This document shows positions 1 through 64,000 of a stretch of 64,000 bases of DNA, piece after piece. Location of the stretch: assembly GCA_964606485.1 (NCBI GenBank), contig CAZSGP010000003.1, positions 334,854 through 398,853 on the forward strand, given 5' to 3'. A program made the translations under genes and the position numbers. Source of the stretch: an uncultured Planctomycetia bacterium (GTDB lineage Bacteria; Omnitrophota; Gorgyraeia; 2-02-FULL-51-18). Numbering within the stretch: the stretch's first letter is position 1; every line of letters starts with the position of its first letter. The notes below the pieces were generated by a model that was not told the DNA's origin, did no database searches, and worked only from the letters and a program-made list of their open reading frames with translations.

Positions 1-648
1 CGATCCAGTCCTCGTGAGGCCAATTGCTGGTGTAGGTGTAATTTTTTCCGGGTCTATCCGTCGAACACACCCAAGAACCCCAAAATAGAAAACTGGAAAG
101 TTGCTTTAATTTCACCGCGTCCGTTAACGCGCCTTGCGGAATGGCGTACGCAGACCTTCCTTTTGAAAAAATGTCACTGTAATAAGCGGCGTTGGCTTCA
201 AATGCTTCCTTGATAACAGGGTCCAGAACAATTTGCCCTGTGGATGAATCGTAGGTATTTGTACGGATTATCTTTTTAAGTCGAGCCAGAAGCCGCGCCT
301 GGTTTTCAGAATCCACATCCTTAAAATTTTTACTGAAATCCTTTTGCGACCAGGTATCGAGAATAAATCCGAGTTCACGGTGAAGCCAGTCGGCCGTCCA
401 ATCCGGAGCCACATAACTGCCGTGCCCCCAAAATGACCCGACTTCCATACCACCAATGGACTGCCACACATTTTGCCCGGCCGAAATATCCTCGCCCTTG
501 ATAAAAGCATCGCCGTCACTGGTTACGATTTGGCTAGGCATGGGAGGCGCGTGATGATAAATCTCCACTCCCTGCCAGCCCAAAACTCCAAACGAAACAA
601 GCATCACCGCTACAAATGCCCACCAATATTTTTTCATAAAAACCATAC
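1..648 (-). CDS. norZ: Quinol-dependent nitric oxide reductase (qNOR/NorZ), N-terminal 216 aa only; the gene continues past the window start
   Basis: The minus-strand translation from the ATG at 646-648 is MKKYWWAFVAVMLVSFG...GGMEVGSFWGHGSYVAPDWTADWLHRELGF. This matches the qNOR N-terminal extension (GGMEVGS.WGHG.Y.APDWTADWLHRE). It is absent from the ORF track only because it is truncated at position 1. Confidence 0.8.
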
Positions 649-665
649 CCCCTTTATTCGCTTAA

Positions 666-833
666 CTAAAACTGATTTGGATTAACCTCAGGAGACTCTT
701 GTCCATTTTCTTTAAAAATTCGTTTGTAACGACCACTACTTCGAATGATGCATCCTTTTTCAAGCGGCTGGCATTCTTTGCTTCGCAATTCACAAGAACC
801 GTCATTTTTAAGATAAGGGCAACTCCAGCTCAT
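666..833 (-). CDS. Small Cys-rich ORF of 55 aa (MSWSCPYLKNDGSCELRSKECQPLEKGCII...), between the secreted beta-sandwich gene and norZ
   Basis: The ATG at 831-833 lies 8 nt after the upstream gene's stop, and the TAG lies 18 nt before the norZ start. There are four Cys residues at regular 7-9-aa spacing. It is too short to appear in the ORF track. Confidence 0.3.
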   Translation of the reverse strand: MSWSCPYLKNDGSCELRSKECQPLEKGCIIRSSGRYKRIFKENGQESPEVNPNQF

Positions 834-840
834 GGATCAA

Positions 841-1527
841 TTATTTATTTTCCTTCAGCGTAAAATTCGACTCGTTGGCACCTTCTTTAATTTCAATTGT
901 TTGCTTAGATTTCCCAAGCCATTCCTGCCAAATCTCCGCTTCGTATTTCCCCGGCGGCAAATTTTCGATTGTAAAATTTCCATTAGCATCGGTCATGGCG
1001 AACGGTTCATCTAACACCGCGATATACGCGCTCATCCAAGTGTGCCCCGCGTCACAGCGCAATTTTAAGATACCCGGCTTTTCCAGCTTCTTGATCACTT
1101 CCATGCCTGGAATTGGCACCGCAATGTTAAACGCTGTGGTCTTGTCTTCATTGAAGGCATGCGTGTTGTGCAGAACTGCGTCACTGCTTGTAATCACAAG
1201 CTTCGATCCGGTCGGCAGTGCTTGCACATGCGGAACAAATTGGCAATGAATCTGATCAAGATCCCCTTTACCCGCAGGGACAACCCCCTTTAATCCCAAA
1301 ACACGGACAACCGCATTTGCAATTCCCTTATTTTCTCCGAGAAGAATTTTCGGGACCTCTTGATGATCTCCGCAGGTTGCGTTATCGAGCTTCACGTCCA
1401 CGGTCTCTGCGGCCGGAGGCGTACCCTCAAAAATGACGCGGCCCTTCAAAGCACCTTGCGCATGCGCGGCTGTCGAAAAAACTGCCAAGGATAAAACAAT
1501 AAGAAAGCTGATTTTATTTTTAATCAT
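841..1527 (-). CDS. Secreted protein with a carboxypeptidase-regulatory-like (beta-sandwich) C-terminal domain
   Basis: Signal peptide MIKNKISFLIVLSLAVFSTAAHA. The C-terminal motif GNFTIENLPPGKYEAEIW is typical of the CarboxypepD_reg fold. The gene is tightly packed between nirK and norZ. Confidence 0.55.
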   Translation of the reverse strand: MIKNKISFLIVLSLAVFSTAAHAQGALKGRVIFEGTPPAAETVDVKLDNATCGDHQEVPKILLGENKGIANAVVRVLGLKGVVPAGKGDLDQIHCQFVPHVQALPTGSKLVITSSDAVLHNTHAFNEDKTTAFNIAVPIPGMEVIKKLEKPGILKLRCDAGHTWMSAYIAVLDEPFAMTDANGNFTIENLPPGKYEAEIWQEWLGKSKQTIEIKEGANESNFTLKENK

Positions 1528-1529
1528 TT

Positions 1530-2567
1530 TTATTCGCCTCCCTGAACTTGTTTTAAAATATCAGGCCGGTCATCTCCTTCAATATGAATCTGACCCGTTG
1601 CGCCTTTATTGATTCTGAATATGCTGTGATCGACCATGACATAGTCCCCAGGCACTAAGGCTTTAAATTCAACGGTGCTGGCGCTTCCGGCTGGGATGAG
1701 CGTCGTTTGGATATTTTCACCGGGATTCGTAAGCGAGCCTTCCCGATACACCTTGTCAAACACCATGCCGATCACGTGAAATGACGACACAAGATTTGGG
1801 CCGATATTTCCCACATACAAGCGAATGGTTTCGCCCGTTTTGGCTTGCAACGCGTTGTCTCCCATCAAAGCTCCCACGCGCCCGTTGAATACCACGTACG
1901 TCGGCTTCTCATCTAACCCTTTTTGAGAGGAAAATGTCGCAAGCCCCTTCGTGCCGATAGGCTGCTCAGTGTAAAATTCGCTCTGCATCACATAAAATTC
2001 GTGATCCACTTTTGGCAATCCATTTTTTGGCTGCACCAAAATTAAACCGTAAAGACCGTTGGCAATATGAACGGGAATCGGCTGCGCGCCGCAGTGATAC
2101 ACAAAAAGCCCCGGACTGACGGCCTTAGCCGAAACAATCGCCTCTTTTCCAGGCTCAGTTGATAAAATGCATGCCGCTCCGCAAGGACCGGTCATGGAAT
2201 GAAAATCAATGGTGTGGGTATTCTTGGAGTCAGCTGAATTTTTAAAATGAAATTCGATGGTGTCCCCTTCGCGCACGCGGACAAACGGGCCAGGCACCTG
2301 TTTGTTGTAACCCCAATAATCGTACTGAACCCCCTTAGAAAGATCTCCTCGAAATTCATCAGAAGATAAATTCACAATCACCTTCACCTCGTAATTGCGC
2401 TCAATGACCGGAGGCACATTCGGTGCAGTGCCTAGCACAGCTTCGATCACCGGAAGCTCATTTGGCTGGGCCGCTTTTTCTTGGGCTTGCGCGCTTGAGA
2501 CCATCAAAATTATACCGAGTGACAGAAAACTAAAAAAAACTCCAATTTTCTCTAGATTACGATTCAT
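1530..2567 (-). CDS. nirK: Copper-containing nitrite reductase NirK
   Basis: Motifs THTIDFHSMTG and YHCGAQPIPVHIANGLYG match the NirK type1/type2 Cu ligand regions. The start is taken at MNRNLEK (ATG 2565-2567), which has a signal peptide and an AAGGGGG Shine-Dalgarno (SD) sequence. The track ORF extends to 2645. Confidence 0.85.
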   Translation of the reverse strand: MNRNLEKIGVFFSFLSLGIILMVSSAQAQEKAAQPNELPVIEAVLGTAPNVPPVIERNYEVKVIVNLSSDEFRGDLSKGVQYDYWGYNKQVPGPFVRVREGDTIEFHFKNSADSKNTHTIDFHSMTGPCGAACILSTEPGKEAIVSAKAVSPGLFVYHCGAQPIPVHIANGLYGLILVQPKNGLPKVDHEFYVMQSEFYTEQPIGTKGLATFSSQKGLDEKPTYVVFNGRVGALMGDNALQAKTGETIRLYVGNIGPNLVSSFHVIGMVFDKVYREGSLTNPGENIQTTLIPAGSASTVEFKALVPGDYVMVDHSIFRINKGATGQIHIEGDDRPDILKQVQGGE

Positions 2568-2580
2568 AACCCGCCCCCTT

Positions 2581-3069
2581 TTAGGATGTGCTGTATCCAA
2601 ATACTTTTTGCATGCCCTTAGACAAAACTGTTCTTCCGTTTTCATTTCGATAACTGCGCTTCTTAGACTTACAGGTGTCTGCGATTGTTTCCTTAGACAA
2701 TTTTTGTTTCATTTGGCTTGCCGCCTTAACCCAAACTCCGTGTAAACAACAGGGGTTTTTGTCGTTGCACTCGGTCTGCCCCATCACGCAATTGGAAAGG
2801 GGTGACTCGGAAATATTATCCAACGCGGTTACCACCTGAAGCAGGGTTAATTTCTTAGCATCAACGCGAAGCGAGTAACCGCCTTTTGGCCCGCTTTTGG
2901 AAGCGACGATCTTAGCTCGGGACAAACATTGAAATATTTTAGCGGCGTAGGCCTGCGGCACACCCGCCTGCGCGTTCACCTCCATAATGGTCGCCGAACG
3001 ACCATTCTCTAGCAACGCCAGATACTGCAGCGCACGGATCGCGTATTGACAGGTTTTCGAATAAATCAT
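2581..3069 (-). CDS. nsrR: Rrf2-family transcriptional regulator, probably the NO sensor NsrR
   Basis: The N-terminus MIYSKTCQYAIRALQYLA is an Rrf2 helix-turn-helix (HTH). A C-terminal Cys cluster (CVMGQTEC...NPCC) fits Fe-S ligands. The stop lies 13 nt before the nirK start. The start is set at ATG 3067-3069 because a sigma70-like promoter lies upstream; the track's ATG at 3120 sits inside the promoter spacer. Confidence 0.75.
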   Translation of the reverse strand: MIYSKTCQYAIRALQYLALLENGRSATIMEVNAQAGVPQAYAAKIFQCLSRAKIVASKSGPKGGYSLRVDAKKLTLLQVVTALDNISESPLSNCVMGQTECNDKNPCCLHGVWVKAASQMKQKLSKETIADTCKSKKRSYRNENGRTVLSKGMQKVFGYSTS

Positions 3070-3091
3070 AGCTCGCCCTCTATTCTGGATA

Positions 3092-3120
3092 ATAATATCC
3101 TGAATTGAGCTCATAGTCAA
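3092..3120 (-). promoter_or_regulatory. Sigma70-type promoter for nsrR-nirK with an overlapping inverted repeat
   Basis: On the minus strand: TTGACT (3115-3120), a 17-nt spacer, then TATTAT (3092-3097). A GAGGG SD follows before the ATG at 3069. The 14-bp inverted repeat GGATA-N4-TATCC (3087-3100) overlaps the -10 box. Confidence 0.4.
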
Positions 3121-3196
3121 AATATTTTTTAACGGAAGATCGGATTGGTATACGCAAGGACGGACTTTAGGACAATGAAACTTTAAAGGGTGCGGC

Positions 3197-3652
3197 TTAC
3201 CTTCGTAGTTCTTTCTTCCAATCCAGCGGCATGACAGGAGCGACGGATTCGTAACGCCCCCACTCTGCTTTCGGAAGCAGCACCATCAACTCAAACTCAT
3301 TTCCGTCGGGATCGGCACCATAGACCGATTTGGTCGCTCCATGATCGCTTTCGCCCGTAAACGCTTTTGCTTTTGTCAGCAGTTCACGCGCTGCCGCCAA
3401 TTCTTTGATGTCGGATAATTCCCAAGCCAGATGATAAAGACCCGTACTCCCCCGCGGGGGCTTGAGCGCTTTGTCGCCCATTTCCAATAATCCCAAATCA
3501 TGATGATTTTCGGATTTCTCCGCTCGAAGAAAAGCCATGCGACCTTCCCGGGCAATCACTTTAAATCCAAAAATGTCGCGGTAAAACGCGAGAGAGCGCT
3601 CAAGGCTAGAGACGAAAAGAACGGCGTGATTGAGTCGGCGGATGGGAAGCAT
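3197..3652 (-). CDS. VOC/glyoxalase-bleomycin-resistance family protein
   Basis: 151 aa, MLPIRRLNHAVLFVSSLERSLAFYRDIFGF... The betaalphabetabetabeta glyoxalase fold signature is present. Confidence 0.7.
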   Translation of the reverse strand: MLPIRRLNHAVLFVSSLERSLAFYRDIFGFKVIAREGRMAFLRAEKSENHHDLGLLEMGDKALKPPRGSTGLYHLAWELSDIKELAAARELLTKAKAFTGESDHGATKSVYGADPDGNEFELMVLLPKAEWGRYESVAPVMPLDWKKELRR

Positions 3653-3715
3653 TTTTTAGTCCTCGCTCACACCATTATAGCGGTTTTAAAGACTCAAGTC
3701 CCGGATGGCTTAACT

Positions 3716-4528
3716 TTATACTTTGACCACGCTATCAAAAAACATTGCGGCTTCGTAGGATAACGACGCTTCCAACGGCTCAACAACCATTAGATTCATT
3801 ATAGAATGGTCCCCGACAAACATTTTACCGACTATTCTTATTTCATAATCCCCGATTTTTTTAATTCCAGAGTACGTTCCAATCTTTCCGAGAGTCTCCT
3901 TGTTCTGATAAATTGAAATTTCTGGATTTTGAATCGATGCGATGTGCGCATAAGCGTTCAACCTTTCTTGAAAATTGGCGATAAACGCGTTGCCATCAAC
4001 ATTAGAAATAAATTCGGCACGCAATTGAGGAAAGATTTCCATATTGGCTGTTTCAAAAACCAACGTCTGGATATTGTTTACCATGGCGTCGCGTTTTTTA
4101 AACTGATTTGGAAAAATAACTGCATACTCACTGCCATAGGCAGAAACTTTATGCGTTCCATCCGCGCTGGGACCGCGTTGATTCGTTGGCCGATTGCTTT
4201 GAATGCTCAGCGCAATCTGCGTGACACTCATCGCGATAAAAAGTGCCGTTGAAGCAATAGCGAGCCACTTACCGTTGCGGCTCTCCTGTTTAATCCAACT
4301 CACTAAGCCCGTGGCAAATGCCATGAGCGTAAATATATTTATTCCAAATAAATAGAGAACGCTCGATACTAAAAGTGTCGCGGATGGATGCCGAAGCGCC
4401 CTAGAAATACTGGAGTCGCCGATCGGGACGCCGATAAAGTACCCAACCAGCAAGAGCAAATTTATGGCAAAGGAAATCCACCCGAGTATAAGTTTTGGAG
4501 ATTGCTTTAGTTGCGAATTTTCGCTCAT
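3716..4528 (-). CDS. Integral membrane protein, function unknown
   Basis: 270 aa. The N-terminal and central regions are strongly hydrophobic (multiple predicted transmembrane (TM) helices). Confidence 0.6.
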   Translation of the reverse strand: MSENSQLKQSPKLILGWISFAINLLLLVGYFIGVPIGDSSISRALRHPSATLLVSSVLYLFGINIFTLMAFATGLVSWIKQESRNGKWLAIASTALFIAMSVTQIALSIQSNRPTNQRGPSADGTHKVSAYGSEYAVIFPNQFKKRDAMVNNIQTLVFETANMEIFPQLRAEFISNVDGNAFIANFQERLNAYAHIASIQNPEISIYQNKETLGKIGTYSGIKKIGDYEIRIVGKMFVGDHSIMNLMVVEPLEASLSYEAAMFFDSVVKV

Positions 4529-4615
4529 AAGGTCTCACTTTGAGAATTATCATAGAGCGTGGCCAACTATTGTGAAATAGGGGCAACTCCTAAATCTTCT
4601 GTAAGGGAAATTATT

Positions 4616-5269
4616 TTATTTTCTTAAGATAATATGAGTCGCATCATCCGTCGCGACGCGTTCAGCTAATTTGAAGCCCAGCGCCAAAAAATCAACGCCG
4701 CTTAGCAGATTTTCTCCCTGACCCAAAAAGACGGGTGAAAAAGCCAAATGAAGCTCGTCGATCAGACCCGCCTTTAGATACTGGCGAACTGTGGAAACGC
4801 CGCCACCGATGCGCACGTCCTTATTCTTAGCGGCCTCTTTGGCTTTTTTTAGAGCGGATTCGATTCCATCGGTGACGAAATAAAAAGTCGTTCCACCTTG
4901 CATCGTGATTGGCTTGCGCGCATGGTGAGTCAAAACGAATACCGGCACGTGATACGGCGGATTGTCTCCCCACCATCCTTTCCAGTTCTCGTCGAGCCAA
5001 GGACCGCGCACCGGCCCAAACATGTTGCGTCCGAGTATCCAGGCGCCGAGATTCTCCTGAGACTTCACGGCGATCTCATTATCCACTCCCGTTGTCCCGC
5101 CATCTTGGCCGAACATCTTTCGGAAAAAATGAGTCTTGAGCAGCCATTGATGAAGCGGCATGGCGCCCTTGCCCATCGGATCTTTTAAACTCTGCTCAGG
5201 TCCTGCGCCGAATCCGTCCATCGACACGGAAAAGCCGGCAACTTTGACTTTGCTCACCGCACTCCCCAA
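4616..5269 (-). CDS. Dihydrofolate reductase family protein (RibD C-terminal domain type)
   Basis: 217 aa, with FSVSMDGFGAGPEQ...RIGGGVSTVRQYLKAGLIDELHLAFSPVFLG as in the YwjB/RibD_C family. Confidence 0.7.
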   Translation of the reverse strand: MGSAVSKVKVAGFSVSMDGFGAGPEQSLKDPMGKGAMPLHQWLLKTHFFRKMFGQDGGTTGVDNEIAVKSQENLGAWILGRNMFGPVRGPWLDENWKGWWGDNPPYHVPVFVLTHHARKPITMQGGTTFYFVTDGIESALKKAKEAAKNKDVRIGGGVSTVRQYLKAGLIDELHLAFSPVFLGQGENLLSGVDFLALGFKLAERVATDDATHIILRK

Positions 5270-5982
5270 ATCTTATGAAGCTGCGGAATCATCCGCACAT
5301 CAAACAGCGATTCTTTGGCGAGGCTGAAGAATTTCTCTTCAATGAGTTTGAGCGCTTTGGGATTGATCCCAACCGGGTCACTCAGCGGCTGGAAGATAAA
5401 TGGCAGATTCGGATTAATATTTTTGACGGTATCGATGCAGACCTTAATTTCCTCAACCTTGGTTTCAGGTGTCACCACCACTTTTACAAACACTTCTTTT
5501 TGAATGGCTACTTTCAGAAACGCTTCGTGTTCTTTTTCAAAATTTTTATCACCCGTGCTAGACGAGGGCTTCATGTCCATTGCGATAATGTCGCACCACT
5601 TGACGACTTGCTCAAGCTCGCGCGTCAGAGTGCCGTTGGTTTCCAAATAAGTCGTCATCCCCTTTTCTTTCAGCTTAGGGAGTAAGTTTTTCAGGAAAGG
5701 TGTATAAAACAGCGGCTCGCCGCCCGTCAGAGACACCGAGTGATGCTCGCCTTTTTCGAGTTCCATTTGCCCGATCTCGTCCAACAACTTTTCGAGACTG
5801 TAGGTTGAGAACGCGCCTTTTTGCATCTTCTCAAGCTCATCGCAGTAGCCGCAGTGCATGTTGCAGCGGCCAAATCGCACAAAAATTTGTTTTACGCCCA
5901 AATAAGGTCCTTCGCCCTGAAGAGAAGAAAAGATCTCACTAATTTCAGTTTGGGTTGATTTATCGATTATTTTTTGTGTCAT
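5254..5982 (-). CDS. queE: 7-carboxy-7-deazaguanine synthase QueE (radical SAM)
   Basis: 242 aa, with CNMHCGYCD and GGEPL motifs. Confidence 0.85.
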   Translation of the reverse strand: MTQKIIDKSTQTEISEIFSSLQGEGPYLGVKQIFVRFGRCNMHCGYCDELEKMQKGAFSTYSLEKLLDEIGQMELEKGEHHSVSLTGGEPLFYTPFLKNLLPKLKEKGMTTYLETNGTLTRELEQVVKWCDIIAMDMKPSSSTGDKNFEKEHEAFLKVAIQKEVFVKVVVTPETKVEEIKVCIDTVKNINPNLPFIFQPLSDPVGINPKALKLIEEKFFSLAKESLFDVRMIPQLHKIWGVR

Positions 5983-5996
5983 AAACTCTCATAAAT

Positions 5997-6074
5997 GTCA
6001 TTGCGAGCCTCAGCGAAGCAATCTCGTTCTTAAGAGCTAGATTGCTTCGTCGCCTGCGGGCTCCTCGCAATGAC
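5997..6074. repeat. 78-bp imperfect palindrome (REP-like element) between queD and queE
   Basis: GTCATTGCGAG...CGAAGCAATCT // AGATTGCTTCG...CTCGCAATGAC. The outer and inner arms are each 11 bp and perfect, with an asymmetric internal loop. Confidence 0.6.
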
Positions 6075-6077
6075 GCG

Positions 6078-6452
6078 TTAAGGTAGAAAGCTTGCGCTAG
6101 CATCTGGGGTCTCCCAAACCGTCACTTTTGTAATTTTTGCACTGGGCATTTTTAATTTCTGCGTAAGTTTGTCATGAATGACTCTTGCAATATTTTCAGT
6201 AGAAGGGTTGAGCTTGTCGTCTTTAAAAATGGGGTTGTCGTTGATCGATGTAAAATTAAACTCAGCGAGCACGCTTTTAAGCGCGGGCTTGAGCGCTTCG
6301 AAATCCACCACGACACCCATGGAATCCAGTTTTTCGGCTTGCATCAAAACCGCTACTTTCCAGTTGTGACCGTGCCGCGGCTCGTAGGAGCCGTCATAAA
6401 GTTTTAGAAAATGGGCCGCGCTGAATTCGTCGGTGACTTCAATTTGAAACAT
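6078..6452 (-). CDS. queD: 6-carboxy-5,6,7,8-tetrahydropterin synthase QueD
   Basis: 124 aa, with the EFSAAHFL...HGHNW PTPS-family motif. Confidence 0.85.
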   Translation of the reverse strand: MFQIEVTDEFSAAHFLKLYDGSYEPRHGHNWKVAVLMQAEKLDSMGVVVDFEALKPALKSVLAEFNFTSINDNPIFKDDKLNPSTENIARVIHDKLTQKLKMPSAKITKVTVWETPDASASFLP

Positions 6453-7248
6453 AATCCGCCACTTTTGCGACTGATTGTAAGGAACGTCCCAGGAAGCGCT
6501 CGCCGAGTGTGCGAAATTGCTCCGGCTCGTCGGATACGTAAAACCGTGTGTCTTGGTAGGATTTTTCGGCGCGATGAAGCTTGAGCGACTGCAAAAGTTT
6601 TTTCGCTTCGCGCGCCGTTTCTTCGGCGGAGTTCACGAGCTTCACTTTCGGCCCCACGGCTTCTTGGATAATTTTAGTTAAGAGCGGATAATGCGTGCAC
6701 CCCAAAATCAGCGTATCGATGTCAAAATTTTTAAACGAATCCAAATAAATTTTTGCGACCCGGCTCACCACTTCTCCCTGCAGCCAGCCCTCTTCCACGA
6801 GCGGCACAAACATGGGGCACGCTTCGCTGTACACTTTCACCTTGGGGTCGAGGCGCTTGATGCACGTTTCATACGCACCGCTTCCAATCGTAGCTTTGGT
6901 CCCAATAATTCCTACGCGCCCGTTTTTCGTCTCTGCCAATGCCTGCCGCGCACCAGGCTCAATCACCCCAATAATCGGAATATTAAAATTTTTCTTAAGC
7001 TCATCCATGGAAAGTGACGACGCGGTGTTGCACGCGACCACCACGAGCTTACTTTGAAAGCTCTGCAAAAACTTTACGTTCTCAACGGAAAATTTGGTGA
7101 TGGTTTCCTTAGACTTCGTCCCGTAAGGCACGTGGGCAGTGTCCCCGAAATAAACCAGGTCCTCGTACGGCATTTCCTCGCGAATCGCCTTTAAAACGGT
7201 GAGTCCGCCGATACCGGAGTCAAAAATTCCTATGGGGTGATCTGTCAT
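6439..7248 (-). CDS. murI: Glutamate racemase
   Basis: IGIFDSGIGGLTV...VVACNTAS...GCTHYP. Confidence 0.9.
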   Translation of the reverse strand: MTDHPIGIFDSGIGGLTVLKAIREEMPYEDLVYFGDTAHVPYGTKSKETITKFSVENVKFLQSFQSKLVVVACNTASSLSMDELKKNFNIPIIGVIEPGARQALAETKNGRVGIIGTKATIGSGAYETCIKRLDPKVKVYSEACPMFVPLVEEGWLQGEVVSRVAKIYLDSFKNFDIDTLILGCTHYPLLTKIIQEAVGPKVKLVNSAEETAREAKKLLQSLKLHRAEKSYQDTRFYVSDEPEQFRTLGERFLGRSLQSVAKVADYVSN

Positions 7249-7271
7249 AATCCCAAAAGTATAACATACCT

Positions 7272-7302
7272 AGTTCAGATCCGGGATCTGAACTGGTATA
7301 AT
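7272..7302 (+). promoter_or_regulatory. Perfect 23-bp palindrome plus an extended -10 box in the murI/helicase divergent region
   Basis: AGTTCAGATC-CGG-GATCTGAACT (7272-7294) is immediately followed by TGGTATAAT (7294-7302). The TATAAT overlaps the annotated helicase ATG at 7301. Confidence 0.4.
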
Positions 7303-9280
7303 GCGCCCTGTGAAATACGACCCCTTTCAGCTGCAGGCCATTGAGGCGATTGAACAAGGAAAGTCCGTACTCGTCTCAGCGCCCACCGGTTCCGGCAAAA
7401 CGGCGATTGCCGAATTTGCCATCGAACGCGCCCTCGCTCGAAATGAACGCGTGGTCTACACGGCACCCGTCAAAGCGCTGTCGAATCAAAAGTTCCGGGA
7501 CTTTTCGTTAAAATACCCCGGCAAAGTGGGTCTACTCACCGGCGACGTGTCGCTTGACCCAGACATGCCGCTTGTCATCATGACCACTGAAATTTTCCGC
7601 AATAAACTCTTTGAAGACCCTGAGAAATTAAAATCAACCACACTTGTCATTTTTGACGAAGTCCACTACCTCGACGACTTTGAGCGCGGCACGGTCTGGG
7701 AAGAATCCATTATGTTTTGCCCCGAACATATTCGCCTCATCGCCCTCTCGGCCACAGCGCCCAATATTCAGGAAATGGCGGACTGGATTCAAAGCATTTT
7801 GCATCACCCGATCGAAGTGATTATTGAAACGAAGCGCTCGGTGCCGCTGGAACACTTTTTCCAATGCCAGGGCACAATTTACAACAACACCAGCACGCTT
7901 AAAAAAGACGGCTACATGAATCACGAAATCTGGCCGTCCAATTTTGGAGGCGGCCGCCGCGAGCGCATGCATCAAAATTTTTCAAAAAAACGCTTTGATC
8001 GCTTCTTAAGAGCGCGGCCCAATCGCACCGAAGAGCTCATTCGCCACTTAAAAGACCAGGGGCGTCTGCCGTGTATTTATTTTGGATTTGGCCGTAAGCG
8101 CGTTGAAGAACTCGCGTGGGAAATGAAATTTGATTTCCTAAAAGACAGCGAGCGCGAAGAAATTACGGCGCTTTACCATAAGCTCTGCGAGAAATACGAT
8201 CTCTTGAAAGAGTCGAGCGCCATCGACATGCAAAAGCTCGTCTCGCGCGGCATCGCCTTCCATCACGCGGGCATGCTCCCCACTTTAAAAGAAGTGATTG
8301 AGCAGCTTTTTACCTCCAAAAAAATTAAACTGATTTTCACGACTGAAACATTTGCCATCGGCATCAATATGCCGGCCAAAACCGTGGCCTTTGACGAACT
8401 GCGGAAATTTTACGGCACGCACTTCGGAAACTTGCGCACGCGCGACTTTTACCAAATGGCCGGACGCGCGGGTCGACGCGGCATGGACACGGTCGGCTAC
8501 GTTTATTCGCGGGTCAATCCTCACGACGCGCCCTTCCCCGTTCTTATTCGGATGATTTTTGGTCAGCCTGAGCCCATTGAGAGCCAATTTAATTCCTGCT
8601 ACGCGACGCTTCTCAATCTCTACAATCAGTTTGGGTCGAAGCTTCTCGACATTTACCCGCGTTCCTTTCACTACTTTCAGTCTAACCGCAAAGGGCGCAT
8701 CAAGGGTGCCGCGATGATCGAACGCAAAATCAGCCTGCTCACGGAGATGGGTTATATGTCCGGCGAAACACTCACTCCCAAAGGCGAATTTGCTTCCTGG
8801 ATGTACGGCTATGAACTCATTCTTTCGGAAATGTTGGAAGAGGGTTATTTGGAAACTTTGAACGAGGTAAAACTTTCAGCGCTACTCTTGGCGTTGGTGT
8901 TTGAGCCACGGAAAAATCAGCAATGCGGCGAGCTTCCCTACAATTTGCGCGGCATCGACAAAAAAGCGTACGGTTTCCTTAGAAATATTCACGCACTTGA
9001 AGACAAACACAAAGTCTGGCCGCTCACCAAAATGCCTTATTTTCATTTAACCGAAGCGGTGGAAGCCTGGCTTGGCGGATGCTTATTTCATGAACTCGGT
9101 CGTCACACCGACGTGGATGAAGGCGAAATTATCAGGTACTTCAGAATGGTAATTCAGCTTTTACGCCAATTGAAACACGCGCCAAAAGTGGGACAAAATT
9201 TAAAAAGTGCAGCGACTACTGCTTACTCCAAAATTAACCGCGATTTAATTGACGCGGAAAAACAACTTCGAAATCTGTAA
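7301..9280 (+). CDS. Superfamily-2 DEAD/DEAH-box helicase (Ski2/HelY-like)
   Basis: 659 aa, with Walker A APTGSGKT, a DEVH box, SAT, and a HHAGM motif. The true start may be the GTG at 7310 (leaderless). Confidence 0.85.
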   Translation: MRPVKYDPFQLQAIEAIEQGKSVLVSAPTGSGKTAIAEFAIERALARNERVVYTAPVKALSNQKFRDFSLKYPGKVGLLTGDVSLDPDMPLVIMTTEIFRNKLFEDPEKLKSTTLVIFDEVHYLDDFERGTVWEESIMFCPEHIRLIALSATAPNIQEMADWIQSILHHPIEVIIETKRSVPLEHFFQCQGTIYNNTSTLKKDGYMNHEIWPSNFGGGRRERMHQNFSKKRFDRFLRARPNRTEELIRHLKDQGRLPCIYFGFGRKRVEELAWEMKFDFLKDSEREEITALYHKLCEKYDLLKESSAIDMQKLVSRGIAFHHAGMLPTLKEVIEQLFTSKKIKLIFTTETFAIGINMPAKTVAFDELRKFYGTHFGNLRTRDFYQMAGRAGRRGMDTVGYVYSRVNPHDAPFPVLIRMIFGQPEPIESQFNSCYATLLNLYNQFGSKLLDIYPRSFHYFQSNRKGRIKGAAMIERKISLLTEMGYMSGETLTPKGEFASWMYGYELILSEMLEEGYLETLNEVKLSALLLALVFEPRKNQQCGELPYNLRGIDKKAYGFLRNIHALEDKHKVWPLTKMPYFHLTEAVEAWLGGCLFHELGRHTDVDEGEIIRYFRMVIQLLRQLKHAPKVGQNLKSAATTAYSKINRDLIDAEKQLRNL

Positions 9281-9284
9281 GACC

Positions 9285-9590
9285 TTACTTTAGAAGCTTC
9301 TGAAGCTCTCCGCTTTCTTTCATTTCGTGAATAATATCGGATCCGCCGATAAGCTTTCCATCGACGAATACTTGCGGGAAGGTTGGCCACTGGGAATATT
9401 CGGGCACCGCGCGGCGAAATTCATTGTTCGCAATCACGTCCACCGAATGAAACGGGACTTTCAAATCCTTGAAAATTTTGATGACGGCGGCTGAAAACCC
9501 ACACATCGGCGCTTCAGGAGTACCTTTGACAAACAACACCACTTTGCTCGACTTAATTTCTTTTTCAATCTGACTTTTGACGTCTGACAT
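9285..9590 (-). CDS. grxD: Monothiol glutaredoxin (Grx4 family, CGFS active site)
   Basis: 101 aa, PMCGFS motif. Confidence 0.85.
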   Translation of the reverse strand: MSDVKSQIEKEIKSSKVVLFVKGTPEAPMCGFSAAVIKIFKDLKVPFHSVDVIANNEFRRAVPEYSQWPTFPQVFVDGKLIGGSDIIHEMKESGELQKLLK

Positions 9591-9598
9591 TTTTGCTC

Positions 9599-9826
9599 CT
9601 ATGCAATTTTTGTTTTAATCATGACTGCGTGGATTCCTTTGTCCATCTCGGACTCCACGGCCTTATGAACGAGCTTATGCTGTTCAATCAGCGATAACCC
9701 TTTAAACTTTTCGCTCACCACGGTGAGCTCCAAATGGTCTCCGGTGCCGGTCATATCCGACACTTCAACCTTCGCTCCGGGGAGCGCCTTCAAAACCATT
9801 TTACGAACTGTCTCTAACTGAATCAT
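9599..9826 (-). CDS. bolA: BolA family protein
   Basis: 75 aa with a BolA fold signature (...GDHLELTVVSEKF...H). It is adjacent to the Grx4 gene, the classic Grx-BolA pairing. Confidence 0.75.
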   Translation of the reverse strand: MIQLETVRKMVLKALPGAKVEVSDMTGTGDHLELTVVSEKFKGLSLIEQHKLVHKAVESEMDKGIHAVMIKTKIA

Positions 9827-9860
9827 GGCCTTATTTTAACACTCCGGGTAAAATATTGAA

Positions 9861-10619
9861 ATGACTCAAAAAATCACGACGGCGCTCTTTATGCTAATAC
9901 TCCTTCCTGCCCTTGCCTTTGCGGAAAATTATGACCGCGTCCGAAAAGATCTAAAGATGAACCGACAAATGATTGCGCGCTTTCAAAGCGAGCAAGCGGA
10001 GCTTTTGGCGGTTTCGGGCTCATCGCTCAGCGCCGCAGAGTCCAAGAAACTAGATGATCTTCAATACAAGATCAAAGGATTAAAATCGGACGCCTCGGAA
10101 CTACTGGCCATGCTCCCCCCAGAGGAACAAGCCGGTGAATACTTAAGCTTTCTCATGACAGATGAAGCGACCAAACCCAAAAAAGATTTGGCGACTTTTG
10201 AATTGTCACAAAAAACGCGGCCGTTTCATGAAAAAGCGCTGGAACTCGTAGCAGATCAGAAATACTCTGAAGCGGCGCAAACTTATGAGGACATTGTTCT
10301 TCAGGATCCATCCGACGACCAAGCTTATCTGCTCATGGGGCATTGTTACCTGATCACCGGCGATTATGAAAAAGCGGAAAACGCGTTTCAAAACTCGGTG
10401 CATATTGACCCGGATAATTTTCACACCATAGCGCCCTTTTATGAAAATTCCGTGCTTCAGAATCCGGACGATGAAAATTATGCGAATCTTGGCTACGCCT
10501 ACATGGTCTTAAGCGATTTTACCAAAGCCAAAAAAGCCTTCTGGGACGCGCTACAGATTAATCCTGCCAATAAAAAAGCAATGAATGGAATGCGGCTACT
10601 CGAGGCGCACAACTTATAA
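9861..10619 (+). CDS. Secreted tetratricopeptide repeat (TPR) protein
   Basis: Signal peptide plus TPR motifs. It is a paralog of the protein at 12691..13134; both share NAF.N..HI.PDN. Confidence 0.7.
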   Translation: MTQKITTALFMLILLPALAFAENYDRVRKDLKMNRQMIARFQSEQAELLAVSGSSLSAAESKKLDDLQYKIKGLKSDASELLAMLPPEEQAGEYLSFLMTDEATKPKKDLATFELSQKTRPFHEKALELVADQKYSEAAQTYEDIVLQDPSDDQAYLLMGHCYLITGDYEKAENAFQNSVHIDPDNFHTIAPFYENSVLQNPDDENYANLGYAYMVLSDFTKAKKAFWDALQINPANKKAMNGMRLLEAHNL

Positions 10620-10636
10620 ATAAACGGGTCCTGCCG

Positions 10637-10691
10637 GCGGTTGTCCGTTCGGAACCACCTACGGTGGCTTCCGAAGCGGACGCCTACCGCC
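10637..10691. other. GC-rich nested stem-loop between convergent genes
   Basis: GGCGGT...CCGTTCGGAA-CCACC-TACG-GTGG-C-TTCCGAAGCGG...ACCGCC. There is no flanking U-tract. Confidence 0.35.
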
Positions 10692-10700
10692 GTCACCCGC

Positions 10701-11123
10701 TTATTCGTTTAAATCGATCCGTCTTCTGAAACTTTTTTTCTGGGAATGAATGTGCTTACTATCGAGCATCTTCTCAGTGGCGCGGCGGGAACGGCGGCGC
10801 TTTTGACGGCGAATCTTTTCAAATTCCTGCCGTTTAGCGGATTCTTTTCCAAGTCTTAGCGCTTCGATTTTATCCACCAGCATTCGCTTGGCAAGAAAGC
10901 GGTTCAAGGCTTGCGAGCGCTCCTGCTGACACTTCACCTCAAGACCGGTCGGAAGGTGTTTTAAGTAGACGCAGGTAGAAACTTTATTGACGTTCTGCCC
11001 ACCCGATCCCCCGGAACGCGTGAAGCTTTCAGAAAAATCAGATTCTTTTAAACCGAGGCGGGCTATTTTTTCTTTGAGCGCTATTATTTTTTGTTCGGAG
11101 ACAGGATAAACCGGCACGGTCAA
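10701..11123 (-). CDS. arfB: Alternative ribosome-rescue factor ArfB (peptidyl-tRNA hydrolase, RF-1 domain)
   Basis: 140 aa, with a GGQ motif (SGGSGGQNVNKV) and a basic C-terminal tail. Confidence 0.8.
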   Translation of the reverse strand: MTVPVYPVSEQKIIALKEKIARLGLKESDFSESFTRSGGSGGQNVNKVSTCVYLKHLPTGLEVKCQQERSQALNRFLAKRMLVDKIEALRLGKESAKRQEFEKIRRQKRRRSRRATEKMLDSKHIHSQKKSFRRRIDLNE

Positions 11124-11740
11124 TCCTTGTGGACTTTAAAAACTTTCTCGCGGTAATACTGAAGCTCTAAAATAGACTCGCGGATGTCATCCATAACGCG
11201 GTGAGACTGTTTCTTTTCTCGCGGCATTTTATAATTCGCCGGATACCAGCGCTTGACGAGCTCTTTCACCGAGCTTACGTCGATCACGCGGTAATGCAAG
11301 TAACTTTCAAGCTTAGGCATGTAGCGAATTAAGAAACGCCGGTCTTGCCAAATAGTATTGCCGCAAAGAGGCGCTGTTTTTTCAACGCAGTGTGATTTTA
11401 CAAATTCCTGCGTGAGCTTTTCGGCTTTTTTTAAAGAAATTTTAGAGGCGCGGCAGGCGTCCGTGAGGCCCGATTTTTTATGGTGAAACTTGCTCCAGGC
11501 TTCCATGCCATTTAAAACTTTGTCGCTGTGATGGATGGCAATCTCAGGACCTTCGGCAATAATATTGAGTTCACTATCGGTGACAATGCAGCCAATTTCC
11601 AGAATCGTGCACGTTTTAGGGTCCAGTCCCGTCATTTCAAGATCAACCCAAACTAAATTTGTTTTCTTTTGTTTAGCGGCGCTCAATGGATCCCCTTTAC
11701 GTATTTGTTTGAACGAGATTCTACCACTTTCACCGACCAA
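11120..11740 (-). CDS. orn: Oligoribonuclease (DEDDh exonuclease)
   Basis: LVWVDLEMTGLDP...GNTIWQDRRFL. The N-terminus is ~20 aa longer than typical, so the start is uncertain. Confidence 0.8.
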   Translation of the reverse strand: MVGESGRISFKQIRKGDPLSAAKQKKTNLVWVDLEMTGLDPKTCTILEIGCIVTDSELNIIAEGPEIAIHHSDKVLNGMEAWSKFHHKKSGLTDACRASKISLKKAEKLTQEFVKSHCVEKTAPLCGNTIWQDRRFLIRYMPKLESYLHYRVIDVSSVKELVKRWYPANYKMPREKKQSHRVMDDIRESILELQYYREKVFKVHKD

Positions 11741-11750
11741 GCTCGAAACA

Positions 11751-11787
11751 AAAAAGCCGGCAGCTGAAAATCTGCCGGCTTTTAATT
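11751..11787 (-). terminator. Rho-independent terminator after tmRNA, readable in both directions
   Basis: An 8-bp GC stem (GCCGGCAG ... CTGCCGGC) flanked by an A-run and a T-run. Confidence 0.6.
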
Positions 11788-12176
11788 TGGTGGAGGTGGG
11801 CGGAATTGAACCGCCGTCTCTAACGTTTAACGCGAAGCCTCTACATGCTTATTCGGGTATTTGGTGTCCCGTTCAAACTCGAACCGACGCGATTTTGAAC
11901 AGCAAGTCTTTGGCGCTCTTATTCTATCTGTCAAAGACCAACAGATAGAACCAGCCCGCTATCGACGCTCGGATCCACCCCGCAGGCGCGGATGGACGAA
12001 CGGTCAGCCGTTTAAGCGGCTAACGGAAGCGCCATATTCCCCGCGAAGGGAATACGCACGACGTTTAGGTTCGTGTTTTTAGCGTTTGATTTTTTGCCAG
12101 GTTATTAAAGAGGCCTCCTGACAACCTCTGCATGCGACTACCGGATCAAAGAGCTAGATCGAAACCTTTCACCCCC
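11788..12176 (-). ncRNA. ssrA: tmRNA (SsrA)
   Basis: The minus-strand RNA begins GGGGGUGAAAGGUUUCGA and ends GGUUCAAUUCCGCCCACCUCCACCA (tRNA-like T-arm and acceptor). It lies immediately downstream of smpB. An internal tag ORF ends ...AGNMALPLAA-UAA. Confidence 0.85.
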
Positions 12177-12661
12177 TATTTTCTGTTCTTGTTTTTTACG
12201 GCCCTATCGATATCCCGCCGCGCCGATTCTTTCTTCATGTCGGCGCGCTTATCGTAGAGATTCTTACCCTTCACGAGAGCAATTTCAACTTTTGCCATGC
12301 CTCGTGCATTTAAATAAACTTTAAGAGGAACAATTGCTAAACCCTTTTCCTGGGTTTTGACTTTAAGCTTCTCGATCTGCGCTTTGTGAAGGAGGAGCTT
12401 TCGATTTCGCAAAGGCTCTGGGTTTTGGAAACTTCCCATCTCGTAAGGGGCGATGTGCATATTATAGAGCATCATTTCATTCTTCTCAAGACGGGCAAAG
12501 CTCCCCGCAAGACTAGCTTTGTGGTTTCTTAACGACTTGATCTCACAACCCGTGAGCATAATCCCCGCCTCTATAGAATCCAGGACAAAATAGTCCCGAA
12601 AGGCATCCTTATTCGTCGTTACCACCGTTGAAATAGGCTTTTCTTTATCTTTGTCTTTCAT
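12176..12661 (-). CDS. smpB: SsrA-binding protein SmpB
   Basis: 161 aa, FRDYFVLDSIEAGIMLTGCEIKS. Confidence 0.9.
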   Translation of the reverse strand: MKDKDKEKPISTVVTTNKDAFRDYFVLDSIEAGIMLTGCEIKSLRNHKASLAGSFARLEKNEMMLYNMHIAPYEMGSFQNPEPLRNRKLLLHKAQIEKLKVKTQEKGLAIVPLKVYLNARGMAKVEIALVKGKNLYDKRADMKKESARRDIDRAVKNKNRK

Positions 12662-12690
12662 ATTGACTATTAATATACCACTCCGCTACA

Positions 12691-13134
12691 GTGTCTCTTA
12701 TGTTTTTTAAACCCTTCCACCTCTTAGGCATTGCCCTCATTGCAGGCCTCGGGCTTTCGATGAGTCCATGCGAAGCCGCAGAAACCACACTTCGCTCCAC
12801 CCATGAAGTCTCTGATGCTCGCATTAAAAAGCTGGAAAAGATGCACAACGATGCTGAGGCGCTCATCTTAACAAGCAATTTTGATGAAGCGATTCAAAAA
12901 TACAACGATATTTTAATTTATGAACCCGACGATGAAACCGCTTACGTCAATATGGGAAACGCTTACATGATTTTGGGGAATTTTATGAAAGCAGAAAATG
13001 CTTTTTCGAATGCGCTTCACATTAACCCCGACAATGCTTCCGCTCAGGCGGGTCTTCAGAAAATCAACGACCCCGACGGTCCTCCCGCAGAAGAGGCGCC
13101 TCTCAACCTAAGTCTTCGTAAAAAAGAATCTTAA
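12691..13134 (+). CDS. Secreted TPR-repeat protein
   Basis: Signal peptide plus TPR motifs. Paralog of the protein at 9861..10619. Confidence 0.7.
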   Translation: MSLMFFKPFHLLGIALIAGLGLSMSPCEAAETTLRSTHEVSDARIKKLEKMHNDAEALILTSNFDEAIQKYNDILIYEPDDETAYVNMGNAYMILGNFMKAENAFSNALHINPDNASAQAGLQKINDPDGPPAEEAPLNLSLRKKES

Positions 13135-14819
13135 ACTCTTCCCTCGCCTCGGCGGGATTTTTTATCTTCAAATAAATTCTGATCGGCAAGCTCAATTAAA
13201 TTTTGCGGATTTTTGGGGTGTGTGGGATTTTGACTCGGGTCAAACACGGCAATCCCAATGCTCATCGACGACGCCTTGAGAAGCGGATCACTTAAAAGCT
13301 GCGCCATGGATTCATACTGATGGCGCAAACGCTGACGGTAATCCTCAGCTTCTTTCACGCTTGCATGCCACAACAAAACAACAAACTCATCTCCGCCATA
13401 ACGTGACACCACGTCGTAGCCGCGGACACTCTTACGAATCACTTCCGCGGCACGGCAAATCATGTCGTTTCCGGTTTCGTGACCAAGCGTATCATTAATT
13501 TTTTTAAAGTGGTCAAGATCCGTCATCACCACAGAAATGGGGAGCTTCAAGCGGCTACAGCGGCGCCACTCGTCTTGAAGTCGCTGACGCAGGAAATCGT
13601 AGGTATAAAGCCCGGTCAACTTATCCTTAACCACTTGACGCTTCAGCCCCTCCCTTTCCAAGAAAAGACTAAAACTGACGAGAGATGCGCCCAGAGTCAA
13701 TGCAAGCGCAGGTCCAAAAAGTAAAATAAGCGGATCCACCGAAACGTCCTGCATAAGAAGGGCTTGAATTCCAAGAATTTCTCCAAAAAATGCGATTAGA
13801 AAACCAGCCATTCCAATCCAAAACGATCCCCACAAAAAAAGTCCCAGCACACAGAAACCAACCGCTGCAGAAACTCCAAGCGCTAGAGGGTCCGGTAAAA
13901 ATGAAAGACTTCTGCCGGATAAAATCGAGAGTGCTTCATTCGCATGCACACACATACCCGGCATCATCCCCAAAGGCGTGTTGTGCAGATCGCCTAGCGA
14001 GGAATCGTTTAAGCCAACAATGACCAGCCTCCCCTGGACTTCTTCCGGGCGAATCCGATTTTCAATCACCTTCCAAGCTGGAACCATTCTAAAATTTTTA
14101 TCCTCCGCCAAAAAATTAATGTCGTAACTTCCGTCCGGGTCCAAGTGAATTGGTTTTGGGGATCTAGAAATCTTTAAAAGCTGATATTCCGCGTCGTATG
14201 AAACTGGGCGCTGAGATGAGTCTGTCGCAAAATAAATTTCTAGCAGCTTTAATGAAAATGAGGGTTCAAATCTGTCGGAATTGCGATACGGTCTAAGTAA
14301 ATAAGAGCGGCGAATACACGCATCAATGTCTTGAATTTTCTCAAGGTATCCATACCCATCGGCCGCGTTCTCTAGCGGTTCATACGGCGGATAAATCTTA
14401 CCCCTGTCGTCAAACGTGGCCCCCAGCACCACTTTCCGCGACTCTTGCAGGGCCTGAGCCATGACGCGGCTTGCCTCGTCTGTAACACTCTCTGCTCCGG
14501 TAAATGAAAAATTAAGTCCCGTCACTTGTGCGCCTCGCGCGCTTAAATTCCGAACGATTTTAGAAAGCTCTGTGCGCGACCAGGGCCAGCGCAAACCGAG
14601 CTTCCGGCATGACTCCTCATCCACGCCAACCAAGAGAATATTTGAGATTTCTTTTGGTGGAGCCACGGCCCGGGCGCGAATTTTAAAAAAAACATCGCGT
14701 GCGCTTAGTGAAATTTTTTGGAATGTCTCGGAAGGATAGACTGTGTTAAAAAAAACAGTGGTGGCGAGAATATAAAAAATTACGGCCGTAGCCGGAAGAA
14801 TAAGTTTTTTTAATGACAT
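13131..14819 (-). CDS. CHASE2-sensor diguanylate cyclase (GGDEF)
   Basis: 562 aa. N-terminal TM helix, periplasmic CHASE2-like region, TM cluster, then C-terminal RYGGDEFVVLL. Confidence 0.8.
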   Translation of the reverse strand: MSLKKLILPATAVIFYILATTVFFNTVYPSETFQKISLSARDVFFKIRARAVAPPKEISNILLVGVDEESCRKLGLRWPWSRTELSKIVRNLSARGAQVTGLNFSFTGAESVTDEASRVMAQALQESRKVVLGATFDDRGKIYPPYEPLENAADGYGYLEKIQDIDACIRRSYLLRPYRNSDRFEPSFSLKLLEIYFATDSSQRPVSYDAEYQLLKISRSPKPIHLDPDGSYDINFLAEDKNFRMVPAWKVIENRIRPEEVQGRLVIVGLNDSSLGDLHNTPLGMMPGMCVHANEALSILSGRSLSFLPDPLALGVSAAVGFCVLGLFLWGSFWIGMAGFLIAFFGEILGIQALLMQDVSVDPLILLFGPALALTLGASLVSFSLFLEREGLKRQVVKDKLTGLYTYDFLRQRLQDEWRRCSRLKLPISVVMTDLDHFKKINDTLGHETGNDMICRAAEVIRKSVRGYDVVSRYGGDEFVVLLWHASVKEAEDYRQRLRHQYESMAQLLSDPLLKASSMSIGIAVFDPSQNPTHPKNPQNLIELADQNLFEDKKSRRGEGRV

Positions 14820-14844
14820 GAAAAAAATGAAAGATAAAAATATG

Positions 14845-14926
14845 TGCGGAAGGAGGGATTCGAACCCTCAATCCTTGCGGCACTAGCTTCTGAGACTAGC
14901 GCGTATGCCAATTCCGCCACTTCCGC
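14845..14926 (-). tRNA. tRNA-Leu (anticodon CAG)
   Basis: Manual fold: acceptor GCGGAAG/CTTCCGC, anticodon loop CTCAGAA, long variable arm, T-arm GGTTCGAATCC. CCA is not encoded. Confidence 0.75.
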
Positions 14927-14943
14927 AAAAAATTTATGGGTTA

Positions 14944-16089
14944 TTACCGTTTCTCAATCGAAACGTAGGACTGGTTGGCGGCCCCCGTGTAATTCGAGAG
15001 CGGGCGAATTAAACGGTTGTCCGCGAGTTGCTCCACGATATGCGCTGTCCAACCGGCCATGCGGCTAATGGCAAATATTGCCGTAAAGAAATCGACCGGA
15101 ATCCCTATCGTGTAGAGAACCGATGCGGAATAAAAATCAACGTTGCAATTTAATTTTTTCTTATCCCAAACAAGCTTCTCAAGTTTTTCGGAAATCGCGA
15201 ACCACTTAGACTGCTCTTTGTTATGTTCCGCGAGTGTCCGGGCCATACGTCTCAAATCATCGGCGCGTGGGTCCGGCCCCTTGTAAACGCGGTGTCCAAA
15301 ACCCATCAATTTTTTCTTATTGTTTAAAGCGTCTTCGAGATATTTTTCAACGTTGTCGACGCTTCCGACTGAAAGAATCATTTCCATCGCTCGGCTATTG
15401 GCCGACCCGTGAAGGTCCCCTTTAAGTGTTCCGATCGCGGAAACCACACCCGAATAAGAATCGGACAGCGTTGCGACCGTCACGCGCGCCGCAAACGTCG
15501 AAGCATTTAGATCGTGCTCAGCGAGTAACACAAGATATTGATCGAGCATTTTCACTTCAACAGCCGTTGGCTCAGATTTTTTGAGCATGTAAAGAAAATT
15601 GGAGGCCGTGCTGACGGACGCGTCTTTTTTTGGGGCAACCAAATCTTGCCCCTCTCTCATGCGAATGAGCGAAGCTACAATCGTTGGAGTTTTTGCGATT
15701 AAGCGAATCGCCTTACGAACATTAACCTCTTTAACCAGATTGTCCGCTTCTTTATCGTAAAGACCTAAAATTGAAATGGCAGTGCGAAGTGCAGCCATCG
15801 GGTGAACATCTTTGGGAATAATCTGAAGTGCCTTAAGGGCGTCTGACGACACTTCGCGCTCTTGAGCGAGTTCTTTTTTAAAACCTTCCAGCTCGGCTGC
15901 GCTGGGAAGCTTTCCAAATAAAAGCAGGTATGCTGTTTCTTCGAAATTTGATTTGGCGCATAGCTCGTGGATGTCGTACCCGCGGAAAGAAAGCTTGGAA
16001 TTCTTTCCGTCAATGAAACAAATTGAGCTCTCGGCCGCGATAATGCCTTCAAGGCCTTTTGCAAACGTTTCGTGTTCTGTCAAAACCAA
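14944..16089 (-). CDS. gltA: Citrate synthase
   Basis: 381 aa with a type-I citrate synthase signature (GHRVYK..DPR). Confidence 0.85.
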   Translation of the reverse strand: MVLTEHETFAKGLEGIIAAESSICFIDGKNSKLSFRGYDIHELCAKSNFEETAYLLLFGKLPSAAELEGFKKELAQEREVSSDALKALQIIPKDVHPMAALRTAISILGLYDKEADNLVKEVNVRKAIRLIAKTPTIVASLIRMREGQDLVAPKKDASVSTASNFLYMLKKSEPTAVEVKMLDQYLVLLAEHDLNASTFAARVTVATLSDSYSGVVSAIGTLKGDLHGSANSRAMEMILSVGSVDNVEKYLEDALNNKKKLMGFGHRVYKGPDPRADDLRRMARTLAEHNKEQSKWFAISEKLEKLVWDKKKLNCNVDFYSASVLYTIGIPVDFFTAIFAISRMAGWTAHIVEQLADNRLIRPLSNYTGAANQSYVSIEKR

Positions 16090-16146
16090 TCCCCCACTCC
16101 TAAAATTTTACTTATTTTGCCATCGCCCAACCCGGAATGCAATCGG

Positions 16147-17541
16147 TTATTTTCCAGGGACGCCGGGCTCGGTCATCTTAACAGGGTCCATGATTTTAAG
16201 AATATCCTGTTCGGAGAGAATTTTCTGGTCGCGAATAACTTGGATAATCGTTCTTTTGGACTTAAGCGCCTCCTTGCAAACCTCAGCCGCTTTCGCGTAG
16301 CCGATGTAGGCATTGAGCGCTGTCGCAAGACCCATGCTGCTCTCCGCATAATGCTTGCAGCGCTCTTCGTTGGCTGTGATTCCGACCACGCATTTTTCTC
16401 TCAAAATCTTTAGCGAGTTTCCTAGTACCGTCACCGCAAAATTCATCTCAAAAGCCATGAGCGGCATCATCACATTGAGCTCAAGCTGTCCGGCTTGCAC
16501 ACAAAACGCAACTGCCGTGTCCGCCCCGATCACGTGAAATGCTGTCATATTCATCATTTCTAAAATCGAAGGGTTCACTTTGCCGGGCATGATCGAAGAA
16601 CCTGGAGCCATGGCCGGAAGCTCAATTTCCGCAAAACCAGTCGTAGGGCCGGAACTTAAAAGGCGTAGATCGTTCACGATGCGCGTGATCTCTAAGCAAA
16701 GATTCCGAAGCGCCGATGAAACTTCAGCAATCGGGCGCTGGCTTTGCATAGCTTCTCGCATATCCTCCGAAGCCTTTAAATCCAATTTCGTAATTTTTTT
16801 GAGTTCGTCGATGACTAGATCGCGATAGCCGTGCGCGGTGTTTAGACCTGTTCCTGCCGCACTACCGCCAAGACCCAACTCTAAAAGAGATTTTTCAGCT
16901 TGCAACAACGCAAGGCGTGATTTTTGAAGCGCTAAACCATAAGCCTTAAATTCCTGACCCAGGCGGATAGGCACTGCGTCTTGCAGGTGCGTGCGCGCAG
17001 ATTTTAAAATGGAATCAAACGCCTTGCCCTTAGCCAAAAATTCTTTTTCCAGGTCCTCAAGCGGTCCGTGCAAAAATTCTTTCAAGATGATGTAAAGCCC
17101 AATTCGCACTGCCGTCGGAAAAGTGTCGTTGGTCGACTGACCCATATTGGCGTGGTCGTTGGGGTTGATTGGTGTGTAACTACCCTTGGCGGAGCCTAGA
17201 ATTTCATTCGCTCGGTTAGCCAACACTTCATTCACGTTCATATTGAATGCCGTGCCCGCTCCCATCTGAAAAACATCAACGGGAAACTGATCACGATAAG
17301 CACCCGCTAAAATTTCATCGCAGGCTTTGACGAGTGCGTCCGATAAATTCTTAGGCAGGTCCCCCGCTTTGAAATTTGCAATCGCCGCTGCTTTTTTAAT
17401 GTAGAGATAAGCGTCGATTAAACGCGGATGCGCGCGCAGTCCGCTGATCGGAAAATTTTCAACGGCACGGTCGGTTTGAATGCCGTAGTAAACCTGATCC
17501 GGAATTTGCCGAACGCCGATCGAATCCTTTTCGCTTCGCAA
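16147..17541 (-). CDS. Class II fumarate hydratase / aspartate ammonia-lyase family enzyme
   Basis: 464 aa with the GSSIMPGKVNP signature. The fumarase-versus-aspartase assignment is ambiguous from sequence alone. Confidence 0.8.
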   Translation of the reverse strand: MRSEKDSIGVRQIPDQVYYGIQTDRAVENFPISGLRAHPRLIDAYLYIKKAAAIANFKAGDLPKNLSDALVKACDEILAGAYRDQFPVDVFQMGAGTAFNMNVNEVLANRANEILGSAKGSYTPINPNDHANMGQSTNDTFPTAVRIGLYIILKEFLHGPLEDLEKEFLAKGKAFDSILKSARTHLQDAVPIRLGQEFKAYGLALQKSRLALLQAEKSLLELGLGGSAAGTGLNTAHGYRDLVIDELKKITKLDLKASEDMREAMQSQRPIAEVSSALRNLCLEITRIVNDLRLLSSGPTTGFAEIELPAMAPGSSIMPGKVNPSILEMMNMTAFHVIGADTAVAFCVQAGQLELNVMMPLMAFEMNFAVTVLGNSLKILREKCVVGITANEERCKHYAESSMGLATALNAYIGYAKAAEVCKEALKSKRTIIQVIRDQKILSEQDILKIMDPVKMTEPGVPGK

Positions 17542-17554
17542 GGGATACCTCGAC

Positions 17555-17875
17555 TTACTTTAAGTCGGAATCGTCAGCGACTGCGACTTTTTTAGCGGCT
17601 TTGGATTTGGCTGATTTTAAATCCGAAAGCGCTTGGTCTAAACGGTCGCTCAAGGTTCGCTTTTCGGCTTCGAGCTGAGAAAGACTTGACTCTTGACCGC
17701 TTAGCTGCGCCTGAAGCTTTGAAAGCTCTTGGTCTTTTTCGCCGAGCTGACTTTGAAGCGCTGAAATTCGCGCGTTCATGGCGTCCATATCCGCCTGCGT
17801 ATTTTTGCCGGTGGTGGCACAACCCAAAAGCGTTAATGAAGAAATCAAAATAACAACCGCGATATTTTTTTTCAT
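17555..17875 (-). CDS. Coiled-coil lipoprotein (Lpp-like)
   Basis: Lipobox LTLLGC, then heptad-rich QAQLSGQESSLSQLEAEKRTL. Confidence 0.6.
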   Translation of the reverse strand: MKKNIAVVILISSLTLLGCATTGKNTQADMDAMNARISALQSQLGEKDQELSKLQAQLSGQESSLSQLEAEKRTLSDRLDQALSDLKSAKSKAAKKVAVADDSDLK

Positions 17876-19485
17876 GAAAGAAGCTCCTTGTTCGATTGAT
17901 AAATTTGGTAACGAAGATCCGGAAAAATATTATCCGTAGATTCTATTCTTTCAAGCTCTTGGGTGTCTATTAAATTTTTCTCTAAGCCGCTTAATAAAGC
18001 ATCAAACCGGCCGAGATGGTCCTTCGTCCGCTTCGCCGCGTACTCGGTGTGCGTGCCGGTTTTCAGGATAAAAGCCCAGTCGCTGGATTGCGCTAAAAGT
18101 AACTCGCGCGACATTTGATTGAGCACGCGACGCTCAAGATCACCCGCATTTTGAAAACGATCCGCCGCTTTGGTCATTCGCTCCGCCGCGTCGTAAAGTA
18201 ATGGATAAATCCAATCATTGGTCTCATTCAGCCAAACTTCCGCGTAGCCTTTGTAACCCCAACTAGACATCGACGGAGTCACCTTTTGCTGATAAGGAAA
18301 TTTTTCAAGGTACTCCACCGGCGTAATCGCCTGAAAAGCATGCGTGTCAAAGTGGATTTTCCGGAACAAAAAGTCGAGCCACATAGGCCCTTCAAACCAC
18401 CAGTGCCCAAAAAGCTCAGCGTCATACGGCGAAACAATTAACGGGGGCCTTCCCAGTTGACCAGACAAATGCCGGATTTGTTTTTCTCGATTAAACATGA
18501 AATTGCCGGCGTGGCTCAAAGCCTTTGCTTGGGCCCAGCTCGGGTTATAAGGCTCTTTGTTGTTGCCAGTCCCTGTAATTCGGTAGTACTTAAGCCCTGT
18601 GTTAATCCGCGCGCCATCGCCGTTTAAATAGGGCTTCATGTAGTCATAATCGAGATCAAAACCGATATCGCGGTAAAACTCGCGGTAATCAAAATCTCCC
18701 GGGTACCCTTCTTTGGAGCTCCAGACGCTTTTAGAAGACTCTTCATCGCGAGCAAATACTGCTACGCCCGATGGGCAAAACGCAGGAGCATGCACCCCGT
18801 ACTTGGCGGCAGGCTCGGCAAGCGTGAGTGCGTGGCTATCCGCAATAAAAAACTGAATCCCCTGCTCCTTTAAAAATTCATCCACACCCGGGTAAAAACC
18901 GCATTCAGGAAGCCAAATACCTCGCGGGGAACGCCCCAAAATACGCCGGTGTGTTTGTACGCCGACCGCAATCTGTGCGCGCACGGCAGCGGGCTGAGAT
19001 TCCATGAGCGGCAAGAATCCGTGTGTTGCCGCACAAGTCATGATTTCTAAAAAGCCTTGATCTTGTAAGGATTTGAAAGCGAGCGTGATATTTTTTTTCC
19101 ATTTCTCACAAAAAAAGTGGCGCGCCTCCAGGAAAAGACGGTGATACATTTCAGATAAGGGTCTAAACTTCGCGTCCCATCGATTGCGATCGATTTCTTT
19201 TTTGGCAAGCTCGATGAGCCGATCTAAATGTTTGACGTAACGGTCCTGCAAAAGCGGATCCGTCATCATCGATAAAAGCGTTGGGGTTAACGAGAGTGTG
19301 ACGCGGAAACGAACTCCGTCACTGGCGAGCGATTCAAATACTTTTAAAAGCGGGATATACGTTTCGGTAAGGGCTTCATAAAACCATTCCTCTTCCAAAA
19401 AGCGCTCATGCTCGGGATGTCTCACATAAGGCAAATGAGCGTGCAACACAATTGAAAAATACCCTTGAACGTCACTCATCTTCAA
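17872..19485 (-). CDS. GH57-family 1,4-alpha-glucan branching enzyme
   Basis: FSIVLHAHLPYVRHPE...ETYIPLL, the GH57 catalytic N-terminus; 537 aa. Confidence 0.8.
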   Translation of the reverse strand: MKMSDVQGYFSIVLHAHLPYVRHPEHERFLEEEWFYEALTETYIPLLKVFESLASDGVRFRVTLSLTPTLLSMMTDPLLQDRYVKHLDRLIELAKKEIDRNRWDAKFRPLSEMYHRLFLEARHFFCEKWKKNITLAFKSLQDQGFLEIMTCAATHGFLPLMESQPAAVRAQIAVGVQTHRRILGRSPRGIWLPECGFYPGVDEFLKEQGIQFFIADSHALTLAEPAAKYGVHAPAFCPSGVAVFARDEESSKSVWSSKEGYPGDFDYREFYRDIGFDLDYDYMKPYLNGDGARINTGLKYYRITGTGNNKEPYNPSWAQAKALSHAGNFMFNREKQIRHLSGQLGRPPLIVSPYDAELFGHWWFEGPMWLDFLFRKIHFDTHAFQAITPVEYLEKFPYQQKVTPSMSSWGYKGYAEVWLNETNDWIYPLLYDAAERMTKAADRFQNAGDLERRVLNQMSRELLLAQSSDWAFILKTGTHTEYAAKRTKDHLGRFDALLSGLEKNLIDTQELERIESTDNIFPDLRYQIYQSNKELLS

Positions 19486-19837
19486 TTTTAAATAATTGGT
19501 AGGAGCTTAGATCATATCCATGGCCACCCGCCACAGCTCGAGGCGTTTTCACGCGGTTAGAACGAACCCTTGCCGCCCATTTCCCACTCGCATCTTTAGC
19601 GCCAATTTCGGCAATCCATTCGGCGTCGGGCTTGCCTGCGTCTATGTACACATTGGTTTGGTGAGGCTCAAGACGCAAATCAAAATACGTGCGGAATTTT
19701 GGAAACTCAAGGCCGGTGACATCAAAAACTCTTAGGAAAAATTTCGAAGAACTAGCTACGCCACTCCAGTGCGCGAACAACCACCACGGATCACGCACCA
19801 GTAATACGAGTTTTGCATCTGCAGACTCAGCGCTCAT
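19472..19837 (-). CDS. DUF4912 domain protein (GH57-associated)
   Basis: LLVRDPWWLFAHW motif. It overlaps and precedes the GH57 gene. Confidence 0.65.
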   Translation of the reverse strand: MSAESADAKLVLLVRDPWWLFAHWSGVASSSKFFLRVFDVTGLEFPKFRTYFDLRLEPHQTNVYIDAGKPDAEWIAEIGAKDASGKWAARVRSNRVKTPRAVAGGHGYDLSSYQLFKIEDE

Positions 19838-19861
19838 TCCAGGTATTATATGACAAATTGA

Positions 19862-21250
19862 TTATTTTTTGGAGATTAGTTCAAAATCCTCAAAACGTCC
19901 CAGAACGAGGATGCCCTGGTTTTTAAATCGCTCCTCAAGAACCTTGGAGTTTCGTTCGTGGATAAGGCAATAAAATGGTTTTCCGGATTTTAGCTCTCCG
20001 AACAATTGCTCTTCGGAATCCAAATAACGAATCGGCCGCTCAAGATAAAATATTGCTGCGGGCGAGTCATGCTTTTTATAAAGAAAAAGAGGTTGAGCGG
20101 CCGGCAGCTCCTTTTTAACAAGTGGCGCAACCCCCTTCAGATCACGGCTGTAATCAAAATTAAAAATTCGTCCATAGTAAATATGCAAACACATGATGAC
20201 TAAAAAAACGATTTGGACGAAGCGGTTCTGTCGCTCATCGAACCAGCGCGTTAAAACATACCCTACACTCAGAGATAGTGCCGGATACACCGGCAACACG
20301 TACCATGCCAATTTAGTTCGAACGAGCGTAATGATCATAAAAACAACGAACATCCAGGAGGTTAAAAAAATAATCTCTCTTTGCTTGTCCTTGATAGATT
20401 TAAAAAGAAAGTATGGCCCAGAAACAATGCCAATCAAAATCCAAGGATGATATTTATTCACCATCGTGCGGATGTAAAAATACCAGTTCCCGCTGTGCCC
20501 ATCAATGGAGGACAAGCTGCGTGTGAATAAATTTTTAAAAATGGTGCTATTAAGAAATCCTTCTCCGCCCGTCACGGCTCCGTACGCATACCAAGGGGTT
20601 GAAATTCCAACCAAGATCAGGATTCCTATCCAGAACCGTGAATTTAAAAATACTCTCATTTCCCGCGTAGAGACCGCATAAACAAACACGACCGGAAAAA
20701 ACCAAAGCGCTGCAAAGCTTTTAGTCATAAAAGCAAGTCCTAGAAAAGCGCCGGAAGCTAAAAAGTATTTTTCGCTTTCGCGACCAAGCCAAAACATGTA
20801 AAGCGCTGTCGAAAAAAAGAAAACAAACGGAGAGTCGGTCATCCCGAATTTCGAAAAACGAATGAAATGGAGAGAGCTTAGCAGTACGAGCGCGCTGACA
20901 AAACCTGTCCAACGGCTAAAAAAACGACGACCGATAAAATAAGTCACTAGTACCGTACCGATCCCGCAAAGCGCGGAAAATAGGCGCGCTGAAAATTCAT
21001 TAATGCCGAATATCTTGTAAAAAAAAGCGGTCATCCACATGGAGAGTGGCGGCTTGTCAAACCAGGGATCACCACCGAGGGTAAGGGTAAACCAATTCCC
21101 TAGCGTCACCATGTCCTTAGCGACGCCCGCGTACAAAGCCTCATCCCAACTGGCGAGCGACCCGAAGCCGAGCCGAACTAAAAGAAAAAAAGCGGCGGAC
21201 GCAAAAAGAAAAAGAACGTCCCGGAGAGTTTCCTTATGGAATTTCTGCAA
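19862..21250 (-). CDS. Glycosyltransferase family 39 (ArnT/PMT-like) membrane protein
   Basis: 462 aa, polytopic, with an N-terminal D-E loop motif (SWDEALYAG...DKPPL). Confidence 0.75.
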   Translation of the reverse strand: MQKFHKETLRDVLFLFASAAFFLLVRLGFGSLASWDEALYAGVAKDMVTLGNWFTLTLGGDPWFDKPPLSMWMTAFFYKIFGINEFSARLFSALCGIGTVLVTYFIGRRFFSRWTGFVSALVLLSSLHFIRFSKFGMTDSPFVFFFSTALYMFWLGRESEKYFLASGAFLGLAFMTKSFAALWFFPVVFVYAVSTREMRVFLNSRFWIGILILVGISTPWYAYGAVTGGEGFLNSTIFKNLFTRSLSSIDGHSGNWYFYIRTMVNKYHPWILIGIVSGPYFLFKSIKDKQREIIFLTSWMFVVFMIITLVRTKLAWYVLPVYPALSLSVGYVLTRWFDERQNRFVQIVFLVIMCLHIYYGRIFNFDYSRDLKGVAPLVKKELPAAQPLFLYKKHDSPAAIFYLERPIRYLDSEEQLFGELKSGKPFYCLIHERNSKVLEERFKNQGILVLGRFEDFELISKK

Positions 21251-21856
21251 TTAGAATATAAAAACGCCGGCGGCCACGACTGTGGTGTATCCGCCTTTCT
21301 CAACCATGGCTGATTGAGTCACGTTCGTCGTTTTAACGATTTTGTCTGAGATGCGGAAAATTTCTTCCTTTTCATCCCAACCTTTATCTTCGTCAAAATC
21401 AATTCCGAGCGTGGAAGCAAGCATGGCCGCGGCCAAATCTTCAGCCGTGTCCCCTGCTTCTTTTTCGGTCTGGCCGAATGCATAGTATTCACTGAGATAA
21501 CCGTAAGAATTGGAGTCTGAGGGAATAGCACAACCGATTGACGCGGCCATCAAGCGGCGCGCTTCGTTAGAAGAAAGTCTCGACGTCACCGCAAAAGTGA
21601 TCATGCCGGGATAAATGTATTTTTGTCCTTCGTTCTTGGAGATGAGTTCGCAATTTGGCGGAAAAATGCTCGACACGTGAACGATGTTGCACTTTTCAAT
21701 GCCCGCATCGCGCAACGCCATCTCGAAACTGCGCAGCTCATGCTTATGATGTCCAACCCCTTTAGTGAAAAACATTTTCTTGGGAACTAAAAGCTGCTGA
21801 TTATTTTGTTGGGCGTGCGACTGAACGGAAACAAAACCATTTTGAACTGCGGGCAT
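21251..21856 (-). CDS. pdaD: Pyruvoyl-dependent arginine decarboxylase
   Basis: FFTKGVGHHKHE...IVHVSSI (self-cleavage Ser-Ser); 201 aa. Confidence 0.8.
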   Translation of the reverse strand: MPAVQNGFVSVQSHAQQNNQQLLVPKKMFFTKGVGHHKHELRSFEMALRDAGIEKCNIVHVSSIFPPNCELISKNEGQKYIYPGMITFAVTSRLSSNEARRLMAASIGCAIPSDSNSYGYLSEYYAFGQTEKEAGDTAEDLAAAMLASTLGIDFDEDKGWDEKEEIFRISDKIVKTTNVTQSAMVEKGGYTTVVAAGVFIF

Positions 21857-21886
21857 TTTCTTTAAGCGCTCCTAGTGATAAAACTG

Positions 21887-22633
21887 TTAAACGTGAGAGT
21901 TAATATACGTTTGCTCTTTTTGAATGTCAAATAATTTAGATTGGGACCATTCGGGGTCGGTGTACCGGTCTTTCTCGATGATTTGAGCCTTCTCAAGTTC
22001 AGAAGCATCTAGAGCCTTCTCAAACAACTCCACCCTCAGCACTTTTTTAAAGCCTTCGACGATCCCCTGAATCAATTGATCCTCCGACGCATTTAAAAAA
22101 ATGGAAGACTGATGAAGCAGTGCCCCGTTTTTTCGTCGCTGGCTTGCTCCTAATATTTTTTTCCCTTCCATCAAAAGGTCGTAGCAAGACGCTCGTTCAA
22201 AACAAATGCGCTCCCCCTCCGCTCTTCCCGATGGAACAGTTTTGCAATCCGCATAATCAATTTTTTCGAATAAACCTTTTAAACCTACGCGAACGGCTTC
22301 GTTGATTTTTAGATATGAGGACTTGGTGTCGGTGGGCAGTAATTTTCCCGGCGATTTAGCCGCGAGTGAAAACGTTAGATCTCTTCCGTGAGTAACAAGC
22401 CCTCCTCCGGTGATGCGGCGTACAATCGAGGCTTCGGGAAGTTTTGCAGAAATGAGCCGCGAAATAGAAGCGATGCTCTGAAAATAACCAATCGTCACGC
22501 ATAGGGATTCCCAAGAATAAAACCGAAGCGTTGCTTCGTGGGATTGCTCAGGGGCTGACTGCATGAGATATTCATCAATAGCCATGTTGAACGATCCGCG
22601 GCGCGGCGGATCCACGATCAACCGAATTTTCAT
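21887..22633 (-). CDS. Lipoate-protein ligase / octanoyltransferase family protein (BPL/LPL catalytic domain)
   Basis: 248 aa, FNMAIDEYLM...GGGLVTHG. It is adjacent to the gcv genes. Confidence 0.7.
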   Translation of the reverse strand: MKIRLIVDPPRRGSFNMAIDEYLMQSAPEQSHEATLRFYSWESLCVTIGYFQSIASISRLISAKLPEASIVRRITGGGLVTHGRDLTFSLAAKSPGKLLPTDTKSSYLKINEAVRVGLKGLFEKIDYADCKTVPSGRAEGERICFERASCYDLLMEGKKILGASQRRKNGALLHQSSIFLNASEDQLIQGIVEGFKKVLRVELFEKALDASELEKAQIIEKDRYTDPEWSQSKLFDIQKEQTYINSHV

Positions 22634-24063
22634 CGAAAGCGTAGATTGGGATGTCGGGCGGCCGTGACTTCGTCGATACGACCAATCGGAGTGGTGTGAG
22701 GTGCCGTTAAAACTTTTTGAGGATCCTGTTCGATTTCCCGGTTAATATCCAAGAAAACTTTTATAAAATTATCCATCGTTTCTTTGGATTCGGTTTCGGT
22801 CGGCTCAATCATCATTGCCTCTTCCACAATCATCGGAAAATAAATCGTGGGTGCGTACATCCCAAAGTCAAGCAAGCGCTTAGCGATATCGAGCGCTTTA
22901 ACGCCCTTAGCTTTCTGTTTGCGTGCCGACAAAACAAACTCATGCATGCACGGCACGTCGTACGGAATGTCGAATGCGCCGGACAAAAGTTTTTTGATGT
23001 AATTGGCGTTCAAAATAGCATTTTCGGAAACGCCCTTCAATCCCTCCGAACCCAGCGCCAAAATATAGGCATAGGATCGGATGATGGCGCCGAAGTTCCC
23101 ATAGAACGAGCGGAGCTTCCCAATAGAATCGGGCGCGCTTTTTTCAAACTCAAAAGCATCTTTCTTCTTCAGAATGCGCGGTGACGGTAAAAATGGGATC
23201 AACTCTTTTTTAACACCCACAGGCCCCGAACCCGGACCTCCGGAGCCGTGTGGCACCGCAAAAGTCTTATGGAGATTGATGTGAACGATATCAAAACCCA
23301 TATCCCCCGGCCGGCAAATTCCAACAAGCGCGTTCATGTTTGCGCCGTCATAATAAAGAAGTCCGCCCGCCTTATGAACAAGCGAAGCGATTTCAAGAAT
23401 ATCTTTTTCAAAGAGACCTAGCGTGCTGGGATTCGTCATCATAAGGCAAGCCACCTGGTCATCCAGCTTTGACTTTAAATCCGCCAAATCCACGAGCCCC
23501 TGAGGGTTCGTTTTGATCGTGACTACGTCAAAGCCGCACAGCGCCGCCGATGCGGGATTCGTGCCGTGCGATGAGTCGGGAATCAGAACCTTTGTTTTTT
23601 TGACGCCTTTTTTGCGGTGGTAAGACGCGGCGATCAAAAGTCCACAAAACTCCCCGTGCGCTCCGGCGGCCGGCTGAAGCGTAAACTCGTTCATGCCGGT
23701 AATCTCCGACAACAAAAACTGCATTTCATATAAAACTTTAAGCGCCCCCTGCGTTTCAGATTGGTCCTGATAGGGATGAATCTGAGAATAAGCGGTCGAG
23801 GCTGCAATCGCATCCAAACACTTGGGGTTGTATTTCATGGTGCAGGAGCCGAGCGGATAAAAGTTTGCGTCGACACAAAAATTCTGGTGAGACAAATTCG
23901 TGAAGTGTCTTACGAGGTCGAGCTCTGAAACCGACGGTAGACGGGCCGGGGTTTTTCGCAGCGACTGGCTTTGAAATTTCTTTAAAAGCGATTCCTCGCT
24001 CCCCTCAAGAGATGGTAGCCAGGAGGCGTCGTTGTTAGAGTTTTTTTCAAAAATTAGTTTCAT
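22630..24063 (-). CDS. gcvPB: Glycine dehydrogenase (decarboxylating) subunit 2
   Basis: 477 aa, with PLP-binding NLHKTF. Confidence 0.9.
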   Translation of the reverse strand: MKLIFEKNSNNDASWLPSLEGSEESLLKKFQSQSLRKTPARLPSVSELDLVRHFTNLSHQNFCVDANFYPLGSCTMKYNPKCLDAIAASTAYSQIHPYQDQSETQGALKVLYEMQFLLSEITGMNEFTLQPAAGAHGEFCGLLIAASYHRKKGVKKTKVLIPDSSHGTNPASAALCGFDVVTIKTNPQGLVDLADLKSKLDDQVACLMMTNPSTLGLFEKDILEIASLVHKAGGLLYYDGANMNALVGICRPGDMGFDIVHINLHKTFAVPHGSGGPGSGPVGVKKELIPFLPSPRILKKKDAFEFEKSAPDSIGKLRSFYGNFGAIIRSYAYILALGSEGLKGVSENAILNANYIKKLLSGAFDIPYDVPCMHEFVLSARKQKAKGVKALDIAKRLLDFGMYAPTIYFPMIVEEAMMIEPTETESKETMDNFIKVFLDINREIEQDPQKVLTAPHTTPIGRIDEVTAARHPNLRFR

Positions 24064-25394
24064 GCTTCCTCGATGGCCTTGACCAACTCTTCCAAATCTT
24101 CTGCCGTGCGTTTTTCGGTGACCGCGAAAAGATACAATCCGCTGAGTTTAGAATTAACGCGTCCCACCGGCATCGGTCCCAAAATTTTCCGCTTACGTAG
24201 GCTTTCGCGGAGTTTCATCACGTCTTTATCGATCCACAGAGCAAATTCATTGAAAAAGGGTTTTGTTGAAAATACGCGCACCCCTTTGAGTTTAGACAAG
24301 CGATTGAATGCGAGATCCGCATTTCGCAAATTCAAAAGCCCAATCTTTCTTAGACCCTCTTTTCCAAGTAAGGACAAATAAATTGCACCTTTGAGCGCGC
24401 AAAGAGCTTGGTTCGTGCAAATATTCGAAGTCGCCTTCTCGCGGCGAATGTGTTGTTCGCGCGCCTGAAGCGTCAAAACAAACGCCCGCTCCCCGCGGTT
24501 ATCAACCGTCATTCCGGCGATGCGGCCTGGCATGCGTCTCAAAAGCGCTTCCTTCACCGTAAAAAAACCAAAATGGGGTCCGCCGAACGAAACCGGGTTT
24601 CCAAGCGGCTGACCTTCTCCCACCGCAATGTCCGCTCCGTACTCACCGGGTGGCGCCAAAATGCCAAGCGAAATGGGATTTACGCAAGCAATGAGCAATG
24701 CGCCGGCTTTATGAGCAATCTCAGAGATTTCTGGAGCTGATTCTATTAATCCAAAAAAGTTCGGCTGCTGAAGAATCACGGCCGCAGTTTGGTTATCGAC
24801 CAAAGACTTCAAAGCTTGAATGTCCATCACGCCGTCGACCATAGGTACCTTGATGAGCTCAGCATCCACGTGAGACAGATACGTTCCGACCACCTGCGCA
24901 TACTCGGGATGCAAGCTCTCGGGAATCAAAATTTTTCGCTTCTCGGTATACCGCAGGGCTAAAAGCGCTGCTTCCGCGACGCTCGAGGCGCCGTCATACA
25001 TCGACGCATTCGAATAATCCATACCCGTCAGCTCGCAAATCAAACTCTGGTACTCGTAAATGCTCTGCAGCGTACCCTGAGACGCTTCACCTTGATACGG
25101 CGTGTAAGCGGTAATAAATTCGCCTCTGTGCGCCAGACGATCGATCACCGATGGGGTGAAGTGATCATAAATGCCCGCACCCAAATACATAATGTTGTAT
25201 TTGAAGTTACGATTAACAGCGCCAATCTCATCCATGAGACGGTCGAGCTCAAGCTCGGAAATACCGGCAGGAACCTTCCATTTGAAATTCTTAAGCTCCT
25301 GCGGAATATGCGCAATCAGCTCATCAAATGAAGACACCCCGATTGCTTTTAAAATTTCCTTGCGGTCATCTGGGGTGTTGGAAATATACTGCAT
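24060..25394 (-). CDS. gcvPA: Glycine dehydrogenase (decarboxylating) subunit 1
   Basis: 444 aa, canonical GcvPA N-terminus. Confidence 0.9.
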   Translation of the reverse strand: MQYISNTPDDRKEILKAIGVSSFDELIAHIPQELKNFKWKVPAGISELELDRLMDEIGAVNRNFKYNIMYLGAGIYDHFTPSVIDRLAHRGEFITAYTPYQGEASQGTLQSIYEYQSLICELTGMDYSNASMYDGASSVAEAALLALRYTEKRKILIPESLHPEYAQVVGTYLSHVDAELIKVPMVDGVMDIQALKSLVDNQTAAVILQQPNFFGLIESAPEISEIAHKAGALLIACVNPISLGILAPPGEYGADIAVGEGQPLGNPVSFGGPHFGFFTVKEALLRRMPGRIAGMTVDNRGERAFVLTLQAREQHIRREKATSNICTNQALCALKGAIYLSLLGKEGLRKIGLLNLRNADLAFNRLSKLKGVRVFSTKPFFNEFALWIDKDVMKLRESLRKRKILGPMPVGRVNSKLSGLYLFAVTEKRTAEDLEELVKAIEEA

Positions 25395-25397
25395 GAA

Positions 25398-25784
25398 TTA
25401 GTGAGTTGCGTGCGCCTTAAAGTTATTGTACGCGCTCTCCGACAAAAGCGATTCAAGTTCTTTTGGATTTGAGCACTCTATTTCAAACAACCATCCGTCC
25501 CCGTAGGGCGATTGGTTCACTAGCTCCGGCTTTAATTGAAGTTGGTCGTTGGCCTTTAAAATTTTTCCCGACACCGGCGCGTAAATATCAAACGCCGCCT
25601 TCACAGATTCCACAATCATAGCACTGTCTTTGGCTTTCAAAACTTTTCCGGGCTTCGGCAGCTCTACAAATACCACGTCAGAAATTTCTTTCTGCGCGTG
25701 ATCGGATATTCCAACTCTTGCGACATTGCCGTTTAAACTCACCCATTCATGCGTTTCCGCAAATTTCAGTTTTGAAGTGTCCAA
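25398..25784 (-). CDS. gcvH: Glycine cleavage system H protein
   Basis: 128 aa, with the lipoyl-lysine motif ESVKAA. Confidence 0.9.
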   Translation of the reverse strand: MDTSKLKFAETHEWVSLNGNVARVGISDHAQKEISDVVFVELPKPGKVLKAKDSAMIVESVKAAFDIYAPVSGKILKANDQLQLKPELVNQSPYGDGWLFEIECSNPKELESLLSESAYNNFKAHATH

Positions 25785-25793
25785 GCTGTTCTC

Positions 25794-26909
25794 CTATTTC
25801 TTATGTTTGATTTCGACAAAAGGCCGTTTAATAATTTGAGCGGGGGCTTTGCGTCCATGAATTTCAATTTGAATCGAAGTGCCCACTTTTTCAAAACCAG
25901 TCTGCACATGCGCCATGCCGATCCCGGCATTCACTGACGGCGCAAACGAACCACTCGTTACTTGCCCAATTTTTTGGTCACCGGAAAACACAGCGTATCC
26001 ATCACGAGCAATGGATTTATCTAGCATCTTAAAACCAGCGAGGCGTCTTGCAAGACCCATAGCCTTCTGATCCACTAAAGCCTGACGACCCGTGAAATTG
26101 CCTTTTTCTAACGAAACTGCAAACCCAAGCCCAGCCTCTAGAGGCGTTGTGTTTTCATCCATTTCGTGACCATACAGCGGATTTCCCGCCTCCAAGCGCA
26201 AAGTATTGCGCGCGCCAAGACCACAGGGCAGAATTCCCTTTGACTTACCCGCTTCTATCAAGCGGTCCCACACATTCAAAATTGTTTTGGGGTCCGTGAA
26301 AACTTCAAACCCATCTTCGCCGGTGTATCCGCTGCGCGAGACATACGCGGGCGCTGCGCCAAATTCCAAAACTTTGTATTCGTAATAATTCATGTCGCGC
26401 ACCTTGAGCGCGAGCACCTCTTCCATGACTTTTTCAGCATCCGGTCCTTGCAGCGCCACACAAGCGGAATTGTCGCTGTTATTTTTGAGCTCTAAGCCCG
26501 CCGGAAGCCCCAAGGTTAACGCTCGGAAATCTTTATCAATGTTGCTCGCATTCACCACGATATAAAAATCGTCCTGTTCGCCACAGTAAACCAAGATGTC
26601 GTCTAGCGCGTTGCCTCGCTCGTCACAAAGCAGACTGTAAAGAATCTGATAAGGCTTCACCTTGCGCAGATCATTGGTGATGCGGGACTGCAAATAATCA
26701 AATGCCCCTTTACCCTTCAGGTGAAATTCGCCCAAGTGGGATACGTCAAAGATGCCGCAGGCTTTGCGCGTCCAGAGATGCTCCTCGATGATGCTCGAGT
26801 AATAAACGGGCATATTCCAGCCTCCAAAATCTGTCATTTTGGCATGAAGAGATTGGTGGCGTTCGAAAAGCGGAGTCGTTTTAAGAATTGATTCTTGCAA
26901 GAGAGTCAT
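25794..26909 (-). CDS. gcvT: Aminomethyltransferase (glycine cleavage T protein)
   Basis: 371 aa, canonical. Confidence 0.9.
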   Translation of the reverse strand: MTLLQESILKTTPLFERHQSLHAKMTDFGGWNMPVYYSSIIEEHLWTRKACGIFDVSHLGEFHLKGKGAFDYLQSRITNDLRKVKPYQILYSLLCDERGNALDDILVYCGEQDDFYIVVNASNIDKDFRALTLGLPAGLELKNNSDNSACVALQGPDAEKVMEEVLALKVRDMNYYEYKVLEFGAAPAYVSRSGYTGEDGFEVFTDPKTILNVWDRLIEAGKSKGILPCGLGARNTLRLEAGNPLYGHEMDENTTPLEAGLGFAVSLEKGNFTGRQALVDQKAMGLARRLAGFKMLDKSIARDGYAVFSGDQKIGQVTSGSFAPSVNAGIGMAHVQTGFEKVGTSIQIEIHGRKAPAQIIKRPFVEIKHKK

Positions 26910-26933
26910 TGTGTCGATTTGCGCAGTAATTTA

Positions 26934-27605
<672 letters not shown>

Positions 27606-28877
27606 TTAAGTTACTTTCTGTATCGAACGTTGAACAATTTTGAAAAGCTTTTTTATTTCGGCCTCGGTAATTGACAGCGGCGGCATTAACACAATCACAT
27701 TGCCGAGCGGTCTTAACATGACGCCGTGTTTCCGTGCTTCCAAACAAACTCGTATTCCCATTTTCCGGGACAGCGGATAACCCTGAAGCTCAATCCCAGC
27801 CATCAAACCCACCTGCCTGCAATCTTTCACGTGTTTCATGCGGCGCACTTCGCTCAGCGCTTCCGCAAACAGCTTAATTTTTGACTGCAGTTTCTCAAGC
27901 ACAAAGTTCTTACGGAAAAGCTTGAGGCTGGCAAGCGCCGCCGCACAGGCCAACGGATTTGCCGAATAGGTATGCCCGTGAAAAAAAGCCTTAAAATCTT
28001 TGTAATCGGCTATGAACGCATTATACACCTCTTTGGTCGCAAGCGTTGCTGAAAGTGGTAAATAACCCCCCGTGATGCCCTTTGCGAGACACAATAAATC
28101 AGGAGTTATCTGCTCATGCTCGCAAGCGAACATTTTTCCAGTCCGACCAAACCCTGTCGCTACTTCATCAACAATCAAGAGAACGCCGTATTTTTGAGTC
28201 AGTCGTCTCACCTGCCCTAGAAATCCTTCCGGGCTTTTAAGCATGCCCGCCGCCCCTTGAACCAGAGGCTCCATCACCACCGCGCAAATTTTGGAGTGAT
28301 TTTTTTTAAAAATTTTTTCAACCTGTTCAATATCGCAACCGGTTTTCAGAGTCTTAAAAAGTAGGTTTCCAAAAATTTCATGAAATAAGGAAATGCCTCC
28401 TACGCTCACCGATCCGAGCGTGTCGCCGTGATAAGCATTGTCGAGTTTCAAAAACATTTTTTTCTGATGAATTCCCTTGTTCTGCCAATACTGATACGCC
28501 ATCTTGAGCGCTACTTCCACAGCTGCGGAACCGGAGTCTGAATAAAACACGCGCACCAAACCTTTGGGCGCAATCTCCACTAGTTTTTTAGCCAATTCAA
28601 TAGCAGGAACATTAGATAGCCCCAAAAAGGTGCTATGAGCAATCTGTCCTAGTTGTTTTTTGAGGGCGCGATCAATTTCGGGCACCGCGTGGCCGTGAAC
28701 GTTGCACCAGAGCGAGGAAACCCCATCCAAATACCGGCGGCCCTCGGTATCAATCAAATAATTTCCACGGCCCTTTTCGATAATGACAATGTCATCCTTG
28801 CACCAATCCTTCATTTGAGTGAAAGGGTGCCAGACGTAGGCTTTATCCCATTGTTGAAGTTTTTTGGTATGGTTCAT
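27606..28877 (-). CDS. bioA: Adenosylmethionine-8-amino-7-oxononanoate aminotransferase
   Basis: 423 aa class-III aminotransferase with a BioA-type N-terminus. Confidence 0.85.
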   Translation of the reverse strand: MNHTKKLQQWDKAYVWHPFTQMKDWCKDDIVIIEKGRGNYLIDTEGRRYLDGVSSLWCNVHGHAVPEIDRALKKQLGQIAHSTFLGLSNVPAIELAKKLVEIAPKGLVRVFYSDSGSAAVEVALKMAYQYWQNKGIHQKKMFLKLDNAYHGDTLGSVSVGGISLFHEIFGNLLFKTLKTGCDIEQVEKIFKKNHSKICAVVMEPLVQGAAGMLKSPEGFLGQVRRLTQKYGVLLIVDEVATGFGRTGKMFACEHEQITPDLLCLAKGITGGYLPLSATLATKEVYNAFIADYKDFKAFFHGHTYSANPLACAAALASLKLFRKNFVLEKLQSKIKLFAEALSEVRRMKHVKDCRQVGLMAGIELQGYPLSRKMGIRVCLEARKHGVMLRPLGNVIVLMPPLSITEAEIKKLFKIVQRSIQKVT

Positions 28878-28878
28878 T

Positions 28879-30024
28879 TTAATTTTTCCGGAACGCGTTG
28901 ATCAGCTGCTCCAAGTGCGACTTTTCATGAAATGCGCAAATTGAAAGCCGAATAAGATCCTTGCCCTTCGGGACGGTCGGCGGACGGATCACCGGCGCAA
29001 AAATTCCTTTCTTCTTAAGCATCTCGCTCATCTGAATTGCTTTTGTCGTATCGCCTATTATTACGGGAATCACAGGACCTTCTGAATCACCCAAATCATA
29101 ACCCTGAGACTTGAGCGCCTTTCGAGCAATTGAAATATTATCCCAAAGTTTTTTTCGCAGGTTTGGTTTTTTTTGAATCTGATCAATGGCGGCGAGTGCT
29201 GCGGCCGATGCGGCAGGTGACGGCCCTGTCGTATAAATAAACGTTCGGGCTTTATTGATTAAATATTCTCTGAGCGCCCGCGAACCCGCAACATAACCCC
29301 CAACACTTCCGATTGCCTTGCTCAAAGTTCCCATCACGACAGGTATTTTTCCTTGCAGATCAAAATGCTCGGCAAGACCCGCTCCCGTCTTCCCGTAAAC
29401 GCCCATCGAATGCGCCTCATCAACCATGAGCCACGCGCCGTGCTTTTCGCAAACTTTTAAAAGGCGGTCTAAGGGCGCCACGTCGCCATCCATGCTGAAA
29501 TAAGCGTCGGTTGCCACAAGCTTTCTTTTGAATTCAGCGCCACGCGCAAGCACCCGGTCTAAATCTTCGGCATCCCGATGCGAATAGACCCAAAGTTTGG
29601 CGCCGGATAAACGTGCTCCATCGATGAGACTAGCGTGATTCGCGCGGTCCGCGACGATCAAATCGCCACTCCCCACGAGCGCGCTTATGGCTCCCAAATT
29701 TGCCAAATACCCTGAAGAAAAAATGAGCGCTGATTCTTCATTTTTAAATTTTGCTATTTTTTCTTCAAGCGCCTGGTGAACAGCAAGATTTCCGGAAATA
29801 AGGCGTGAAGCACCGCTACCGGCTCCCCACTCTTGAATGGATTTTTGTGCGGCTAATTTAACAGAGCTGTCAAATGACAAGCCCAAATAATTATTCGATG
29901 CTAAATTGAGGTATCGCTTTTTCTCAATAAAAAGCGTCGGCCCATTTGAAGCTTCGGCCAGAACCAAATGGCGAAAAAGATTTTTTTCTTTAAGCGCCTT
30001 TAATTCTTCAAACTCCCACTTCAT
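28879..30024 (-). CDS. bioF: 8-amino-7-oxononanoate synthase
   Basis: 381 aa alpha-oxoamine synthase. Confidence 0.85.
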   Translation of the reverse strand: MKWEFEELKALKEKNLFRHLVLAEASNGPTLFIEKKRYLNLASNNYLGLSFDSSVKLAAQKSIQEWGAGSGASRLISGNLAVHQALEEKIAKFKNEESALIFSSGYLANLGAISALVGSGDLIVADRANHASLIDGARLSGAKLWVYSHRDAEDLDRVLARGAEFKRKLVATDAYFSMDGDVAPLDRLLKVCEKHGAWLMVDEAHSMGVYGKTGAGLAEHFDLQGKIPVVMGTLSKAIGSVGGYVAGSRALREYLINKARTFIYTTGPSPAASAAALAAIDQIQKKPNLRKKLWDNISIARKALKSQGYDLGDSEGPVIPVIIGDTTKAIQMSEMLKKKGIFAPVIRPPTVPKGKDLIRLSICAFHEKSHLEQLINAFRKN

Positions 30025-31030
30025 TTTTGGAGGGTACTGTGAACCCCAAGTCCTTCAGCATTTGAATGTCTTGTTTAGGGTTGCGTCCCATCGTGGTGAG
30101 ATAATTCCCGATAATCAAACCGTTAGCACCCGCCAAAAGCGACAGAGATTGTAAATCGCGCAAGTTCACTTCACGGCCCCCGGAAACTTTAATCGTGCTC
30201 TTCGGTAAAATCATCCGGTAGAGAGCGATGTACTTAATAATTTCCATAGGCTCAAGCGCCTGCCGGTTGCCCGCAGGCAAGGATTCGGCAATGGGCGTTC
30301 CTGGGCGTGGATTTAGAATATTAATAGGCACACAATCCGCTTTAAGAGCCTTTAATTCAAACGCCAAATCAATCCGGTCCTTCGGAGACTCACCCATTCC
30401 CAAAATTCCACCCGAACACGGGTGGATGCCGTAGTGCTGGACCATTTGAACATGGCTTGCGCGCTGCTCGTGTGTATGCGTCGAACAAACATGCTCAAAA
30501 TAACCTTTGGATGCTTCTAGGTTGTGATTATTCCGATAAAGCCCCGCCTCTTTTAATTTTTTGGCTTGCTCAGGCGTAAAAAAACCGAGCGAGCAGTCAG
30601 CGAGCATTTTCGTTTCAGTGGAAATACGCCGCACTGCTTCAAGCACTACCTCAAATTCTTTCTCGTTCGTTGCTCCCCATCCGCTTGAAACAAGACAAAA
30701 TTCACTTGCGCCCATCTCTTCTGCCGCCTTCGCCTGACGCATAATCTCATCCACGCTGATTTGCGGATAGACGGGGCTTTCTGTCCTGTAGTGACCGGAC
30801 TGAGAACAAAACTTGCAATCCTCACTACAGTTTCCGCTTTTAATATTTGAGAGCGCGCAAGCCTCAACGTGATTTCCAACCATTTTTTCACGGATCTCAT
30901 TTGCAGCCGCTACAAGATAAGGAATTTCTGATCCGGAGCACTCGGTCAGACGCATTGCTTCTTCGCGCGAAATTTCTCCACCATTCAAAACTTTACTCCG
31001 AACACTTAAAATCAGATCCAACATTGTCAA
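30008..31030 (-). CDS. bioB: Biotin synthase (radical SAM)
   Basis: CSEDCKFCSQ plus the Cys ligands for the second cluster. Confidence 0.9.
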   Translation of the reverse strand: MTMLDLILSVRSKVLNGGEISREEAMRLTECSGSEIPYLVAAANEIREKMVGNHVEACALSNIKSGNCSEDCKFCSQSGHYRTESPVYPQISVDEIMRQAKAAEEMGASEFCLVSSGWGATNEKEFEVVLEAVRRISTETKMLADCSLGFFTPEQAKKLKEAGLYRNNHNLEASKGYFEHVCSTHTHEQRASHVQMVQHYGIHPCSGGILGMGESPKDRIDLAFELKALKADCVPINILNPRPGTPIAESLPAGNRQALEPMEIIKYIALYRMILPKSTIKVSGGREVNLRDLQSLSLLAGANGLIIGNYLTTMGRNPKQDIQMLKDLGFTVPSKNEVGV

Positions 31031-31070
31031 CCTCTCAAGTTTTTTTAGTTAACGATCAAGTCAAAAAAAT

Positions 31071-31445
31071 TTACGGCGTTGGCGTTGCGGGTGGCGGTAT
31101 TTCGGGAGCGCTTCCCTTTTTTTGCTCGCGGTATTGCCTCATATAATCCCGCATGTAATTCCGATACTCTTCCTGATGATTCTGGCGATACGATTTAATT
31201 TTATCCGGATTTTTTTCACGCCACTGCTTCGAGCGACGACGCTGCGTCTCCAGCCAAACCATCCCCTTAGATTCGTCGTATTTAAAATAATTGGGATTTT
31301 TCTGTCTCCAAGCGGCCATGCTTTCTAGTTGGCGCTTGCGCTGACAATCAACACCAGAGCAGATCTTTTGACGCGGAGAATATTTATTCGGAGTGAATTC
31401 AGCCTGACAATAAATGCAATGACGCGGCGCGGTCATCGGGATCAA
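31071..31445 (-). CDS. Zinc-ribbon (CxxC...CxxC) basic protein, function unknown
   Basis: 124 aa with CIYC...CSGVDC. The C-terminus is Lys/Arg/Tyr-rich and low-complexity. Confidence 0.5.
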   Translation of the reverse strand: MIPMTAPRHCIYCQAEFTPNKYSPRQKICSGVDCQRKRQLESMAAWRQKNPNYFKYDESKGMVWLETQRRRSKQWREKNPDKIKSYRQNHQEEYRNYMRDYMRQYREQKKGSAPEIPPPATPTP

Positions 31446-32665
31446 ACGCTTATGAAGTAATTTTGAGCGACAAGTGCCGCCGCTCCCAGCGACACACCGT
31501 TTTCGCCTAAATGAGACGGGATGATTCTCAGTTTTTCGGAAGCTTCCGGTATGGCGGCTTGGCGAACCATATCCCGAACCGAATCTAAAAACATGGCGCC
31601 AGCCATTTCAATGCCGCCGCCAACAATAATGAGTTCAGGATTAAAAAGGTTCACGAGAAATGCTGCCTTACGCCCAAGCCGAGATCCGGCATCTTTCAGA
31701 ATGGAGGTGGCAAGAGAATCGCCCAGCTCCGAAGCCCTAGCCACTGTCATTATGGTAACCTTCTTCACATCCCCCTTAACAAGATCATATATTTTAGAAT
31801 TTGGATTTTCTTTGTGCGCATTTTGAGCATTCTTTGCAATGCCCAAATCCAAGCTCCACAAGCCGGATTTATAAGAATCAAGCACCATACCTCGAGGATC
31901 TTCGTGAGCGTCAAAAAGCCATTCACCAGCGCATCCGTTGGCGCCACGGTAAATTTGCCCGTTAATCATCACGCCGCAACCACTGCCGGAGTACAAATAA
32001 ATGGCATGCTGAACACCGAGGCCCGTACCAAACCACTCTTCGCCAAAAACAGCCGCATTAGCGTCGTTGTCGACAAAAGTGGGAATGCCAAATTTTTCTT
32101 CAAAAATACCGTGAATCGAAACAAAAATAGAAAGGTCTTCATCGAGGAGCCCAATCGGCCATCTCACAGTACTCGTCTCACGATTAAAAATACCAGGAAT
32201 TCCAATACCAATTCCGTGAACTTTTCCGGTGTCGACTTTGGACTTATCGATGAGTTCGGTGACGAGATTTACAAGCGAGCGAACCAAAGCTTCTCCAGAC
32301 TCAAGCGGTCTATCCTTTTTAACGCTAAAAATAATTTCGCCCTTTAAATTACAAAGAACGGCGATCATGTCCACAATATTAAGACCTACGCCGATTAAAA
32401 AAACGGAGGAAGGGTTTAAATCGACCAGCGTTGGTTTACGGCCGCCACTCGAAACGTCAATCCCCACTTCTTTAATCACGCCTTTTTTGATGTATTGATC
32501 GACGTAACTTGTAACCGTAACGATGTTTAATCCGATCAGCCTTGAAATTTCAGCGCGGGCAATAGGACCTTTCTTGCGAATGGTGTCTAAAATCTGGAGA
32601 TTTTTTTTCTCGTGATCATTAAGTTCAATTTGATCAAGTAAGCGTCGTTTGGATAGACTCGCCAT
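31442..32665 (-). CDS. ROK-family transcriptional regulator (HTH plus sugar-kinase fold)
   Basis: The start is taken at MASLSKRR. There is an HTH and an internal ROK glycine-rich region. Confidence 0.75.
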   Translation of the reverse strand: MASLSKRRLLDQIELNDHEKKNLQILDTIRKKGPIARAEISRLIGLNIVTVTSYVDQYIKKGVIKEVGIDVSSGGRKPTLVDLNPSSVFLIGVGLNIVDMIAVLCNLKGEIIFSVKKDRPLESGEALVRSLVNLVTELIDKSKVDTGKVHGIGIGIPGIFNRETSTVRWPIGLLDEDLSIFVSIHGIFEEKFGIPTFVDNDANAAVFGEEWFGTGLGVQHAIYLYSGSGCGVMINGQIYRGANGCAGEWLFDAHEDPRGMVLDSYKSGLWSLDLGIAKNAQNAHKENPNSKIYDLVKGDVKKVTIMTVARASELGDSLATSILKDAGSRLGRKAAFLVNLFNPELIIVGGGIEMAGAMFLDSVRDMVRQAAIPEASEKLRIIPSHLGENGVSLGAAALVAQNYFISV

Positions 32666-32667
32666 GG

Positions 32668-33894
32668 TTATATCTCCGCGAAAAGTTCCTGAGTGACGAG
32701 ACAAACAGCGCCGTAGGCCACTGCATCTTCACCCAGGCGAGACAAAATTATTTTAACGATTCCAGCAGATTCTTCCATGACCACTTGTTTCACAACACGG
32801 CGCACGGCGTTCAAAGCAATCTCTCCCCCGCGCTCGACTCCGCCACCCAGCACAATCACTTCAGGATTAAAAAAGTTGGTGAGATACGCGACTTTTAAAC
32901 CCAACCGGAGGCCGGACTCTTCGACAAGCGATACGGCCAAAGGATCAGCTTTTTTGGCAGCCTCATAAACGTGTTCGGCGTCCACTTTTTCAATATTTTT
33001 TCCGGCGAGATCTAAAATTTTAGACTTCGCGTCTTTCTTAAGAGCCTCTCTCGCACGGCGACCAATTCCCAGATCAAGCCCTTCGGAACGAAAAAAACTA
33101 GAGTTGAATACCCACGGCTCTAGATTCAGCCCTTCGGTGTTCTCAAAATTAAGCTGGATTTCACCCGCGCTCCAGCTAGAGCCCCAAAAAAGATCGTTGT
33201 TGGCGATGACACCGCTTCCCACATCCGAATAAAAATAAAGCACGTTTTCATCGTCAATTCTGAGGCTCAACTTCTTTTCGGCAAGAGCCGCGAGGCTCGC
33301 ATCATTACCCACCGAAACTGGAACTCTAAATTCCTTTTCGAGCACGCCTTTGGCGGTGGCGTAACTTCCGACCGTTTTTCCGCGCAGAGGATCGGTGTCG
33401 CGAATGGTTCCAGCACCCTTGTCGATAACCCCGGAAACCCCTAAGCCAATCCCCTTAATTTTTTCAATCGGAACACCTGATTCTTGAATCACGCGTTTGA
33501 CAAGCTTCACCGCCTCGGTGATCACGACTTCCATATGCCCTTCAGGGCGTTTCACTTTGATTTTATGTAAAATCGTCGGATTTAAATTGGTGACAATGAC
33601 AAGAATGTGAGTGGGTCCAATTTCCACACCCACCATATTTCCCCAATCAGCATTTAGTTCAATCAGTTCCGGTCGACGGCCGCCACTCGAAATATCTAGC
33701 CCCTTCTCCACGACCAGCTTTTGGTCGATGTAATGCTCGACGTAATTGGAAACGGTAACGATATTAAAATGAGTGATTCGGGAAATATCTGTTTTTGCGA
33801 TCGGGCCATTACGGCGGATCACATCCAGTAGAATAATATTTTTACGTTCGCGGTCGGTCAGGTAATCGCTTTTGTAGAGAGCTCTATAGGCCAT
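32668..33894 (-). CDS. ROK-family transcriptional regulator, tandem paralog
   Basis: 408 aa with the same architecture as its neighbour. Confidence 0.75.
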   Translation of the reverse strand: MAYRALYKSDYLTDRERKNIILLDVIRRNGPIAKTDISRITHFNIVTVSNYVEHYIDQKLVVEKGLDISSGGRRPELIELNADWGNMVGVEIGPTHILVIVTNLNPTILHKIKVKRPEGHMEVVITEAVKLVKRVIQESGVPIEKIKGIGLGVSGVIDKGAGTIRDTDPLRGKTVGSYATAKGVLEKEFRVPVSVGNDASLAALAEKKLSLRIDDENVLYFYSDVGSGVIANNDLFWGSSWSAGEIQLNFENTEGLNLEPWVFNSSFFRSEGLDLGIGRRAREALKKDAKSKILDLAGKNIEKVDAEHVYEAAKKADPLAVSLVEESGLRLGLKVAYLTNFFNPEVIVLGGGVERGGEIALNAVRRVVKQVVMEESAGIVKIILSRLGEDAVAYGAVCLVTQELFAEI

Positions 33895-33955
33895 AGACGG
33901 GGATTATAGCGGAAGTTAGGCGAATAAAGAAGTAAAAAAATTTATAAAGCATCTT

Positions 33956-34507
33956 TTAATCCTTATTAAGCAAAAGCATGTGAATTTTTTCTTCTATTAA
34001 AGGAAATAAGCGCCTCGCAAGCCAAGCAAAGAAAAGTCCGGCTAGCCAGCCGAATAAAACGTCGGTCGGATAGTGCATTCCCTGATAAATCCGCAAAACT
34101 CCGCCTAGCACAATTAGCGTCACCCAAACCGGGCTTCTTTTGTCTCTAGAAAAGAGAATGATAAGTCCGCCAACAGAAGCATATAAAGCCGCATGCCCGG
34201 AAGGAAACGAGCTTCCCTGCCCGCTTCCAATCAGATAAGCGCCTGGTAGTAAAACGTCTGGCCTTGGACGCCCAATAAGGTGCTTGGCTATAAAAATGAA
34301 CGCGCAGGTTAGAACAACACTCAAAAAAAGACCAATCGATAAATTAAGCGCTGCCTTATCTTTTTGAATGATTGAATAAATAAATAAAATAGCGATGCCG
34401 CTAAAAATAATCTCCTTTTCCCCCATCCATTCAAAAAAAATGGCAACACCGTCGGTCCAGGGAAAATGCGGCAAGTGATTGATGAGATTAAAAAGAAAAA
34501 TATCCAT
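33956..34507 (-). CDS. PAP2-family phosphatase membrane protein
   Basis: KHLIGRPRP...SFPSGHA...MHYPTDV (PAP2 motifs I-III). Confidence 0.75.
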   Translation of the reverse strand: MDIFLFNLINHLPHFPWTDGVAIFFEWMGEKEIIFSGIAILFIYSIIQKDKAALNLSIGLFLSVVLTCAFIFIAKHLIGRPRPDVLLPGAYLIGSGQGSSFPSGHAALYASVGGLIILFSRDKRSPVWVTLIVLGGVLRIYQGMHYPTDVLFGWLAGLFFAWLARRLFPLIEEKIHMLLLNKD

Positions 34508-34510
34508 TAG

Positions 34511-34559
34511 AAATAAAAAACCCGCCCTCTCTCAGTGATTGTACTAAGAAAGGGCGGGT
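34511..34559 (-). terminator. Rho-independent terminator downstream of glnN
   Basis: A 9-bp GC stem (ACCCGCCCT/AGGGCGGGT), a ~22-nt loop, then TTTTTTATTT on the minus strand. Confidence 0.55.
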
Positions 34560-34578
34560 TCGTAACCTTAATTTTAAA

Positions 34579-36750
<2,172 letters not shown>

Positions 36751-36871
36751 ATTATTCTCCTTAAGAATTTTGACGATTAAATTACTCCTTGCCCAAAAAA
36801 GAGTCAACCCCTATTTGAAGAAGTATAGCGCAGTGATTTAACGGAAATCTGACAGATTTGTTACAAATATG

Positions 36872-37690
36872 TTACGGAAATTTGAGGAGCAGACCGACCG
36901 GACAATGATCCGAACCCATCACATCCGGCAAAATAGAAGCCTCTTTTAGATTAGGCTTAAGACTCTCTGAAATAAAATGATAATCAATTCTCCACCCCAC
37001 ATTGCGCTCTCGGGCTCGCGTGAACGTATCCCACCAGGTATAATTCGCAGGCTCCTGATTAAAGACCCGGAAGGTGTCGATGAATCCACTCGCCTCGAGA
37101 CGATCCATCCACTCGCGCTCTATGGGCAAAAATCCAGACGTTTTTTCATTTTCTTTGGGGCGCGCCAAATCAATCGCCTTATGCGCGGTGTTGTAATCTC
37201 CGCAGATCACGAGCTTCTTCCCGCTTTTGACGAGTTTTTTAAAATATTTCAAGCACTCGTCGTAAAAATCCATTTTGTACTGCAATCTCACATCATCTCT
37301 TTTGCCGTTTGGGAAATAAATATTAAAGAGCGTAAAATCCTTAAACTCCGCCTCGAGCACCCGGCCCTCGTCATCAAATTTAGGAATATCAAATCCGCGC
37401 TTCACGCTAAGCGGTTTTTCTTTGGTATAAATTAATACACCGCTGTAACCCGGGCGCTTCGCGGAGTGAATCAACACTTCGTAGCCGGGTACGTTTAACG
37501 CTTCGGCGGGAATCTGTTCCGGCATCGCCTTTATTTCCTGAAGACACAGCATGTCCGGCGATTCTTTCCGGAGCCAATCGAGGAACCCCTTTTTAATGAC
37601 GGCGCGAATGCCGTTCACATTCCAACAGAGGATTTTGACCGTCTTAGGCAAAGAGCTCTCGTTCCAACTCTTTATACGAGCGAACCGCAT
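36872..37690 (-). CDS. xth: Exodeoxyribonuclease III
   Basis: ILCWNVNGIRA...SDHCPV. It has a ~17-aa N-terminal extension and overlaps thrH by 47 nt, so the start may be internal. Confidence 0.8.
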   Translation of the reverse strand: MRFARIKSWNESSLPKTVKILCWNVNGIRAVIKKGFLDWLRKESPDMLCLQEIKAMPEQIPAEALNVPGYEVLIHSAKRPGYSGVLIYTKEKPLSVKRGFDIPKFDDEGRVLEAEFKDFTLFNIYFPNGKRDDVRLQYKMDFYDECLKYFKKLVKSGKKLVICGDYNTAHKAIDLARPKENEKTSGFLPIEREWMDRLEASGFIDTFRVFNQEPANYTWWDTFTRARERNVGWRIDYHFISESLKPNLKEASILPDVMGSDHCPVGLLLKFP

Positions 37691-38234
37691 TGAACTGAGG
37701 ATAATCTTTAAGAATTGTTACCGGCGGATTAAACAAAACACCTCTTTCGGCAGCCCCGAGCATAGTGAGATCGTTGTACGAATCCCCTGCTGCCGCCACT
37801 TTAAATCCGATAGACTGCAGCGCCTTCACCGCTTTTTCTTTTCCGTTTTGCTGACGCAGGCGGTAGCCGGAAATAAATCCTTTGGCGTCCACCGATAAAA
37901 AATTGCAAAAAAGCGTAGGCAGTCCAAGCTGTTTCATGAGAGGAGCTGCAAATTCATAAAACGTGTCTGACAAAATAATCACCTGCCGCCGCGCACGCAA
38001 CCCATCTAAAAATTTCTTGGCACCCGGCAAAGGCTTAATTGTGGAGATAACTTTTTGGATATCCGCGAGCTTAATTTTATTTTCTTTTAAAATTTGAATC
38101 CGGCGCTTCATGAGAACGTCGTAATCGGGAATGTCGCGAGTAGTGAGTCGCAACTCTTTGATTTTCGTTTTTTCGGAAACCTTGATCCAAATCTCCGGAA
38201 CGAGCACGCCTTCTAAATCTAAACAGATAATCAT
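37644..38234 (-). CDS. thrH: HAD-family phosphoserine phosphatase / homoserine phosphotransferase ThrH-like
   Basis: MIICLDLEGVLVPEIWI...TTRDIPDYDVLMK...ILSDTFYEF. It aligns along its full length to the Pseudomonas ThrH pattern. Confidence 0.7.
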   Translation of the reverse strand: MIICLDLEGVLVPEIWIKVSEKTKIKELRLTTRDIPDYDVLMKRRIQILKENKIKLADIQKVISTIKPLPGAKKFLDGLRARRQVIILSDTFYEFAAPLMKQLGLPTLFCNFLSVDAKGFISGYRLRQQNGKEKAVKALQSIGFKVAAAGDSYNDLTMLGAAERGVLFNPPVTILKDYPQFNAVRSYKELERELFA

Positions 38235-38251
38235 TTAAAAATTATAGCACA

Positions 38252-41200
38252 CTAGTGTTGGATTTTTTGGGTGATCTCGTTTTCAACCTGGTAGGAATGC
38301 TTCTCGAACTTCGAAAAAATTTCGTACGCGCATGGCACCACAAAAAGCGTAAGGATCGTCGACACCGTCACGCCTCCCACCACCGACACCGCCATCGGCG
38401 TAATGGTTTCAGAACCTGCGCCAATCGCAAATGCCGCCGGAAGTGCGGCCGCCACGGTCGCAACCGACGTCATTAAAATGGGTCTTAAGCGGATCGGGCA
38501 TGCGTCCAGTAGCGCCTTGCGCACGTCCATCCCCTGCCGTCTTCGCTCATTGGTAAAATCAACCAGCAAAATGGAATTCTTTTTCACAATGCCCATCAGT
38601 AAAATCAAACCGATCATGCTGTAGAGATTTAGCGAATTCCCGCTGAAATATAGCGCCACAAAAGCACCCGTCACGCTAAACGGCAGCGCCAAAAGCACAG
38701 TCACCGGGTGCAGAAAACTATTAAATTGCGTCGCCAAAACCATATACGCCACAAAAATTCCGAGGATCAGCGCAAAAACCATACTCTGATTGGATTCTTT
38801 AAGCGCTTGGGAGCCTCCCGAAAAAACCATGTGATAGTCTCCTGGCAAAACTTTCTTTCCGATTTTCACCGTCGCGTCCAGCGCTTCCTGTTGAGATTTT
38901 CCGGTTGCGGGGTTTGCATATATGCTAATGGCTCTCTCGCGGTTTTTCCGCGTAATCGAAAAAAGCGTTGGCTTCACTTCCGACGTCACCAAATTCGACA
39001 GCGGCACGAGCTCCCCTTGTTGATTGCGCACCCAAATTTTATCAATGTCTTTCGGGTCCGCGCGATCTACATCCGCCAGACGAACGCGCACATCGTAGCG
39101 CTTTCCGTTGTTGGTAAATTTCCCGTTACGGATTCCGCCGATCGTTGCATTAATCGTATCAGCAATCGAGGATACGCTAACTCCCTGGCTCGCGGCCTTT
39201 TCACGGTCCGGATGAATTTGAAGCTCCGGCATCCCCAATTGATAGTCGGTATCAATGTCAGTCATAAGGCCCGTCGCCTTCATCTCTTTCATGATAGCGT
39301 CGCCATACTCGCCAAGTTTCCGCCAGTCCGGGCCGCGTATCGTGAACTCAACCGGAAATCCACGCTGGGCCGTAAATCCCGAGAGGGACAAATCCTGCAT
39401 GATTGCGCGCTGTACATTGGGCAAAGCGCTCAAGTTTTTGCGCACCTCTTGCATGAACTCCAACTGTGTTTCATGGTGGCCTTTGACCATAGGCCGTTCT
39501 TTCCGCGGCTTCATCGTCACAAATAAAAATCCGGTATTAACTTGCCCTCCGCCAAACCCACCGACCGCCGCATAGTAACTTTCCACTTCCGACTGTTTCA
39601 TCAAATACGCTTCGGCTAATTTAAACACCTCATCGGTTTTTTCAATGGATGACCCCAGCGGCAACTTGATGCGCGCCATAAACCGGCTCTGGTCCTGCGA
39701 CGGCACAAATTCTTTCTTCAGAAGCGCTGTGAGCCCCAGCGACGACACAAAAATGAGCGTCGAAAGTGCGAGCACCACTTTACGGTGATTTAAACAAAAC
39801 AACAGCATCGAACGGTACCCTTCGGTCAAACGCTTGAGCTGCCCATCAACCCAATGCCCCAATTTGGTGTTGTGTCCCACATCCAAAAACTGCGAGCATC
39901 GCATCGGCGCAATCGTGAGCGCCTCCAAAAGCGAAAAAAGCACCGCTACCGAAATCGTGACGCCAAATTGGAAGAAAAATTTCCCAATCGTGCCCTCCAT
40001 AAAAATCACCGGTATAAAAATCGCTAAAATCGCAATCGACGCCGCGAGTGCTGCAAACGTAATTTCCCGCGCGCCTTTAATGGCGGCCTCCACGCGTCCC
40101 ATCCCCTGCTCCTGGTAGCGGGAAATATTTTCCAAAACCATGATGGCGTCGTCGACGACAATTCCAATCACAAGAGACAGTCCCAGCATCGTAAACGTAT
40201 TAATCGTAAAACCCATCAAATGAATCACAAAAAATGTCCCTAAAATCGACGTGGGGATTGCAAGTAGCACGTTCACCGTCGCGCTCCATGAACCTAAGAA
40301 AAAGAAGCAGACAAGCGACGTCAATACCACCGACAAAATTAAATTAAATGTAAGCTCGTGCACCGACGCTTTAATGAATTGCGTGGTGTCAAACACCGGC
40401 TTTAAAATCATTTTCTCCGGCAAGCGGTCTTTTAATTGCTTCACTTTATTCAAAACGCCGCCCGCAACGGCCACCGCATTTGTTCCGCGCTGTTTCACTA
40501 TCCCTAAACCAATGGCCGTATTTCCCCAGCTTCTAGAAATGCGCCGGATGTCTGCAAGCCCGTCTTCAATTCGGCCCACGTCAGACAGTTTTATGGTTTT
40601 CCAAATCGGTCCGCCACGCACACGCTCCGGGATAATAATATTTTCAAATTCCTTCGCCGTCAGCGCTTCGCCGTACACGCGCACGTTCATTTCCTGCGCG
40701 CCGGTGTCAATGTAACCCGCCGGCTTGTCCGCGTGTTGAGAGCTAATCGAGCGCAAAACGTCTTCCACGGTCAGTTCGTTCGCTTTTAGCTTGGTCGAGT
40801 CAAGCCACACGCGCAAATTCGGATCCACATACCCACCCAACCTCACTTCGCCCACACCTGCCACCGACGTAAATTCGTCTTTTAAATTTTCGCTCACATA
40901 GTGCGTCAAATCCTTGAGTGACCGCTCACCCGACAGTGCTAGCCACATAATGGGCTGATCTTCTGGATTCGTCTTCGTGACAACTGGCGGGTCAATGTCT
41001 TTGGGTAGATTTCTTTGGGCTTGTGAAATTTTTGTTTGTACGTCTTGAAGGGCTGCGTCAATGTTGCGGTTAATATTAAACTCGATTGTTACCTGAGCGT
41101 TTCCTTGGCTTGAGACCGAGGTGACTTCTTTAATGCCTTCCACGCTCATCACCGCGTCTTCCAGAAAATCCGTGACTTCGGTTTCCATCACTTCAGGAGC

Positions 41201-41362
41201 GGCGCCCTCCCATGAAACCGATACCGTCACCACTGGAAAATCAATGTCCGGCAACTGACTGACGCCTAAGCGGGTAAACCCAATCCATCCAAACACAAAA
41301 ATTCCGATCATGAGCATCCACGCAAAAACCGGGTTTTTTATCGAAAGATCGGAAAGCGTCAT
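38252..41362 (-). CDS. RND efflux transporter permease (AcrB/CzcA superfamily)
   Basis: 1036 aa with 12 TM helices and two large periplasmic loops. Confidence 0.9.
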   Translation of the reverse strand: MTLSDLSIKNPVFAWMLMIGIFVFGWIGFTRLGVSQLPDIDFPVVTVSVSWEGAAPEVMETEVTDFLEDAVMSVEGIKEVTSVSSQGNAQVTIEFNINRNIDAALQDVQTKISQAQRNLPKDIDPPVVTKTNPEDQPIMWLALSGERSLKDLTHYVSENLKDEFTSVAGVGEVRLGGYVDPNLRVWLDSTKLKANELTVEDVLRSISSQHADKPAGYIDTGAQEMNVRVYGEALTAKEFENIIIPERVRGGPIWKTIKLSDVGRIEDGLADIRRISRSWGNTAIGLGIVKQRGTNAVAVAGGVLNKVKQLKDRLPEKMILKPVFDTTQFIKASVHELTFNLILSVVLTSLVCFFFLGSWSATVNVLLAIPTSILGTFFVIHLMGFTINTFTMLGLSLVIGIVVDDAIMVLENISRYQEQGMGRVEAAIKGAREITFAALAASIAILAIFIPVIFMEGTIGKFFFQFGVTISVAVLFSLLEALTIAPMRCSQFLDVGHNTKLGHWVDGQLKRLTEGYRSMLLFCLNHRKVVLALSTLIFVSSLGLTALLKKEFVPSQDQSRFMARIKLPLGSSIEKTDEVFKLAEAYLMKQSEVESYYAAVGGFGGGQVNTGFLFVTMKPRKERPMVKGHHETQLEFMQEVRKNLSALPNVQRAIMQDLSLSGFTAQRGFPVEFTIRGPDWRKLGEYGDAIMKEMKATGLMTDIDTDYQLGMPELQIHPDREKAASQGVSVSSIADTINATIGGIRNGKFTNNGKRYDVRVRLADVDRADPKDIDKIWVRNQQGELVPLSNLVTSEVKPTLFSITRKNRERAISIYANPATGKSQQEALDATVKIGKKVLPGDYHMVFSGGSQALKESNQSMVFALILGIFVAYMVLATQFNSFLHPVTVLLALPFSVTGAFVALYFSGNSLNLYSMIGLILLMGIVKKNSILLVDFTNERRRQGMDVRKALLDACPIRLRPILMTSVATVAAALPAAFAIGAGSETITPMAVSVVGGVTVSTILTLFVVPCAYEIFSKFEKHSYQVENEITQKIQH

Positions 41363-42660
41363 TTATTTTTTTCCTTGTCCCACAACTGACCACTCATGAC
41401 TTTCAATCTCCAGTAGTCTTTAAACATTTCATACCGCGCACCGGTGTAGCGGCGTTTCACTTCTTGAAATTTTCTAAGCGCGTCCAGCACGTCCAAATTA
41501 TTCACTAAGCTCGAACGGTATTCGTCCATTTGAGATTTCATGTCCTGCTCAGCCGCATCTGCCGCCTGTGCCAGCGCCGCTTCGCTTCGAATGGACGAAT
41601 AAAAATTTTCGAACGCATCTTGAATTTCTCTCTGTGCTTCGCGCTTCGTCTTCGAAAGCTCTAAATACGCCTGCTGTTTCAGCGCCGCGGCAACTTTCAC
41701 ATCTCCCACCGTTTGCATGCCGTCAAAAATGGGCACGTTCAGCGTCAGTGTCGTGTCCCAGTCTATTCCCGACTGAAATCCCACGCGTTTCGTGTACAAG
41801 TTTGCGTCGAGGCTGGCACTCGGCAAAAATCCCGCCCTCGCCACAATCACATTTTTTTCCGCCAAATGAAATGCTTCTTCCACCGCCTTTACATCCGAAC
41901 GTTGGTCGTATCCGGTTATATAAGAAGTCACATCTTGTCCGTCCTTTGAGTACATCTCGGAACTTCCGTCCTCAAGCTCTTCGGTAAGCGGCCGACCAAT
42001 GTAAAACTCAAACAACGACTGCGCAATTTTTTTAGCGCGCTCCGCTTCTATACGGTCTGCCTCCACAAGCTTCATGTCGGCAATTGCGCTCTGCACTTCA
42101 CTCGAACGCGAACGACCTGAATTCACCCGCTCTTTTAATTCCCCAATCCGGTCTTCCATCGCCTTGTGAATCGCGTCCAAAACTTCCAAATTTTTTTGAG
42201 TCTGCAAAAGCGTGTAGTAAGAATCTGACACGTCCACCCACAAAAGCTCTTCCGCTCTCTGCCTTTCAAAACGTCTTTGCGCTTTTAGCGCGCCCGCTCC
42301 CGCAATCGCCGCAAATTCTTTAAATCCTGAAAAAAGTGGCTGGCTGATGGTGAATTTATTTAAGGGCGTCGTCCGTCTTAATGAATTTCCCGTGAGCGAA
42401 GAGCTCCCGCTGGAGGAGGAATTTTTTTCTACGTCCTGCTCCATGCGCGTCATCACAAATTCCACGTCCGGCATCAGCACGTTCATGGCCTGGTAAAAAT
42501 GCCCCTGCGCTTCTTCGACAATTTCTTTCTTTTGGCCGATGGTTTCACTCACCTTCAAAGCGGATTGATACGCTTGTTCCAATGTCAGCGTTTCCTGAGC
42601 GAATAGTGGAGTCGCAATAAATGAGATTGTTAAAAAAATAAATGTTATCTTGTTTTTCAT
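41359..42660 (-). CDS. TolC-family outer-membrane efflux protein
   Basis: 433 aa with a signal peptide and OEP repeats. It overlaps the RND gene by 4 nt. Confidence 0.8.
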   Translation of the reverse strand: MKNKITFIFLTISFIATPLFAQETLTLEQAYQSALKVSETIGQKKEIVEEAQGHFYQAMNVLMPDVEFVMTRMEQDVEKNSSSSGSSSLTGNSLRRTTPLNKFTISQPLFSGFKEFAAIAGAGALKAQRRFERQRAEELLWVDVSDSYYTLLQTQKNLEVLDAIHKAMEDRIGELKERVNSGRSRSSEVQSAIADMKLVEADRIEAERAKKIAQSLFEFYIGRPLTEELEDGSSEMYSKDGQDVTSYITGYDQRSDVKAVEEAFHLAEKNVIVARAGFLPSASLDANLYTKRVGFQSGIDWDTTLTLNVPIFDGMQTVGDVKVAAALKQQAYLELSKTKREAQREIQDAFENFYSSIRSEAALAQAADAAEQDMKSQMDEYRSSLVNNLDVLDALRKFQEVKRRYTGARYEMFKDYWRLKVMSGQLWDKEKNK

Positions 42661-43277
42661 ACTTTCTTCCGCGCTTTCACAAATTCAAACAGAACCGGCA
42701 GGAACGAAACGAAGATCACGACAATTACAACCCAATGAAAATGCTTTTCAATATTCGGAACCGTCTTTCCCAAAAAGTACCCGATCGATGTCATGCTCAA
42801 AACCCAGACCACTCCCCCGATCACATTGAACGATAAAAATTTTCCGTAGCTCATCTGCCCCACGCCGGCCACCGTCGGTGCGAAGGTCCTTACAATCGGA
42901 ACAAAACGAGCAAGAATAATCGTCTTTCCGCCGTAGCGCTCAAAAAAATGCCGCGTACGTTCCACATGTTTCTTGTGAAAGAAAAAAGAATCTTCTTTAT
43001 TAAAAATTTTCGGCCCCAAAAAGCGCCCGATCATATAGCCCACGCTATCCCCTACAATCGCCGCGGCGATGAGAAGCACGTTGAGCCAAACAATGTCCAA
43101 GTGCCCTTGCGACGCCACAAGCCCTGCGGTCACGAGTAGCGAGTCTCCAGGCAGAAAAAATCCCGCCAAAAGCCCCGTTTCACAGAAAACAATGATCGTG
43201 ATCACGGTGTACCCGCCCCAGGCGACGAGTTGATCTAAATGGTGGAGCTTAGAAAAAAATTCGGAGAGAAATTCCAC
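42657..43277 (-). CDS. DedA/SNARE-associated family membrane protein
   Basis: 206 aa, with FLPGDSLLV and GKF...G motifs. Confidence 0.75.
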   Translation of the reverse strand: MEFLSEFFSKLHHLDQLVAWGGYTVITIIVFCETGLLAGFFLPGDSLLVTAGLVASQGHLDIVWLNVLLIAAAIVGDSVGYMIGRFLGPKIFNKEDSFFFHKKHVERTRHFFERYGGKTIILARFVPIVRTFAPTVAGVGQMSYGKFLSFNVIGGVVWVLSMTSIGYFLGKTVPNIEKHFHWVVIVVIFVSFLPVLFEFVKARKKV

Positions 43278-44395
43278 TAAAAATTCATTGCAAGGCCGGC
43301 ACTGCTGGACCAGCCGGTGTATTCGAGCGCAGGATTATTGCAATTGTTTTGCTTATAGAGATAATTAACGTAAACCGATAGCGTTTTGTTCAGTTCGATT
43401 GTCATTGTCCCGCCTACATAATAAAAATCGTGCTCTTCTGTTCTTGATGACGTGGTTTCGAAAACCCGCGAATCATATTTTTTAAAATCGTATCCTGTGT
43501 ATCCTACCACCGAAAGCCCTTTATAAATTTTTTGATATGCAAAACCGCTCAACTTCCAACCTTCGTAATCGTTGTAATCATTAAAAAGATCATTGGCATC
43601 GTTTGACTTCCATCCGGCCGTCAATCCCATAAAGGTGTTCTGCCCGGGAACAAATCTCAAACTTTCTCCTGCTTCATAGTAGTAATCTTTCCGGTCTAAA
43701 TCGGGGTCGTTCAAACCGTTCGCAAATAAAGACGGCAAATACTTAAAATCCTTCATCTCGATCAAGCTGTACGGCAAATGCGCAAGCATTGGCGTCAACA
43801 CATGAGTGATGGTCGGCTTAAACCGGTAACTAAAATAAGTTAATCCATGATTGGTCGGATAATCCACCACCGAAAACTCCACCGGTAAACGCAGAGCCAA
43901 ACGATCGGAAATCGTTTCCTCGTCCGCCGCCGTCACCGTCACGATGTTGTAGCGAAAACGTTCGTAGTTTTCGTAATTGACCCAATCATCATAAACTTCC
44001 ACGGAGATTTTTCCATTGGAGGGAATCAGAGCTAGATCCGGCCGGTCCCATTTAATCGAGCCGTAAGCCGTACTTTCAGAGTAAGCATCCCCGCGGCGAC
44101 TTGAATCCAAACCCACATTGCTGTCGTATCCATAAGAATTACTGAAACGCATCACCCAGTTTTTAACGGCTCCCGCCGCCTGCTGATCAGCTTGGCGCTT
44201 TCGGGACTTGGCGATTTCTTCGTTCACGTACTGGCTAAAGAGAAGTCTTTTCTCAGCTTTTTGTTCTTGGCTTAATTCGGAATTGGCATCAAGTTCGACA
44301 GCAAAAGCGCGTGGCGCAATCGCTAGGCCTGTGAGCAGGCAGGAAAAAACAAAAATTAGGTATCGACTAAAAAAAAAGCGCCGTGTCATCCCCAA
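43277..44395 (-). CDS. Putative outer-membrane beta-barrel protein
   Basis: Signal peptide, alternating hydrophobic pattern, C-terminal ...GLAMNF ending in Phe. Confidence 0.5.
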   Translation of the reverse strand: MGMTRRFFFSRYLIFVFSCLLTGLAIAPRAFAVELDANSELSQEQKAEKRLLFSQYVNEEIAKSRKRQADQQAAGAVKNWVMRFSNSYGYDSNVGLDSSRRGDAYSESTAYGSIKWDRPDLALIPSNGKISVEVYDDWVNYENYERFRYNIVTVTAADEETISDRLALRLPVEFSVVDYPTNHGLTYFSYRFKPTITHVLTPMLAHLPYSLIEMKDFKYLPSLFANGLNDPDLDRKDYYYEAGESLRFVPGQNTFMGLTAGWKSNDANDLFNDYNDYEGWKLSGFAYQKIYKGLSVVGYTGYDFKKYDSRVFETTSSRTEEHDFYYVGGTMTIELNKTLSVYVNYLYKQNNCNNPALEYTGWSSSAGLAMNF

Positions 44396-44440
44396 AATAA
44401 TAACGGATGATACGGCGCAATGGCAAGTATAAAAGCTGTC

Positions 44441-45613
44441 TTACGGCCCGCAACCGCCGCCCTGCGGATTCTGCTGGCAATAAATATGATGATTCACGCA
44501 GTTCATATCCGCGCACCCAAACGGCAACGTCGTTGTTCCTGGTGGCAGATTAAATTTATTCGGGTCAAATCCAAACGTGCCGGGCGTCACCGTTCCCGTC
44601 GCCACCGGCGTTCCTGTTCCCGGAGCCGTTCCATTTAATACTTCGTGCGGAATCACCTTCTCCCCAGGATTATCATTAAACCTTGTCATCGGCGGCGGCT
44701 CTTTCATGAGATTGTTTCCACCACGATCCGCTGAATTTGGTCCCTGCGGTCCACCAGGTGTGCCCCCATCGCCGCCAGGTCCGCCTCCGTCGACCTTAGG
44801 ACGATGATCATCCCCGTCTTTCGGTGGCGCAGTTCCATCGGTTGTGTTGTTTGCAGGGGCTCCGGTGCTTGGAGCAAACGGCCCGCGAAGCACCATGTCT
44901 TGCTCCACCGTTTTCACATCCGGCGCAAAACTTTCTCGACCGGCTTCTTTTGCTTCTTTGATGGCAACTTCCATCCCACCGCTTTTTTCGTCCACACGCT
45001 TCATTTCATCGGGACTCATTTTTTCAGGCACGCGCGGAGCTTCGGCAATCCCTTTAATCTCTGTCTTCTCGGACTCTTGAATCATGGTCCGATCCATCAA
45101 TTGTCCCCCTTTATCAAAACTAAAAACTTCTACCGGTGAGGGAGAGTAATTAAAAACCTTCGTTTCCCCGCCGCGATGCTCCGTAAAATACTCCGACCCG
45201 CGCACCGCTGCAACCGCTACAGGTGTTTGAATTTCAAAAGTAGTGCCCTTGGGAAGCCGGTGAAGCTTGGCAAAAATATCCCCTTCTTTCATCTTAAGCC
45301 CCGTTGGGTAAATGGACTTGATCGTCACGTCCGAATTTTCACCGATGCGTGTAATGTTGTTCCACTGCTTGTCGTAGGCGACGTCCACATAAGAACCCGC
45401 TTCGACTTTAAGCTGATCTCCTTCTTTTAAGAGATCCCCTTCTTTTACAGGCTTAGTTTCATTTGCACTGACCACGCTGGCTGTTCCCTGCACCGTCATA
45501 ATTTCGCAGCGATAGTCTTCTTCCGAAAACGCCTGCGGCAGTCCCATTAAATTAGATAGTAAGATTGCGCCGATCATCAACAAATTGAATTTTTTCATTT
45601 CTAGCTCCCCCAA
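44441..45613 (-). CDS. Secreted FecR-domain-like protein with a Gly/Pro-rich C-terminal tail
   Basis: Signal peptide plus a FecR-like beta-sandwich segment. The C-terminal ~120 aa are low-complexity G/P/T. Confidence 0.5.
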   Translation of the reverse strand: MGELEMKKFNLLMIGAILLSNLMGLPQAFSEEDYRCEIMTVQGTASVVSANETKPVKEGDLLKEGDQLKVEAGSYVDVAYDKQWNNITRIGENSDVTIKSIYPTGLKMKEGDIFAKLHRLPKGTTFEIQTPVAVAAVRGSEYFTEHRGGETKVFNYSPSPVEVFSFDKGGQLMDRTMIQESEKTEIKGIAEAPRVPEKMSPDEMKRVDEKSGGMEVAIKEAKEAGRESFAPDVKTVEQDMVLRGPFAPSTGAPANNTTDGTAPPKDGDDHRPKVDGGGPGGDGGTPGGPQGPNSADRGGNNLMKEPPPMTRFNDNPGEKVIPHEVLNGTAPGTGTPVATGTVTPGTFGFDPNKFNLPPGTTTLPFGCADMNCVNHHIYCQQNPQGGGCGP

Positions 45614-45745
45614 AAATGTCCCTAGTATGAAAGTATACCTAACTATTGATAAAATTCAATAGCTTCAATAATAATTTATAATAATTGTTAATAGTTACAT
45701 ACTTTAAAATCTTATTGATTTATCCTCAAATCTGCGGTAGGCTTA

Positions 45746-46306
45746 TTGCAAATGAAGGGTCTCGGTCAGAAAATCAAAACGCTCCGCAAATTTAAGCGCA
45801 TGACGCTGGTCGAAGTGTCGCAGAAAACGGGCATTGATCCGGCGACGCTGAGCCGCATGGAAAACGGTCGTATGACCGGCACGGTCGATAGCCACTCCCG
45901 GATTGCCGAAGTGTTGGGCATTCGCCTCCCCGATCTCTACGGGGACGTGATTGAGCGCTTAAACCAAGAAAAAGATCAGAAAATCAAACAGAAACTTTCG
46001 GGCTTTTCTCATTCTGACGGAGCCATTGCTGAACTCTTAACCACGTCCGTGATGCAGAAAAAAATGATGCCCACCCTGGTAAAGGTCAAGGGTCGTGGCC
46101 ACACCGAAGGCGAGCAGTACCCCGCTTTTACCGAGCGCTTTGTTTATGTTTTAAAAGGAAAGCTTGAGTGGGCTATCGGAAACGACAAAAGATCACTTAG
46201 CGAAGGCGAAAGTCTTTACTTTGACGCCTCCCAATTTCATCGGGGCACCAATTTACTCGCCACCGAAAGCAAATTTCTTTCGGTGATCACCCCCACCTCA
46301 CTCTAA
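45746..46306 (+). CDS. XRE-family HTH plus cupin-domain transcriptional regulator
   Basis: N-terminal HTH_3 (IKTLRKFKRMTLVEVSQKTGIDPATLSRMENG) and a C-terminal cupin. Confidence 0.75.
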   Translation: MQMKGLGQKIKTLRKFKRMTLVEVSQKTGIDPATLSRMENGRMTGTVDSHSRIAEVLGIRLPDLYGDVIERLNQEKDQKIKQKLSGFSHSDGAIAELLTTSVMQKKMMPTLVKVKGRGHTEGEQYPAFTERFVYVLKGKLEWAIGNDKRSLSEGESLYFDASQFHRGTNLLATESKFLSVITPTSL

Positions 46307-46542
46307 ATAATTATTTTATTTGCGGCGGCCGATTTTTTCGGCGCCAAGCGGATTGTGCTGCAGGAAATTTTTCAGCGGACCGTCAACAGAGCTCTTTGCT
46401 CTCTTAAAGCCTTTGAAAATTCGAAAGAGGCCGTCACTAAAAAACCCGTTCGGCGTCGCCGAGCGGGTGATTTGATACAACTTGTGACGTTTTTTCATAG
46501 TGCTTTAAAAATACATGATCACGCGGAGAAAATCAAGGGGGA

Positions 46543-48651
46543 TCAGCCCCAGGTCGTCGTGACACCGCACCAAATCACATGCGCGTTGTAATCTCCCCCA
46601 TCAAGCCCGCCGCCCGAATAAGAATAAAATGAATAGCGAGGCTCAATCGTAATGCGCGAATTCACAACGTATGTAAAACCGGTGGAAGCATTCATCTCTT
46701 CAAACTCTGCACCGTATGGCAAACTTGCAGAAGAATAATCTAGAAAATTATCAGCAATGGAACATTGGATAAAATTCGTAAACGTCAATTTTTTTGAGAT
46801 CAAAATATTCAGCTGATAATACCCGCCGTACACATCGTTGCTGAGCAATGGGGTCTGTGCAGGGCCCGTGTCAAACTGAACGGGCGTTTCAATGGAAGAA
46901 GTTCTAAAAAAGAGCCCTCCCTTCCCGCGAACCTTTGAATCAAAATTCATTCCGATGTCCAGCGAGTACGTGTTGGAAATAAAGTTGCTGGTTTGAAAGT
47001 TGGATCCGTCAAATACGCTTAAAAAATTGTAGTCTCTTATCCGCAAGCAGTACTTAAACGAAGGGTCAAAAATCCAGAGTCTGCGAATCGCCACCCGCGC
47101 TTTAACTTCATGTGTTTGAATGGCCTGCTCATCGATAAAAGCCGACATAATGCTTGAATTAGTTCCATCCTGGATCTGACGGCCTTTTGTGTGATCGTAC
47201 CCAACGTGATCATCAGAATATTTATACTGACCCGAAAGACTCAAGTTATCCAAAGGAGAAATCTGAAATCCCGGCGCGATAGACCAATCGTTAACACGTG
47301 TCCCGGTTGTCCGATTAACAACATGATCTGTTCCAGTCAAACCTTCCGTCAGATCCAATTGAGTCTGCTCCATTTCAAAATCAGTGTAGAGCGCAGTTCT
47401 AGGAATCCCTTTGTAGCGAATGGATCCCCCTTCGCCCACTCGAATAAGATCTTGGTGGGTACTGCTCTGCCAAATCTCATCAATTAAGCCATCTGGCGCC
47501 ACCCCCGCCTCCTCATCATTTGGCGAACGATCAAAGGGGTACCTGGAAGAGCTCTCCCGACCTGATAATTCCGCTCGAACCTTTGCATCCAGCTGCAAAT
47601 CTTTCAAGGCAATCCACGTTACTCCTCCCGAAAGAATATGCTGGCCCATGGTATTGTTAGCTTCAGCCCCTCGAACCTGACGCGCCTCTCGATAATTGGT
47701 TAAATTTCGATTTTCATCGTATTCATACATGTTCTGTTTATCTTCGTTTCCGACAGCAATGAACCGGTACTGCGCGGAAGTGACCACTTTTTTCTTAAGA
47801 TACGATTTTTCAAGCTTGAGAGCGGTGGTGGCAATTTGGGCTTTTGGATTTTGATACTGGTCACGAATTTTACGAAATGCGGCAAGCTCATTGGGCGTGG
47901 AAAGCCAACGCTCCTCCACCATGAAGCTCGTATCGACAAGTTCTAAACTTTGTTCAGCAGACCACTCAGCTCCCCAAACCACGCCGCTTAAGCGGATATT
48001 GAATGTGTCAGAGGTTTCGTCCAGATTCTTGTAAGTGGGGCTCACATATCTTGTGAGTCCATTTTCGCGAACTCCCGCCCAAGAAACAAGAGACTTAGAG
48101 CCATCCTTTGTGCGGCGCTCGTAGCCGAGCTGAGTCTGAGGTCCGTGCTCACCCAGTTTAAATCCAATCTCGCCTCTCAGATGCTCCACATCCATTTTTA
48201 AATCTTGATCCAGATTAATTTTCTGAAACCTGGAAAACTGAGGCAAACGGCCTCCGGCCGTGTCGTAATAGGATCGGAAATTATTCATATCAATTTTGAC
48301 ATACGAATTTTCCCCTGATTGATATTTTGCATGAGCCTGATAATCATTCTCGTTAAAAAGCACACTCCCCTGGCCTTGAAACTGATTATTTTTCCAGGGG
48401 CTGTAATTGATGCTCACGTCTTTTAGGCCGCCCGAATAGCCGTCCGTCATCCAATTTTGTTGTTTAAATTTACTGGAGCTCTTATCAACGGTTACGTAGC
48501 GACCCGAGTCGGGTATAATTTTTATCTCAGGCACACCACCTTCAACCGCATAGGCCGCGCAAGAAAATGCCACCGTGATAGCGGCCGCTATCAACAGACT
48601 AAGGCTTAGTTGGGATTTAGTATTGCAAGTGATCATCAAAATTTGAACCAT
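46543..48651 (-). CDS. Large outer-membrane beta-barrel, MtrB/PioB-like candidate porin
   Basis: 702 aa, with a signal peptide and Tyr/Gly/Ser/Thr-rich alternating strands throughout. It overlaps the upstream multiheme cytochrome gene by 35 nt. Confidence 0.55.
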   Translation of the reverse strand: MVQILMITCNTKSQLSLSLLIAAAITVAFSCAAYAVEGGVPEIKIIPDSGRYVTVDKSSSKFKQQNWMTDGYSGGLKDVSINYSPWKNNQFQGQGSVLFNENDYQAHAKYQSGENSYVKIDMNNFRSYYDTAGGRLPQFSRFQKINLDQDLKMDVEHLRGEIGFKLGEHGPQTQLGYERRTKDGSKSLVSWAGVRENGLTRYVSPTYKNLDETSDTFNIRLSGVVWGAEWSAEQSLELVDTSFMVEERWLSTPNELAAFRKIRDQYQNPKAQIATTALKLEKSYLKKKVVTSAQYRFIAVGNEDKQNMYEYDENRNLTNYREARQVRGAEANNTMGQHILSGGVTWIALKDLQLDAKVRAELSGRESSSRYPFDRSPNDEEAGVAPDGLIDEIWQSSTHQDLIRVGEGGSIRYKGIPRTALYTDFEMEQTQLDLTEGLTGTDHVVNRTTGTRVNDWSIAPGFQISPLDNLSLSGQYKYSDDHVGYDHTKGRQIQDGTNSSIMSAFIDEQAIQTHEVKARVAIRRLWIFDPSFKYCLRIRDYNFLSVFDGSNFQTSNFISNTYSLDIGMNFDSKVRGKGGLFFRTSSIETPVQFDTGPAQTPLLSNDVYGGYYQLNILISKKLTFTNFIQCSIADNFLDYSSASLPYGAEFEEMNASTGFTYVVNSRITIEPRYSFYSYSGGGLDGGDYNAHVIWCGVTTTWG

Positions 48652-49420
48652 GAACAGCGGTGTGGCAACCGGCGCTGTAGCAGGCTCCCTTATTCATGTG
48701 ATCGGTCGGCAAAACGCCGTGACAAGACCAGCAGGGTAAATTTTTATAGTGGCCTTGGTGAACTCTTCCGCCGATATAAGGAAAGTTGGATTGCGTATGG
48801 CAATTAAGGCAAAGATTGTTGTCGCGAGCCACGAGCATTTTGTCGTTGATGGATCCATGCACGGCGTGGCAGGTCGGACATCCCTCGCGCACGGCTTCGT
48901 GTTCCCACACAAATGGTCCGCGCTGCTCTTTGTGGCATTTAGAGCAAACCTCATTCACGCCTTCTGAGGAGGTCTTGGACCAGGCGGTAACATCGTCTCC
49001 GTGAGCGTCGTGACAATCCGCGCAGCTCATCTTCCCTTCAAGCACAGGGTGATGGGAGGGCAAACGAAATTCCATTTCTTTATCGGAGTGACAGCGGAAA
49101 CAAGCGGATGGGTCTTTGCGCGGATTAGTGATGGCCACGTCTATTCCGCCCCCCTCATCGGCGTGTTTGCTTCCGGGGCCGTGGCACATCTCACAGTCTT
49201 GCGCCTTTACATCGCCCTTGCTTATGGAAATGCGCGCATGAGTAGACCGTTTAAATTTTGCGGTGATCTCTTCGTGGCAACCTTCACAGGTATCCATTCC
49301 CACGTACTCAGCGCCTTCCTGAGAAACTTTTTCGGCGGCCCGGCTTTCTTTTGAAAAAAATGAAGTCCCTGCAAAAAATACAATCGCCACAACTAGACTG
49401 ACTCGGAAATAAATTTTCAT
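48617..49420 (-). CDS. Periplasmic multiheme cytochrome c (8 CxxCH plus one CX4CH)
   Basis: Signal peptide, then CEGCH, CEMCH, CFRCH, CADCH, CSKCH, CPTCH, CLNCH, CWSCH and CYSAGCH; 267 aa. Confidence 0.85.
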   Translation of the reverse strand: MKIYFRVSLVVAIVFFAGTSFFSKESRAAEKVSQEGAEYVGMDTCEGCHEEITAKFKRSTHARISISKGDVKAQDCEMCHGPGSKHADEGGGIDVAITNPRKDPSACFRCHSDKEMEFRLPSHHPVLEGKMSCADCHDAHGDDVTAWSKTSSEGVNEVCSKCHKEQRGPFVWEHEAVREGCPTCHAVHGSINDKMLVARDNNLCLNCHTQSNFPYIGGRVHQGHYKNLPCWSCHGVLPTDHMNKGACYSAGCHTAVHGSNFDDHLQY

Positions 49421-49421
49421 A

Positions 49422-50102
49422 TTAATTCTGCGCCTCGGCGACTATTTGATTAACTTTTTGTTGGTATTCGTCACCGGATATCCTTTTTTCCTTCCACAGC
49501 TGACTCAGCGCGTACACCTTCTTATTTTGTTCGGGCTTCAAGCGACTGGTATCGATTGGCTTTTCAATTGCTTCGCTCGGCTCTGCAGTTTCCTTAGAAA
49601 ACAAAGTGGGCTTGTCTAAATTCATGACTGCCAGCGCAGCGCTTTTTCGTCCGCTCATAAAACCTTCCGGCAAAATTCTCGCAGGATCCGCATCAAACAT
49701 TAGATTTCCCGTTATGATCCACGACCCGCTAACTTGGTAGCACAAAAAACGCCCAAAAATGGGCCCCGCTTCATAGTTTAACTGCAGCAAAACAACTTTG
49801 ACTTTCGCGGAGATGCTAAGCGTGTCGAGCACCTCGTAGCCCACGAAGCCGCCGTACACCGCATGAACCTCTTTAAATAATTCGATCTTTTTTAGAATTT
49901 CCGGATCCGACTGATAGGGGCTTTGCGACAACCATTTGCGGATCGCTTGCTCAGGCCCATCCACGGCGTAGGCGTATAAACCGTCGAGCACAATGGAAGG
50001 TGTTGAGGTGGCTTGCTGTGAGGATTCCTGGGCTCTAACCACACCCGTCGCTACAACATTTAAAAAAGCCATTAAAAAAAATGCAGCGACAAAACGGGCC
50101 AT
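49422..50102 (-). CDS. Secreted protein of unknown function, first gene of the cytochrome/porin operon
   Basis: 226 aa with a signal peptide. Its stop is 2 nt before the cytochrome start. Confidence 0.55.
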   Translation of the reverse strand: MARFVAAFFLMAFLNVVATGVVRAQESSQQATSTPSIVLDGLYAYAVDGPEQAIRKWLSQSPYQSDPEILKKIELFKEVHAVYGGFVGYEVLDTLSISAKVKVVLLQLNYEAGPIFGRFLCYQVSGSWIITGNLMFDADPARILPEGFMSGRKSAALAVMNLDKPTLFSKETAEPSEAIEKPIDTSRLKPEQNKKVYALSQLWKEKRISGDEYQQKVNQIVAEAQN

Positions 50103-50461
50103 GAATCACCTAGTCCTTTTGAAAAGATTACCGTAATTCAGAGCTAGATTATGTGACTTTGGTCACACTAAGGGTTAGTTTAAGAATGCGATGCCCTTTG
50201 CCGCGCGCTTCAAAGAGTCGTCCAGCGCCGCAGTAAGCTTAGCGGCCTTTATCAATTAATCCTTTAATGTTTAACGCTTTTAATTTTATGCCTCGGCGCA
50301 TCACGCGAATATTTTCAACCACTTTCTTATTCATCACCTTTTTTAGAAAAACGGCTAAATAAATTCTGGCATCGGGCAATTTTATGGTAATCATGCCGCT
50401 CTCTCCCTCAACAAAAAGAATGCTCTGAATTGACTAGCGTGTCTACTAGCCTATGATATTT

Positions 50462-50707
50462 TTAAATCTCAGCGACTCGATGAAGAATTTCCGATATAAA
50501 ACTCTGATACTTCACCCCGAGCTTTGAGGCTTTTTGTTTCAAATGTTCCAGATCGCTGCGATTAACACGGATATTCAGCACAGCATCTTTTTTCTTGGAT
50601 TCGATAGCCTGCACAATAGAGGCTAATTCCTTTTGGCTAGCTGGAACAAATTCATGAATAGACCGCTCAATTGCTCGCTCGTCTCTACTAAGCTTTAGGC
50701 TTCTCAT
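50462..50707 (-). CDS. brnA: BrnA-type antitoxin (CopG/RHH-like)
   Basis: 81 aa. It lies 3 nt downstream of brnT. Confidence 0.65.
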   Translation of the reverse strand: MRSLKLSRDERAIERSIHEFVPASQKELASIVQAIESKKKDAVLNIRVNRSDLEHLKQKASKLGVKYQSFISEILHRVAEI

Positions 50708-50710
50708 CTT

Positions 50711-50962
50711 TCACTTCCTCCCGTATCGTTTCATCAAGCTTCTACTTGGATAAATTGTTTTTAAAAAAATAGCTTCCTCATCTTCGACAAATGGAACCGC
50801 CCATAGATAGTTTTTGTATTCATAAACTAAAATACTCTGATGAATGCGATCAGGATGCTTCAAGACTTCCACGAGCTTTGACCGAGTAATTTCTTCAAAT
50901 GAAACACCTCTCGTTTTCTTGAGGCGCTCGCTTTTCAAGGCATTCCAACGAACTTGCTTCAT
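50711..50962 (-). CDS. brnT: BrnT-family (DUF497) ribonuclease toxin
   Basis: 83 aa, with VEVLKHPD...YEYKNYLWAVPFVEDEEAIFLKTIYPSR. Confidence 0.7.
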   Translation of the reverse strand: MKQVRWNALKSERLKKTRGVSFEEITRSKLVEVLKHPDRIHQSILVYEYKNYLWAVPFVEDEEAIFLKTIYPSRSLMKRYGRK

Positions 50963-50986
50963 TTAACCCTACCATTTGTATGCACA

Positions 50987-51000
50987 AATTGTATATACAA
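50987..51000. promoter_or_regulatory. Perfect 14-bp palindrome ATTGTATATACAAT just upstream of brnT
   Basis: It lies ~25 nt upstream of the brnT start codon. Confidence 0.45.
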
Positions 51001-51044
51001 TACATGAGTCTGTCAAGTATCGAAAATTGACGCGTTACAGGTGG

Positions 51045-51248
51045 TTACTTTTTCCGCGTAAATAAAAGATAAATCCCGCCAAAAATAATAAGAAAAAATC
51101 CGACGAGTGAGGTGAGCCGCGAGAGCTCCCGCAAGAGGCCGCCGATGTGGAGTTGCATGAAAATCATGTTCATGACGATGCCGATTGGGAGGAGGTAGAG
51201 GCCGAGTTTGAAGAGTGAGGGTTTTTTCATTTTTGTTTGAGGTGTCAA
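51045..51248 (-). CDS. Small two-TM membrane protein
   Basis: 67 aa, hydrophobic hairpin. Confidence 0.45.
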   Translation of the reverse strand: MTPQTKMKKPSLFKLGLYLLPIGIVMNMIFMQLHIGGLLRELSRLTSLVGFFLIIFGGIYLLFTRKK

Positions 51249-51283
51249 TTGTCAAGGACTGACACGTTTATTGGCATCCAGAT

Positions 51284-51517
51284 TTATGGCTTTCCAAATA
51301 AGCCAACCCACAAAGGATATAAACCCAATAAAATAAAAATAACCGCAATAACTCTTATATTAAAAATAACTTCCTTTTCGGAAGCGGGTTTTAGCCCCTC
51401 TTTTGTTACTCGACCAAATAGCTTCTGATAGAATCCAATATTTAAAAAAATCTTCTTTGGAAAAAGAAATACCAAAACTGAAAACCCTATAAAGATAATC
51501 GAGAAAATGATTGTCAT
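51284..51517 (-). CDS. Small two-TM membrane protein
   Basis: 77 aa. Confidence 0.45.
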   Translation of the reverse strand: MTIIFSIIFIGFSVLVFLFPKKIFLNIGFYQKLFGRVTKEGLKPASEKEVIFNIRVIAVIFILLGLYPLWVGLFGKP

Positions 51518-51587
51518 GCGCTAGGATCTACCATCGTTAAGGTGCGACTCTCTAATCCGACGCTAGTTTTACACATTTCTTATAATC

Positions 51588-52409
51588 TTAATTTATTGGA
51601 ACGCTAGACACTATATCAATCGTATCATTTTCCGAAGCAGCTCTCTTTTTGGACTCAATTATGATTTGCTTCGGTAAAATTAGCGGGCTCTTGGTATCGT
51701 ACAAAACCTGAAAGGATTTATATATTTTCGATCGCGGGTCGAACGTTGTGGTCTTTTTTAAAAGGAACTTTTCAATTGGTAAACGCTCAAACTCGCATGA
51801 GATCACTTCCTGGATCTTATTGTTATTTATCATTTCAATTTTCTCTAACAGAGAATTTTGTTTGAAAAATAGTCTTAAGATCGACTGATGCTGAGAATTA
51901 AGTACATTTAGAACAATTTCATAATCATTAAAACCTAGCTCTCTCACAACCGTCACATTTTTTGAAATAAAAATTTCATCGAAAAGAAATAAATTCGTTT
52001 GCAGGGCATCTCGAATACGGTCCTTGGTATGAATCACCGCTTTAGCCACCATTGCCGTATCCGCTTTAGCCACCATCTCTGGTACGTTATCTGCACGGCT
52101 ATAAAATTGCATGGGACTAACCCATTTAACCTTAAATTTGACTTGCTGGAGCTGCTTATGGGCAATCGGATCTTTTACGCGGGAAACCATCTCATCAAAA
52201 AAGTGCGACTTACATTCAAACTCGGCACCTTTCAAGCCCTGCTCCGATAGATTGTAATATGATGCATTGATCTTAGAAATTTGCTCAGCTGATACCGGGA
52301 CAAAATTCTTACTATCGTCATGTTTATATGAGCATGAGGACATGAAAATGGAGCAAGCTATGAGGAAAATCGGGAGTTTTATTGAAACCGCCATATTAAC
52401 CCTTAACAT
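51588..52409 (-). CDS. Lipoprotein, function unknown
   Basis: Lipobox IFMSSC; 273 aa; low-GC gene. Confidence 0.55.
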   Translation of the reverse strand: MLRVNMAVSIKLPIFLIACSIFMSSCSYKHDDSKNFVPVSAEQISKINASYYNLSEQGLKGAEFECKSHFFDEMVSRVKDPIAHKQLQQVKFKVKWVSPMQFYSRADNVPEMVAKADTAMVAKAVIHTKDRIRDALQTNLFLFDEIFISKNVTVVRELGFNDYEIVLNVLNSQHQSILRLFFKQNSLLEKIEMINNNKIQEVISCEFERLPIEKFLLKKTTTFDPRSKIYKSFQVLYDTKSPLILPKQIIIESKKRAASENDTIDIVSSVPIN

Positions 52410-52479
52410 TTGCTACGATCCTATCGGCCTTTTTATGATTTTTGCGTATCAGAAATAGCCCGCTTGAGATGCCAACCGA

Positions 52480-53175
52480 TTAATTTCTATTATTTTTTGG
52501 AAGAATATATTTTTTAGCGAAACTATCTTGATTTTCATAAGCCATAATTTCGTCTATCTTTCGCTTATATGCAATTTTGTGCTCTTCGATTCGACCTTGA
52601 TGAATGAGCGACTTCTCAATAATTATCGAGATGGAAGCAATCATAGTATTTGAATCCAAGAATATACTCGCATGACCCCCAATAAGCTCGGGAAAGATGA
52701 CTGTTTTAGCAAATTTTCCGTAGTCTAAGATCAGTTGTCCGGGCTCGCCATTATCCAAGTCCATTTTAAGATAGGCTTTTTTAGGAAAACCTAAATTTTT
52801 TACATTCGGTACTATAATGCTATATCCGGTTGGCTGATCACTAACTTTGATATCTATTTCATTTACAACTCCCGATGGGAGACGCTCATTCTGTCGAAAA
52901 CGGAATTTATCGCTTAGATCTATGTTCATTTGACGCGGGGTATTTTTATTTTCGTCACCCTCTATTACATCTGGCTTTTTAGACAGCACAGACTCGTGCG
53001 TAAAGGACGTATAGAGCCTATCTTCATCCTGTTTGAGCCCGTCCAGGAGATCATTTTCTGTATAACCGGCTGAACATATACATCCCATAAGCATAATAAC
53101 TAGGCTAGCGGTAGATAAAAGCTTCCATGCATTAACTTTATTTGTACAATATTTCAAGCAAGTACCTACCATCAA
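52480..53175 (-). CDS. Lipoprotein, function unknown
   Basis: Lipobox LMGC; 231 aa; low-GC gene. Confidence 0.55.
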   Translation of the reverse strand: MMVGTCLKYCTNKVNAWKLLSTASLVIMLMGCICSAGYTENDLLDGLKQDEDRLYTSFTHESVLSKKPDVIEGDENKNTPRQMNIDLSDKFRFRQNERLPSGVVNEIDIKVSDQPTGYSIIVPNVKNLGFPKKAYLKMDLDNGEPGQLILDYGKFAKTVIFPELIGGHASIFLDSNTMIASISIIIEKSLIHQGRIEEHKIAYKRKIDEIMAYENQDSFAKKYILPKNNRN

Positions 53176-53417
53176 TGCATCTCTATTTTTTTAACTTCTG
53201 GTTTTTTCTTTTGATTACTCTCTACCGGCCCAACGTAGGTAAAATTACCAATACGGGTAGCCGATAAATCATTACCGTTTTTTTGATTATCTTTTTCAAC
53301 CTCTTGGGCAAGAATTTTATTTAATTTTTCCCAATCTTTATCTTGCTTGCTGTCAGCCGCCCAGGCCGTAGGTAAAAATATCAAGCTTATCAACATCACC
53401 AAAATTATTTTTTTCAT
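53172..53417 (-). CDS. Small secreted protein
   Basis: 81 aa with a signal peptide. Confidence 0.45.
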   Translation of the reverse strand: MKKIILVMLISLIFLPTAWAADSKQDKDWEKLNKILAQEVEKDNQKNGNDLSATRIGNFTYVGPVESNQKKKPEVKKIEMH

Positions 53418-53463
53418 ATCATACCCTCTTACACTAAATTAACCGTCCTAACGCTACGCCTTA

Positions 53464-53769
53464 CTATCTATAAAAAATGGTTCCCAGATATCCTTTTTTA
53501 AAAAGGTAGCCACAATAACCAAAATTTAAACTTGTAAGAATGAGCAATCCAACCACTTTCCCAGTACTGCTGCTTAAATCCATATTGAAGGATTTTGCCA
53601 GGATTCCCATTACGACCAAGACGACAACCCAAATTGTCAATGCCGTAAAAAAACTTTTCCATCCTTCGAAAAATCGAATAGCTCCTAACAAGGCGGTGCT
53701 CCCAAAAAAGAGAATAAGATTTATAGTTTCGATTATTTCCATACTATCCCCAAATTCTGCACCACACAC
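53464..53769 (-). CDS. Small membrane protein
   Basis: ~91-101 aa with three hydrophobic segments. Confidence 0.45.
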   Translation of the reverse strand: MCGAEFGDSMEIIETINLILFFGSTALLGAIRFFEGWKSFFTALTIWVVVLVVMGILAKSFNMDLSSSTGKVVGLLILTSLNFGYCGYLFKKGYLGTIFYR

Positions 53770-53993
53770 TTATTTTAATTCAACCACTTAACTCCAACAA
53801 TTCTTAAACTAGCCTACCTTCTCAGTGGCTTTTCTTAGAGGTCTTAAATAGCCAAATCCCAAGACCCAGAAAAACTAATCCAAGAATTAAGCTTTGAGTT
53901 TTGAGCGTGTGGAAACGGATTAAAAAAATGGCTACGGCGAGAAAGTGCATCACGGAAAAAGCTATAAGAAAAAGGCTTAAGACCCGCCTAAAA

Positions 53994-54455
53994 CTAATCA
54001 ATGAGTTTTATCCAGCCATAACAAATACCTGGGTTGTTTTTAAAAAATGCTCCTGACGCATCCATTTCCGATGGAACACTTTCCTCATCAGGGGTATATT
54101 TTAAAATTGCGTGTAATTCATTATCCTGATTGACTAATTTGTTTTCAGTGCCTGTTAATTCTAGAAAGAATGGATCCTTACCTTCGTAATCATTAATCGC
54201 AGGTAAATAAGTAAGCAAATAAGTCGTCGAATATTTTAACCTTGCTTCATCGCTCAAGCCATCTCTATCTAATAGCAGCGGCTCATTCAGCCTAATAACA
54301 TACCCCCAAGATCCAAAAAGGAAACGCCTGACAAAAATCCCATTGAGCGTGGGCAGAAAAAGCTTAATGCCTTTTCTCTGATGAATTTCGTAGTCATAGG
54401 AATGTAGGCGAATTTGGACCTTCCTGCCAAGGACGTTATCTGAAAAGTAATTCAT
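53994..54455 (-). CDS. Hypothetical 153-aa protein immediately downstream of giant paralog 1 (candidate cognate immunity/partner)
   Basis: It starts 9 nt after the giant ORF's stop. Confidence 0.5.
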   Translation of the reverse strand: MNYFSDNVLGRKVQIRLHSYDYEIHQRKGIKLFLPTLNGIFVRRFLFGSWGYVIRLNEPLLLDRDGLSDEARLKYSTTYLLTYLPAINDYEGKDPFFLELTGTENKLVNQDNELHAILKYTPDEESVPSEMDASGAFFKNNPGICYGWIKLID

Positions 54456-54464
54456 GCTATTAAT

Positions 54465-57400
54465 CTACGTTAAGTCATCCAAAAAAGTAAACACAACATT
54501 TCGACTATCTATGTAACTCTGTTCTACAAAAATTTGAAGACCACCACCAAGACCGTTATCTCCGGCAGCCCTGCCGACGAAAAGTCGAACGCTGTCATCA
54601 AGCTCGACACTCGCCACTTTTGTGGCTTGATTAAACAGATTACCAGTTTCGTCGTATAGATTTAAAAATTGTCGTGCTGTATCGGTTGAATGTGCCCATT
54701 GCCCTGTCGTCAAAAACCTCCCCTCCAATGGCGAAGCCGCCCCATCATAAACTCGATACAAGTTCAACCTACCTTGCAGTCCTAACCTAGCTCTCAACTC
54801 ACCCGCTGTATACGTCTCAAACGCTCCAACTCCGGACTGAACCGATTCAAGAGTATTACCACCAAAAGTTTCAGCGATATCTCCGGAAAGTCGAAACGCA
54901 GGATTATTAGCTGCGGCAATTTCAGTAGTTGGACTTATCGATAAAAACCCCGCCTGCCCTAATTCCAGATTAACCGCACGCAAACCTGACGTAATGCCAC
55001 TAAGAGCTTCACCCACTCGAGGAACAAAACCAATTTCATGAAGAAGTTCTGCACCACCAACTGCATTGCCAACGGTGGAGAGAACACCCAATGCAATTTT
55101 TAATGAGCGATCAAAAGCTGAGAGTTGTTGGCCGCTTTGACTATCCACGCCATAAATTCCCTCAAGGAGAGGCGTGTATCCAACAAGATCTCCGACGGTT
55201 CCATGAACCGCCCAAAGCATTGCTTCGTTATCCGTGTATCCAAAAAGGGCTGATTTAAAGTAATTATATCGTGCTTGTGTTGCTTGGACCAGTTGAGCCG
55301 CTTGATTTTGTGCCAATATGGTTAGCATGTAATTACCAGGTGTCACGAGCGGCAAAACCTGCATCAAGCCTTGCTCCGTTAGCGGGTTAACGTTTCCAAA
55401 CCCGTACGCCAGTAATCTCCTAGCGGTCTCACTCAGAATTTGCTGAACCGAATAACTCCCGTCATTATTTCTTGAAAGCCTAAACCCCTCTCCACTTTGG
55501 AGCTGAGTCGGCAATATTGCGTCGAAGGGATCCATTGGCTGATAGAAAGTATACTCATTAATCGCCCCGGAATTTAACTCCAACCTAAAAATACCGTTAT
55601 AATTCGATTGAATGGTTCCGCTGTCGACTTGGCCTTGAGCATTAAAATTAATCGCTTGCTGATTGCTCGCTGCTGTTACTTCAAAACGTCTTGCTCCGCT
55701 CTGATCCAAGACTTCAATGTTATCTGCAAGGCCATTTGAGATGGTATAAACAGCTACGCTGCCATCACCCAGAGTTTCGGTTTGTCGTCCGGTTAAGAAT
55801 CCCCAATTTTCTATCTGATCCACTCCAAAGTGTCCGGCAATTTCTTTTCCTGCACCGCTCACACTCGTCACGTCCGTTAAGCTGGAAGTTGTTCCCACAC
55901 ACTCCCCTGTCGACGTACAAAACTGAGCTTCGATCTGTCCGTTCTTCTGAACTTGCTGGTAGTCGTGTCGATCGATCTTGTCCTGGAACCATTCGCCTAC
56001 GGATCTAAAGAGTTGGCTAGTGATAGGATTTACAGTTCTTAGAATCGACGAGATTGAGTCTTGGGTAAAAATATTCGCCGCATACGTATCAATCGCTTGC
56101 GCTAGACCTCTTTGTTGAATAATCGTCGAAAAATCTGTCACTCTTTGAAGATATTGAGCTTGAGAATAAGAATCCGTCCCAGTTCCCCCGAGTCTTGCGA
56201 CATTGAGGGCCGAGTCTCTGAACCCTTGGTATATTCCTCCAAAAATATCATGGTTGGGTGAAAGAGCTCCTTCTATCGCTCCTGTTATTGCTCTGGATGT
56301 GAGAGCTCCAAGAAGCGGATCCATGTTTTGAGTGGCATAGCTGATTCCAAGATTCGTCACCCCACGCAGTAGCCCGTCTTGAACAGACCGAATAATATTT
56401 TCTCCAAGAGTCTTTGCTTCGGTGTGAGTGGGGTTAAGGGCGCTTGAGACAGTGGTGGTGAGTAGCGCATTGATTCTAGGATCAAGTCCAATGGATGCTC
56501 CCAGTCTATCGATGCCGTAGATCGTTAAGTCTCTTGGGAGATTGGAAGCGATGGTTTGAATAGACCCATTGATGTCTCCGGTCCATGCTCCGTCAAAAAG
56601 AGGAGCTGCGGTAAGTGAAATTACCCCTGCAAGTTTAGGGTCTAATCCTGCGTGAACAAGGAGATCTTTTGATCCTGCGACAAGCGTGTTCTTTAGTCCA
56701 TCAAAGAAGAAGTTTGAGAAGTCCATACCGGTAGCGGTGAAGCTTCCGTGGATGCCGCCTGTCACAAAGCTTGAGATGAGGTTTGAGATTCGAGGGTCTA
56801 CTCCGAGCGCGTCAAGGCCTTTAGAGACGGCGTAGTTGACACCAATAGTGATGACGTTATGAAAGATTGCCTCTGAGGCAGAGACTTTAAGCGTTCCTGC
56901 GGCGACACCTTGAGGAGCTCCTAGAGAGAAGAGACTAGCTAGTCCATGAAAGAGTGTCGTTCCAACGTACTGAATGCCTTGGAAGATTTGGCCTGCGAAG
57001 GCTCCGACTTGAGTGAGGAATCCTCCGATGGCTTGGCCTAAGAGAGTCAGAGACTGAGCGATGATGCTGCCGATGCTTGCAAGAATAGCTCCAATACTCG
57101 AAAGAATCACGCCTACCGTTGTGGCAATCGAGACGATGGCCCCAATGATGGCAGGAATTAGGAAGAAACAGCCGCCTTTCAGTTGGCGAGCTTCAAAGAA
57201 AGACAGAATGTGCGATGTGGGGCTTGTGACTTGCGGAATAACCGTTGATTTTGCAAGGGTGTATCCCTTCCAAGCACTCAGAAACTCACTCTTTGAAAGC
57301 GTGTGGACACTTCCGTCGGTTTCAACGAGAGTGACTTGGGTGGAGGTTTGTTGAAATGCAGTATTTGGAAATAAATTAACGCTCGGAGCTTCGAATGAAC

Positions 57401-57467
57401 GGGCGGATTGAATTAAATAAAGATTGAGGTGAAGAAATACGAGGAGAGCTGAGAGAGATTTTTTAAG
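54465..57467 (-). CDS. Giant paralog 1 of the G(L/V)DP-repeat family, with a unique C-terminal domain
   Basis: The track ORF is 54465..57110 (GTG start). The homologous N-terminal 119 codons continue in frame up to 57467 with no ATG, GTG or TTG; the equivalent position of copy 2's TTG start is CTT. A strong AGGAGG SD lies 9 nt upstream. Confidence 0.6.
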   Translation of the reverse strand, partial: LKKSLSALLVFLHLNLYLIQSARSFEAPSVNLFPNTAFQQTSTQVTLVETDGSVHTLSKSEFLSAWKGYTLAKSTVIPQVTSPTSHILSFFEARQLKGGCFFLIPAIIGAIVSIATTVGVILSSIGAILASIGSIIAQSLTLLGQAIGGFLTQVGAFAGQIFQGIQYVGTTLFHGLASLFSLGAPQGVAAGTLKVSASEAIFHNVITIGVNYAVSKGLDALGVDPRISNLISSFVTGGIHGSFTATGMDFSNFFFDGLKNTLVAGSKDLLVHAGLDPKLAGVISLTAAPLFDGAWTGDINGSIQTIASNLPRDLTIYGIDRLGASIGLDPRINALLTTTVSSALNPTHTEAKTLGENIIRSVQDGLLRGVTNLGISYATQNMDPLLGALTSRAITGAIEGALSPNHDIFGGIYQGFRDSALNVARLGGTGTDSYSQAQYLQRVTDFSTIIQQRGLAQAIDTYAANIFTQDSISSILRTVNPITSQLFRSVGEWFQDKIDRHDYQQVQKNGQIEAQFCTSTGECVGTTSSLTDVTSVSGAGKEIAGHFGVDQIENWGFLTGRQTETLGDGSVAVYTISNGLADNIEVLDQSGARRFEVTAASNQQAINFNAQGQVDSGTIQSNYNGIFRLELNSGAINEYTFYQPMDPFDAILPTQLQSGEGFRLSRNNDGSYSVQQILSETARRLLAYGFGNVNPLTEQGLMQVLPLVTPGNYMLTILAQNQAAQLVQATQARYNYFKSALFGYTDNEAMLWAVHGTVGDLVGYTPLLEGIYGVDSQSGQQLSAFDRSLKIALGVLSTVGNAVGGAELLHEIGFVPRVGEALSGITSGLRAVNLELGQAGFLSISPTTEIAAANNPAFRLSGDIAETFGGNTLESVQSGVGAFETYTAGELRARLGLQGRLNLYRVYDGAASPLEGRFLTTGQWAHSTDTARQFLNLYDETGNLFNQATKVASVELDDSVRLFVGRAAGDNGLGGGLQIFVEQSYIDSRNVVFTFLDDLT
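56398..57036. repeat. ~640-bp block 100% identical to 60343..60980 (gene-conversion tract between paralogs 1 and 2)
   Basis: The two blocks match exactly. The flanking sequence is ~90% identical. Confidence 0.8.
57117..57370. repeat. Second near-identical block (3 SNPs) shared with 61063..61320
   Basis: Seen in sequence. Confidence 0.75.
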
Positions 57468-57485
57468 CGTGGTGATCCTCCTTAT

Positions 57486-58457
57486 TTATTCTTCATACCA
57501 AGAAGCGGATGCATCCGAGGAGTAACCCAAACCAGGCCCGAGGTAAGCGGGGGTTGTAATTTGCCATTCTCTATTGCCTTCCAAAGATTGGATAAAAATA
57601 GCCGAGCCGCCCGAAGGGACCGGCTTAGAGTAATATATTTTTTTTCCATCTTTCGAGAGGCCAATGTTCAGATAGAAGCCTTGCGCTTCTTTGATGATTT
57701 CTATTTTGCCCGTCTCGGTATCAAACTTACCAAGAATTCCGAAACGGTCGTTGAAGTGGGTGCCGTCATTTTGATAATTAGCGTGTATAACCGCATACCT
57801 GTTATCAGTAAGCCAACCAGCAATGCCAACGTTATAATTCAGTTTTCTGGTTTCTTGATTTCGAAAATTCTGAATCAAAACAAACGTGTCACCCTCAACC
57901 CCGAGCGTTGGCACAACAACATAAGCTGCTTTTTCTCTATTCCGACTGACCTTGATTTGATATACCTCGTAGCCTTTAGGAATCTCATATAATTTTCTTG
58001 ATTCTCCTGTTTGAAGATTATGGAGTATAACAGTGGCAGTTTTTTTGTCATCCGTCCAACCTTGGGCGTAAACAATATTATCTTCGTCTACCCAGTCTGA
58101 AGCATTAGGATAATACTCTGTTTTGACTTGCTGTAAAACATCTCCATTTTCATTTAGGATGTAAAGGGCATTATGCTCGTGAGCAGCGAGGATCTTCTGG
58201 CCGCTCGGAGAAAAAAGAGCTTCCGCTATCAAAAGACCCGAACCAAGTTCTTTGATTTGGCCATTCTTAAATAAATAAACCTCGGAGGACGTCTTGCTGG
58301 TGGGGTTTCTTTTAGCATCTATAAGCCATTTACCAGAAAATTGAACTGATGAAGAAGCTTCGCTTGAACGAGTTTTGGTCTGTGGTTCCTCCGAAGCATA
58401 GCAACCTGATATTGTGAGATTTAAAAAAATAAGTGCTACCGAAAAAAGTTTGCTCAT
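57486..58457 (-). CDS. TolB-like PD40 beta-propeller lipoprotein
   Basis: Lipobox LTISGC and PD40-like repeats (SPSGQKILAA, SKDGKKIYYS); 323 aa. Confidence 0.65.
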   Translation of the reverse strand: MSKLFSVALIFLNLTISGCYASEEPQTKTRSSEASSSVQFSGKWLIDAKRNPTSKTSSEVYLFKNGQIKELGSGLLIAEALFSPSGQKILAAHEHNALYILNENGDVLQQVKTEYYPNASDWVDEDNIVYAQGWTDDKKTATVILHNLQTGESRKLYEIPKGYEVYQIKVSRNREKAAYVVVPTLGVEGDTFVLIQNFRNQETRKLNYNVGIAGWLTDNRYAVIHANYQNDGTHFNDRFGILGKFDTETGKIEIIKEAQGFYLNIGLSKDGKKIYYSKPVPSGGSAIFIQSLEGNREWQITTPAYLGPGLGYSSDASASWYEE

Positions 58458-61411
58458 AACTGTCCGATGTAGTTAGTATAGGGCATCACACTGTTAACTC
58501 CACCTAGGAGAGCTGAGGAGACGTCGCCAGCACTTAGCGGTTGAGCCACGCCTTCCAATGATTTGGCGACGCTTATCTGTATAGCTTGATTAATAAGAGC
58601 ACTGTTTGATTGTAAAAGATTGTTAAACGATGGGGCATTGTTATTATTATTTTGAGTCGACAACTGAAGGTCAGTGGTTAGAATGCAAAGGCCCTTCGCT
58701 TGATCAACACGCGTTGTTCTAATTCGGACAATATCTTTATCAGAAATAACATCATGCTCATAAGACACACGAACTTTTAATTTAAAATCCGACGTCTGAA
58801 CTGATGCAAAGATTCCACCGCCGCCTGAGACACTGGCTTGTAGATTGGGTCCATTTACCCGCGTACTCCCCCTAAGGGTAGAAAGATCCATGGATGTACC
58901 ACCTTCTATTCTTCCGTTTCCACTTAAACCTGCAATAACCTGGAGATTATTAAACAACGTCGCTTTAAGGCCAACGGAGATATCGGTTCCAATCCTATAA
59001 CCATTGGAGTCTCCAATCACCGCGCGAACCATCTCCCCTTGGTTTAGATTGATGAATCCGAAGAGATCTTGATTGGCGCTTTGTCCATCCATAAACACGT
59101 GCCCGTCTTCACGGCTAAATCGAACTTCGCTCTGACCTATCTGCGTAGATTCTGTGCGAACCGATTGGACAAGAGCGAGAAGAGGTTGGCGACCAAAGAA
59201 TCGCTGCATTTGCACACCATAATCTTTGACCTTATCGAGTGTTTGTTGTGCGTTTATATAGCCCTGCTGTTGTAACTTTTGAAGAATTTGCTCGGGTGTT
59301 AAGGGCTGAGGATCAGAAAACTGATCCTGTAGGTTTGGATTTATTTCATTGGCATCAAAAAGCTGGTCAAGTATTGGAGCGGACTGCCTCATGAGATCAT
59401 TTTTAAAATTAATGAACATTCGAGCAGCGTCAGAGATGCCTGTGAAGCTTATCGCATAATTATTTTGAAGCTGGTCAAAATAAATCCTAGTCCCCCCAAA
59501 TTCCTGACCAACAACCACTCCATCATGGACAGAGAATGATCTGTTTTGAGCGTCTAGTTGACTTAGGGTTGCATCCACATACTCTCCGAAAGAATTAAAC
59601 GTATTATACCCTCCCTGAGAATTTGGTGTAACAACCAAAATGGTCTTCCCTGTTGAATCCTTTATTTCGACGTAAGTCTGCTGTCCATTTTGAATGCGTT
59701 GGAATTGCTCATGGGAATTAAATGGTGATTGGGCGCGAGCGAGAGATCCCTCTATCATTCCCCAGCTATTGGTATCTTGGACATCCACGCCAGAGCTTGA
59801 GATGGATTTGTAGAGGTCTTTGTCTGTTACGCCCAAAAGATGAGTGTCGTTATATTCAATCCCGATGGAGTTATCATCCAGGAGGCTTAAAGATTTAAGC
59901 GCTTGATTCCCCCGCTGAATCGTCTGCTCTTTTCCTTGAGCAATTCTTGTTTGAATCGCATTTTGGATACTTCCATAGGTACGGACGATGGATTCAACGG
60001 AATCAGCTTGAAAAATATTCGCCGCATAAGTATCGATAGCTTGAGCGAGGCCTCTCTGCTGGATAATCGTCGAAAAATCTGTCACTCTTTGAAGATATTG
60101 AGCTTGAGCATAAGAATCATTTCCCGTTCCCCCGAGCCTTGCGACATTGAGGGCTGAATCTCTAAACCCTTGGTAGATTCCTTGGAAAATATCATGGTTT
60201 GGTGAAAGAGCTCCTTCAATCGCTCCTGTAATGGCTCTTGAAGTTAACGCTCCAAGAAGCGGATCCATGTTTTGAGTGGCGTAGCTAATTCCAAGATTCG
60301 TCACTCCACGCAGCAACCCATCCTGCACCGACCGAATAATATTCTCTCCAAGAGTCTTTGCTTCGGTGTGAGTGGGGTTAAGGGCGCTTGAGACAGTGGT
60401 GGTGAGTAGCGCATTGATTCTAGGATCAAGTCCAATGGATGCTCCCAGTCTATCGATGCCGTAGATCGTTAAGTCTCTTGGGAGATTGGAAGCGATGGTT
60501 TGAATAGACCCATTGATGTCTCCGGTCCATGCTCCGTCAAAAAGAGGAGCTGCGGTAAGTGAAATTACCCCTGCAAGTTTAGGGTCTAATCCTGCGTGAA
60601 CAAGGAGATCTTTTGATCCTGCGACAAGCGTGTTCTTTAGTCCATCAAAGAAGAAGTTTGAGAAGTCCATACCGGTAGCGGTGAAGCTTCCGTGGATGCC
60701 GCCTGTCACAAAGCTTGAGATGAGGTTTGAGATTCGAGGGTCTACTCCGAGCGCGTCAAGGCCTTTAGAGACGGCGTAGTTGACACCAATAGTGATGACG
60801 TTATGAAAGATTGCCTCTGAGGCAGAGACTTTAAGCGTTCCTGCGGCGACACCTTGAGGAGCTCCTAGAGAGAAGAGACTAGCTAGTCCATGAAAGAGTG
60901 TCGTTCCAACGTACTGAATGCCTTGGAAGATTTGGCCTGCGAAGGCTCCGACTTGAGTGAGGAATCCTCCGATGGCTTGGGTCAATAAAGTGAGTGACTG
61001 GGCGATAATAGCGCCGATACTGGCGATAATCGTTCCAATTGCATAAATAATGGATCCTATTGTTGTGGCAATCGAGACGATGGCTCCAATGATGGCAGGA
61101 ATCAGGAAGAAACAGCCGCCTTTTAGTTGGCGAGCTTCAAAGAAAGACAGAATGTGCGATGTGGGGCTTGTGACTTGCGGAATAACCGTTGATTTTGCAA
61201 GGGTGTATCCCTTCCAAGCACTCAGAAACTCACTCTTTGAAAGCGTGTGGACACTTCCGTCGGTTTCAACGAGAGTGACTTGGGTGGAGGTTTGTTGAAA
61301 TGCAGTATTTGGAAATAAATTGATCTGTGGGGCTTCGAAGGATTGAGCGGACGAAAGAAGAATTAAATTAAGGTGGAGAAAAACTAGGAGAGCGGAGAGA
61401 AATTTTTTCAA
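58454..61411 (-). CDS. Giant paralog 2 of the G(L/V)DP-repeat family (985 aa)
   Basis: TTG start with no SD, and a signal-peptide-like N-terminus. A glycine-zipper hydrophobic segment is followed by repeats (LGVDPRISNL / AGLDPKLAGV / IGLDPRINAL / MDPLLGAL) and a unique C-terminal half. Confidence 0.7.
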   Translation of the reverse strand: MKKFLSALLVFLHLNLILLSSAQSFEAPQINLFPNTAFQQTSTQVTLVETDGSVHTLSKSEFLSAWKGYTLAKSTVIPQVTSPTSHILSFFEARQLKGGCFFLIPAIIGAIVSIATTIGSIIYAIGTIIASIGAIIAQSLTLLTQAIGGFLTQVGAFAGQIFQGIQYVGTTLFHGLASLFSLGAPQGVAAGTLKVSASEAIFHNVITIGVNYAVSKGLDALGVDPRISNLISSFVTGGIHGSFTATGMDFSNFFFDGLKNTLVAGSKDLLVHAGLDPKLAGVISLTAAPLFDGAWTGDINGSIQTIASNLPRDLTIYGIDRLGASIGLDPRINALLTTTVSSALNPTHTEAKTLGENIIRSVQDGLLRGVTNLGISYATQNMDPLLGALTSRAITGAIEGALSPNHDIFQGIYQGFRDSALNVARLGGTGNDSYAQAQYLQRVTDFSTIIQQRGLAQAIDTYAANIFQADSVESIVRTYGSIQNAIQTRIAQGKEQTIQRGNQALKSLSLLDDNSIGIEYNDTHLLGVTDKDLYKSISSSGVDVQDTNSWGMIEGSLARAQSPFNSHEQFQRIQNGQQTYVEIKDSTGKTILVVTPNSQGGYNTFNSFGEYVDATLSQLDAQNRSFSVHDGVVVGQEFGGTRIYFDQLQNNYAISFTGISDAARMFINFKNDLMRQSAPILDQLFDANEINPNLQDQFSDPQPLTPEQILQKLQQQGYINAQQTLDKVKDYGVQMQRFFGRQPLLALVQSVRTESTQIGQSEVRFSREDGHVFMDGQSANQDLFGFINLNQGEMVRAVIGDSNGYRIGTDISVGLKATLFNNLQVIAGLSGNGRIEGGTSMDLSTLRGSTRVNGPNLQASVSGGGGIFASVQTSDFKLKVRVSYEHDVISDKDIVRIRTTRVDQAKGLCILTTDLQLSTQNNNNNAPSFNNLLQSNSALINQAIQISVAKSLEGVAQPLSAGDVSSALLGGVNSVMPYTNYIGQL
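60343..60980. repeat. Partner of the 100%-identical block 56398..57036
   Basis: Seen in sequence. Confidence 0.8.
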
Positions 61412-61420
61412 AAAATAATT

Positions 61421-62533
61421 TTACGCAATCCAATCCGCAAATTCATCGGTAGCCCAGGCTCGGGGATGATTTATCGGATATCTTTTATCCCGCTGAGCCG
61501 GGGTTAGCCGAGCTTCTCCGGTACCGTCGAGATTCATGACGAATAGTTCGGCGCCCGTAAAAGGGAAATGGTGCCTATGGGAACTAAACACGATCTGTTT
61601 ACCGTCTGGAGAAAAAACGGGATAACGGTTATGCCATTTGTTTGGGCTAATTGGCCAGTCTTTGCCAGTTCTTACGTCGTATAGACAAATTTGCAGTCCA
61701 TCGGCAAATTCCCTACCACCACGATAATGCCTGGACGCAAAAACAATATAATTGCCATCAGGAGACCAGGCGGGATCATGTGCGTAATCAAGAATACGCT
61801 TCAAACCGGTTCCGTCTGCGTTTACAACGCTGATCGCTCCACCCTCATCAATAGCTATTCTTTTCCCGTCCGAAGATATTCTGAATAATATGATTCTGTT
61901 CATTCCCAGCATAGATTCTCGGTCTGTGATCCGCACCTCATTACCGGATTCAATATCATGCCGATAAATATTATCAGCCCCTCCGCCTGAGGGATTTTTA
62001 TCAACAGCTGCGTAGTAGACAGACTTTCCATCGGGAGACCAAACAACACTTTCAGCGCTCTTCTTTGTTTTGATACGGTATCTAATGGATCCTTCAAGAG
62101 CTAGGACGGGCGGGTCTTGATCTTCTTCATTAGTTTCACATAAGATACTTTTCCCATCCGGCGACCATCGAGGCTCTCTGAACTTTCCAAAACCACCGCC
62201 AAGCATCCCTTCAAGAGGTTTTAGTCCTTCGGGAGTTGTTTCGGCGAGGCTCCCGCCGTCGGCTATTTTTTTCATTTGTCCGTTTTCTAATACCCAAATC
62301 TCGGATGCTGAACCCGAACGATCACTTTGAAAAACAATTTTTCCGGGGACTTTTACTAGAGCATCTGAGTTAGATGTTTTTATGGGCTTAGGTGGCATGG
62401 GAGTATCTTTCTTTAGCTGGGAGAATATAAAAACTCCGAGAATAAGTAGAGCGGCTATGCTAAGTAGTGGGAGTATGGAGGATTTCTTCATTGATGTAGT
62501 GACGCAGTTCGTTGGGGTCAATTTTATTGTCAT
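61421..62533 (-). CDS. TolB-like PD40 beta-propeller protein with an N-terminal membrane anchor
   Basis: Repeats WSPDGKS (twice), WSPDGNY, FSPDGKQ; 370 aa. Confidence 0.65.
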   Translation of the reverse strand: MTIKLTPTNCVTTSMKKSSILPLLSIAALLILGVFIFSQLKKDTPMPPKPIKTSNSDALVKVPGKIVFQSDRSGSASEIWVLENGQMKKIADGGSLAETTPEGLKPLEGMLGGGFGKFREPRWSPDGKSILCETNEEDQDPPVLALEGSIRYRIKTKKSAESVVWSPDGKSVYYAAVDKNPSGGGADNIYRHDIESGNEVRITDRESMLGMNRIILFRISSDGKRIAIDEGGAISVVNADGTGLKRILDYAHDPAWSPDGNYIVFASRHYRGGREFADGLQICLYDVRTGKDWPISPNKWHNRYPVFSPDGKQIVFSSHRHHFPFTGAELFVMNLDGTGEARLTPAQRDKRYPINHPRAWATDEFADWIA

Positions 62534-64000
62534 GGTTATAGTCGGTTGGGCTGATGCCGAGTGTGCTCAGTAAATCCGAAACCACCCACTCACTGCAGAA
62601 TCGACTGCTACCATCAGACGATGGGATGTATCCGGGATTTATAATGCCAACTGAGTTAAAATGGATTTCTACGGTTGGGGCCATTGTTACAGTATTAATG
62701 TATCGTGACATTGTATCTCGCATAAATTCGCTTGCAACGTTAGCCGCAAGTGGCAACGCCTGCGCCACAATATCCAGAGAATCAGCCTCCCAATCTTCCA
62801 AAGAAAGCACTCTTAAATCATTACCGAAGAGAGACTGTTCAACTAGATCTGCGACATAGATTCTACCGTCATTGCCCTGAAACGCAATACCTGAATGATT
62901 CACTACAAAAGTCTCATCGCCTATTCTTGTCTGTGCTCGGACAGTATTGTATACAAAGCCTTGTGATGCGTTGTGAACAACGTATATTTGTCCGGGACTT
63001 GCCATCATTCGTTGGACCTCTGCGTTTCTGTGATCGGCGATTTCCTGGTTGGTGCGAGCGCCTAGCATTAAATGCGCGTTACTAAAACGCTGTAAGGTCT
63101 CTTCCCGCGTAAGAGCCGCGTTTTGAGGAGCGTTTGTTAGTTTGTTCATTAAATTATTTACGGCGTTAGGATCGGCGCCTTCCGTCGGGACATAACTGAC
63201 TTGCATCTGCCCCGTCTGGCCATCTTCCTGCACTCTAACACTGATACCCTCAAAGTCACCAGTTGCGACACCGAGTGACGCAAACAAATAATCATCGTTT
63301 GAATCTAAACCTAGCCGGAAGGGGTTGTTGGTGCTGGGCGCCAAAAGGGGCGCTTCATACATTTCGACGTACCCACCCTTAAGTGTCATGCGGTAGCCTT
63401 CGGGAAGTTCGAGATCCAAGTCTCTAAAAATATTAGCATCTTGATCAAACAGCAGTCCCACTGGAGTGGTCGTTGCAATGGTGGTAGCAGTCGCCTGTGG
63501 ATCTTCTTTGATCTGAGCATTATTGATAGCACCGCGGTCGACTTCTGAGACGACGCTATATCCGCTGCCGGCCTCAACGGCGGATACATTCCCTTCAAGC
63601 ATGCCGAACTTACCGTTTTGATCAAAGCCGTAGCGGGCGTTGGTTTCCTCGATAGTGATAGTTGTTTGCGTGCCACCATCCAAGAGAATCGTTTTGTCAT
63701 ATCTTCTACCCCACATATCCATTGTTGCCGGATCCAAATAGATATACTCTTGTTTTCCACCAGAGCTAAAGTTTACTTCCGTAACTTGAGTGCCGTTTAC
63801 TGTTCTAGTCGTTGCTTGGCCTGTTAGGAATTGGGCAATGCCACCATTAGCCCAAATATTTTGAACGGCAGATCCCGTGAATATTTGAGTGGCATTGGCC
63901 TCAAGCACGTGGCCTAAGCGCTGCAATAACGTTCCCTGGGACTGAGAGCTTATTGCGGAGCTAAAGTCCATGACTCTCGATAAATACTGGGCTTGCTGGT
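62460..64000 (-). CDS. Giant paralog 3, C-terminal >510 aa; the gene continues beyond the window end
   Basis: The frame stays open past the listed Met at 63971 (...AQYLSRVMDFSS, matching AQYLQRVTDFST of paralogs 1 and 2). The C-terminus is unique and ends in a dockerin/EF-hand-like DYNHDNKIDPNELRHYI. Confidence 0.6.
   Translation of the reverse strand, partial: QQAQYLSRVMDFSSAISSQSQGTLLQRLGHVLEANATQIFTGSAVQNIWANGGIAQFLTGQATTRTVNGTQVTEVNFSSGGKQEYIYLDPATMDMWGRRYDKTILLDGGTQTTITIEETNARYGFDQNGKFGMLEGNVSAVEAGSGYSVVSEVDRGAINNAQIKEDPQATATTIATTTPVGLLFDQDANIFRDLDLELPEGYRMTLKGGYVEMYEAPLLAPSTNNPFRLGLDSNDDYLFASLGVATGDFEGISVRVQEDGQTGQMQVSYVPTEGADPNAVNNLMNKLTNAPQNAALTREETLQRFSNAHLMLGARTNQEIADHRNAEVQRMMASPGQIYVVHNASQGFVYNTVRAQTRIGDETFVVNHSGIAFQGNDGRIYVADLVEQSLFGNDLRVLSLEDWEADSLDIVAQALPLAANVASEFMRDTMSRYINTVTMAPTVEIHFNSVGIINPGYIPSSDGSSRFCSEWVVSDLLSTLGISPTDYNHDNKIDPNELRHYINEEILHTPTT

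Follow-up and report, generated by a model that had tools for sequence, protein, structure and literature searches.

A nonaheme cytochrome and a 26-strand β-barrel very likely forming a two-component electron conduit of the MtrAB/MtoAB/PioAB superfamily in a putative Omnitrophota bacterium

Porin–cytochrome conduits enable diderm bacteria to respire minerals, to oxidise Fe(II) and to pass electrons to or from electrodes and partner cells, and they are usually detected in genomes by models of MtrA/MtoA and MtrB/PioB. The window analysed here, a stretch of 64,000 nucleotides from a host that appears to belong to the Omnitrophota, raises the question of whether a multiheme cytochrome gene and the gene that overlaps it encode such a conduit, as an earlier note had claimed, and in which direction electrons would pass through it.

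The operon and its cytochrome

Three closely packed genes lie on the minus strand, and the three-gene operon reported in the earlier note is present with all of its open reading frames: a leader gene for a 226-aa protein (49422..50102), a gene for a 267-aa multiheme cytochrome c (48617..49420) and a gene for a 702-aa barrel protein (46543..48651). The N-termini of all three proteins carry hydrophobic signal-like segments. The 35-nt overlap described for the cytochrome and barrel genes holds when counted from the first ATG of the latter and shrinks to 20 nt with the likely start, Met6 (48636), with which the starts of most homologues align; the overlap in the related locus L086 is also 20 nt. 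Since a single nucleotide separates the stop codon of the 226-aa gene from the cytochrome ATG, the leader gene is probably co-transcribed with the cytochrome gene. A terminator-like hairpin followed by a T-run (46450..46462, minus strand; consensus match only), located ~80 nt past the barrel stop, is the probable end of the transcription unit; such sites are no more frequent there than expected from shuffles. The promoter scan gave no sigma-70-like site upstream of the operon on the minus strand, with counts the same as in shuffles, and Rfam returned no RNA element near the operon. The convergent gene at 45746..46306 (plus strand) encodes an XRE-HTH and cupin protein (Pfam HTH_3 and Cupin_2), possibly a local transcriptional regulator; among 47 loci it is found in the window only and is not conserved in the related ones.

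The 226-aa protein, taken from the list of open reading frames, does have the signal-like N-terminal helix of the secreted protein that it had been described as, but it is an orphan and no conserved component of the conduit: it forms a singleton cluster, has no Pfam or NCBIfam match at E≤1 and lacks a homologue in the 46 related loci. It contains one His, one Cys and no heme motif, and its model, built without an alignment, reached a pLDDT of 52, too low for a fold search.

A motif scan of the cytochrome bore out the count of eight CxxCH motifs (residues 45, 76, 107, 133, 159, 181, 204 and 230) and one CX4CH motif (CYSAGCH at residue 247), which gives nine heme motifs in total, and another 12 His residues could serve the nine hemes as distal ligands. 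No other ORF of at least 50 aa in the 64-kb window has any CxxCH. The best solved relative is MtrA (PDB 6r2q_A, E 1.5e-31), and identity to Photobacterium MtrA, a reference that comes from a bona fide mtrCAB cluster (control locus L088), is 36% over 167 aa (E 3e-29). In the alignment to MtrA, hemes 1, 2 and 5–10 are kept in order, with the Cx4CH motif on heme 10, and hemes 3 and 4 are missing; the ten CxxCH of the decaheme MtrA/DmsE/MtoA/PioA type are not present among the nine motifs of the window protein. The proposed check against MtrA and DmsE bore out the homology to MtrA, but with the DmsE model TIGR03508 the score of 161.8 bits (E 2e-47) fell under the 192.2-bit cutoff. The top NCBIfam match was NF041028, the GSU2203 family (180 bits, cutoff 325), and Pfam added NrfB-like, c7 and c3 modules. 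On these motifs and alignments the cytochrome, putatively periplasmic or trans-outer-membrane, is best classed as a homologue within the MtrA/DmsE superfamily. The norm among the cytochromes of its lineage is octaheme (seven CxxCH and a terminal Cx4CH), and the ninth heme motif of the window copy sits near the outward end, in a 17-aa insert (YKNLPCWSCHGVLPTDH, residues about 225–241) found only there; a ninth heme is unique within the octaheme lineage. This pattern marks the window cytochrome as a member of the octaheme lineage that gained a ninth heme.

A remote MtrB/PioB homologue and its near-constant partner

The signal peptide of the 702-aa protein ends around AYA35, and the mature protein is predicted to be not a periplasmic repeat protein but an outer-membrane barrel sheath of 26 β-strands, which agrees with the number reported for MtrB, MtoB and PioB (PMC10654088). 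In fold searches, its best solved match was MtrB, at ~13% structure-based identity, and the best generic barrel matches were 22-strand TonB-dependent receptors. The HMM check suggested in the earlier note came out negative: the window barrel has no PF11854 match at E≤1 (gathering score 23 bits; Photobacterium MtrB, used for comparison, scores 510 bits) and no NCBIfam match, TIGR03509 included, and its lone Pfam match is the generic OMP_b-brl family, below threshold at E 0.022. Even across the barrel family, PF11854 touched only 2 of 60 members (best E 2.4e-5) and TIGR03509 only one of 60. Since PF11854 is not matched, Pfam membership is not supported, and homology can be claimed at the superfamily level only. 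That homology emerged from the hhalign comparison of an 82-sequence profile of the barrel family with a 17-sequence MtrB/PioB profile (99.7%, E 9.6e-26, 615 co-linear columns); controls with reversed sequences had scores of 36–43 (10–29%). By this comparison, the barrel is remotely homologous to MtrB/PioB over its full length. An alignment of the family profile to a single MtrB sequence was out of register (57%) and was dropped in favour of the 17-sequence profile, and searches of PDB chains with the single barrel sequence or with 6- and 82-sequence profiles did not find MtrB. The near-orphan look of the barrel in a word-indexed search (five relatives) proved to be a sensitivity artefact, as an exhaustive HMMER search brought the family to at least 1,166 representatives of clusters made at 50% identity. 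The window barrel itself was assigned to a cluster with a 41-aa representative, and a genome-contig search with it found nothing. A scan with GcvP reached 62–63% at best, in an Omnitrophota MAG and in a Planctomycetia MAG, so that the placement of the host in the Omnitrophota relies chiefly on how the cytochrome homologues are named.

The cytochrome family does have a porin partner. A cytochrome lies directly upstream of every barrel relative for which gene context was available, and a barrel of the window type lies directly downstream in 33 of the 34 evaluable octaheme loci. The barrel partner of the decaheme MtrA/MtoA relatives (ten heme motifs each in L130–L168) is of the canonical MtrB/PioB type, and across loci cytochrome type and barrel type change together. 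Judged from sequence, the octaheme cytochrome and its barrel form a distinct, large sister lineage of Shewanella MtrAB; our literature search found no description of such a module in Omnitrophota. Large 11–13-heme cytochromes occur near some octaheme-lineage relatives, and some distant relatives come from soil or peat metagenomes and carry system II (ResB/CcsA) maturation genes. An MtrC/OmcA-type surface decaheme lipoprotein is absent from the window and from L001, L004, L085, L086 and L087, and is present in the control L088.

A probable conduit and the direction of its electrons

The products of the cytochrome and barrel genes therefore very likely make up a two-component conduit across the outer membrane that belongs to the MtrAB/MtoAB/PioAB superfamily, and the earlier claim to that effect is largely right. 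It is carried by the homology of the two proteins to MtrA and MtrB/PioB, the strand number, the near-invariable linkage of their genes and the joint variation of cytochrome and barrel types. After export by Sec and maturation in the periplasm, the nonaheme cytochrome would run through the interior of the 26-strand barrel, where its chain of bis-His hemes would serve as a wire, insulated by the barrel, between periplasm and cell surface. The outermost hemes would be the conserved Cx4CH heme, at the position of MtrA heme 10, and, immediately preceding it, the extra heme of the insert. As there is no gene for an MtrC-type surface cytochrome in the vicinity, these hemes would trade electrons directly with soluble or colloidal redox species outside the cell, for instance chelated Fe, humics, mineral surfaces or another cell acting as partner; MtoAB and PioAB are arranged in this way. 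We infer the placement of the cytochrome in the lumen, its orientation and its redox partners by analogy with the known conduits.

That the operon encodes no conduit at all, but a soluble NrfB/DmsE-like periplasmic carrier next to a barrel that serves as a normal porin for solutes or as an uptake channel, is very improbable. The NrfB-like, c7 and c3 modules of the cytochrome and the failure of the barrel to match any curated family significantly would fit such an arrangement, and a periplasmic role has been proposed for MtrA as well (PMC11492766). Yet an unrelated pair would hardly explain the 33 paired loci, the switch of barrel type with cytochrome type, the full-length MtrB/PioB homology that reversed controls did not reproduce, or the tight and overlapping gene junctions, and the barrel has the 26 strands of those that hold MtrA-type cytochromes (PMC10654088), rather than the 22 of its generic matches. 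The least probable reading makes the pair a Geobacter-type Pcc/Ext complex (OmaB/OmbB/OmcB-like) of an origin independent of Mtr, with an octaheme cytochrome, a ~20-strand porin and a surface lipoprotein cytochrome. The eight-heme baseline of the family equals the heme count of OmaB and OmaC (PMC4245776), ImcH, a common neighbour, is the Geobacter-type quinol oxidase, and there are the large 11–13-heme cytochromes near some relatives; however, the cytochrome aligns with MtrA heme for heme and scores highest with the DmsE and GSU2203 families, the barrel counts 26 strands and is homologous to MtrB/PioB, and the window has no OmcB-like outer cytochrome. This reading was rejected on the likeness to MtrA and MtrB, with OmaB/OmbB set apart by description only.

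With the trans-outer-membrane conduit retained, the direction of flow has to be weighed. Of the 47 loci, 14–16 encode an ImcH-like 498-aa protein, 13 a monoheme cytochrome c, 6 ResB/CcsA and 4 a Rieske protein with cytochrome b; neither an ImcH-like gene nor one for a monoheme cytochrome c occurs in the window, whose 64 kb contain no further cytochrome. The published ImcH signature comprises 495–519 aa, three N-terminal TM helices and a membrane-adjacent CX3CH together with six CX2CH (PMC6295460). The 498-aa protein of L085, with a hydrophobic N-terminal region, CGTMCH at 132, CxxCH at 157, 206, 312, 429, 450 and 489 and a weak NrfH/NapC-type match, has this signature and may be called ImcH-like, a likeness that rests on the signature. 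The ImcH family, interpreted as a quinol oxidase, is so far known only from Fe(III) reducers, and a genomic survey of 2018 never found imcH adjacent to mtrAB or mtoAB (PMC6295460). Because relatives often carry both the ImcH-like quinol oxidase and the monoheme cytochrome c, we slightly favour outward flow, with extracellular acceptors being respired, over inward flow to periplasmic reductases such as NirK.

Uptake in the MtoAB/PioAB mode, in which electrons from Fe(II) or minerals would enter the conduit and reach periplasmic NirK and, via quinol, qNOR, is a sizeable minority possibility. Like MtoAB and PioAB, the system has two components and no MtrC-like surface cytochrome, and the nirK and qNOR genes that the earlier note had placed in the same window are indeed there: nirK at 1530–2645 on the minus strand (TIGR02376, 311.7 bits, above the 296.3 cutoff) and, running off the window start, an N-terminal qNOR fragment of ~215 aa with similarity to qNORs of solved structure (E 5.5e-57). 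Related loci offer further hints. The barrel gene of L086 is followed, ~1.5 kb downstream, by genes for a close homologue of NirK (E 9e-167) and for its CarboxypepD_reg partner, and then by NrfH/NrfA genes; NnrS and a sulfite/nitrite-reductase-like gene lie upstream in L087; and the order in L004 (cytochrome, barrel, monoheme c, NapC/NirT-type cytochrome) resembles the mtoAB-mtoD-cymA set (PMC10654088). The functional link is nevertheless weak, as 44–48 kb separate nirK and the qNOR fragment from the operon and NirK adjoins the pair in just one of 46 related loci. The recurrent inner-membrane partner, moreover, is ImcH-like, and Fe(III) reducers are so far the sole known source of that family (PMC6295460); the sequence itself does not fix the direction of flow. 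The suggested coupling of Fe(II) oxidation to nitrogen-oxide respiration is the less probable reading, with the NirK/qNOR link weak and the accessory genes of relatives leaning outward and not towards Fe(II) oxidation.

The recurrent neighbourhood suggests a full path from quinol to the surface, which joins a Geobacter-type inner-membrane module to a Shewanella-type outer-membrane one. Because the barrel is invisible to PF11854 and TIGR03509, surveys that demand an MtrB match would miss organisms of the octaheme lineage. We propose, tentatively and with less than even confidence, that the octaheme cytochrome and 26-strand barrel, often accompanied by an ImcH-like quinol oxidase and a monoheme cytochrome c, represent a third major and widespread conduit lineage, present in Omnitrophota and in lineages from soil and peat and systematically missed by the markers, and that the ninth heme of the window copy lengthens the wire past the barrel and stands in for a surface cytochrome, perhaps where the cell touches a host or a partner. 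If this is true, marker-dependent tools under-call the capacity for extracellular electron transfer in these uncultured phyla. To Omnitrophota, itself an uncultured phylum, the putative conduit adds a respiratory trait that is concrete and testable.

Comparison with known systems

The pair shares with MtrCAB of Shewanella (PDB 6R2Q) the order of cytochrome and barrel genes, MtrA and MtrB being the best solved matches, and two distant members (P0004 and P0005) have a large cytochrome, a small cytochrome and a barrel ordered as in mtrC-mtrA-mtrB. It differs in that the window lacks a decaheme lipoprotein of the MtrC/OmcA type and in the identities given above for barrel and cytochrome. The MtrB of gammaproteobacterial metal reducers has an N-terminal CxxC, whereas the window barrel has no CxxC at all. 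Closer in layout are MtoAB of Sideroxydans lithotrophicus and PioAB of Rhodopseudomonas palustris, where the gene for an MtrA-family cytochrome likewise directly precedes that for a 26-strand barrel of some 700–800 aa and no dedicated MtrC-type surface cytochrome is found; relatives of the window pair add a monoheme cytochrome c and a NapC/NirT-related inner-membrane cytochrome, comparable to MtoD and CymA/ImoA. Unlike these systems of Pseudomonadota, however, the lineage has eight hemes (nine in the window) instead of ten, with MtrA hemes 3 and 4 deleted and a terminal Cx4CH, the barrel escapes PF11854 and TIGR03509, and the inner-membrane partner of the relatives is ImcH-like (three TM helices, CX3CH and six CxxCH) rather than a tetraheme CymA.

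GSU2203 (OmcK) and GSU2204 of Geobacter sulfurreducens (NF041028 and NF041027), both up-regulated with hematite and magnetite (PMC4070692), are a further point of reference. NF041028 heads the NCBIfam matches of the cytochrome, though far under its cutoff, and GSU2203 is a decaheme protein; NF041027, labelled an MtrB/PioB-family barrel in one table (PMC13188914), is matched weakly by 8 of 60 barrel-family members but not by the window barrel, which lacks the CXXCH or selenocysteine feature of that family. The Mtr-like clusters for extracellular electron transfer in Acidobacteriota and Verrucomicrobiota, in a work that mentions neither Omnitrophota nor ImcH or MtrB, consist of divergent syntenic porins and MtrA-like cytochromes of 8–13 hemes recognised by structure and not by sequence (bioRxiv 10.64898/2026.05.27.727921). 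By description, they resemble the present pair in being divergent porin/MtrA-like pairs of uncultured phyla.

The operon and its multiheme cytochrome

The earlier note had placed three minus-strand genes here, and all three open reading frames were confirmed: a leader gene of 226 aa (49422-50102, minus strand), the multiheme cytochrome gene of 267 aa (48617-49420, minus) and the barrel gene of 702 aa (46543-48651, minus). A spacer of 1 nt separates the end of the 226-aa gene from the cytochrome ATG. Taken from its first ATG, the barrel gene overlaps the cytochrome gene by 35 nt; taken from Met6, which is aligned with the start in most homologues, the overlap is 20 nt. The 20-nt overlap is likewise called in the related locus L086, and the same junction in other relatives is a gap of 13-29 nt, not an overlap. 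A terminator-like hairpin lies 3' of the barrel gene (46462-46450), in a scan that as a whole did not rise above shuffles. The GC content of the operon (0.474) is close to that of the window (0.465). Directly upstream, at 50103-54000, is a low-GC stretch (0.38 against 0.465 for the window) that contains a CopG-antitoxin-type pair (50462-50962) and three open reading frames (273, 231 and 153 aa) that no Pfam model matches; this stretch may be an island that was inserted.

The cytochrome carries CxxCH motifs at residues 45, 76, 107, 133, 159, 181, 204 and 230 and a Cx4CH motif, CYSAGCH, at residue 247, and has 12 non-motif His residues usable as distal ligands for the nine hemes. No other open reading frame of at least 50 aa in the whole 64-kb window contains any CxxCH, so the clustering of the motifs is not a composition effect. 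The protein scores 180 bits against NF041028, the model for GSU2203-family decahemes (cutoff 325), and 161.8 bits against TIGR03508, the model for the DmsE family (cutoff 192.2), both scores being below the cutoff. Of the solved structures, 6R2Q ("Structure of the Mtr complex") holds the closest relative, its chain A (E 1.5e-31), which we take to be MtrA. Identity to Photobacterium MtrA is 36% over 167 residues; this reference comes from a genuine mtrCAB cluster recovered on a Photobacterium chromid, in which MtrC carries PF22113 and MtrB matches PF11854 (E 9e-153).

Among the best 120 homologues, seven CxxCH and a C-terminal Cx4CH, mostly CFSAGCH, are conserved in 86 of the 88 short forms, and all 32 long forms have an additional N-terminal CKTCH. 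Aligned with MtrA, the family lacks the segment bearing hemes 3 and 4; the remaining motifs are co-linear, with Cx4CH aligned to heme 10. Within these 120, no short form other than the window cytochrome has a ninth motif; it reads CWSCH and is carried by an insert of 17 residues that separates the counterparts of MtrA hemes 9 and 10. By analogy with 6R2Q, and in the orientation that we infer, this ninth heme would be placed close to the outer end of the wire.

The barrel and its pairing with the cytochrome

The earlier note had likened the 702-aa protein to the barrels of MtrAB-like conduits and proposed PF11854 as a check; that model gave no match at E<=1, nor did any NCBIfam model match. The PDB was also searched by sequence, including with 6- and 82-sequence profiles, and returned no match. 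The AlphaFold2 model (pLDDT 71, pTM 0.63) has a signal helix followed by 26 β-strands between residues 42 and 700, and 26 strands have been reported for each of MtrB, MtoB and PioB (PMC10654088). In a Foldseek search of the PDB with this model, MtrB (6r2q_B) came first (E 5.6e-11, TM 0.60/0.64), with TonB-dependent receptors as runner-up at a TM of about 0.4.

Homology was tested by comparing an 82-sequence alignment of the barrel family with a 17-sequence MtrB/PioB alignment, made up of Photobacterium MtrB and of barrels encoded downstream of decaheme cytochrome genes in metagenomic loci. The match (probability 99.7%, score 223.6, E 9.6e-26) extends over 615 co-linear columns, practically the entire barrel, whereas the controls gave 29% and 42.7 with the template reversed and 10% and 36.5 with the query reversed. 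Judged by the real comparison against these reversed controls, the barrel is homologous to MtrB/PioB over its full length, though remotely, and lies outside present family models. Weak cross-matches among 60 family members, to PF11854 (2/60), TIGR03509 (1/60) and NF041027 (8/60), agree with such remote homology; NF041027, the GSU2204 family, is labelled an MtrB/PioB-family barrel in the table of one paper (PMC13188914).

A word-indexed search had recovered only five relatives, and the picture of a near-orphan that it gave was misleading: when 1.84 billion cluster representatives were searched exhaustively with a profile, the relatives numbered 1,166 at an E-value limit of 1e-3 and 522 at a limit of 1e-30, mainly of 670-730 aa. 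In the 90% identity clustering, the window barrel (P0276) was placed under a 41-aa representative (P0277), which may have kept the barrel itself out of the word-indexed results; the word filter likewise made the family seem almost empty.

In every relative with context available, a Paired_CXXCH cytochrome of 257-382 aa lies directly upstream of the barrel. A cytochrome-seeded metagenome scan yielded 80 loci that form two clean groups. In the first (L089-L129), the cytochromes are of the octaheme type (seven CxxCH and Cx4CH); of the 34 cases that could be evaluated, 33 have a barrel of the new family downstream, and the MtrB/PioB profile never matched the barrels of this group. In the second (L130-L168), cytochromes with ten CxxCH are followed by MtrB/PioB-type barrels, which match the new-family profile only marginally (L151, 6e-6; L162, 2e-7). 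Since octaheme and ten-CxxCH loci thus split by barrel type, the types of cytochrome and barrel co-vary, as expected for two halves of one complex. Three loci (L092, L099 and L110) each carry the pair duplicated in tandem.

Neighbouring genes and distribution

Neighbours were tallied in 47 octaheme-type loci including the window, 25 of which are at least 7 kb long. The most frequent are a ~498-aa NapC/NirT-related cytochrome (14-16 of 47 loci) and a ~111-aa monoheme cytochrome c (13), followed by further cytochromes with 9-13 hemes (about 7), ResB/CcsA (6), Rieske and cytochrome b (4) and NiFe hydrogenase (2); none of these is found in the window. In the 498-aa protein, a hydrophobic N-terminal region is combined with a single CX3CH (CGTMCH) and six CxxCH, a pattern that is the published signature of ImcH (PMC6295460). 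Its gene adjoins the octaheme pair at 10217-11713 of L085 and lies beside the pair in at least 14 loci (L085, L004, L087, L089, L093, L094, L097, L099, L108, L112, L114, L116, L117 and L119). ImcH homologues have been reported in Candidatus Omnitrophica, and the same 2018 survey recorded no mtrAB or mtoAB adjoining imcH (PMC6295460); presumably the adjacency was overlooked because the new barrel was not recognized as MtrB.

Three genes near the pair, those for the 226-aa protein, an HTH-cupin regulator and a 372-aa putative outer-membrane protein, occur in the window only among the 47 loci. Among about 15 billion sequences the 226-aa protein forms a cluster of its own, and neither Pfam nor NCBIfam models match it; it contains a single His, a single Cys and no heme motif, and structure prediction from its sequence alone gave a poor model (pLDDT 52). 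The 372-aa protein follows a 390-aa FecR-domain protein (together 43277-45613, minus), which has a Gly/Pro-rich tail and weak similarity to the Leptospira adhesins Lsa33/LipL45; VTT, OEP and AcrB efflux genes come after the two, and L085 too has a FecR-domain gene near the pair. Elsewhere in the window are a run of large co-directional reading frames (881, 323, 985, 370 and at least 503 aa; 54465-63971, minus), with a Pfam match (PD40 β-propeller repeats) in the 370-aa frame only, a tmRNA gene (11788-12176, minus; tag peptide AKNTNLNVVRIPFAGNMALPLAA) and a tRNA-Leu(CAG) gene (14844-14926, minus).

Close homologues of the cytochrome carry the names Candidatus Omnitrophota or Omnitrophica, and among 185,579 species representatives the window GcvP subunit best matches an Omnitrophota MAG and a Planctomycetia MAG (62-63% identity). 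A peptide-pattern scan of these representatives, which reaches close relatives only, found no relative of the barrel. The source is probably a divergent MAG related to Omnitrophota. Divergent Mtr-like clusters of uncultured phyla are already on record, from Acidobacteriota and Verrucomicrobiota (bioRxiv 10.64898/2026.05.27.727921) and, flagged by FeGenie as "iron genes", from Omnitrophica MAGs (PMC8478452). Our literature search yielded no account of the octaheme/Cx4CH lineage or its nine-heme variant, nor of the strict pairing with a barrel that PF11854 misses or the linkage of the pair to ImcH.

Nitrogen-oxide reductases and the direction of electron transfer

The earlier note had also connected the conduit with NirK and qNOR in the same window. 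Both are present, as a co-directional cluster at 1-2645 (minus), and the conduit genes lie 44-48 kb away. The cluster comprises nirK (1530-2645, minus; TIGR02376, 311.7 bits, above the cutoff of 296.3), a CarboxypepD_reg-like gene of 228 aa after it (841-1527, minus) and the N-terminal ~215 residues of qNOR (about 1-660, minus), which runs past the window start and matches solved qNOR structures at E 5.5e-57. The barrel gene of L086 has a close NirK homologue and its CarboxypepD_reg partner about 1.5 kb downstream, and NrfH/NrfA come next. NirK adjoins the pair in 1 of 46 related loci, and this proximity is therefore a lead rather than an association. Homologues of the CarboxypepD_reg-like protein are found beside copper enzymes, after the NirK-like gene in L086 and beside COX2 in L087, and one recurs in L089.

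The operon is best read as a two-component conduit of the MtrAB/MtoAB type. The observations are homology for each of the two components, the number of strands, a pairing that is close to obligate, and cytochrome and barrel types that vary together; that the cytochrome is inserted in the barrel, how it is oriented there and what its redox partners are, we infer. Electrons would cross the outer membrane along a heme wire enclosed by the 26-strand barrel. Quinol oxidation, with electrons passed outward to extracellular acceptors, is favoured by the ImcH-like protein and the monoheme cytochrome c encoded near the pair in relatives. Inward transfer through the conduit is also plausible, because nitrogen-oxide reductases are encoded in the same genome, and beside the pair in L086, and because a surface cytochrome is absent; in this the window conduit resembles the uptake systems MtoAB and PioAB, which likewise work without one.

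Follow-up and report, generated by a model that had tools for sequence, protein, structure and literature searches.

The window, by which we mean the whole stretch of 64,000 nucleotides analysed, contains a minus-strand operon whose genes follow one another in the order copy 3, PD40 propeller, copy 2, lipoprotein, copy 1, a 153-aa protein and a 59-aa membrane protein (Table 1). The genes are tightly packed on this single strand, with intergenic gaps of 9 nt or overlaps. In particular, the start of the 323-aa lipoprotein gene overlaps the stop of copy 2, and the TTG start of the 59-aa membrane protein overlaps the stop of the 153-aa gene. Promoter and terminator scans of the locus gave results at chance level. 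The start of the 370-aa propeller gene has elsewhere been called at 62491.

A preliminary description of this DNA had pointed out three co-oriented giant paralogs. The three frames are indeed co-oriented on the minus strand. That of copy 1 occupies 54465-57110 when counted from its first GTG (881 aa), that of copy 2 occupies 58454-61411 (985 aa), and that of copy 3 extends from 62460 past the window edge at 64000. The window proteins measure about 1000 aa, however, and it is their relatives that are giants.

Table 1. Features of the minus-strand operon, in order of transcription
Feature	Coordinates	Strand	Basis or remark
Copy 3, C-terminal 512 codons (rest beyond window edge)	62460..64000	-	junction (AQYLSRVMDFSS) + spacer + tip
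Copy 3 tip, permuted papain-like (C92/YiiX-type) cysteine hydrolase domain	62463..63206	-	predicted
Copy 3 immunity candidate, membrane-anchored PD40 beta-propeller, 370 aa	61421..62533	-	Pfam PD40 2.9e-27
Copy 2, complete short-form putative toxin, 985 aa, TTG start	58454..61411	-	identical to database protein P0001
Copy 2 signal peptide, aa 1-24, MKKFLSALLVFLHLNLILLSSAQS	61340..61411	-	hydropathy and sequence reading
Copy 2 C39-like remnant (aa 44-81), then double-glycine-leader motif LSFFEARQLKGG (aa 88-99)	61115..61282	-	family profile
Copy 2 glycine-zipper hydrophobic segment, aa 100-194	60830..61114	-	uncharged throughout
Copy 2 helical hairpin repeats, four of ~54 aa, aa 196-410	60182..60826	-	AF2 and hhalign
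Copy 2 junction helices, conserved, aa 411-467, AANIF at end	60011..60181	-	recombination breakpoint with copy 1
Copy 2 C-terminal region, ~175-aa family-wide spacer and ~300-aa tip	58457..60010	-	C-terminal comparisons
Copy 2 immunity candidate, 323-aa lipoprotein (lipobox ISGC)	57486..58457	-	weak PD40/TolB-like signal
Copy 1, open frame, ~1000 aa from the codon aligned to the copy 2 start (57467)	54465..57485	-	homology to copy 2
Copy 1 PT-TG-like pre-toxin segment (GYTPLLEGIYGVDSQSGQQLS)	55062..55208	-	sub-threshold Pfam PT-TG
Copy 1 tip, ~148 aa, unique	54468..54911	-	L011 homology stops at 54912
Copy 1 immunity candidate, 153 aa, without signal peptide	53994..54455	-	ORF position; no Pfam/NCBIfam match
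59-aa two-helix membrane protein, conserved, 3' flank of swappable cassette	53822..54001	-	homologues in PT-TG-class loci

The shared front and its junction

Copies 1 and 2 have a common front that begins with a signal peptide and the C-terminal end (~40 residues) of a C39-like domain and continues with the leader motif, a glycine zipper and four hairpin repeats. Their DNA is a mosaic, which starts with ~99.6% identity over 260 nt, is diverged for 80 nt, and continues with 100% identity over 635 nt and ~90% over 335 nt; the similarity stops abruptly after the AANIF junction. A third breakpoint lies within repeat 4 of copy 3. It can be seen in Logan contig L020, which carries an exact copy of the 370-aa propeller gene and lengthens copy 3 by 90 aa; the added part shows repeat 4 and a segment in which copy 3 agrees fully with copies 1 and 2. 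Two short Logan contigs were recovered for the window locus, and both break at the repeat. The signal peptide and zipper had been ascribed to all three copies; they are present in copies 1 and 2, but the N-terminus of copy 3 lies beyond the window and these features are therefore not visible there.

The zipper of copy 2 spans 95 residues with zero charges and is predicted by AF2 to be helical, at low confidence. AF2 predicts the conserved module to consist of all-helical hairpins, and in the amphipathic repeats of copy 2 (pLDDT 75-93) there is a G(L/V)DP or MDP at every turn. The four repeat units are mutually homologous, with hhalign profile-profile probabilities of 92-97% for four of the six pairs. 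What had been described as a repeat domain of ~40 aa is thus a real repeat, but its unit is ~53-55 aa, or one helical hairpin, by both AF2 and hhalign. The conserved module has no significant match in Pfam or NCBIfam. A match of the zipper profile to FtbJ (E 0.007) is compositional. The earlier impression that no domain could be recognized holds for this scaffold, but not for the C39 remnant, the double-glycine-leader motif, the sub-threshold PT-TG segment and the PD40 repeats.

From 57485 onward the frame of copy 1 is open. It shows homology to the N-terminus of copy 2 and contains no ATG, GTG or TTG ahead of the GTG at 57110. A Shine-Dalgarno sequence, AAGGAGG, is found just 5' of ACG/CTT, and the start region has the same sequence in an independent assembly contig (L019). 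The missing canonical start codon would suit an explanation in which copies 1 and 2 are inactive debris, that is, 5'-truncated fragments of giant genes that arose by duplication or recombination and yield no working protein. In both copies, moreover, the first two thirds of the C39-like domain are missing, as is all that lies upstream of it, and short relatives without a signal peptide adjoin recombinase and transposase genes. Against this, both frames are open over ~1000 codons, both have a signal-peptide-like N-terminus where the giants have none, each copy has an intact, translationally coupled partner gene, and copy 1 has its Shine-Dalgarno sequence. We give the debris explanation a very slim chance, the smallest of those considered. 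In the toxin-immunity reading favored below, copy 1, with its missing start codon, may be a weakly expressed reserve cassette.

Giant relatives and the C39-like domain

A profile search of metagenomes returned 629 representative clusters defined at 50% identity, 136 of them at E <= 1e-30, and a word-indexed search with the module profile returned 7 proteins. The relatives are labelled Omnitrophica or Planctomycetia. Most are 2000-4800 aa long, with the module ~900 aa from the C-terminal end. The giants have N-terminal signal peptides, which predict Sec export, and carry Laminin_G_3, RHS_repeat and Peptidase_C39 domains just ahead of the zipper. A tandem array is seen in none of the other recovered loci. 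Judged by these searches, the scaffold is a large family of uncultured bacteria that lies outside every domain library searched.

The family profile of the C39-like domain matches the PCAT1 peptidase domain (E 1.8e-7). His is kept in 92 of 93 relatives, and the position expected to hold Cys, which was placed from the motif and falls outside the HMM alignments, is Ser in 82 and Cys in 2. Copies 1 and 2 retain only positions 147-188 of the 196 in the profile (E 2e-5 for copy 2). The catalytic part is absent, so that the window copies do not have a complete Peptidase C39 with catalytic Cys, His and Asp. A profile scan found neither a C39-like domain elsewhere in the window nor a C39 ABC exporter.

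The leader motif follows 3' of the C39-like domain. Across the 93 relatives, it has L or I at -12 in 88, S or T at -11 in 72, E or Q at -8 in 73, I or V at -4 in 90, G at -2 in all 93 and A, S or G at -1 in 92. As a sequence pattern, these counts fit the double-glycine leader. The motif is internal, at aa 88-99 of copy 2, behind the Sec signal peptide.

Variable tips and covarying partner genes

The C-terminal halves of the copies had been called completely unrelated. This is true of the tips, but an all-vs-all comparison shows that the first ~170 residues past the junction are a diverged family-wide spacer. The tips of 123 family members fall into 34 classes, a lower bound for the family. About half of the tips belong to one hydrolase-like (lipase-like) class, and much of the family is therefore not hypervariable. 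Some relatives have tips that match Tle3 phospholipase, lipase-type hydrolases or RES. No significant Pfam or NCBIfam match was obtained for the tips of copies 1 and 2, the copy 2 tip has no counterpart in the 153 other family proteins compared, and PDB sequence searches with all three tips gave no meaningful match. A word-indexed search with the copy 1 tip returned no protein, the query itself included. With no match for either tip, copies 1 and 2 are putative toxins by context only. An ADP-ribosyltransferase/RES-like R...S/T...E pattern in copy 1 and several other tips is unsupported by jackhmmer and Pfam; among the tips probed for the pattern, only P0041 matches RES. The PT-TG-like segment of copy 1 scores E 0.014-0.024 in Pfam and the homologous position of locus L017 scores E 0.0015, both below the 23.5-bit cut-off, and L011 has no PT-TG match in Pfam.

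The tip of copy 3 models as a permuted YiiX/TseH-like cysteine hydrolase of the NlpC/P60 superfamily. An invariant His (VNHS) precedes an invariant Cys (RFCSE), and the tail is EF-hand-like. In the model, the tip has what characterizes C92/YiiX, a papain-like fold with His ahead of the predicted catalytic Cys. Its Foldseek search against the PDB was not significant.

A small same-strand gene lies directly 3' of the toxin gene in 16 of 16 non-redundant related loci (18 fetched, two of them duplicates). Copy 3 and L013, which share a tip class, have tips that are 29% and partners that are 43% identical; for L008 and L010 the values are 40% and 53%. In the loci of the PT-TG class (window, L011, L017), neither the tips nor the partners are related to one another (z ~0), and the flanks are conserved; the 153-aa partner of copy 1 is unrelated to the L011 and L017 partners. 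Copies of the 59-aa membrane protein, 54-65% identical, follow the immunity gene in L011/L001/L012 and in L017, and they occur in PT-TG-class loci only. Between the window and L011, the cassette has been replaced between conserved flanks.

Partner folds differ among the loci and include propeller, TPR, lipocalin-like and others without an assigned fold. The same propeller gene had been thought to lie both after copy 2 and ahead of copy 1. The operon instead has two distinct propeller-like genes, with products of 370 and 323 aa that are only 21% identical. Sequence signals place the copy 3 partner, a membrane-anchored propeller, and the copy 2 partner, a lipoprotein, in the envelope, and the 153-aa partner of copy 1 is predicted to be cytoplasmic because it has no signal peptide. 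These predicted locations fit a toxin-immunity reading.

Taken together, these comparisons reveal, at the level of sequence, the general features of polymorphic toxins, namely a conserved scaffold with differing C-termini and a downstream gene that changes with the tip. The preliminary description had proposed a polymorphic toxin/immunity system, and a variable C-terminus with a cognate partner is what we find in the related genomes: tips and partners covary in the pairs compared. The most probable reading is that the window holds Sec-exported polymorphic toxins arranged in tandem, every one followed by its own cognate immunity gene.

Two other functions were weighed against this reading. The proteins could be surface adhesins or envelope proteins, with ends that vary for antigenic or receptor diversification and with chaperones or assembly partners encoded downstream. 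The signal peptide, the membrane-anchoring hydrophobic segment and the repeats would suit such a role, as would the lectin and RHS repeats of the giant relatives and the lack of a recognizable enzyme fold in the tips of copies 1 and 2. We nevertheless find it very unlikely, given that enzyme folds of the kind usual in antibacterial effectors occur among the tips and that the partner folds are unrelated, yet follow the tip class. One partner is predicted to be cytoplasmic and could therefore not assist in assembling a surface protein. An antigenically diversifying surface protein, raised earlier as an alternative, leaves the covarying partner genes unexplained.

The proteins could also be enzymes that a predator or epibiont uses for attack or feeding. 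Their envelope-degrading ends (lipases, amidases) would then act on prey from other species, and the downstream genes would encode self-protecting inhibitors. The architecture would be the same as for polymorphic toxins and only the purpose would differ, predation versus competition with kin; the two readings are compatible. The Omnitrophica labels of the relatives, the lipase-like half of the family tips and the NlpC/P60-type model of the copy 3 tip point in this direction, and the lectin domains of the giants suit binding to foreign surfaces. One report ties giant C39-bearing Omnitrophota proteins to predator cell-wall degradation (10.1101/2023.11.21.568195). However, swaps of tip plus immunity cassettes between conserved flanks are typical of competition between related strains, as is the predicted cytoplasmic partner of copy 1, and we consider predation an unlikely purpose.

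Known systems and a putative delivery scaffold

Membership in the CDI, Rhs or MafB-like systems, suggested at first, is rejected because their defining domains are absent. Pfam and NCBIfam scans found no TPS domain, FHA repeats, VENN motif or CdiB in the window proteins (the scan for cdiB covered part of the window genes, and the window itself ends within copy 3), and RHS repeats had no Pfam match in the window copies. In the giant relatives, the C39-like domain and the ~420-aa module come between the RHS repeats and the toxin.

The Sec-dependent RHS/pre-toxin polymorphic toxins (WapA/WapI; Zhang et al. 2012, PMC3482391) resemble the window family in their signal peptide, conserved scaffold, variable C-terminal toxin, possible PT-TG segment, directly downstream immunity gene and tip exchange by recombination, and share RHS repeats with the giant relatives of the window copies. 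Unlike in those systems, there is no Rhs core directly ahead of the toxin. Instead, a C39-like domain, the leader motif, the zipper and four G(L/V)DP hairpins, matched by no Pfam or NCBIfam model, stand between stalk and toxin. In the polymorphic-toxin catalogue (PMC3482391), C39 appears as a toxin domain and never as a processing domain.

CDI loci (CdiB/CdiA/CdiI), with their orphan cdiA-CT/cdiI modules, likewise have toxin ends in tandem, each with its own immunity gene, shared upstream sequence that permits recombination, a downstream copy without a proper start codon and a central segment proposed for membrane insertion. The window family differs in its export via a Sec signal peptide, and its downstream copies are nearly full short forms with signal peptides of their own rather than bare toxin ends.

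With double-glycine-leader bacteriocins and their C39 ABC exporters (PCAT1, ComA), the family shares the LSxxExxxIxG[G/A/S] motif, a C39-type domain that matches PCAT1 and a glycine zipper immediately past the cleavage-type site. This zipper after a leader-type site is presumably comparable to the Cdz glycine-zipper bacteriocins of Caulobacter. In contrast to the bacteriocins, the motif is internal, the C39-like domain belongs to the same polypeptide instead of an ABC exporter, the cargo is ~900 aa instead of a peptide, and Ser stands in for Cys in most relatives. Copy 3 differs from the NlpC/P60 T6SS effectors (TseH, Tse1, Ssp1) and from E. coli YiiX (Pfam C92) in having no significant sequence match, a different delivery scaffold and a PD40 propeller as its partner.

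The giant C39-bearing Omnitrophota proteins described in two papers (10.1101/2023.11.21.568195; 10.64898/2026.06.07.730766) likewise come from uncultured bacteria of this kind. They are very long, of Sec type or transmembrane, and carry C39 domains, which are proposed there to cleave the protein. The passages on 'toxin' and 'immunity' in these papers mention no variable toxin ends or immunity genes, and the word 'glycine' occurs in neither text.

For the polymorphic toxins that we favor, we infer toxicity, processing and a delivery route as follows. Sec would carry the protein through the inner membrane. In full-length relatives, the in-cis C39-like domain would recognize, and perhaps cut, the adjacent G-[A/S/G] site, and a cut would release zipper, hairpins and toxin from the giant lectin/RHS stalk. 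The short window copies have no C39-like domain of this kind and so would need cleavage in trans, or none. Zipper and hairpins would insert in a membrane and bring the tip into or onto a neighboring cell, where it would harm the target; for the copy 3 tip, the predicted activity is that of a YiiX/TseH-like cysteine hydrolase directed at the cell envelope. The producer would be shielded by the downstream gene. Events between the identical fronts, either homologous recombination or gene conversion, may diversify the tips, together with cassette exchange between conserved flanks.

A more specific version of this mechanism is possible, if doubtful. It would be a previously unrecognized, self-contained release-and-translocation device in which a serine-variant C39 cuts its own polypeptide at the in-cis leader site, and the freed zipper plus four G(L/V)DP hairpins insert in the target membrane and conduct the toxin end (~450 aa) through it. 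The predicted fold of the module may resemble the protein-conducting Tim17/Tim22/OEP16 (PRAT) family, whose hallmark is a four-helix membrane fold with the PRAT sequence motif.

The locus looks like a bacterial warfare locus of known kind on a delivery scaffold that is foreign to domain databases. As a new delivery scaffold, its ~630 clusters would join the catalogue of bacterial antagonism systems. The family's lineages have almost no cultured members, and their weapons and ecology are known from genomes alone. A bacteriocin-type leader and a peptidase-like domain in one giant protein, beside a zipper, suggest a release or translocation mechanism that can be addressed experimentally. Candidates for new toxin activities can be sought among the many tip classes that match no database entry, and candidate immunity folds among their partners, PD40 propellers and TPR proteins included. 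Finally, the toxin-immunity reading would give a concrete function to part of the giant C39-bearing proteins reported from Omnitrophota-type bacteria.

Organization of the array and of its three paralogs

All genes of the array region lie on the minus strand, separated by 9-nt gaps or overlapping, and each of the three paralogous putative toxin genes (copies 3, 2 and 1) is followed by a partner gene, its immunity candidate. The remaining window is ordinary chromosome, with genes for AcrB, a type III glutamine synthetase, a GH57 branching enzyme and tmRNA.

Coordinates of the array, of the segments of copy 2 and of related features (window positions unless a locus is named; L-numbers are related loci from other assemblies)
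Feature	Position	Strand	Remarks
Copy 3	62460 to beyond 64000	-	first in gene order
PD40 propeller gene, 370 aa	61421-62533	-	between copy 3 and copy 2
Copy 2, 985 aa	58454-61411	-	TTG start
Lipoprotein gene, 323 aa	57486-58457	-	between copy 2 and copy 1
Copy 1	stop at 54465	-	
153-aa gene	53994-54455	-	after copy 1
Two-helix membrane protein gene, 59 aa	53822-54001	-	absent from the preliminary gene list
Signal peptide	copy 2 aa 1-24		
C39-like domain tail	copy 2 aa 44-81		matches only the last ~40 family-profile positions, E 2e-5
LSFFEARQLKGG, double-glycine-leader motif	copy 2 aa 88-99		
Hydrophobic segment	copy 2 aa 100-194		no charged residues
Four ~54-aa helix-turn-helix units	copy 2 aa 196-410		G(L/V)DP or MDP at each turn; pLDDT 75-93
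Junction helices	copy 2 aa 411-467		
Spacer and tip	copy 2 aa 468-985		
Island lipoprotein genes, two	51588-52409, 52480-53175		lipoboxes; no Pfam matches
Island secreted protein, 81 aa	53172-53417		
Island three-helix membrane protein, 101 aa	53464-53769		
tmRNA gene	11788-12176	-	Rfam 170.8 bits; ordinary
tRNA gene	14845-14926	-	ordinary
~60-aa two-helix membrane protein homologues	L011 8778-8963; L017 3364-3504		
Short family members with recombinase and transposase genes	L004/L005/L007, about 6586-8827 and 12191-13381		

The preliminary description had proposed a shared repeat of ~40 aa. The repeat is real, because profile-profile comparison relates the four units to one another (92-97% probability in four of the six pairs), but the unit measures ~54 aa rather than 40. 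Copy 3 has 512 codons inside the window, and a Logan contig with the same propeller gene extends it by 90 residues. This extension opens with TLGENIIRSVQDGLLRGVT, identical to copies 1 and 2, and then diverges inside repeat 4, a third, earlier breakpoint.

Directly downstream of the array (window 50000-54000), GC content drops from ~47% to 38% across an island of small genes, possibly accessory genes or orphan-immunity genes that were acquired. A CopG-type antitoxin of 81 aa (Pfam 2.9e-7) adjoins an 83-aa partner without a family match, and the two (50462-50962, minus strand) are probably a type II toxin-antitoxin pair. Further away, an HTH-plus-cupin regulator (45746-46306, plus strand) is 59% identical to a gene adjoining a 2631-aa family member at locus L010, a similarity that suggests a conserved neighbourhood or a related organism.

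A C39-like domain and leader motif before the zipper

The first, word-indexed search gave 12 relatives only; an exhaustive profile search gave 629 clusters, of which 136 reached E <= 1e-30. Most members in the profile search are 2000-4800 aa long, with the module of zipper and hairpin repeats placed ~900 aa before the C-terminal end. These giant relatives have N-terminal signal peptides, Laminin_G_3 and RHS repeats, and a Peptidase_C39 match directly before the zipper. At the end of the signal peptide, a conserved motif, FSYSQLLWAADVRQMLLDAKA, is shared by the giant members (for example the database proteins P0015, P0017 and P0035) and could serve as a dedicated signal for sorting or processing.

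For the C39-like family profile, the PCAT1 peptidase domain is a match (E 1.8e-7), as are ComA and LahT-type domains. The His of the C39-like domain is kept in 92 of 93 relatives; at the inferred place of the catalytic Cys, which lies outside the HMM alignments, the motif HFGxSA has Ser in 82 of the 93 and Cys in only 2. Class II bacteriocin leaders have an established double-glycine consensus, which serves here as the yardstick for the stretch downstream of the domain. In the same 93 relatives, this stretch has L/I at -12 (88), S/T at -11 (72), E/Q at -8 (73), I/V at -4 (90), G at -2 (all 93) and A/S/G at -1 (92), position counts that reproduce the leader consensus. The family thus carries a C39-type domain together, in cis, with the motif that such domains usually recognise, immediately before the glycine zipper. 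The G-G site may be cleaved.

Tips, partner genes and their co-variation

Related loci were retrieved from public genomes and metagenomes; of the 18 fetched, two were duplicates and 16 non-redundant. Each of the 16 has one toxin gene and, immediately after it in the same orientation, a gene of 110-216 aa (368 aa in L013); the tandem array is seen in the window alone, with a single toxin copy at every other recovered locus. Past the junction, ~170 aa form a diverged spacer common to the family, and it is beyond this spacer that the tips differ. The tips of 123 members with complete ends fall into 34 classes, the largest of which is alpha/beta-hydrolase-like (59 members), and Pfam matches in some relatives' tips are to Tle3, several lipase-type hydrolases and RES. 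The tips of copies 1 and 2 had no match in any search made. When the copy 3 tip is aligned with seven relatives, an invariant His (VNHS) precedes an invariant Cys (RFCSE). Foldseek returned no significant match for its AF2 model (pTM 0.68, pLDDT 66), and its counterpart in L013 matches Pfam C92 below threshold (E 0.003).

Where tips are related, so are the partners. The ends of copy 3 and of the L013 toxin are 29% identical over their whole length, and the 370-aa propeller of the window is 43% identical to the downstream gene of L013; likewise, L008 and L010 have ends that are 40% identical and TPR partners that are 53% identical. The class with a segment like PT-TG, a Pfam pre-toxin domain, comprises copy 1, L011/L012 and L017. 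In this class, homology reaches window position 54912, is lost across the tip and partner gene, and returns in the 59-aa membrane protein (54-65% identical). The three tips and three partners are mutually unrelated (z ~0; z = 122 for the propeller-pair control). Tips and partners co-vary, and the variable C-terminus with a cognate partner, the pattern by which the preliminary description wanted its hypothesis tested, was found in related loci, both as co-varying pairs and as a cassette swap between flanks.

Judging from their sequences, the partners of copy 3 (a membrane-anchored propeller) and copy 2 (a lipoprotein) are located in the envelope. The absence of a signal peptide from the copy 1 partner points to a cytoplasmic target. 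The two-helix membrane protein of ~60 aa is conserved and occurs only 3' of the immunity gene of PT-TG-class toxins; it could protect against a membrane-active module or aid export. At L014, two pairs of duplicated small genes stand after the gene for a 3829-aa toxin (11470-13616; d1 and d2 30% identical, d3 and d4 32% identical; d1 and d2 with sub-threshold Pfam matches to DUF3994 and lipocalin-like families), an arrangement that resembles a poly-immunity array.

Recombination, possible mobility and relation to known systems

In DNA alignment, the copy 2 N-terminus is homologous to the region upstream in copy 1, signal-peptide region included, and identity between the two copies is a mosaic. 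The signal peptide is diverged, followed by ~99.6% identity over 260 nt, ~80 diverged nt inside the zipper, 100% over 635 nt and ~90% over 335 nt; past the AANIF codons of the junction the copies are unrelated. Such a mosaic points to recent gene conversion or recombination and not to plain divergence.

The frame of copy 1 stays open from the lipoprotein gene's stop codon onward, and a frame scan found no ATG, GTG or TTG upstream of GTG 57110. In the start region (57465-57485, minus strand), a strong Shine-Dalgarno sequence, AAGGAGG, lies 6-9 nt before ACG/CTT, which occupies the position of copy 2's TTG start, and the start-region sequence is identical in an independent short-read contig. On this evidence, either initiation of copy 1 is weak, perhaps through translational coupling and possibly from a non-canonical start, or the copy is a silent cassette.

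Short family members of 907-922 aa, without a signal peptide, lie directly 3' of two tyrosine recombinase genes in L004, L005 and L007, where they are followed by an IS200-like Y1 transposase gene. In L006, L010, L013 and L015, homologues of this transposase likewise come after the immunity gene. The position of the short members between recombinase and transposase genes hints at mobility, and cassettes may move in association with the recombinases.

The array does not belong to the CDI, Rhs or MafB systems, to which the preliminary description had likened it: Pfam and NCBIfam scans of the window proteins found none of the domains that define them. Neither library has a model for the scaffold. 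In the 2012 catalogue of polymorphic toxins (PMC3482391), the one role given to C39 is that of a toxin domain. C39 domains are noted in papers on giant Omnitrophota proteins (10.1101/2023.11.21.568195; 10.64898/2026.06.07.730766), which suggest self-cleavage, and their passages on 'toxin' and 'immunity' do not describe toxin ends or immunity genes; we found nothing closer in the literature searched for this combination of features. The locus has the architectural features tested for and is probably of the polymorphic toxin-immunity type, for which we infer toxicity, immunity and the route of delivery.

Follow-up and report, generated by a model that had tools for sequence, protein, structure and literature searches.

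Near-identical tracts between two tandem toxin-like genes of an uncultivated bacterium suggest gene conversion confined to their 5' module

The window analysed in this study, which is the whole 64-kb stretch of DNA, is chromosomal and carries genes for tmRNA, tRNA-Leu, an RND efflux system, a type III glutamine synthetase and a multihaem cytochrome. Near its end lies an array of related genes, each followed by a small partner gene:

54465-57485, minus strand: paralog p1, open frame of 1006 codons
53994-54455, minus strand: 153-aa gene without a signal peptide, 9 nt downstream of p1
58454-61411, minus strand: paralog p2, 985 aa, TTG start, Sec-type signal peptide (P0001)
57486-58457, minus strand: 323-aa lipoprotein with the lipobox ISGC, overlapping the p2 stop by 4 nt
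62460-64000, minus strand: paralog p3, 3' part only, the rest lying beyond the window
61421-62491, minus strand: PD40/TolB-like beta-propeller gene downstream of p3 (Pfam PD40, E=3e-27)

The family genes are arranged in tandem and co-oriented in the order p3, p2, p1. That they are on the minus strand is an addition to the first-pass annotation of this DNA. Both p1 and p2 encode a signal peptide. Between 57485 and 57110, p1 lacks any in-frame ATG, GTG or TTG codon, and its start is probably the ACG at 57470-57468, which is preceded by a strong Shine-Dalgarno site ending 6 nt before it. This ACG was confirmed in contig L019 of the independent Logan assembly described below. The public gene call of p1 (P0002), which has 881 aa and a GTG start at 57110, is thus probably truncated at its 5' end.

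The self-BLAST suggested in the first-pass annotation identified one direct repeat, 56067-57464 versus 60011-61408, with 92.9% identity over 1399 columns, and it was the only strong repeat in the window. Genes p1 and p2 aligned without gaps over about 1.4 kb, with positions shifted by 3944 nt. Base-by-base alignment divided this region into five segments, listed from the 5' end of the genes:

57378-57470, minus strand: segment A in p1, start region and signal peptide, compared with p2 61322-61411
57118-57377, minus strand: block B in p1, 260 nt, 98.8% identical to p2
61062-61321, minus strand: block B in p2
57037-57117, minus strand: patch C in p1, 81 nt, 27 codons, 63% identical to p2 60981-61061
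56401-57036, minus strand: block D in p1, 636 nt, 100% identical to p2, 212 codons of the conserved module
60345-60980, minus strand: block D in p2
56067-56400, minus strand: segment E in p1, 3' part of the conserved module, 87.7% identical to p2 60011-60344

The long identity reported by the first-pass annotation is therefore real, although its start had been placed 3 nt early, at 56398/60343, so that the mismatch at 56400/60344 was included. A second stretch of about 250 bp with three SNPs had also been reported, and was recovered as block B, whose three differences (57141, 57159 and 57180) were all synonymous and whose longest exact run was 197 nt (57181-57377). The product of block B contains what is left of a C39-like domain, and the double-glycine motif LSFFEARQLKGG is encoded there at 57171-57206. 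Patch C, which encodes a glycine-zipper hydrophobic segment, separates the two near-identical tracts. Block D is flanked by E and C, and block B by C and by segment A, the ungapped part of which (57378-57413) was 58% identical between p1 and p2. The adjacent coding sequence is thus 58-88% identical and not about 90%, as had been stated. In segment E, 35 of the 41 differences were at third codon positions (112 codons), and the encoded protein was 98% identical. DNA homology stopped at 56067, past which the DNA was unalignable and the proteins shared only a weak match of 23% over about 150 aa (E=0.011), in agreement with the earlier description of the 3' halves as unrelated.

The proportion of synonymous differences (pS), calculated per segment by the Nei-Gojobori method, was 0.006 in block D and 0.062 in block B, but 0.42 in segment E and 0.66 in both patch C and segment A. 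The corresponding nonsynonymous values (pN) were 0.022 for segment E and 0.245 for patch C. Segment E is under strong purifying selection and is still rich in synonymous changes; thus, the identity of D and B points to transfer of sequence between the copies. Recombination between the copies is the best explanation, because synonymous differences cannot be erased by selection on the protein. These values bear out the earlier proposal of recent gene conversion between the paralogs. Moreover, chance was excluded as the source of the 636-nt identical run. When the differing sites were permuted 100,000 times, no identical run was longer than 204 nt, and in 100,000 permutations of third codon positions none was longer than 93 sites, compared with 212 observed. 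All three SNPs of blocks B and D fell in block B (p=0.024), and segment E was less diverged at synonymous sites than A and C together (Fisher p=0.016). Conversion tracts of at least two ages best explain these differences.

An independent check was provided by the k=31 Logan assembly of run SRR12487046, for which a literature search yielded no match. Contigs L019, L020 and L021 were 100% identical to window positions 57348-60092, 43994-56148 and 61292-64000, respectively, and each ended exactly k-1 = 30 nt within a shared exact run. Contig breaks at 30 nt inside the shared runs mean that the repeats are present in the reads. L021 also carried p3 269 nt past the window edge. Its first 30 nt matched p1 56412-56383 exactly and diverged after that, which indicates that p3 and p1 share at least a 31-mer ending 18 nt from the border of the p1/p2 tract. 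The visible part of p3 opens with the family motif QQAQYLSRVMDFSS, and the array holds at least three paralogs of the family, the third at the window edge. A search for full-length p3 in the protein database returned no match. The first-pass annotation had named two paralogs; p1 and p2 are indeed involved, but the sharing of the block-D border by p3 probably brings the number to at least three. Together with the differing tract ages, it also fits the earlier description of the homogenisation as ongoing.

The proteins p1 and p2 consist, in order, of a signal peptide, a remnant of a C39-peptidase-like domain, a double-glycine motif, a glycine-rich hydrophobic segment, the conserved module and a tail. 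Of the C39 domain only the last ~45 aa are retained, with the Sec signal peptide in front. The double-glycine motif of both proteins, L(-12)S(-11)FFE(-8)ARQL(-4)KG(-2)G(-1), matches the LSxxELxxIxGG type. The conserved module of about 320 aa is composed of four repeats of about 53 aa, each with a 'GLDP(R/K)' motif, and is followed by a C-terminal region of about 500 aa that is unrelated between the two paralogs. No Pfam domain was found above threshold in p1 or p2, and sequence searches of the PDB with p1, p2 and the p1-tip profile gave no match. The AlphaFold model of the conserved module, built from 12 sequences, was all-helical (pLDDT 42, pTM 0.30) and unusable for a fold search.

Searches with the module identified 228 cluster representatives, of which most complete ones ranged from 2000 to 4900 aa. 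These giant relatives possess Laminin_G_3, RHS_repeat and Peptidase_C39 domains upstream of the module, the C39 domain being located in the same polypeptide just upstream of the double-glycine motif. This motif is internal throughout, at residue ~100 in p1/p2 and ~2000-4100 in the giants, and about 20 of the 33 regex matches among the relatives had the form LSxxETQxIRGA at the equivalent place. In 120 of 122 relatives, the 200 aa that follow the module grouped into one homologous cluster. In contrast, the last 160 aa split into 44 unrelated clusters, all behind the one conserved module, which fits the earlier suggestion of cassette swapping. Among 185,579 species genomes and the JGI metagenomes, relatives did not exceed 59% amino-acid identity. 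Relatives were located at 2 loci in genome contigs (≤51% identity) and 16 loci in metagenome contigs (≤59%), with a single family gene at each, and one relative of p1/p2 came from an Omnitrophica MAG. The family is uncharacterised, and its conserved module has no Pfam model. Its combination of C39 domain, double-glycine motif, module, hypervariable C-termini and small gene is a polymorphic-toxin-like architecture.

Two features were located in the tail of p1:

54468-54887, minus strand: C-terminal tip of p1, 140 aa, candidate toxin domain
55059-55211, minus strand: sub-threshold match to the Pre-toxin TG domain (PF14449; E=0.0036, 17.7 bits, curated cut-off 23.5)

Only one homolog of the p1 tip was found. 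The top three Foldseek PDB matches of its AF2 model (pLDDT 55) were Tne2, Rhs1-CT and Tse6, all with weak E-values, and the predicted fold is tentatively NADase-like. The p1-tip profile search gave no support for such a fold at the sequence level. No toxin-domain match was found for the p2 tip, and the tips of relatives included RES (2) and Tle3/alpha-beta-hydrolase lipase-like domains. In every locus examined, a small same-strand gene, often encoding a lipoprotein or membrane protein, was found behind the family gene. The 153-aa gene is a candidate immunity gene cognate to p1, and the 323-aa lipoprotein a candidate partner or immunity gene of p2. This lipoprotein is also a distant homolog of the PD40 gene (21% identity, E=4e-11). 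At an unrelated metagenome locus, L009, a p3-type C-terminus was followed by a PD40 gene with 42-43% identity, so the pairing of tail type and downstream gene was conserved once. The proteins are thus putative toxins with putative immunity genes downstream.

Gene conversion of bacterial duplicates is classically represented by tufA/tufB in Salmonella and pilE/pilS in Neisseria, in which non-reciprocal transfer maintains identity in parts of the paralogs and the flanks diverge. Our results suggest that the p1/p2 mosaic arose in a comparable way, by gene conversion between tandem direct repeats in the 5' module, to which we assign a probability of roughly 75%, the inference concerning one genome. 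By non-reciprocal homologous recombination, parts of the 5' module of one copy would have been overwritten by those of another. The 636-nt tract would be so recent that no substitution has accumulated, the second tract of 197-260 nt would be slightly older or a separate event, and segment E may record a still older exchange, while the signal-peptide segment and the 81-nt patch would have escaped. The recombination is also presumed to have been intragenomic and non-reciprocal. The 81-nt diverged patch between two converted tracts counts against this reading, as one simple event does not account for it. For this patch, a diversity-generating retroelement was considered and rejected, as the mismatch spectrum was mixed and not adenine-specific; in the region, none of what was examined was reverse-transcriptase-like. 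Because conversion ends where homology ends, the toxin-like tails and partner genes remain distinct. The shared 5' module may in addition provide the homology for tail exchange or activation.

The perfect identity could wholly or partly be an artefact of assembly or polishing, if collapsed paralogs or polishing with multi-mapped reads had yielded one consensus, and the 5' and 3' halves could also be mis-phased. The first-pass annotation had warned of assembly collapse, and with good reason, as the k=31 Logan assembly, made from the same sample, is interrupted at the repeats and unable to cross them. The Logan contigs reach the borders only, so that the interior of block D and the pairing of the 5' and 3' halves come from the original assembler, and P0001 and P0002 are known from a single assembly; an exact look-up of P0001 gave no record. 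A short-read assembler that walked one collapsed path two or three times may have overstated the identity. By our own reasoning, block D in up to three copies would allow the graph to be read in a second linear order, in which, for example, the p2 tail follows the 5' half of p3, and patch C could be paired with segment A either way. The pairing of the halves in the contig should thus not be trusted without long reads. However, the borders of the shared runs were reproduced to the base by the independent assembly, and the three block-B SNPs and patch C were kept distinct, which shows that the paralogs were not merged indiscriminately during assembly. The loss of a few SNPs would still leave the divergence of block D far below the flank pS of 0.4-0.66, and the conversion inference would stand. 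An artefact is therefore unlikely.

It is at least as improbable that the identical block is a relic of recent segmental duplication or unequal crossover that created one of the copies, the diverged flanks (A, C, E and the tails) being later acquisitions from other paralogs or from foreign DNA through recombination. Tandem arrays do expand through unequal crossover, the GC content of the tails and partner genes (0.38-0.44, versus 0.47 for the module) is compatible with imported cassettes, and the module/tail boundary of the whole family coincides with the end of the p1/p2 homology. Such a history would nevertheless need at least three separate replacements (A, C and E) within 1.4 kb, with frame and protein left intact each time, and segment E, 98% identical in protein at a pS of 0.42, is more suggestive of two functional copies that have long resided together than of import. 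This history, too, would in practice be recombination among paralogs, the main difference being the order of events. Finally, selection on the nucleotide sequence of the block, as an overlapping gene, RNA element or regulatory site, could preserve identity with no transfer, but nothing in favour of it was found. The identical block had no Rfam match, its opposite strand had short open reading frames only, and promoter-like and terminator-like sites were no commoner than in shuffled sequence (a scan of 53-64 kb that was otherwise uninformative). Above all, 212 consecutive silent sites were identical, versus 35 third-position changes in the 112 codons of the equally constrained segment E. This synonymous-site contrast effectively refutes such selection, which retains a negligible probability.

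The copying of front halves with retention of distinct tails and partners is a well-known evolutionary route of bacterial toxin loci, followed here by an uncharacterised gene family; the conversion mechanism is ordinary and the family is new. Conversion of tuf genes homogenises whole genes of the same function, whereas in p1/p2 the homogenisation is confined to the shared module of genes with different tails. In Salmonella Typhimurium, the Rhs main gene and orphan toxins recombine through shared sequence, by which a start and export signal are joined to a downstream tail (Koskiniemi et al. 2014, PMC3967940). Similar to that system, the array has toxin-like genes in tandem that have their 5' sequence in common but differ in the C-terminal tail, each being linked to a gene downstream, and p1 lacks a canonical start codon, as does the Rhs orphan (PMC3967940). 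Different from Rhs, p1 and p2 have no RHS/YD repeats or Rhs core in Pfam searches, and the giant relatives have isolated RHS_repeat matches only, far upstream. Moreover, the Rhs orphan is a short fragment, whereas p1 has almost the complete length and possesses a Shine-Dalgarno site and a signal peptide of its own, and the conversion here occurred without deletion and is not a fusion or deletion product. High-identity blocks common to tandem paralogs also serve as recombination substrates in the T7SS immunity paralogues esaG/tipC, in which intergenic recombination generates mosaics (Garrett et al. 2022, PMC9484751). Those are immunity genes of Firmicutes, whereas here the toxin-like genes themselves are affected, in an uncultivated Gram-negative lineage.

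Polymorphic toxins combine a conserved N-terminal part with hypervariable C-terminal domains diversified by recombination (Zhang, Aravind et al. 2012, PMC3482391). The p1/p2 family resembles them, including the CdiA-CT/CdiI and MafB cassettes (PMC4287609), in the immunity-like gene immediately downstream, in the candidate pre-toxin and releasing-peptidase modules and in the RES and lipase-type tips of relatives. It differs in that its conserved module has no Pfam model (compare PMC3482391) and in its candidate release device, in which a canonical double-glycine site comes after an internal C39-like domain; C39-like domains were listed as toxin domains (Tox-PL-C39) and not as releasing peptidases (PMC3482391). 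Pfam searches found no features of CdiA/two-partner secretion (TPS domain, FHA repeats, VENN/pretoxin boundary) in p1, p2 or the giants, and no T5SS, T6SS or T7SS marker was found near the array. The double-glycine motif is like that of the substrates of C39 peptidase-containing exporters (PCAT), but it is internal rather than part of a short N-terminal leader, and the peptidase of PCAT is the N-terminal domain of the ABC exporter, whereas in the relatives of p1/p2 the C39 domain is in the same polypeptide.

A more speculative joint reading, which we consider doubtful, is that the array is a cassette-switching locus of an undescribed polymorphic-toxin family, with a self-cleaving C39 domain and a 5' module that re-arms p1. 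The internal C39-like peptidase would cut its own polypeptide at the canonical double-glycine site and thereby free its C-terminal ~900 aa as a delivery-plus-toxin unit. The homogenised 5' module would be kept as a recombination substrate to re-arm the start-less p1 (ACG for ATG) or to swap its tail, analogous to orphan Rhs activation but with near-full-length silent copies.

Apart from this reading, p1 and p2 offer a clean and datable case of concerted evolution within a tandem toxin-like array of an uncultivated Gram-negative bacterium. The family of 228 representatives is sizeable and unannotated, with many members of 2000-4900 aa, and its architecture suggests a new scheme of delivery and release for polymorphic toxins. 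Among Omnitrophota giant proteins, the largest architecture cluster comprises 24 proteins with PF03412 (Peptidase C39), as described in a recent survey (bioRxiv 10.64898/2026.06.07.730766). Where the C39 cluster is described, that survey gives no toxin or recombination interpretation. Judged by this description, the relatives of p1/p2 are similar in being giant and possessing a C39 domain, whereas p1 and p2 themselves, at about 1000 aa, are short forms and have a signal peptide.

A self-comparison of the window recovered a single strong direct repeat, in which positions 56067-57464 matched 60011-61408 with 92.9% identity over 1399 columns; a general repeat finder reported merely its first 300 nt. 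The repeat spans the 5' 1.4 kb of two tandem, toxin-like paralogs, p1 and p2, and is coding on the minus strand in both. The gene order around it is as follows:

63998-62460, minus strand: p3, a third paralog, whose frame extends past the window's right edge and opens with the family motif QQAQYLSRVMDFSS
61421-62491, between p3 and p2: PD40/TolB-like gene
58454-61411, minus strand: p2, 985 aa, TTG start
57486-58457, between p2 and p1: gene for a 323-aa lipoprotein
57485 to 54465, minus strand: p1, open frame
53994-54455, after p1: gene for a 153-aa protein

These genes overlap or are separated by no more than ~10 nt. Thus, judged from the sequence, all six probably form one operon. Base-by-base alignment of p1 with p2 gave five segments, all of them offset by the same 3944 nt.

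Segments of the p1/p2 alignment (p1 coordinates, minus strand; pS and pN by Nei-Gojobori, p1 vs p2)
Segment E, 56067-56400: 87.7% identical; pS 0.42, pN 0.022
Block D, 56401-57036: 636 nt, 100% identical; pS 0.006, pN 0
Patch C, 57037-57117: 81 nt, 63% identical; pS 0.66, pN 0.245
Block B, 57118-57377: 260 nt, 3 differences (57141, 57159 and 57180); pS 0.062, pN 0
Segment A, 57378 to ~57470: 58% identity where ungapped; small indels; pS 0.66, pN 0.21

The coordinates given by the first-pass annotation are correct to within 3 nt, and its description of the second near-identical stretch as ~250 bp with three SNPs agrees with block B. The flanks, described there as ~90% identical, are all below that value (E, 87.7%; C, 63%; A, 58%). 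That description did not mention patch C, which separates the tracts and is strongly diverged.

When the variable sites were permuted 100,000 times, no identical run was longer than 204 nt, vs 636 nt observed; with third codon positions only, none exceeded 93 sites, vs 212 observed. In segment E, the proteins are 98% identical, yet 35 third-position changes occur in 112 codons. Purifying selection on the module, the conserved ~320-aa part upstream of the variable C-terminal tails, therefore spares silent changes, and the 212 silent-site identities of block D must, on this comparison, stem from sequence transfer between the copies. The claimed gene conversion between p1 and p2 is supported by pS values of 0.006 and 0.062 in the tracts vs 0.42-0.66 elsewhere. 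All three differences found in B and D combined fall in B (p=0.024), and silent-site divergence is lower in E than in A and C together (Fisher p=0.016); the conversion tracts seem to be of unequal age. The overall pattern is that which would be expected under repeated gene conversion, i.e., concerted evolution of the module. Patch C, in which 19 of 27 codons differ, lies between the two converted tracts; it may reflect two independent events, patchy repair, a third donor, or selection that favours a hydrophobic segment particular to each copy, causes that a single genome does not distinguish.

The identity of the copies could also have been exaggerated by an assembler that walked a single collapsed path several times and hid a few real SNPs. 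Three Logan contigs (run SRR12487046, k=31 graph) are 100% identical to the window: L019 equals 57348-60092, L020 equals 43994-56148, and L021, which carries the PD40 gene, equals 61292-64000 plus 269 nt further into p3. Their ends abutting the repeat all lie exactly 30 nt (k-1) within a shared exact run, of which 56148 and 60092 fall in a 46-nt run (56119-56164/60063-60108) and 57348 and 61292 fall in block B. This shows that A and E are each present in the reads in both versions, as are the shared-run borders. The Logan support covers these borders and A/E, and the interior of D and the linkage across B and D rest on the original assembly; graph logic allows a second linear gene order and either A-C pairing. 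Hidden SNPs would alter the degree of identity but leave the nature of the finding, gene conversion, intact.

The first 30 nt of L021 equal p1 56412-56383 exactly, with a mismatch at base 31. With a graph of k=31, such identity implies that one or more 31-mers upstream of that point are common to p3 and p1 (p1 56383-56413), 269 nt beyond the end of the window in p3. The 3' border of this shared run is 18 nt from the D/E border of p1 and p2 (56400/56401). Downstream of the shared run, p3 differs strongly from the other two copies. All three genes probably have block D, or its 3' end at the least, in common.

Three co-oriented copies with an identical or near-identical 5' module would be a substrate for RecA-type homologous recombination, and exchange among them may leave short non-reciprocal patches of the kind seen here. 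The same recombination could also yield deletions or fusions. A crossover between the two 636-nt repeats (p2 and p1) would place the start and signal peptide of p2 in front of the p1 tail, with loss of the p2 tail and the 323-aa gene. By the same fusion route, an orphan Rhs toxin of Salmonella becomes expressed (PMC3967940), and such recombination is also akin to that between tandem esaG/tipC paralogs (PMC9484751). Tandem paralogs are already well known to undergo gene conversion, and toxin loci to exchange tails by recombination.

The fusion route is relevant to p1 because its canonical start is missing. Upstream of GTG 57110, the p1 frame lacks any in-frame ATG, GTG or TTG. Instead, ACG 57470 lies 6 nt past a strong Shine-Dalgarno site, TAAGGAGG (region 57468-57488, minus strand), and this ACG is also present in L019. 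Given this ACG in place of a canonical start, p1 is either initiated weakly or by re-initiation past the stop codon of the 323-aa gene upstream, or is a recently silenced copy. The upstream gene and p1 are in the same frame, with a single TAA (57486-57488) between them. The public p1 record, P0002 (881 aa), begins at the internal GTG 57110 and, as called, would be without the signal peptide and the double-glycine (GG) motif.

Sequence searches with p1 and p2 gave no above-threshold Pfam domain and no relative in PDB. A word-indexed search with p1/p2 found only 12 relatives; a full HMMER scan, with the module as query (p2 residues 150-470), yielded 228 cluster representatives. Complete representatives are mostly 2000-4900 aa long, with the module ~450-550 aa from the C-terminus, and the giant ORFs of related loci have Laminin_G_3 domains, RHS_repeat and, immediately upstream of the module, Peptidase_C39. 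The p1 and p2 proteins are short forms with a Sec-type signal peptide, a C39-like remnant (by alignment its last ~45 residues only, without the catalytic part), the GG motif, a hydrophobic stretch of the glycine-zipper type and then the module. The module (56301-56807 in p1; +3944 in p2) has a GLDP(R/K)-type motif at four places, 52-54 aa apart (LGVDPR, AGLDPK, IGLDPR and NMDPL), which makes it an internal four-fold repeat; AlphaFold predicted helices throughout, with low confidence.

The GG motif, LSxxExxx[IL]xG[GA], is at 57171-57206 and 61115-61150 and in records P0004-P0108. Its spacing is exactly that of the double-glycine leader consensus (L-12, S-11, E-8, I-4, G-2 and G/A-1), ~40 aa past the C39 domain, as in KVLSAQETQNIRGA|FWGS (family) and LSFFEARQLKGG|CFFLIP (p1/p2). 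It is family-conserved and internal, after the C39-peptidase(-like) domain and before the glycine-zipper stretch, a placement suggesting that the protein is processed by the C39 domain it carries itself. The family, whose module has no Pfam model and which has no characterised member, and the putative C39/double-glycine release device would be new here. Giant Omnitrophota proteins with a C39 domain form a cluster noted in a 2026 preprint (bioRxiv 10.64898/2026.06.07.730766), in a passage that gives no toxin or recombination reading.

Among 122 relatives, the first ~200 aa past the module are distantly homologous (120 of 122 in one cluster), and the middle parts of the tails and their last 160 aa fall into 46 and 44 clusters, respectively. 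Among the tip representatives are RES domains and lipase-like domains of the Tle3/alpha-beta-hydrolase kind. Each family gene examined has a small same-strand ORF behind it, in many cases for a lipoprotein or membrane protein; the 153-aa protein is without a signal peptide. L009, a metagenome contig unrelated to the window, again has a p3-type tail followed by a PD40 gene (3261-4364), which is 42-43% identical to that of the window. The PD40 gene (61421-62491) and the 57486-58457 gene encode distantly paralogous PD40/TolB-like beta-propellers, one membrane-anchored and one a lipoprotein; beta-propellers would be unusual as immunity proteins. Taken together, these features match the layout of polymorphic toxins and their linked immunity genes (Zhang et al., 2012, PMC3482391), with candidate toxin and immunity roles. 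Membership in the Rhs or CdiA families was ruled out, as their defining domains are missing.

In p1, Pre-toxin TG matched below threshold (E=0.0036). The 140-aa p1 tip (54468-54887) had one homolog only, and a profile search of PDB sequences with it gave no match. The best PDB matches of its low-confidence model (pLDDT 55, pTM 0.57) were the interbacterial NADase toxins Tne2, Rhs1-CT and Tse6, then fungal NADases (E 2e-3 to 1e-2); a NADase-like tip is a lead, not proof. The tip also carries a GRAAGDNGLGGGLQ stretch.

Directly downstream of the array is a low-GC island (50103-54455; GC 0.38 vs 0.47 in the rest of the window), with many small ORFs without a Pfam match and an 81-aa CopG-antitoxin-like gene (Logan annotation, weak match). 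These genes may be additional immunity genes or form an island of unrelated content. A weak direct repeat (32438-32530 vs 33676-33768; 74% over 95 nt) is shared by the adjacent minus-strand ORFs 31442-32704 and 32668-33894, which are probably another tandem paralog pair. Finally, the window carries a tmRNA gene (11788-12176; tag peptide AKNTNLNVVRIPFAGNMALPLAA), a tRNA-Leu(CAG) gene (14844-14926) and RND efflux, type III glutamine synthetase and multihaem cytochrome genes, and is therefore chromosomal.
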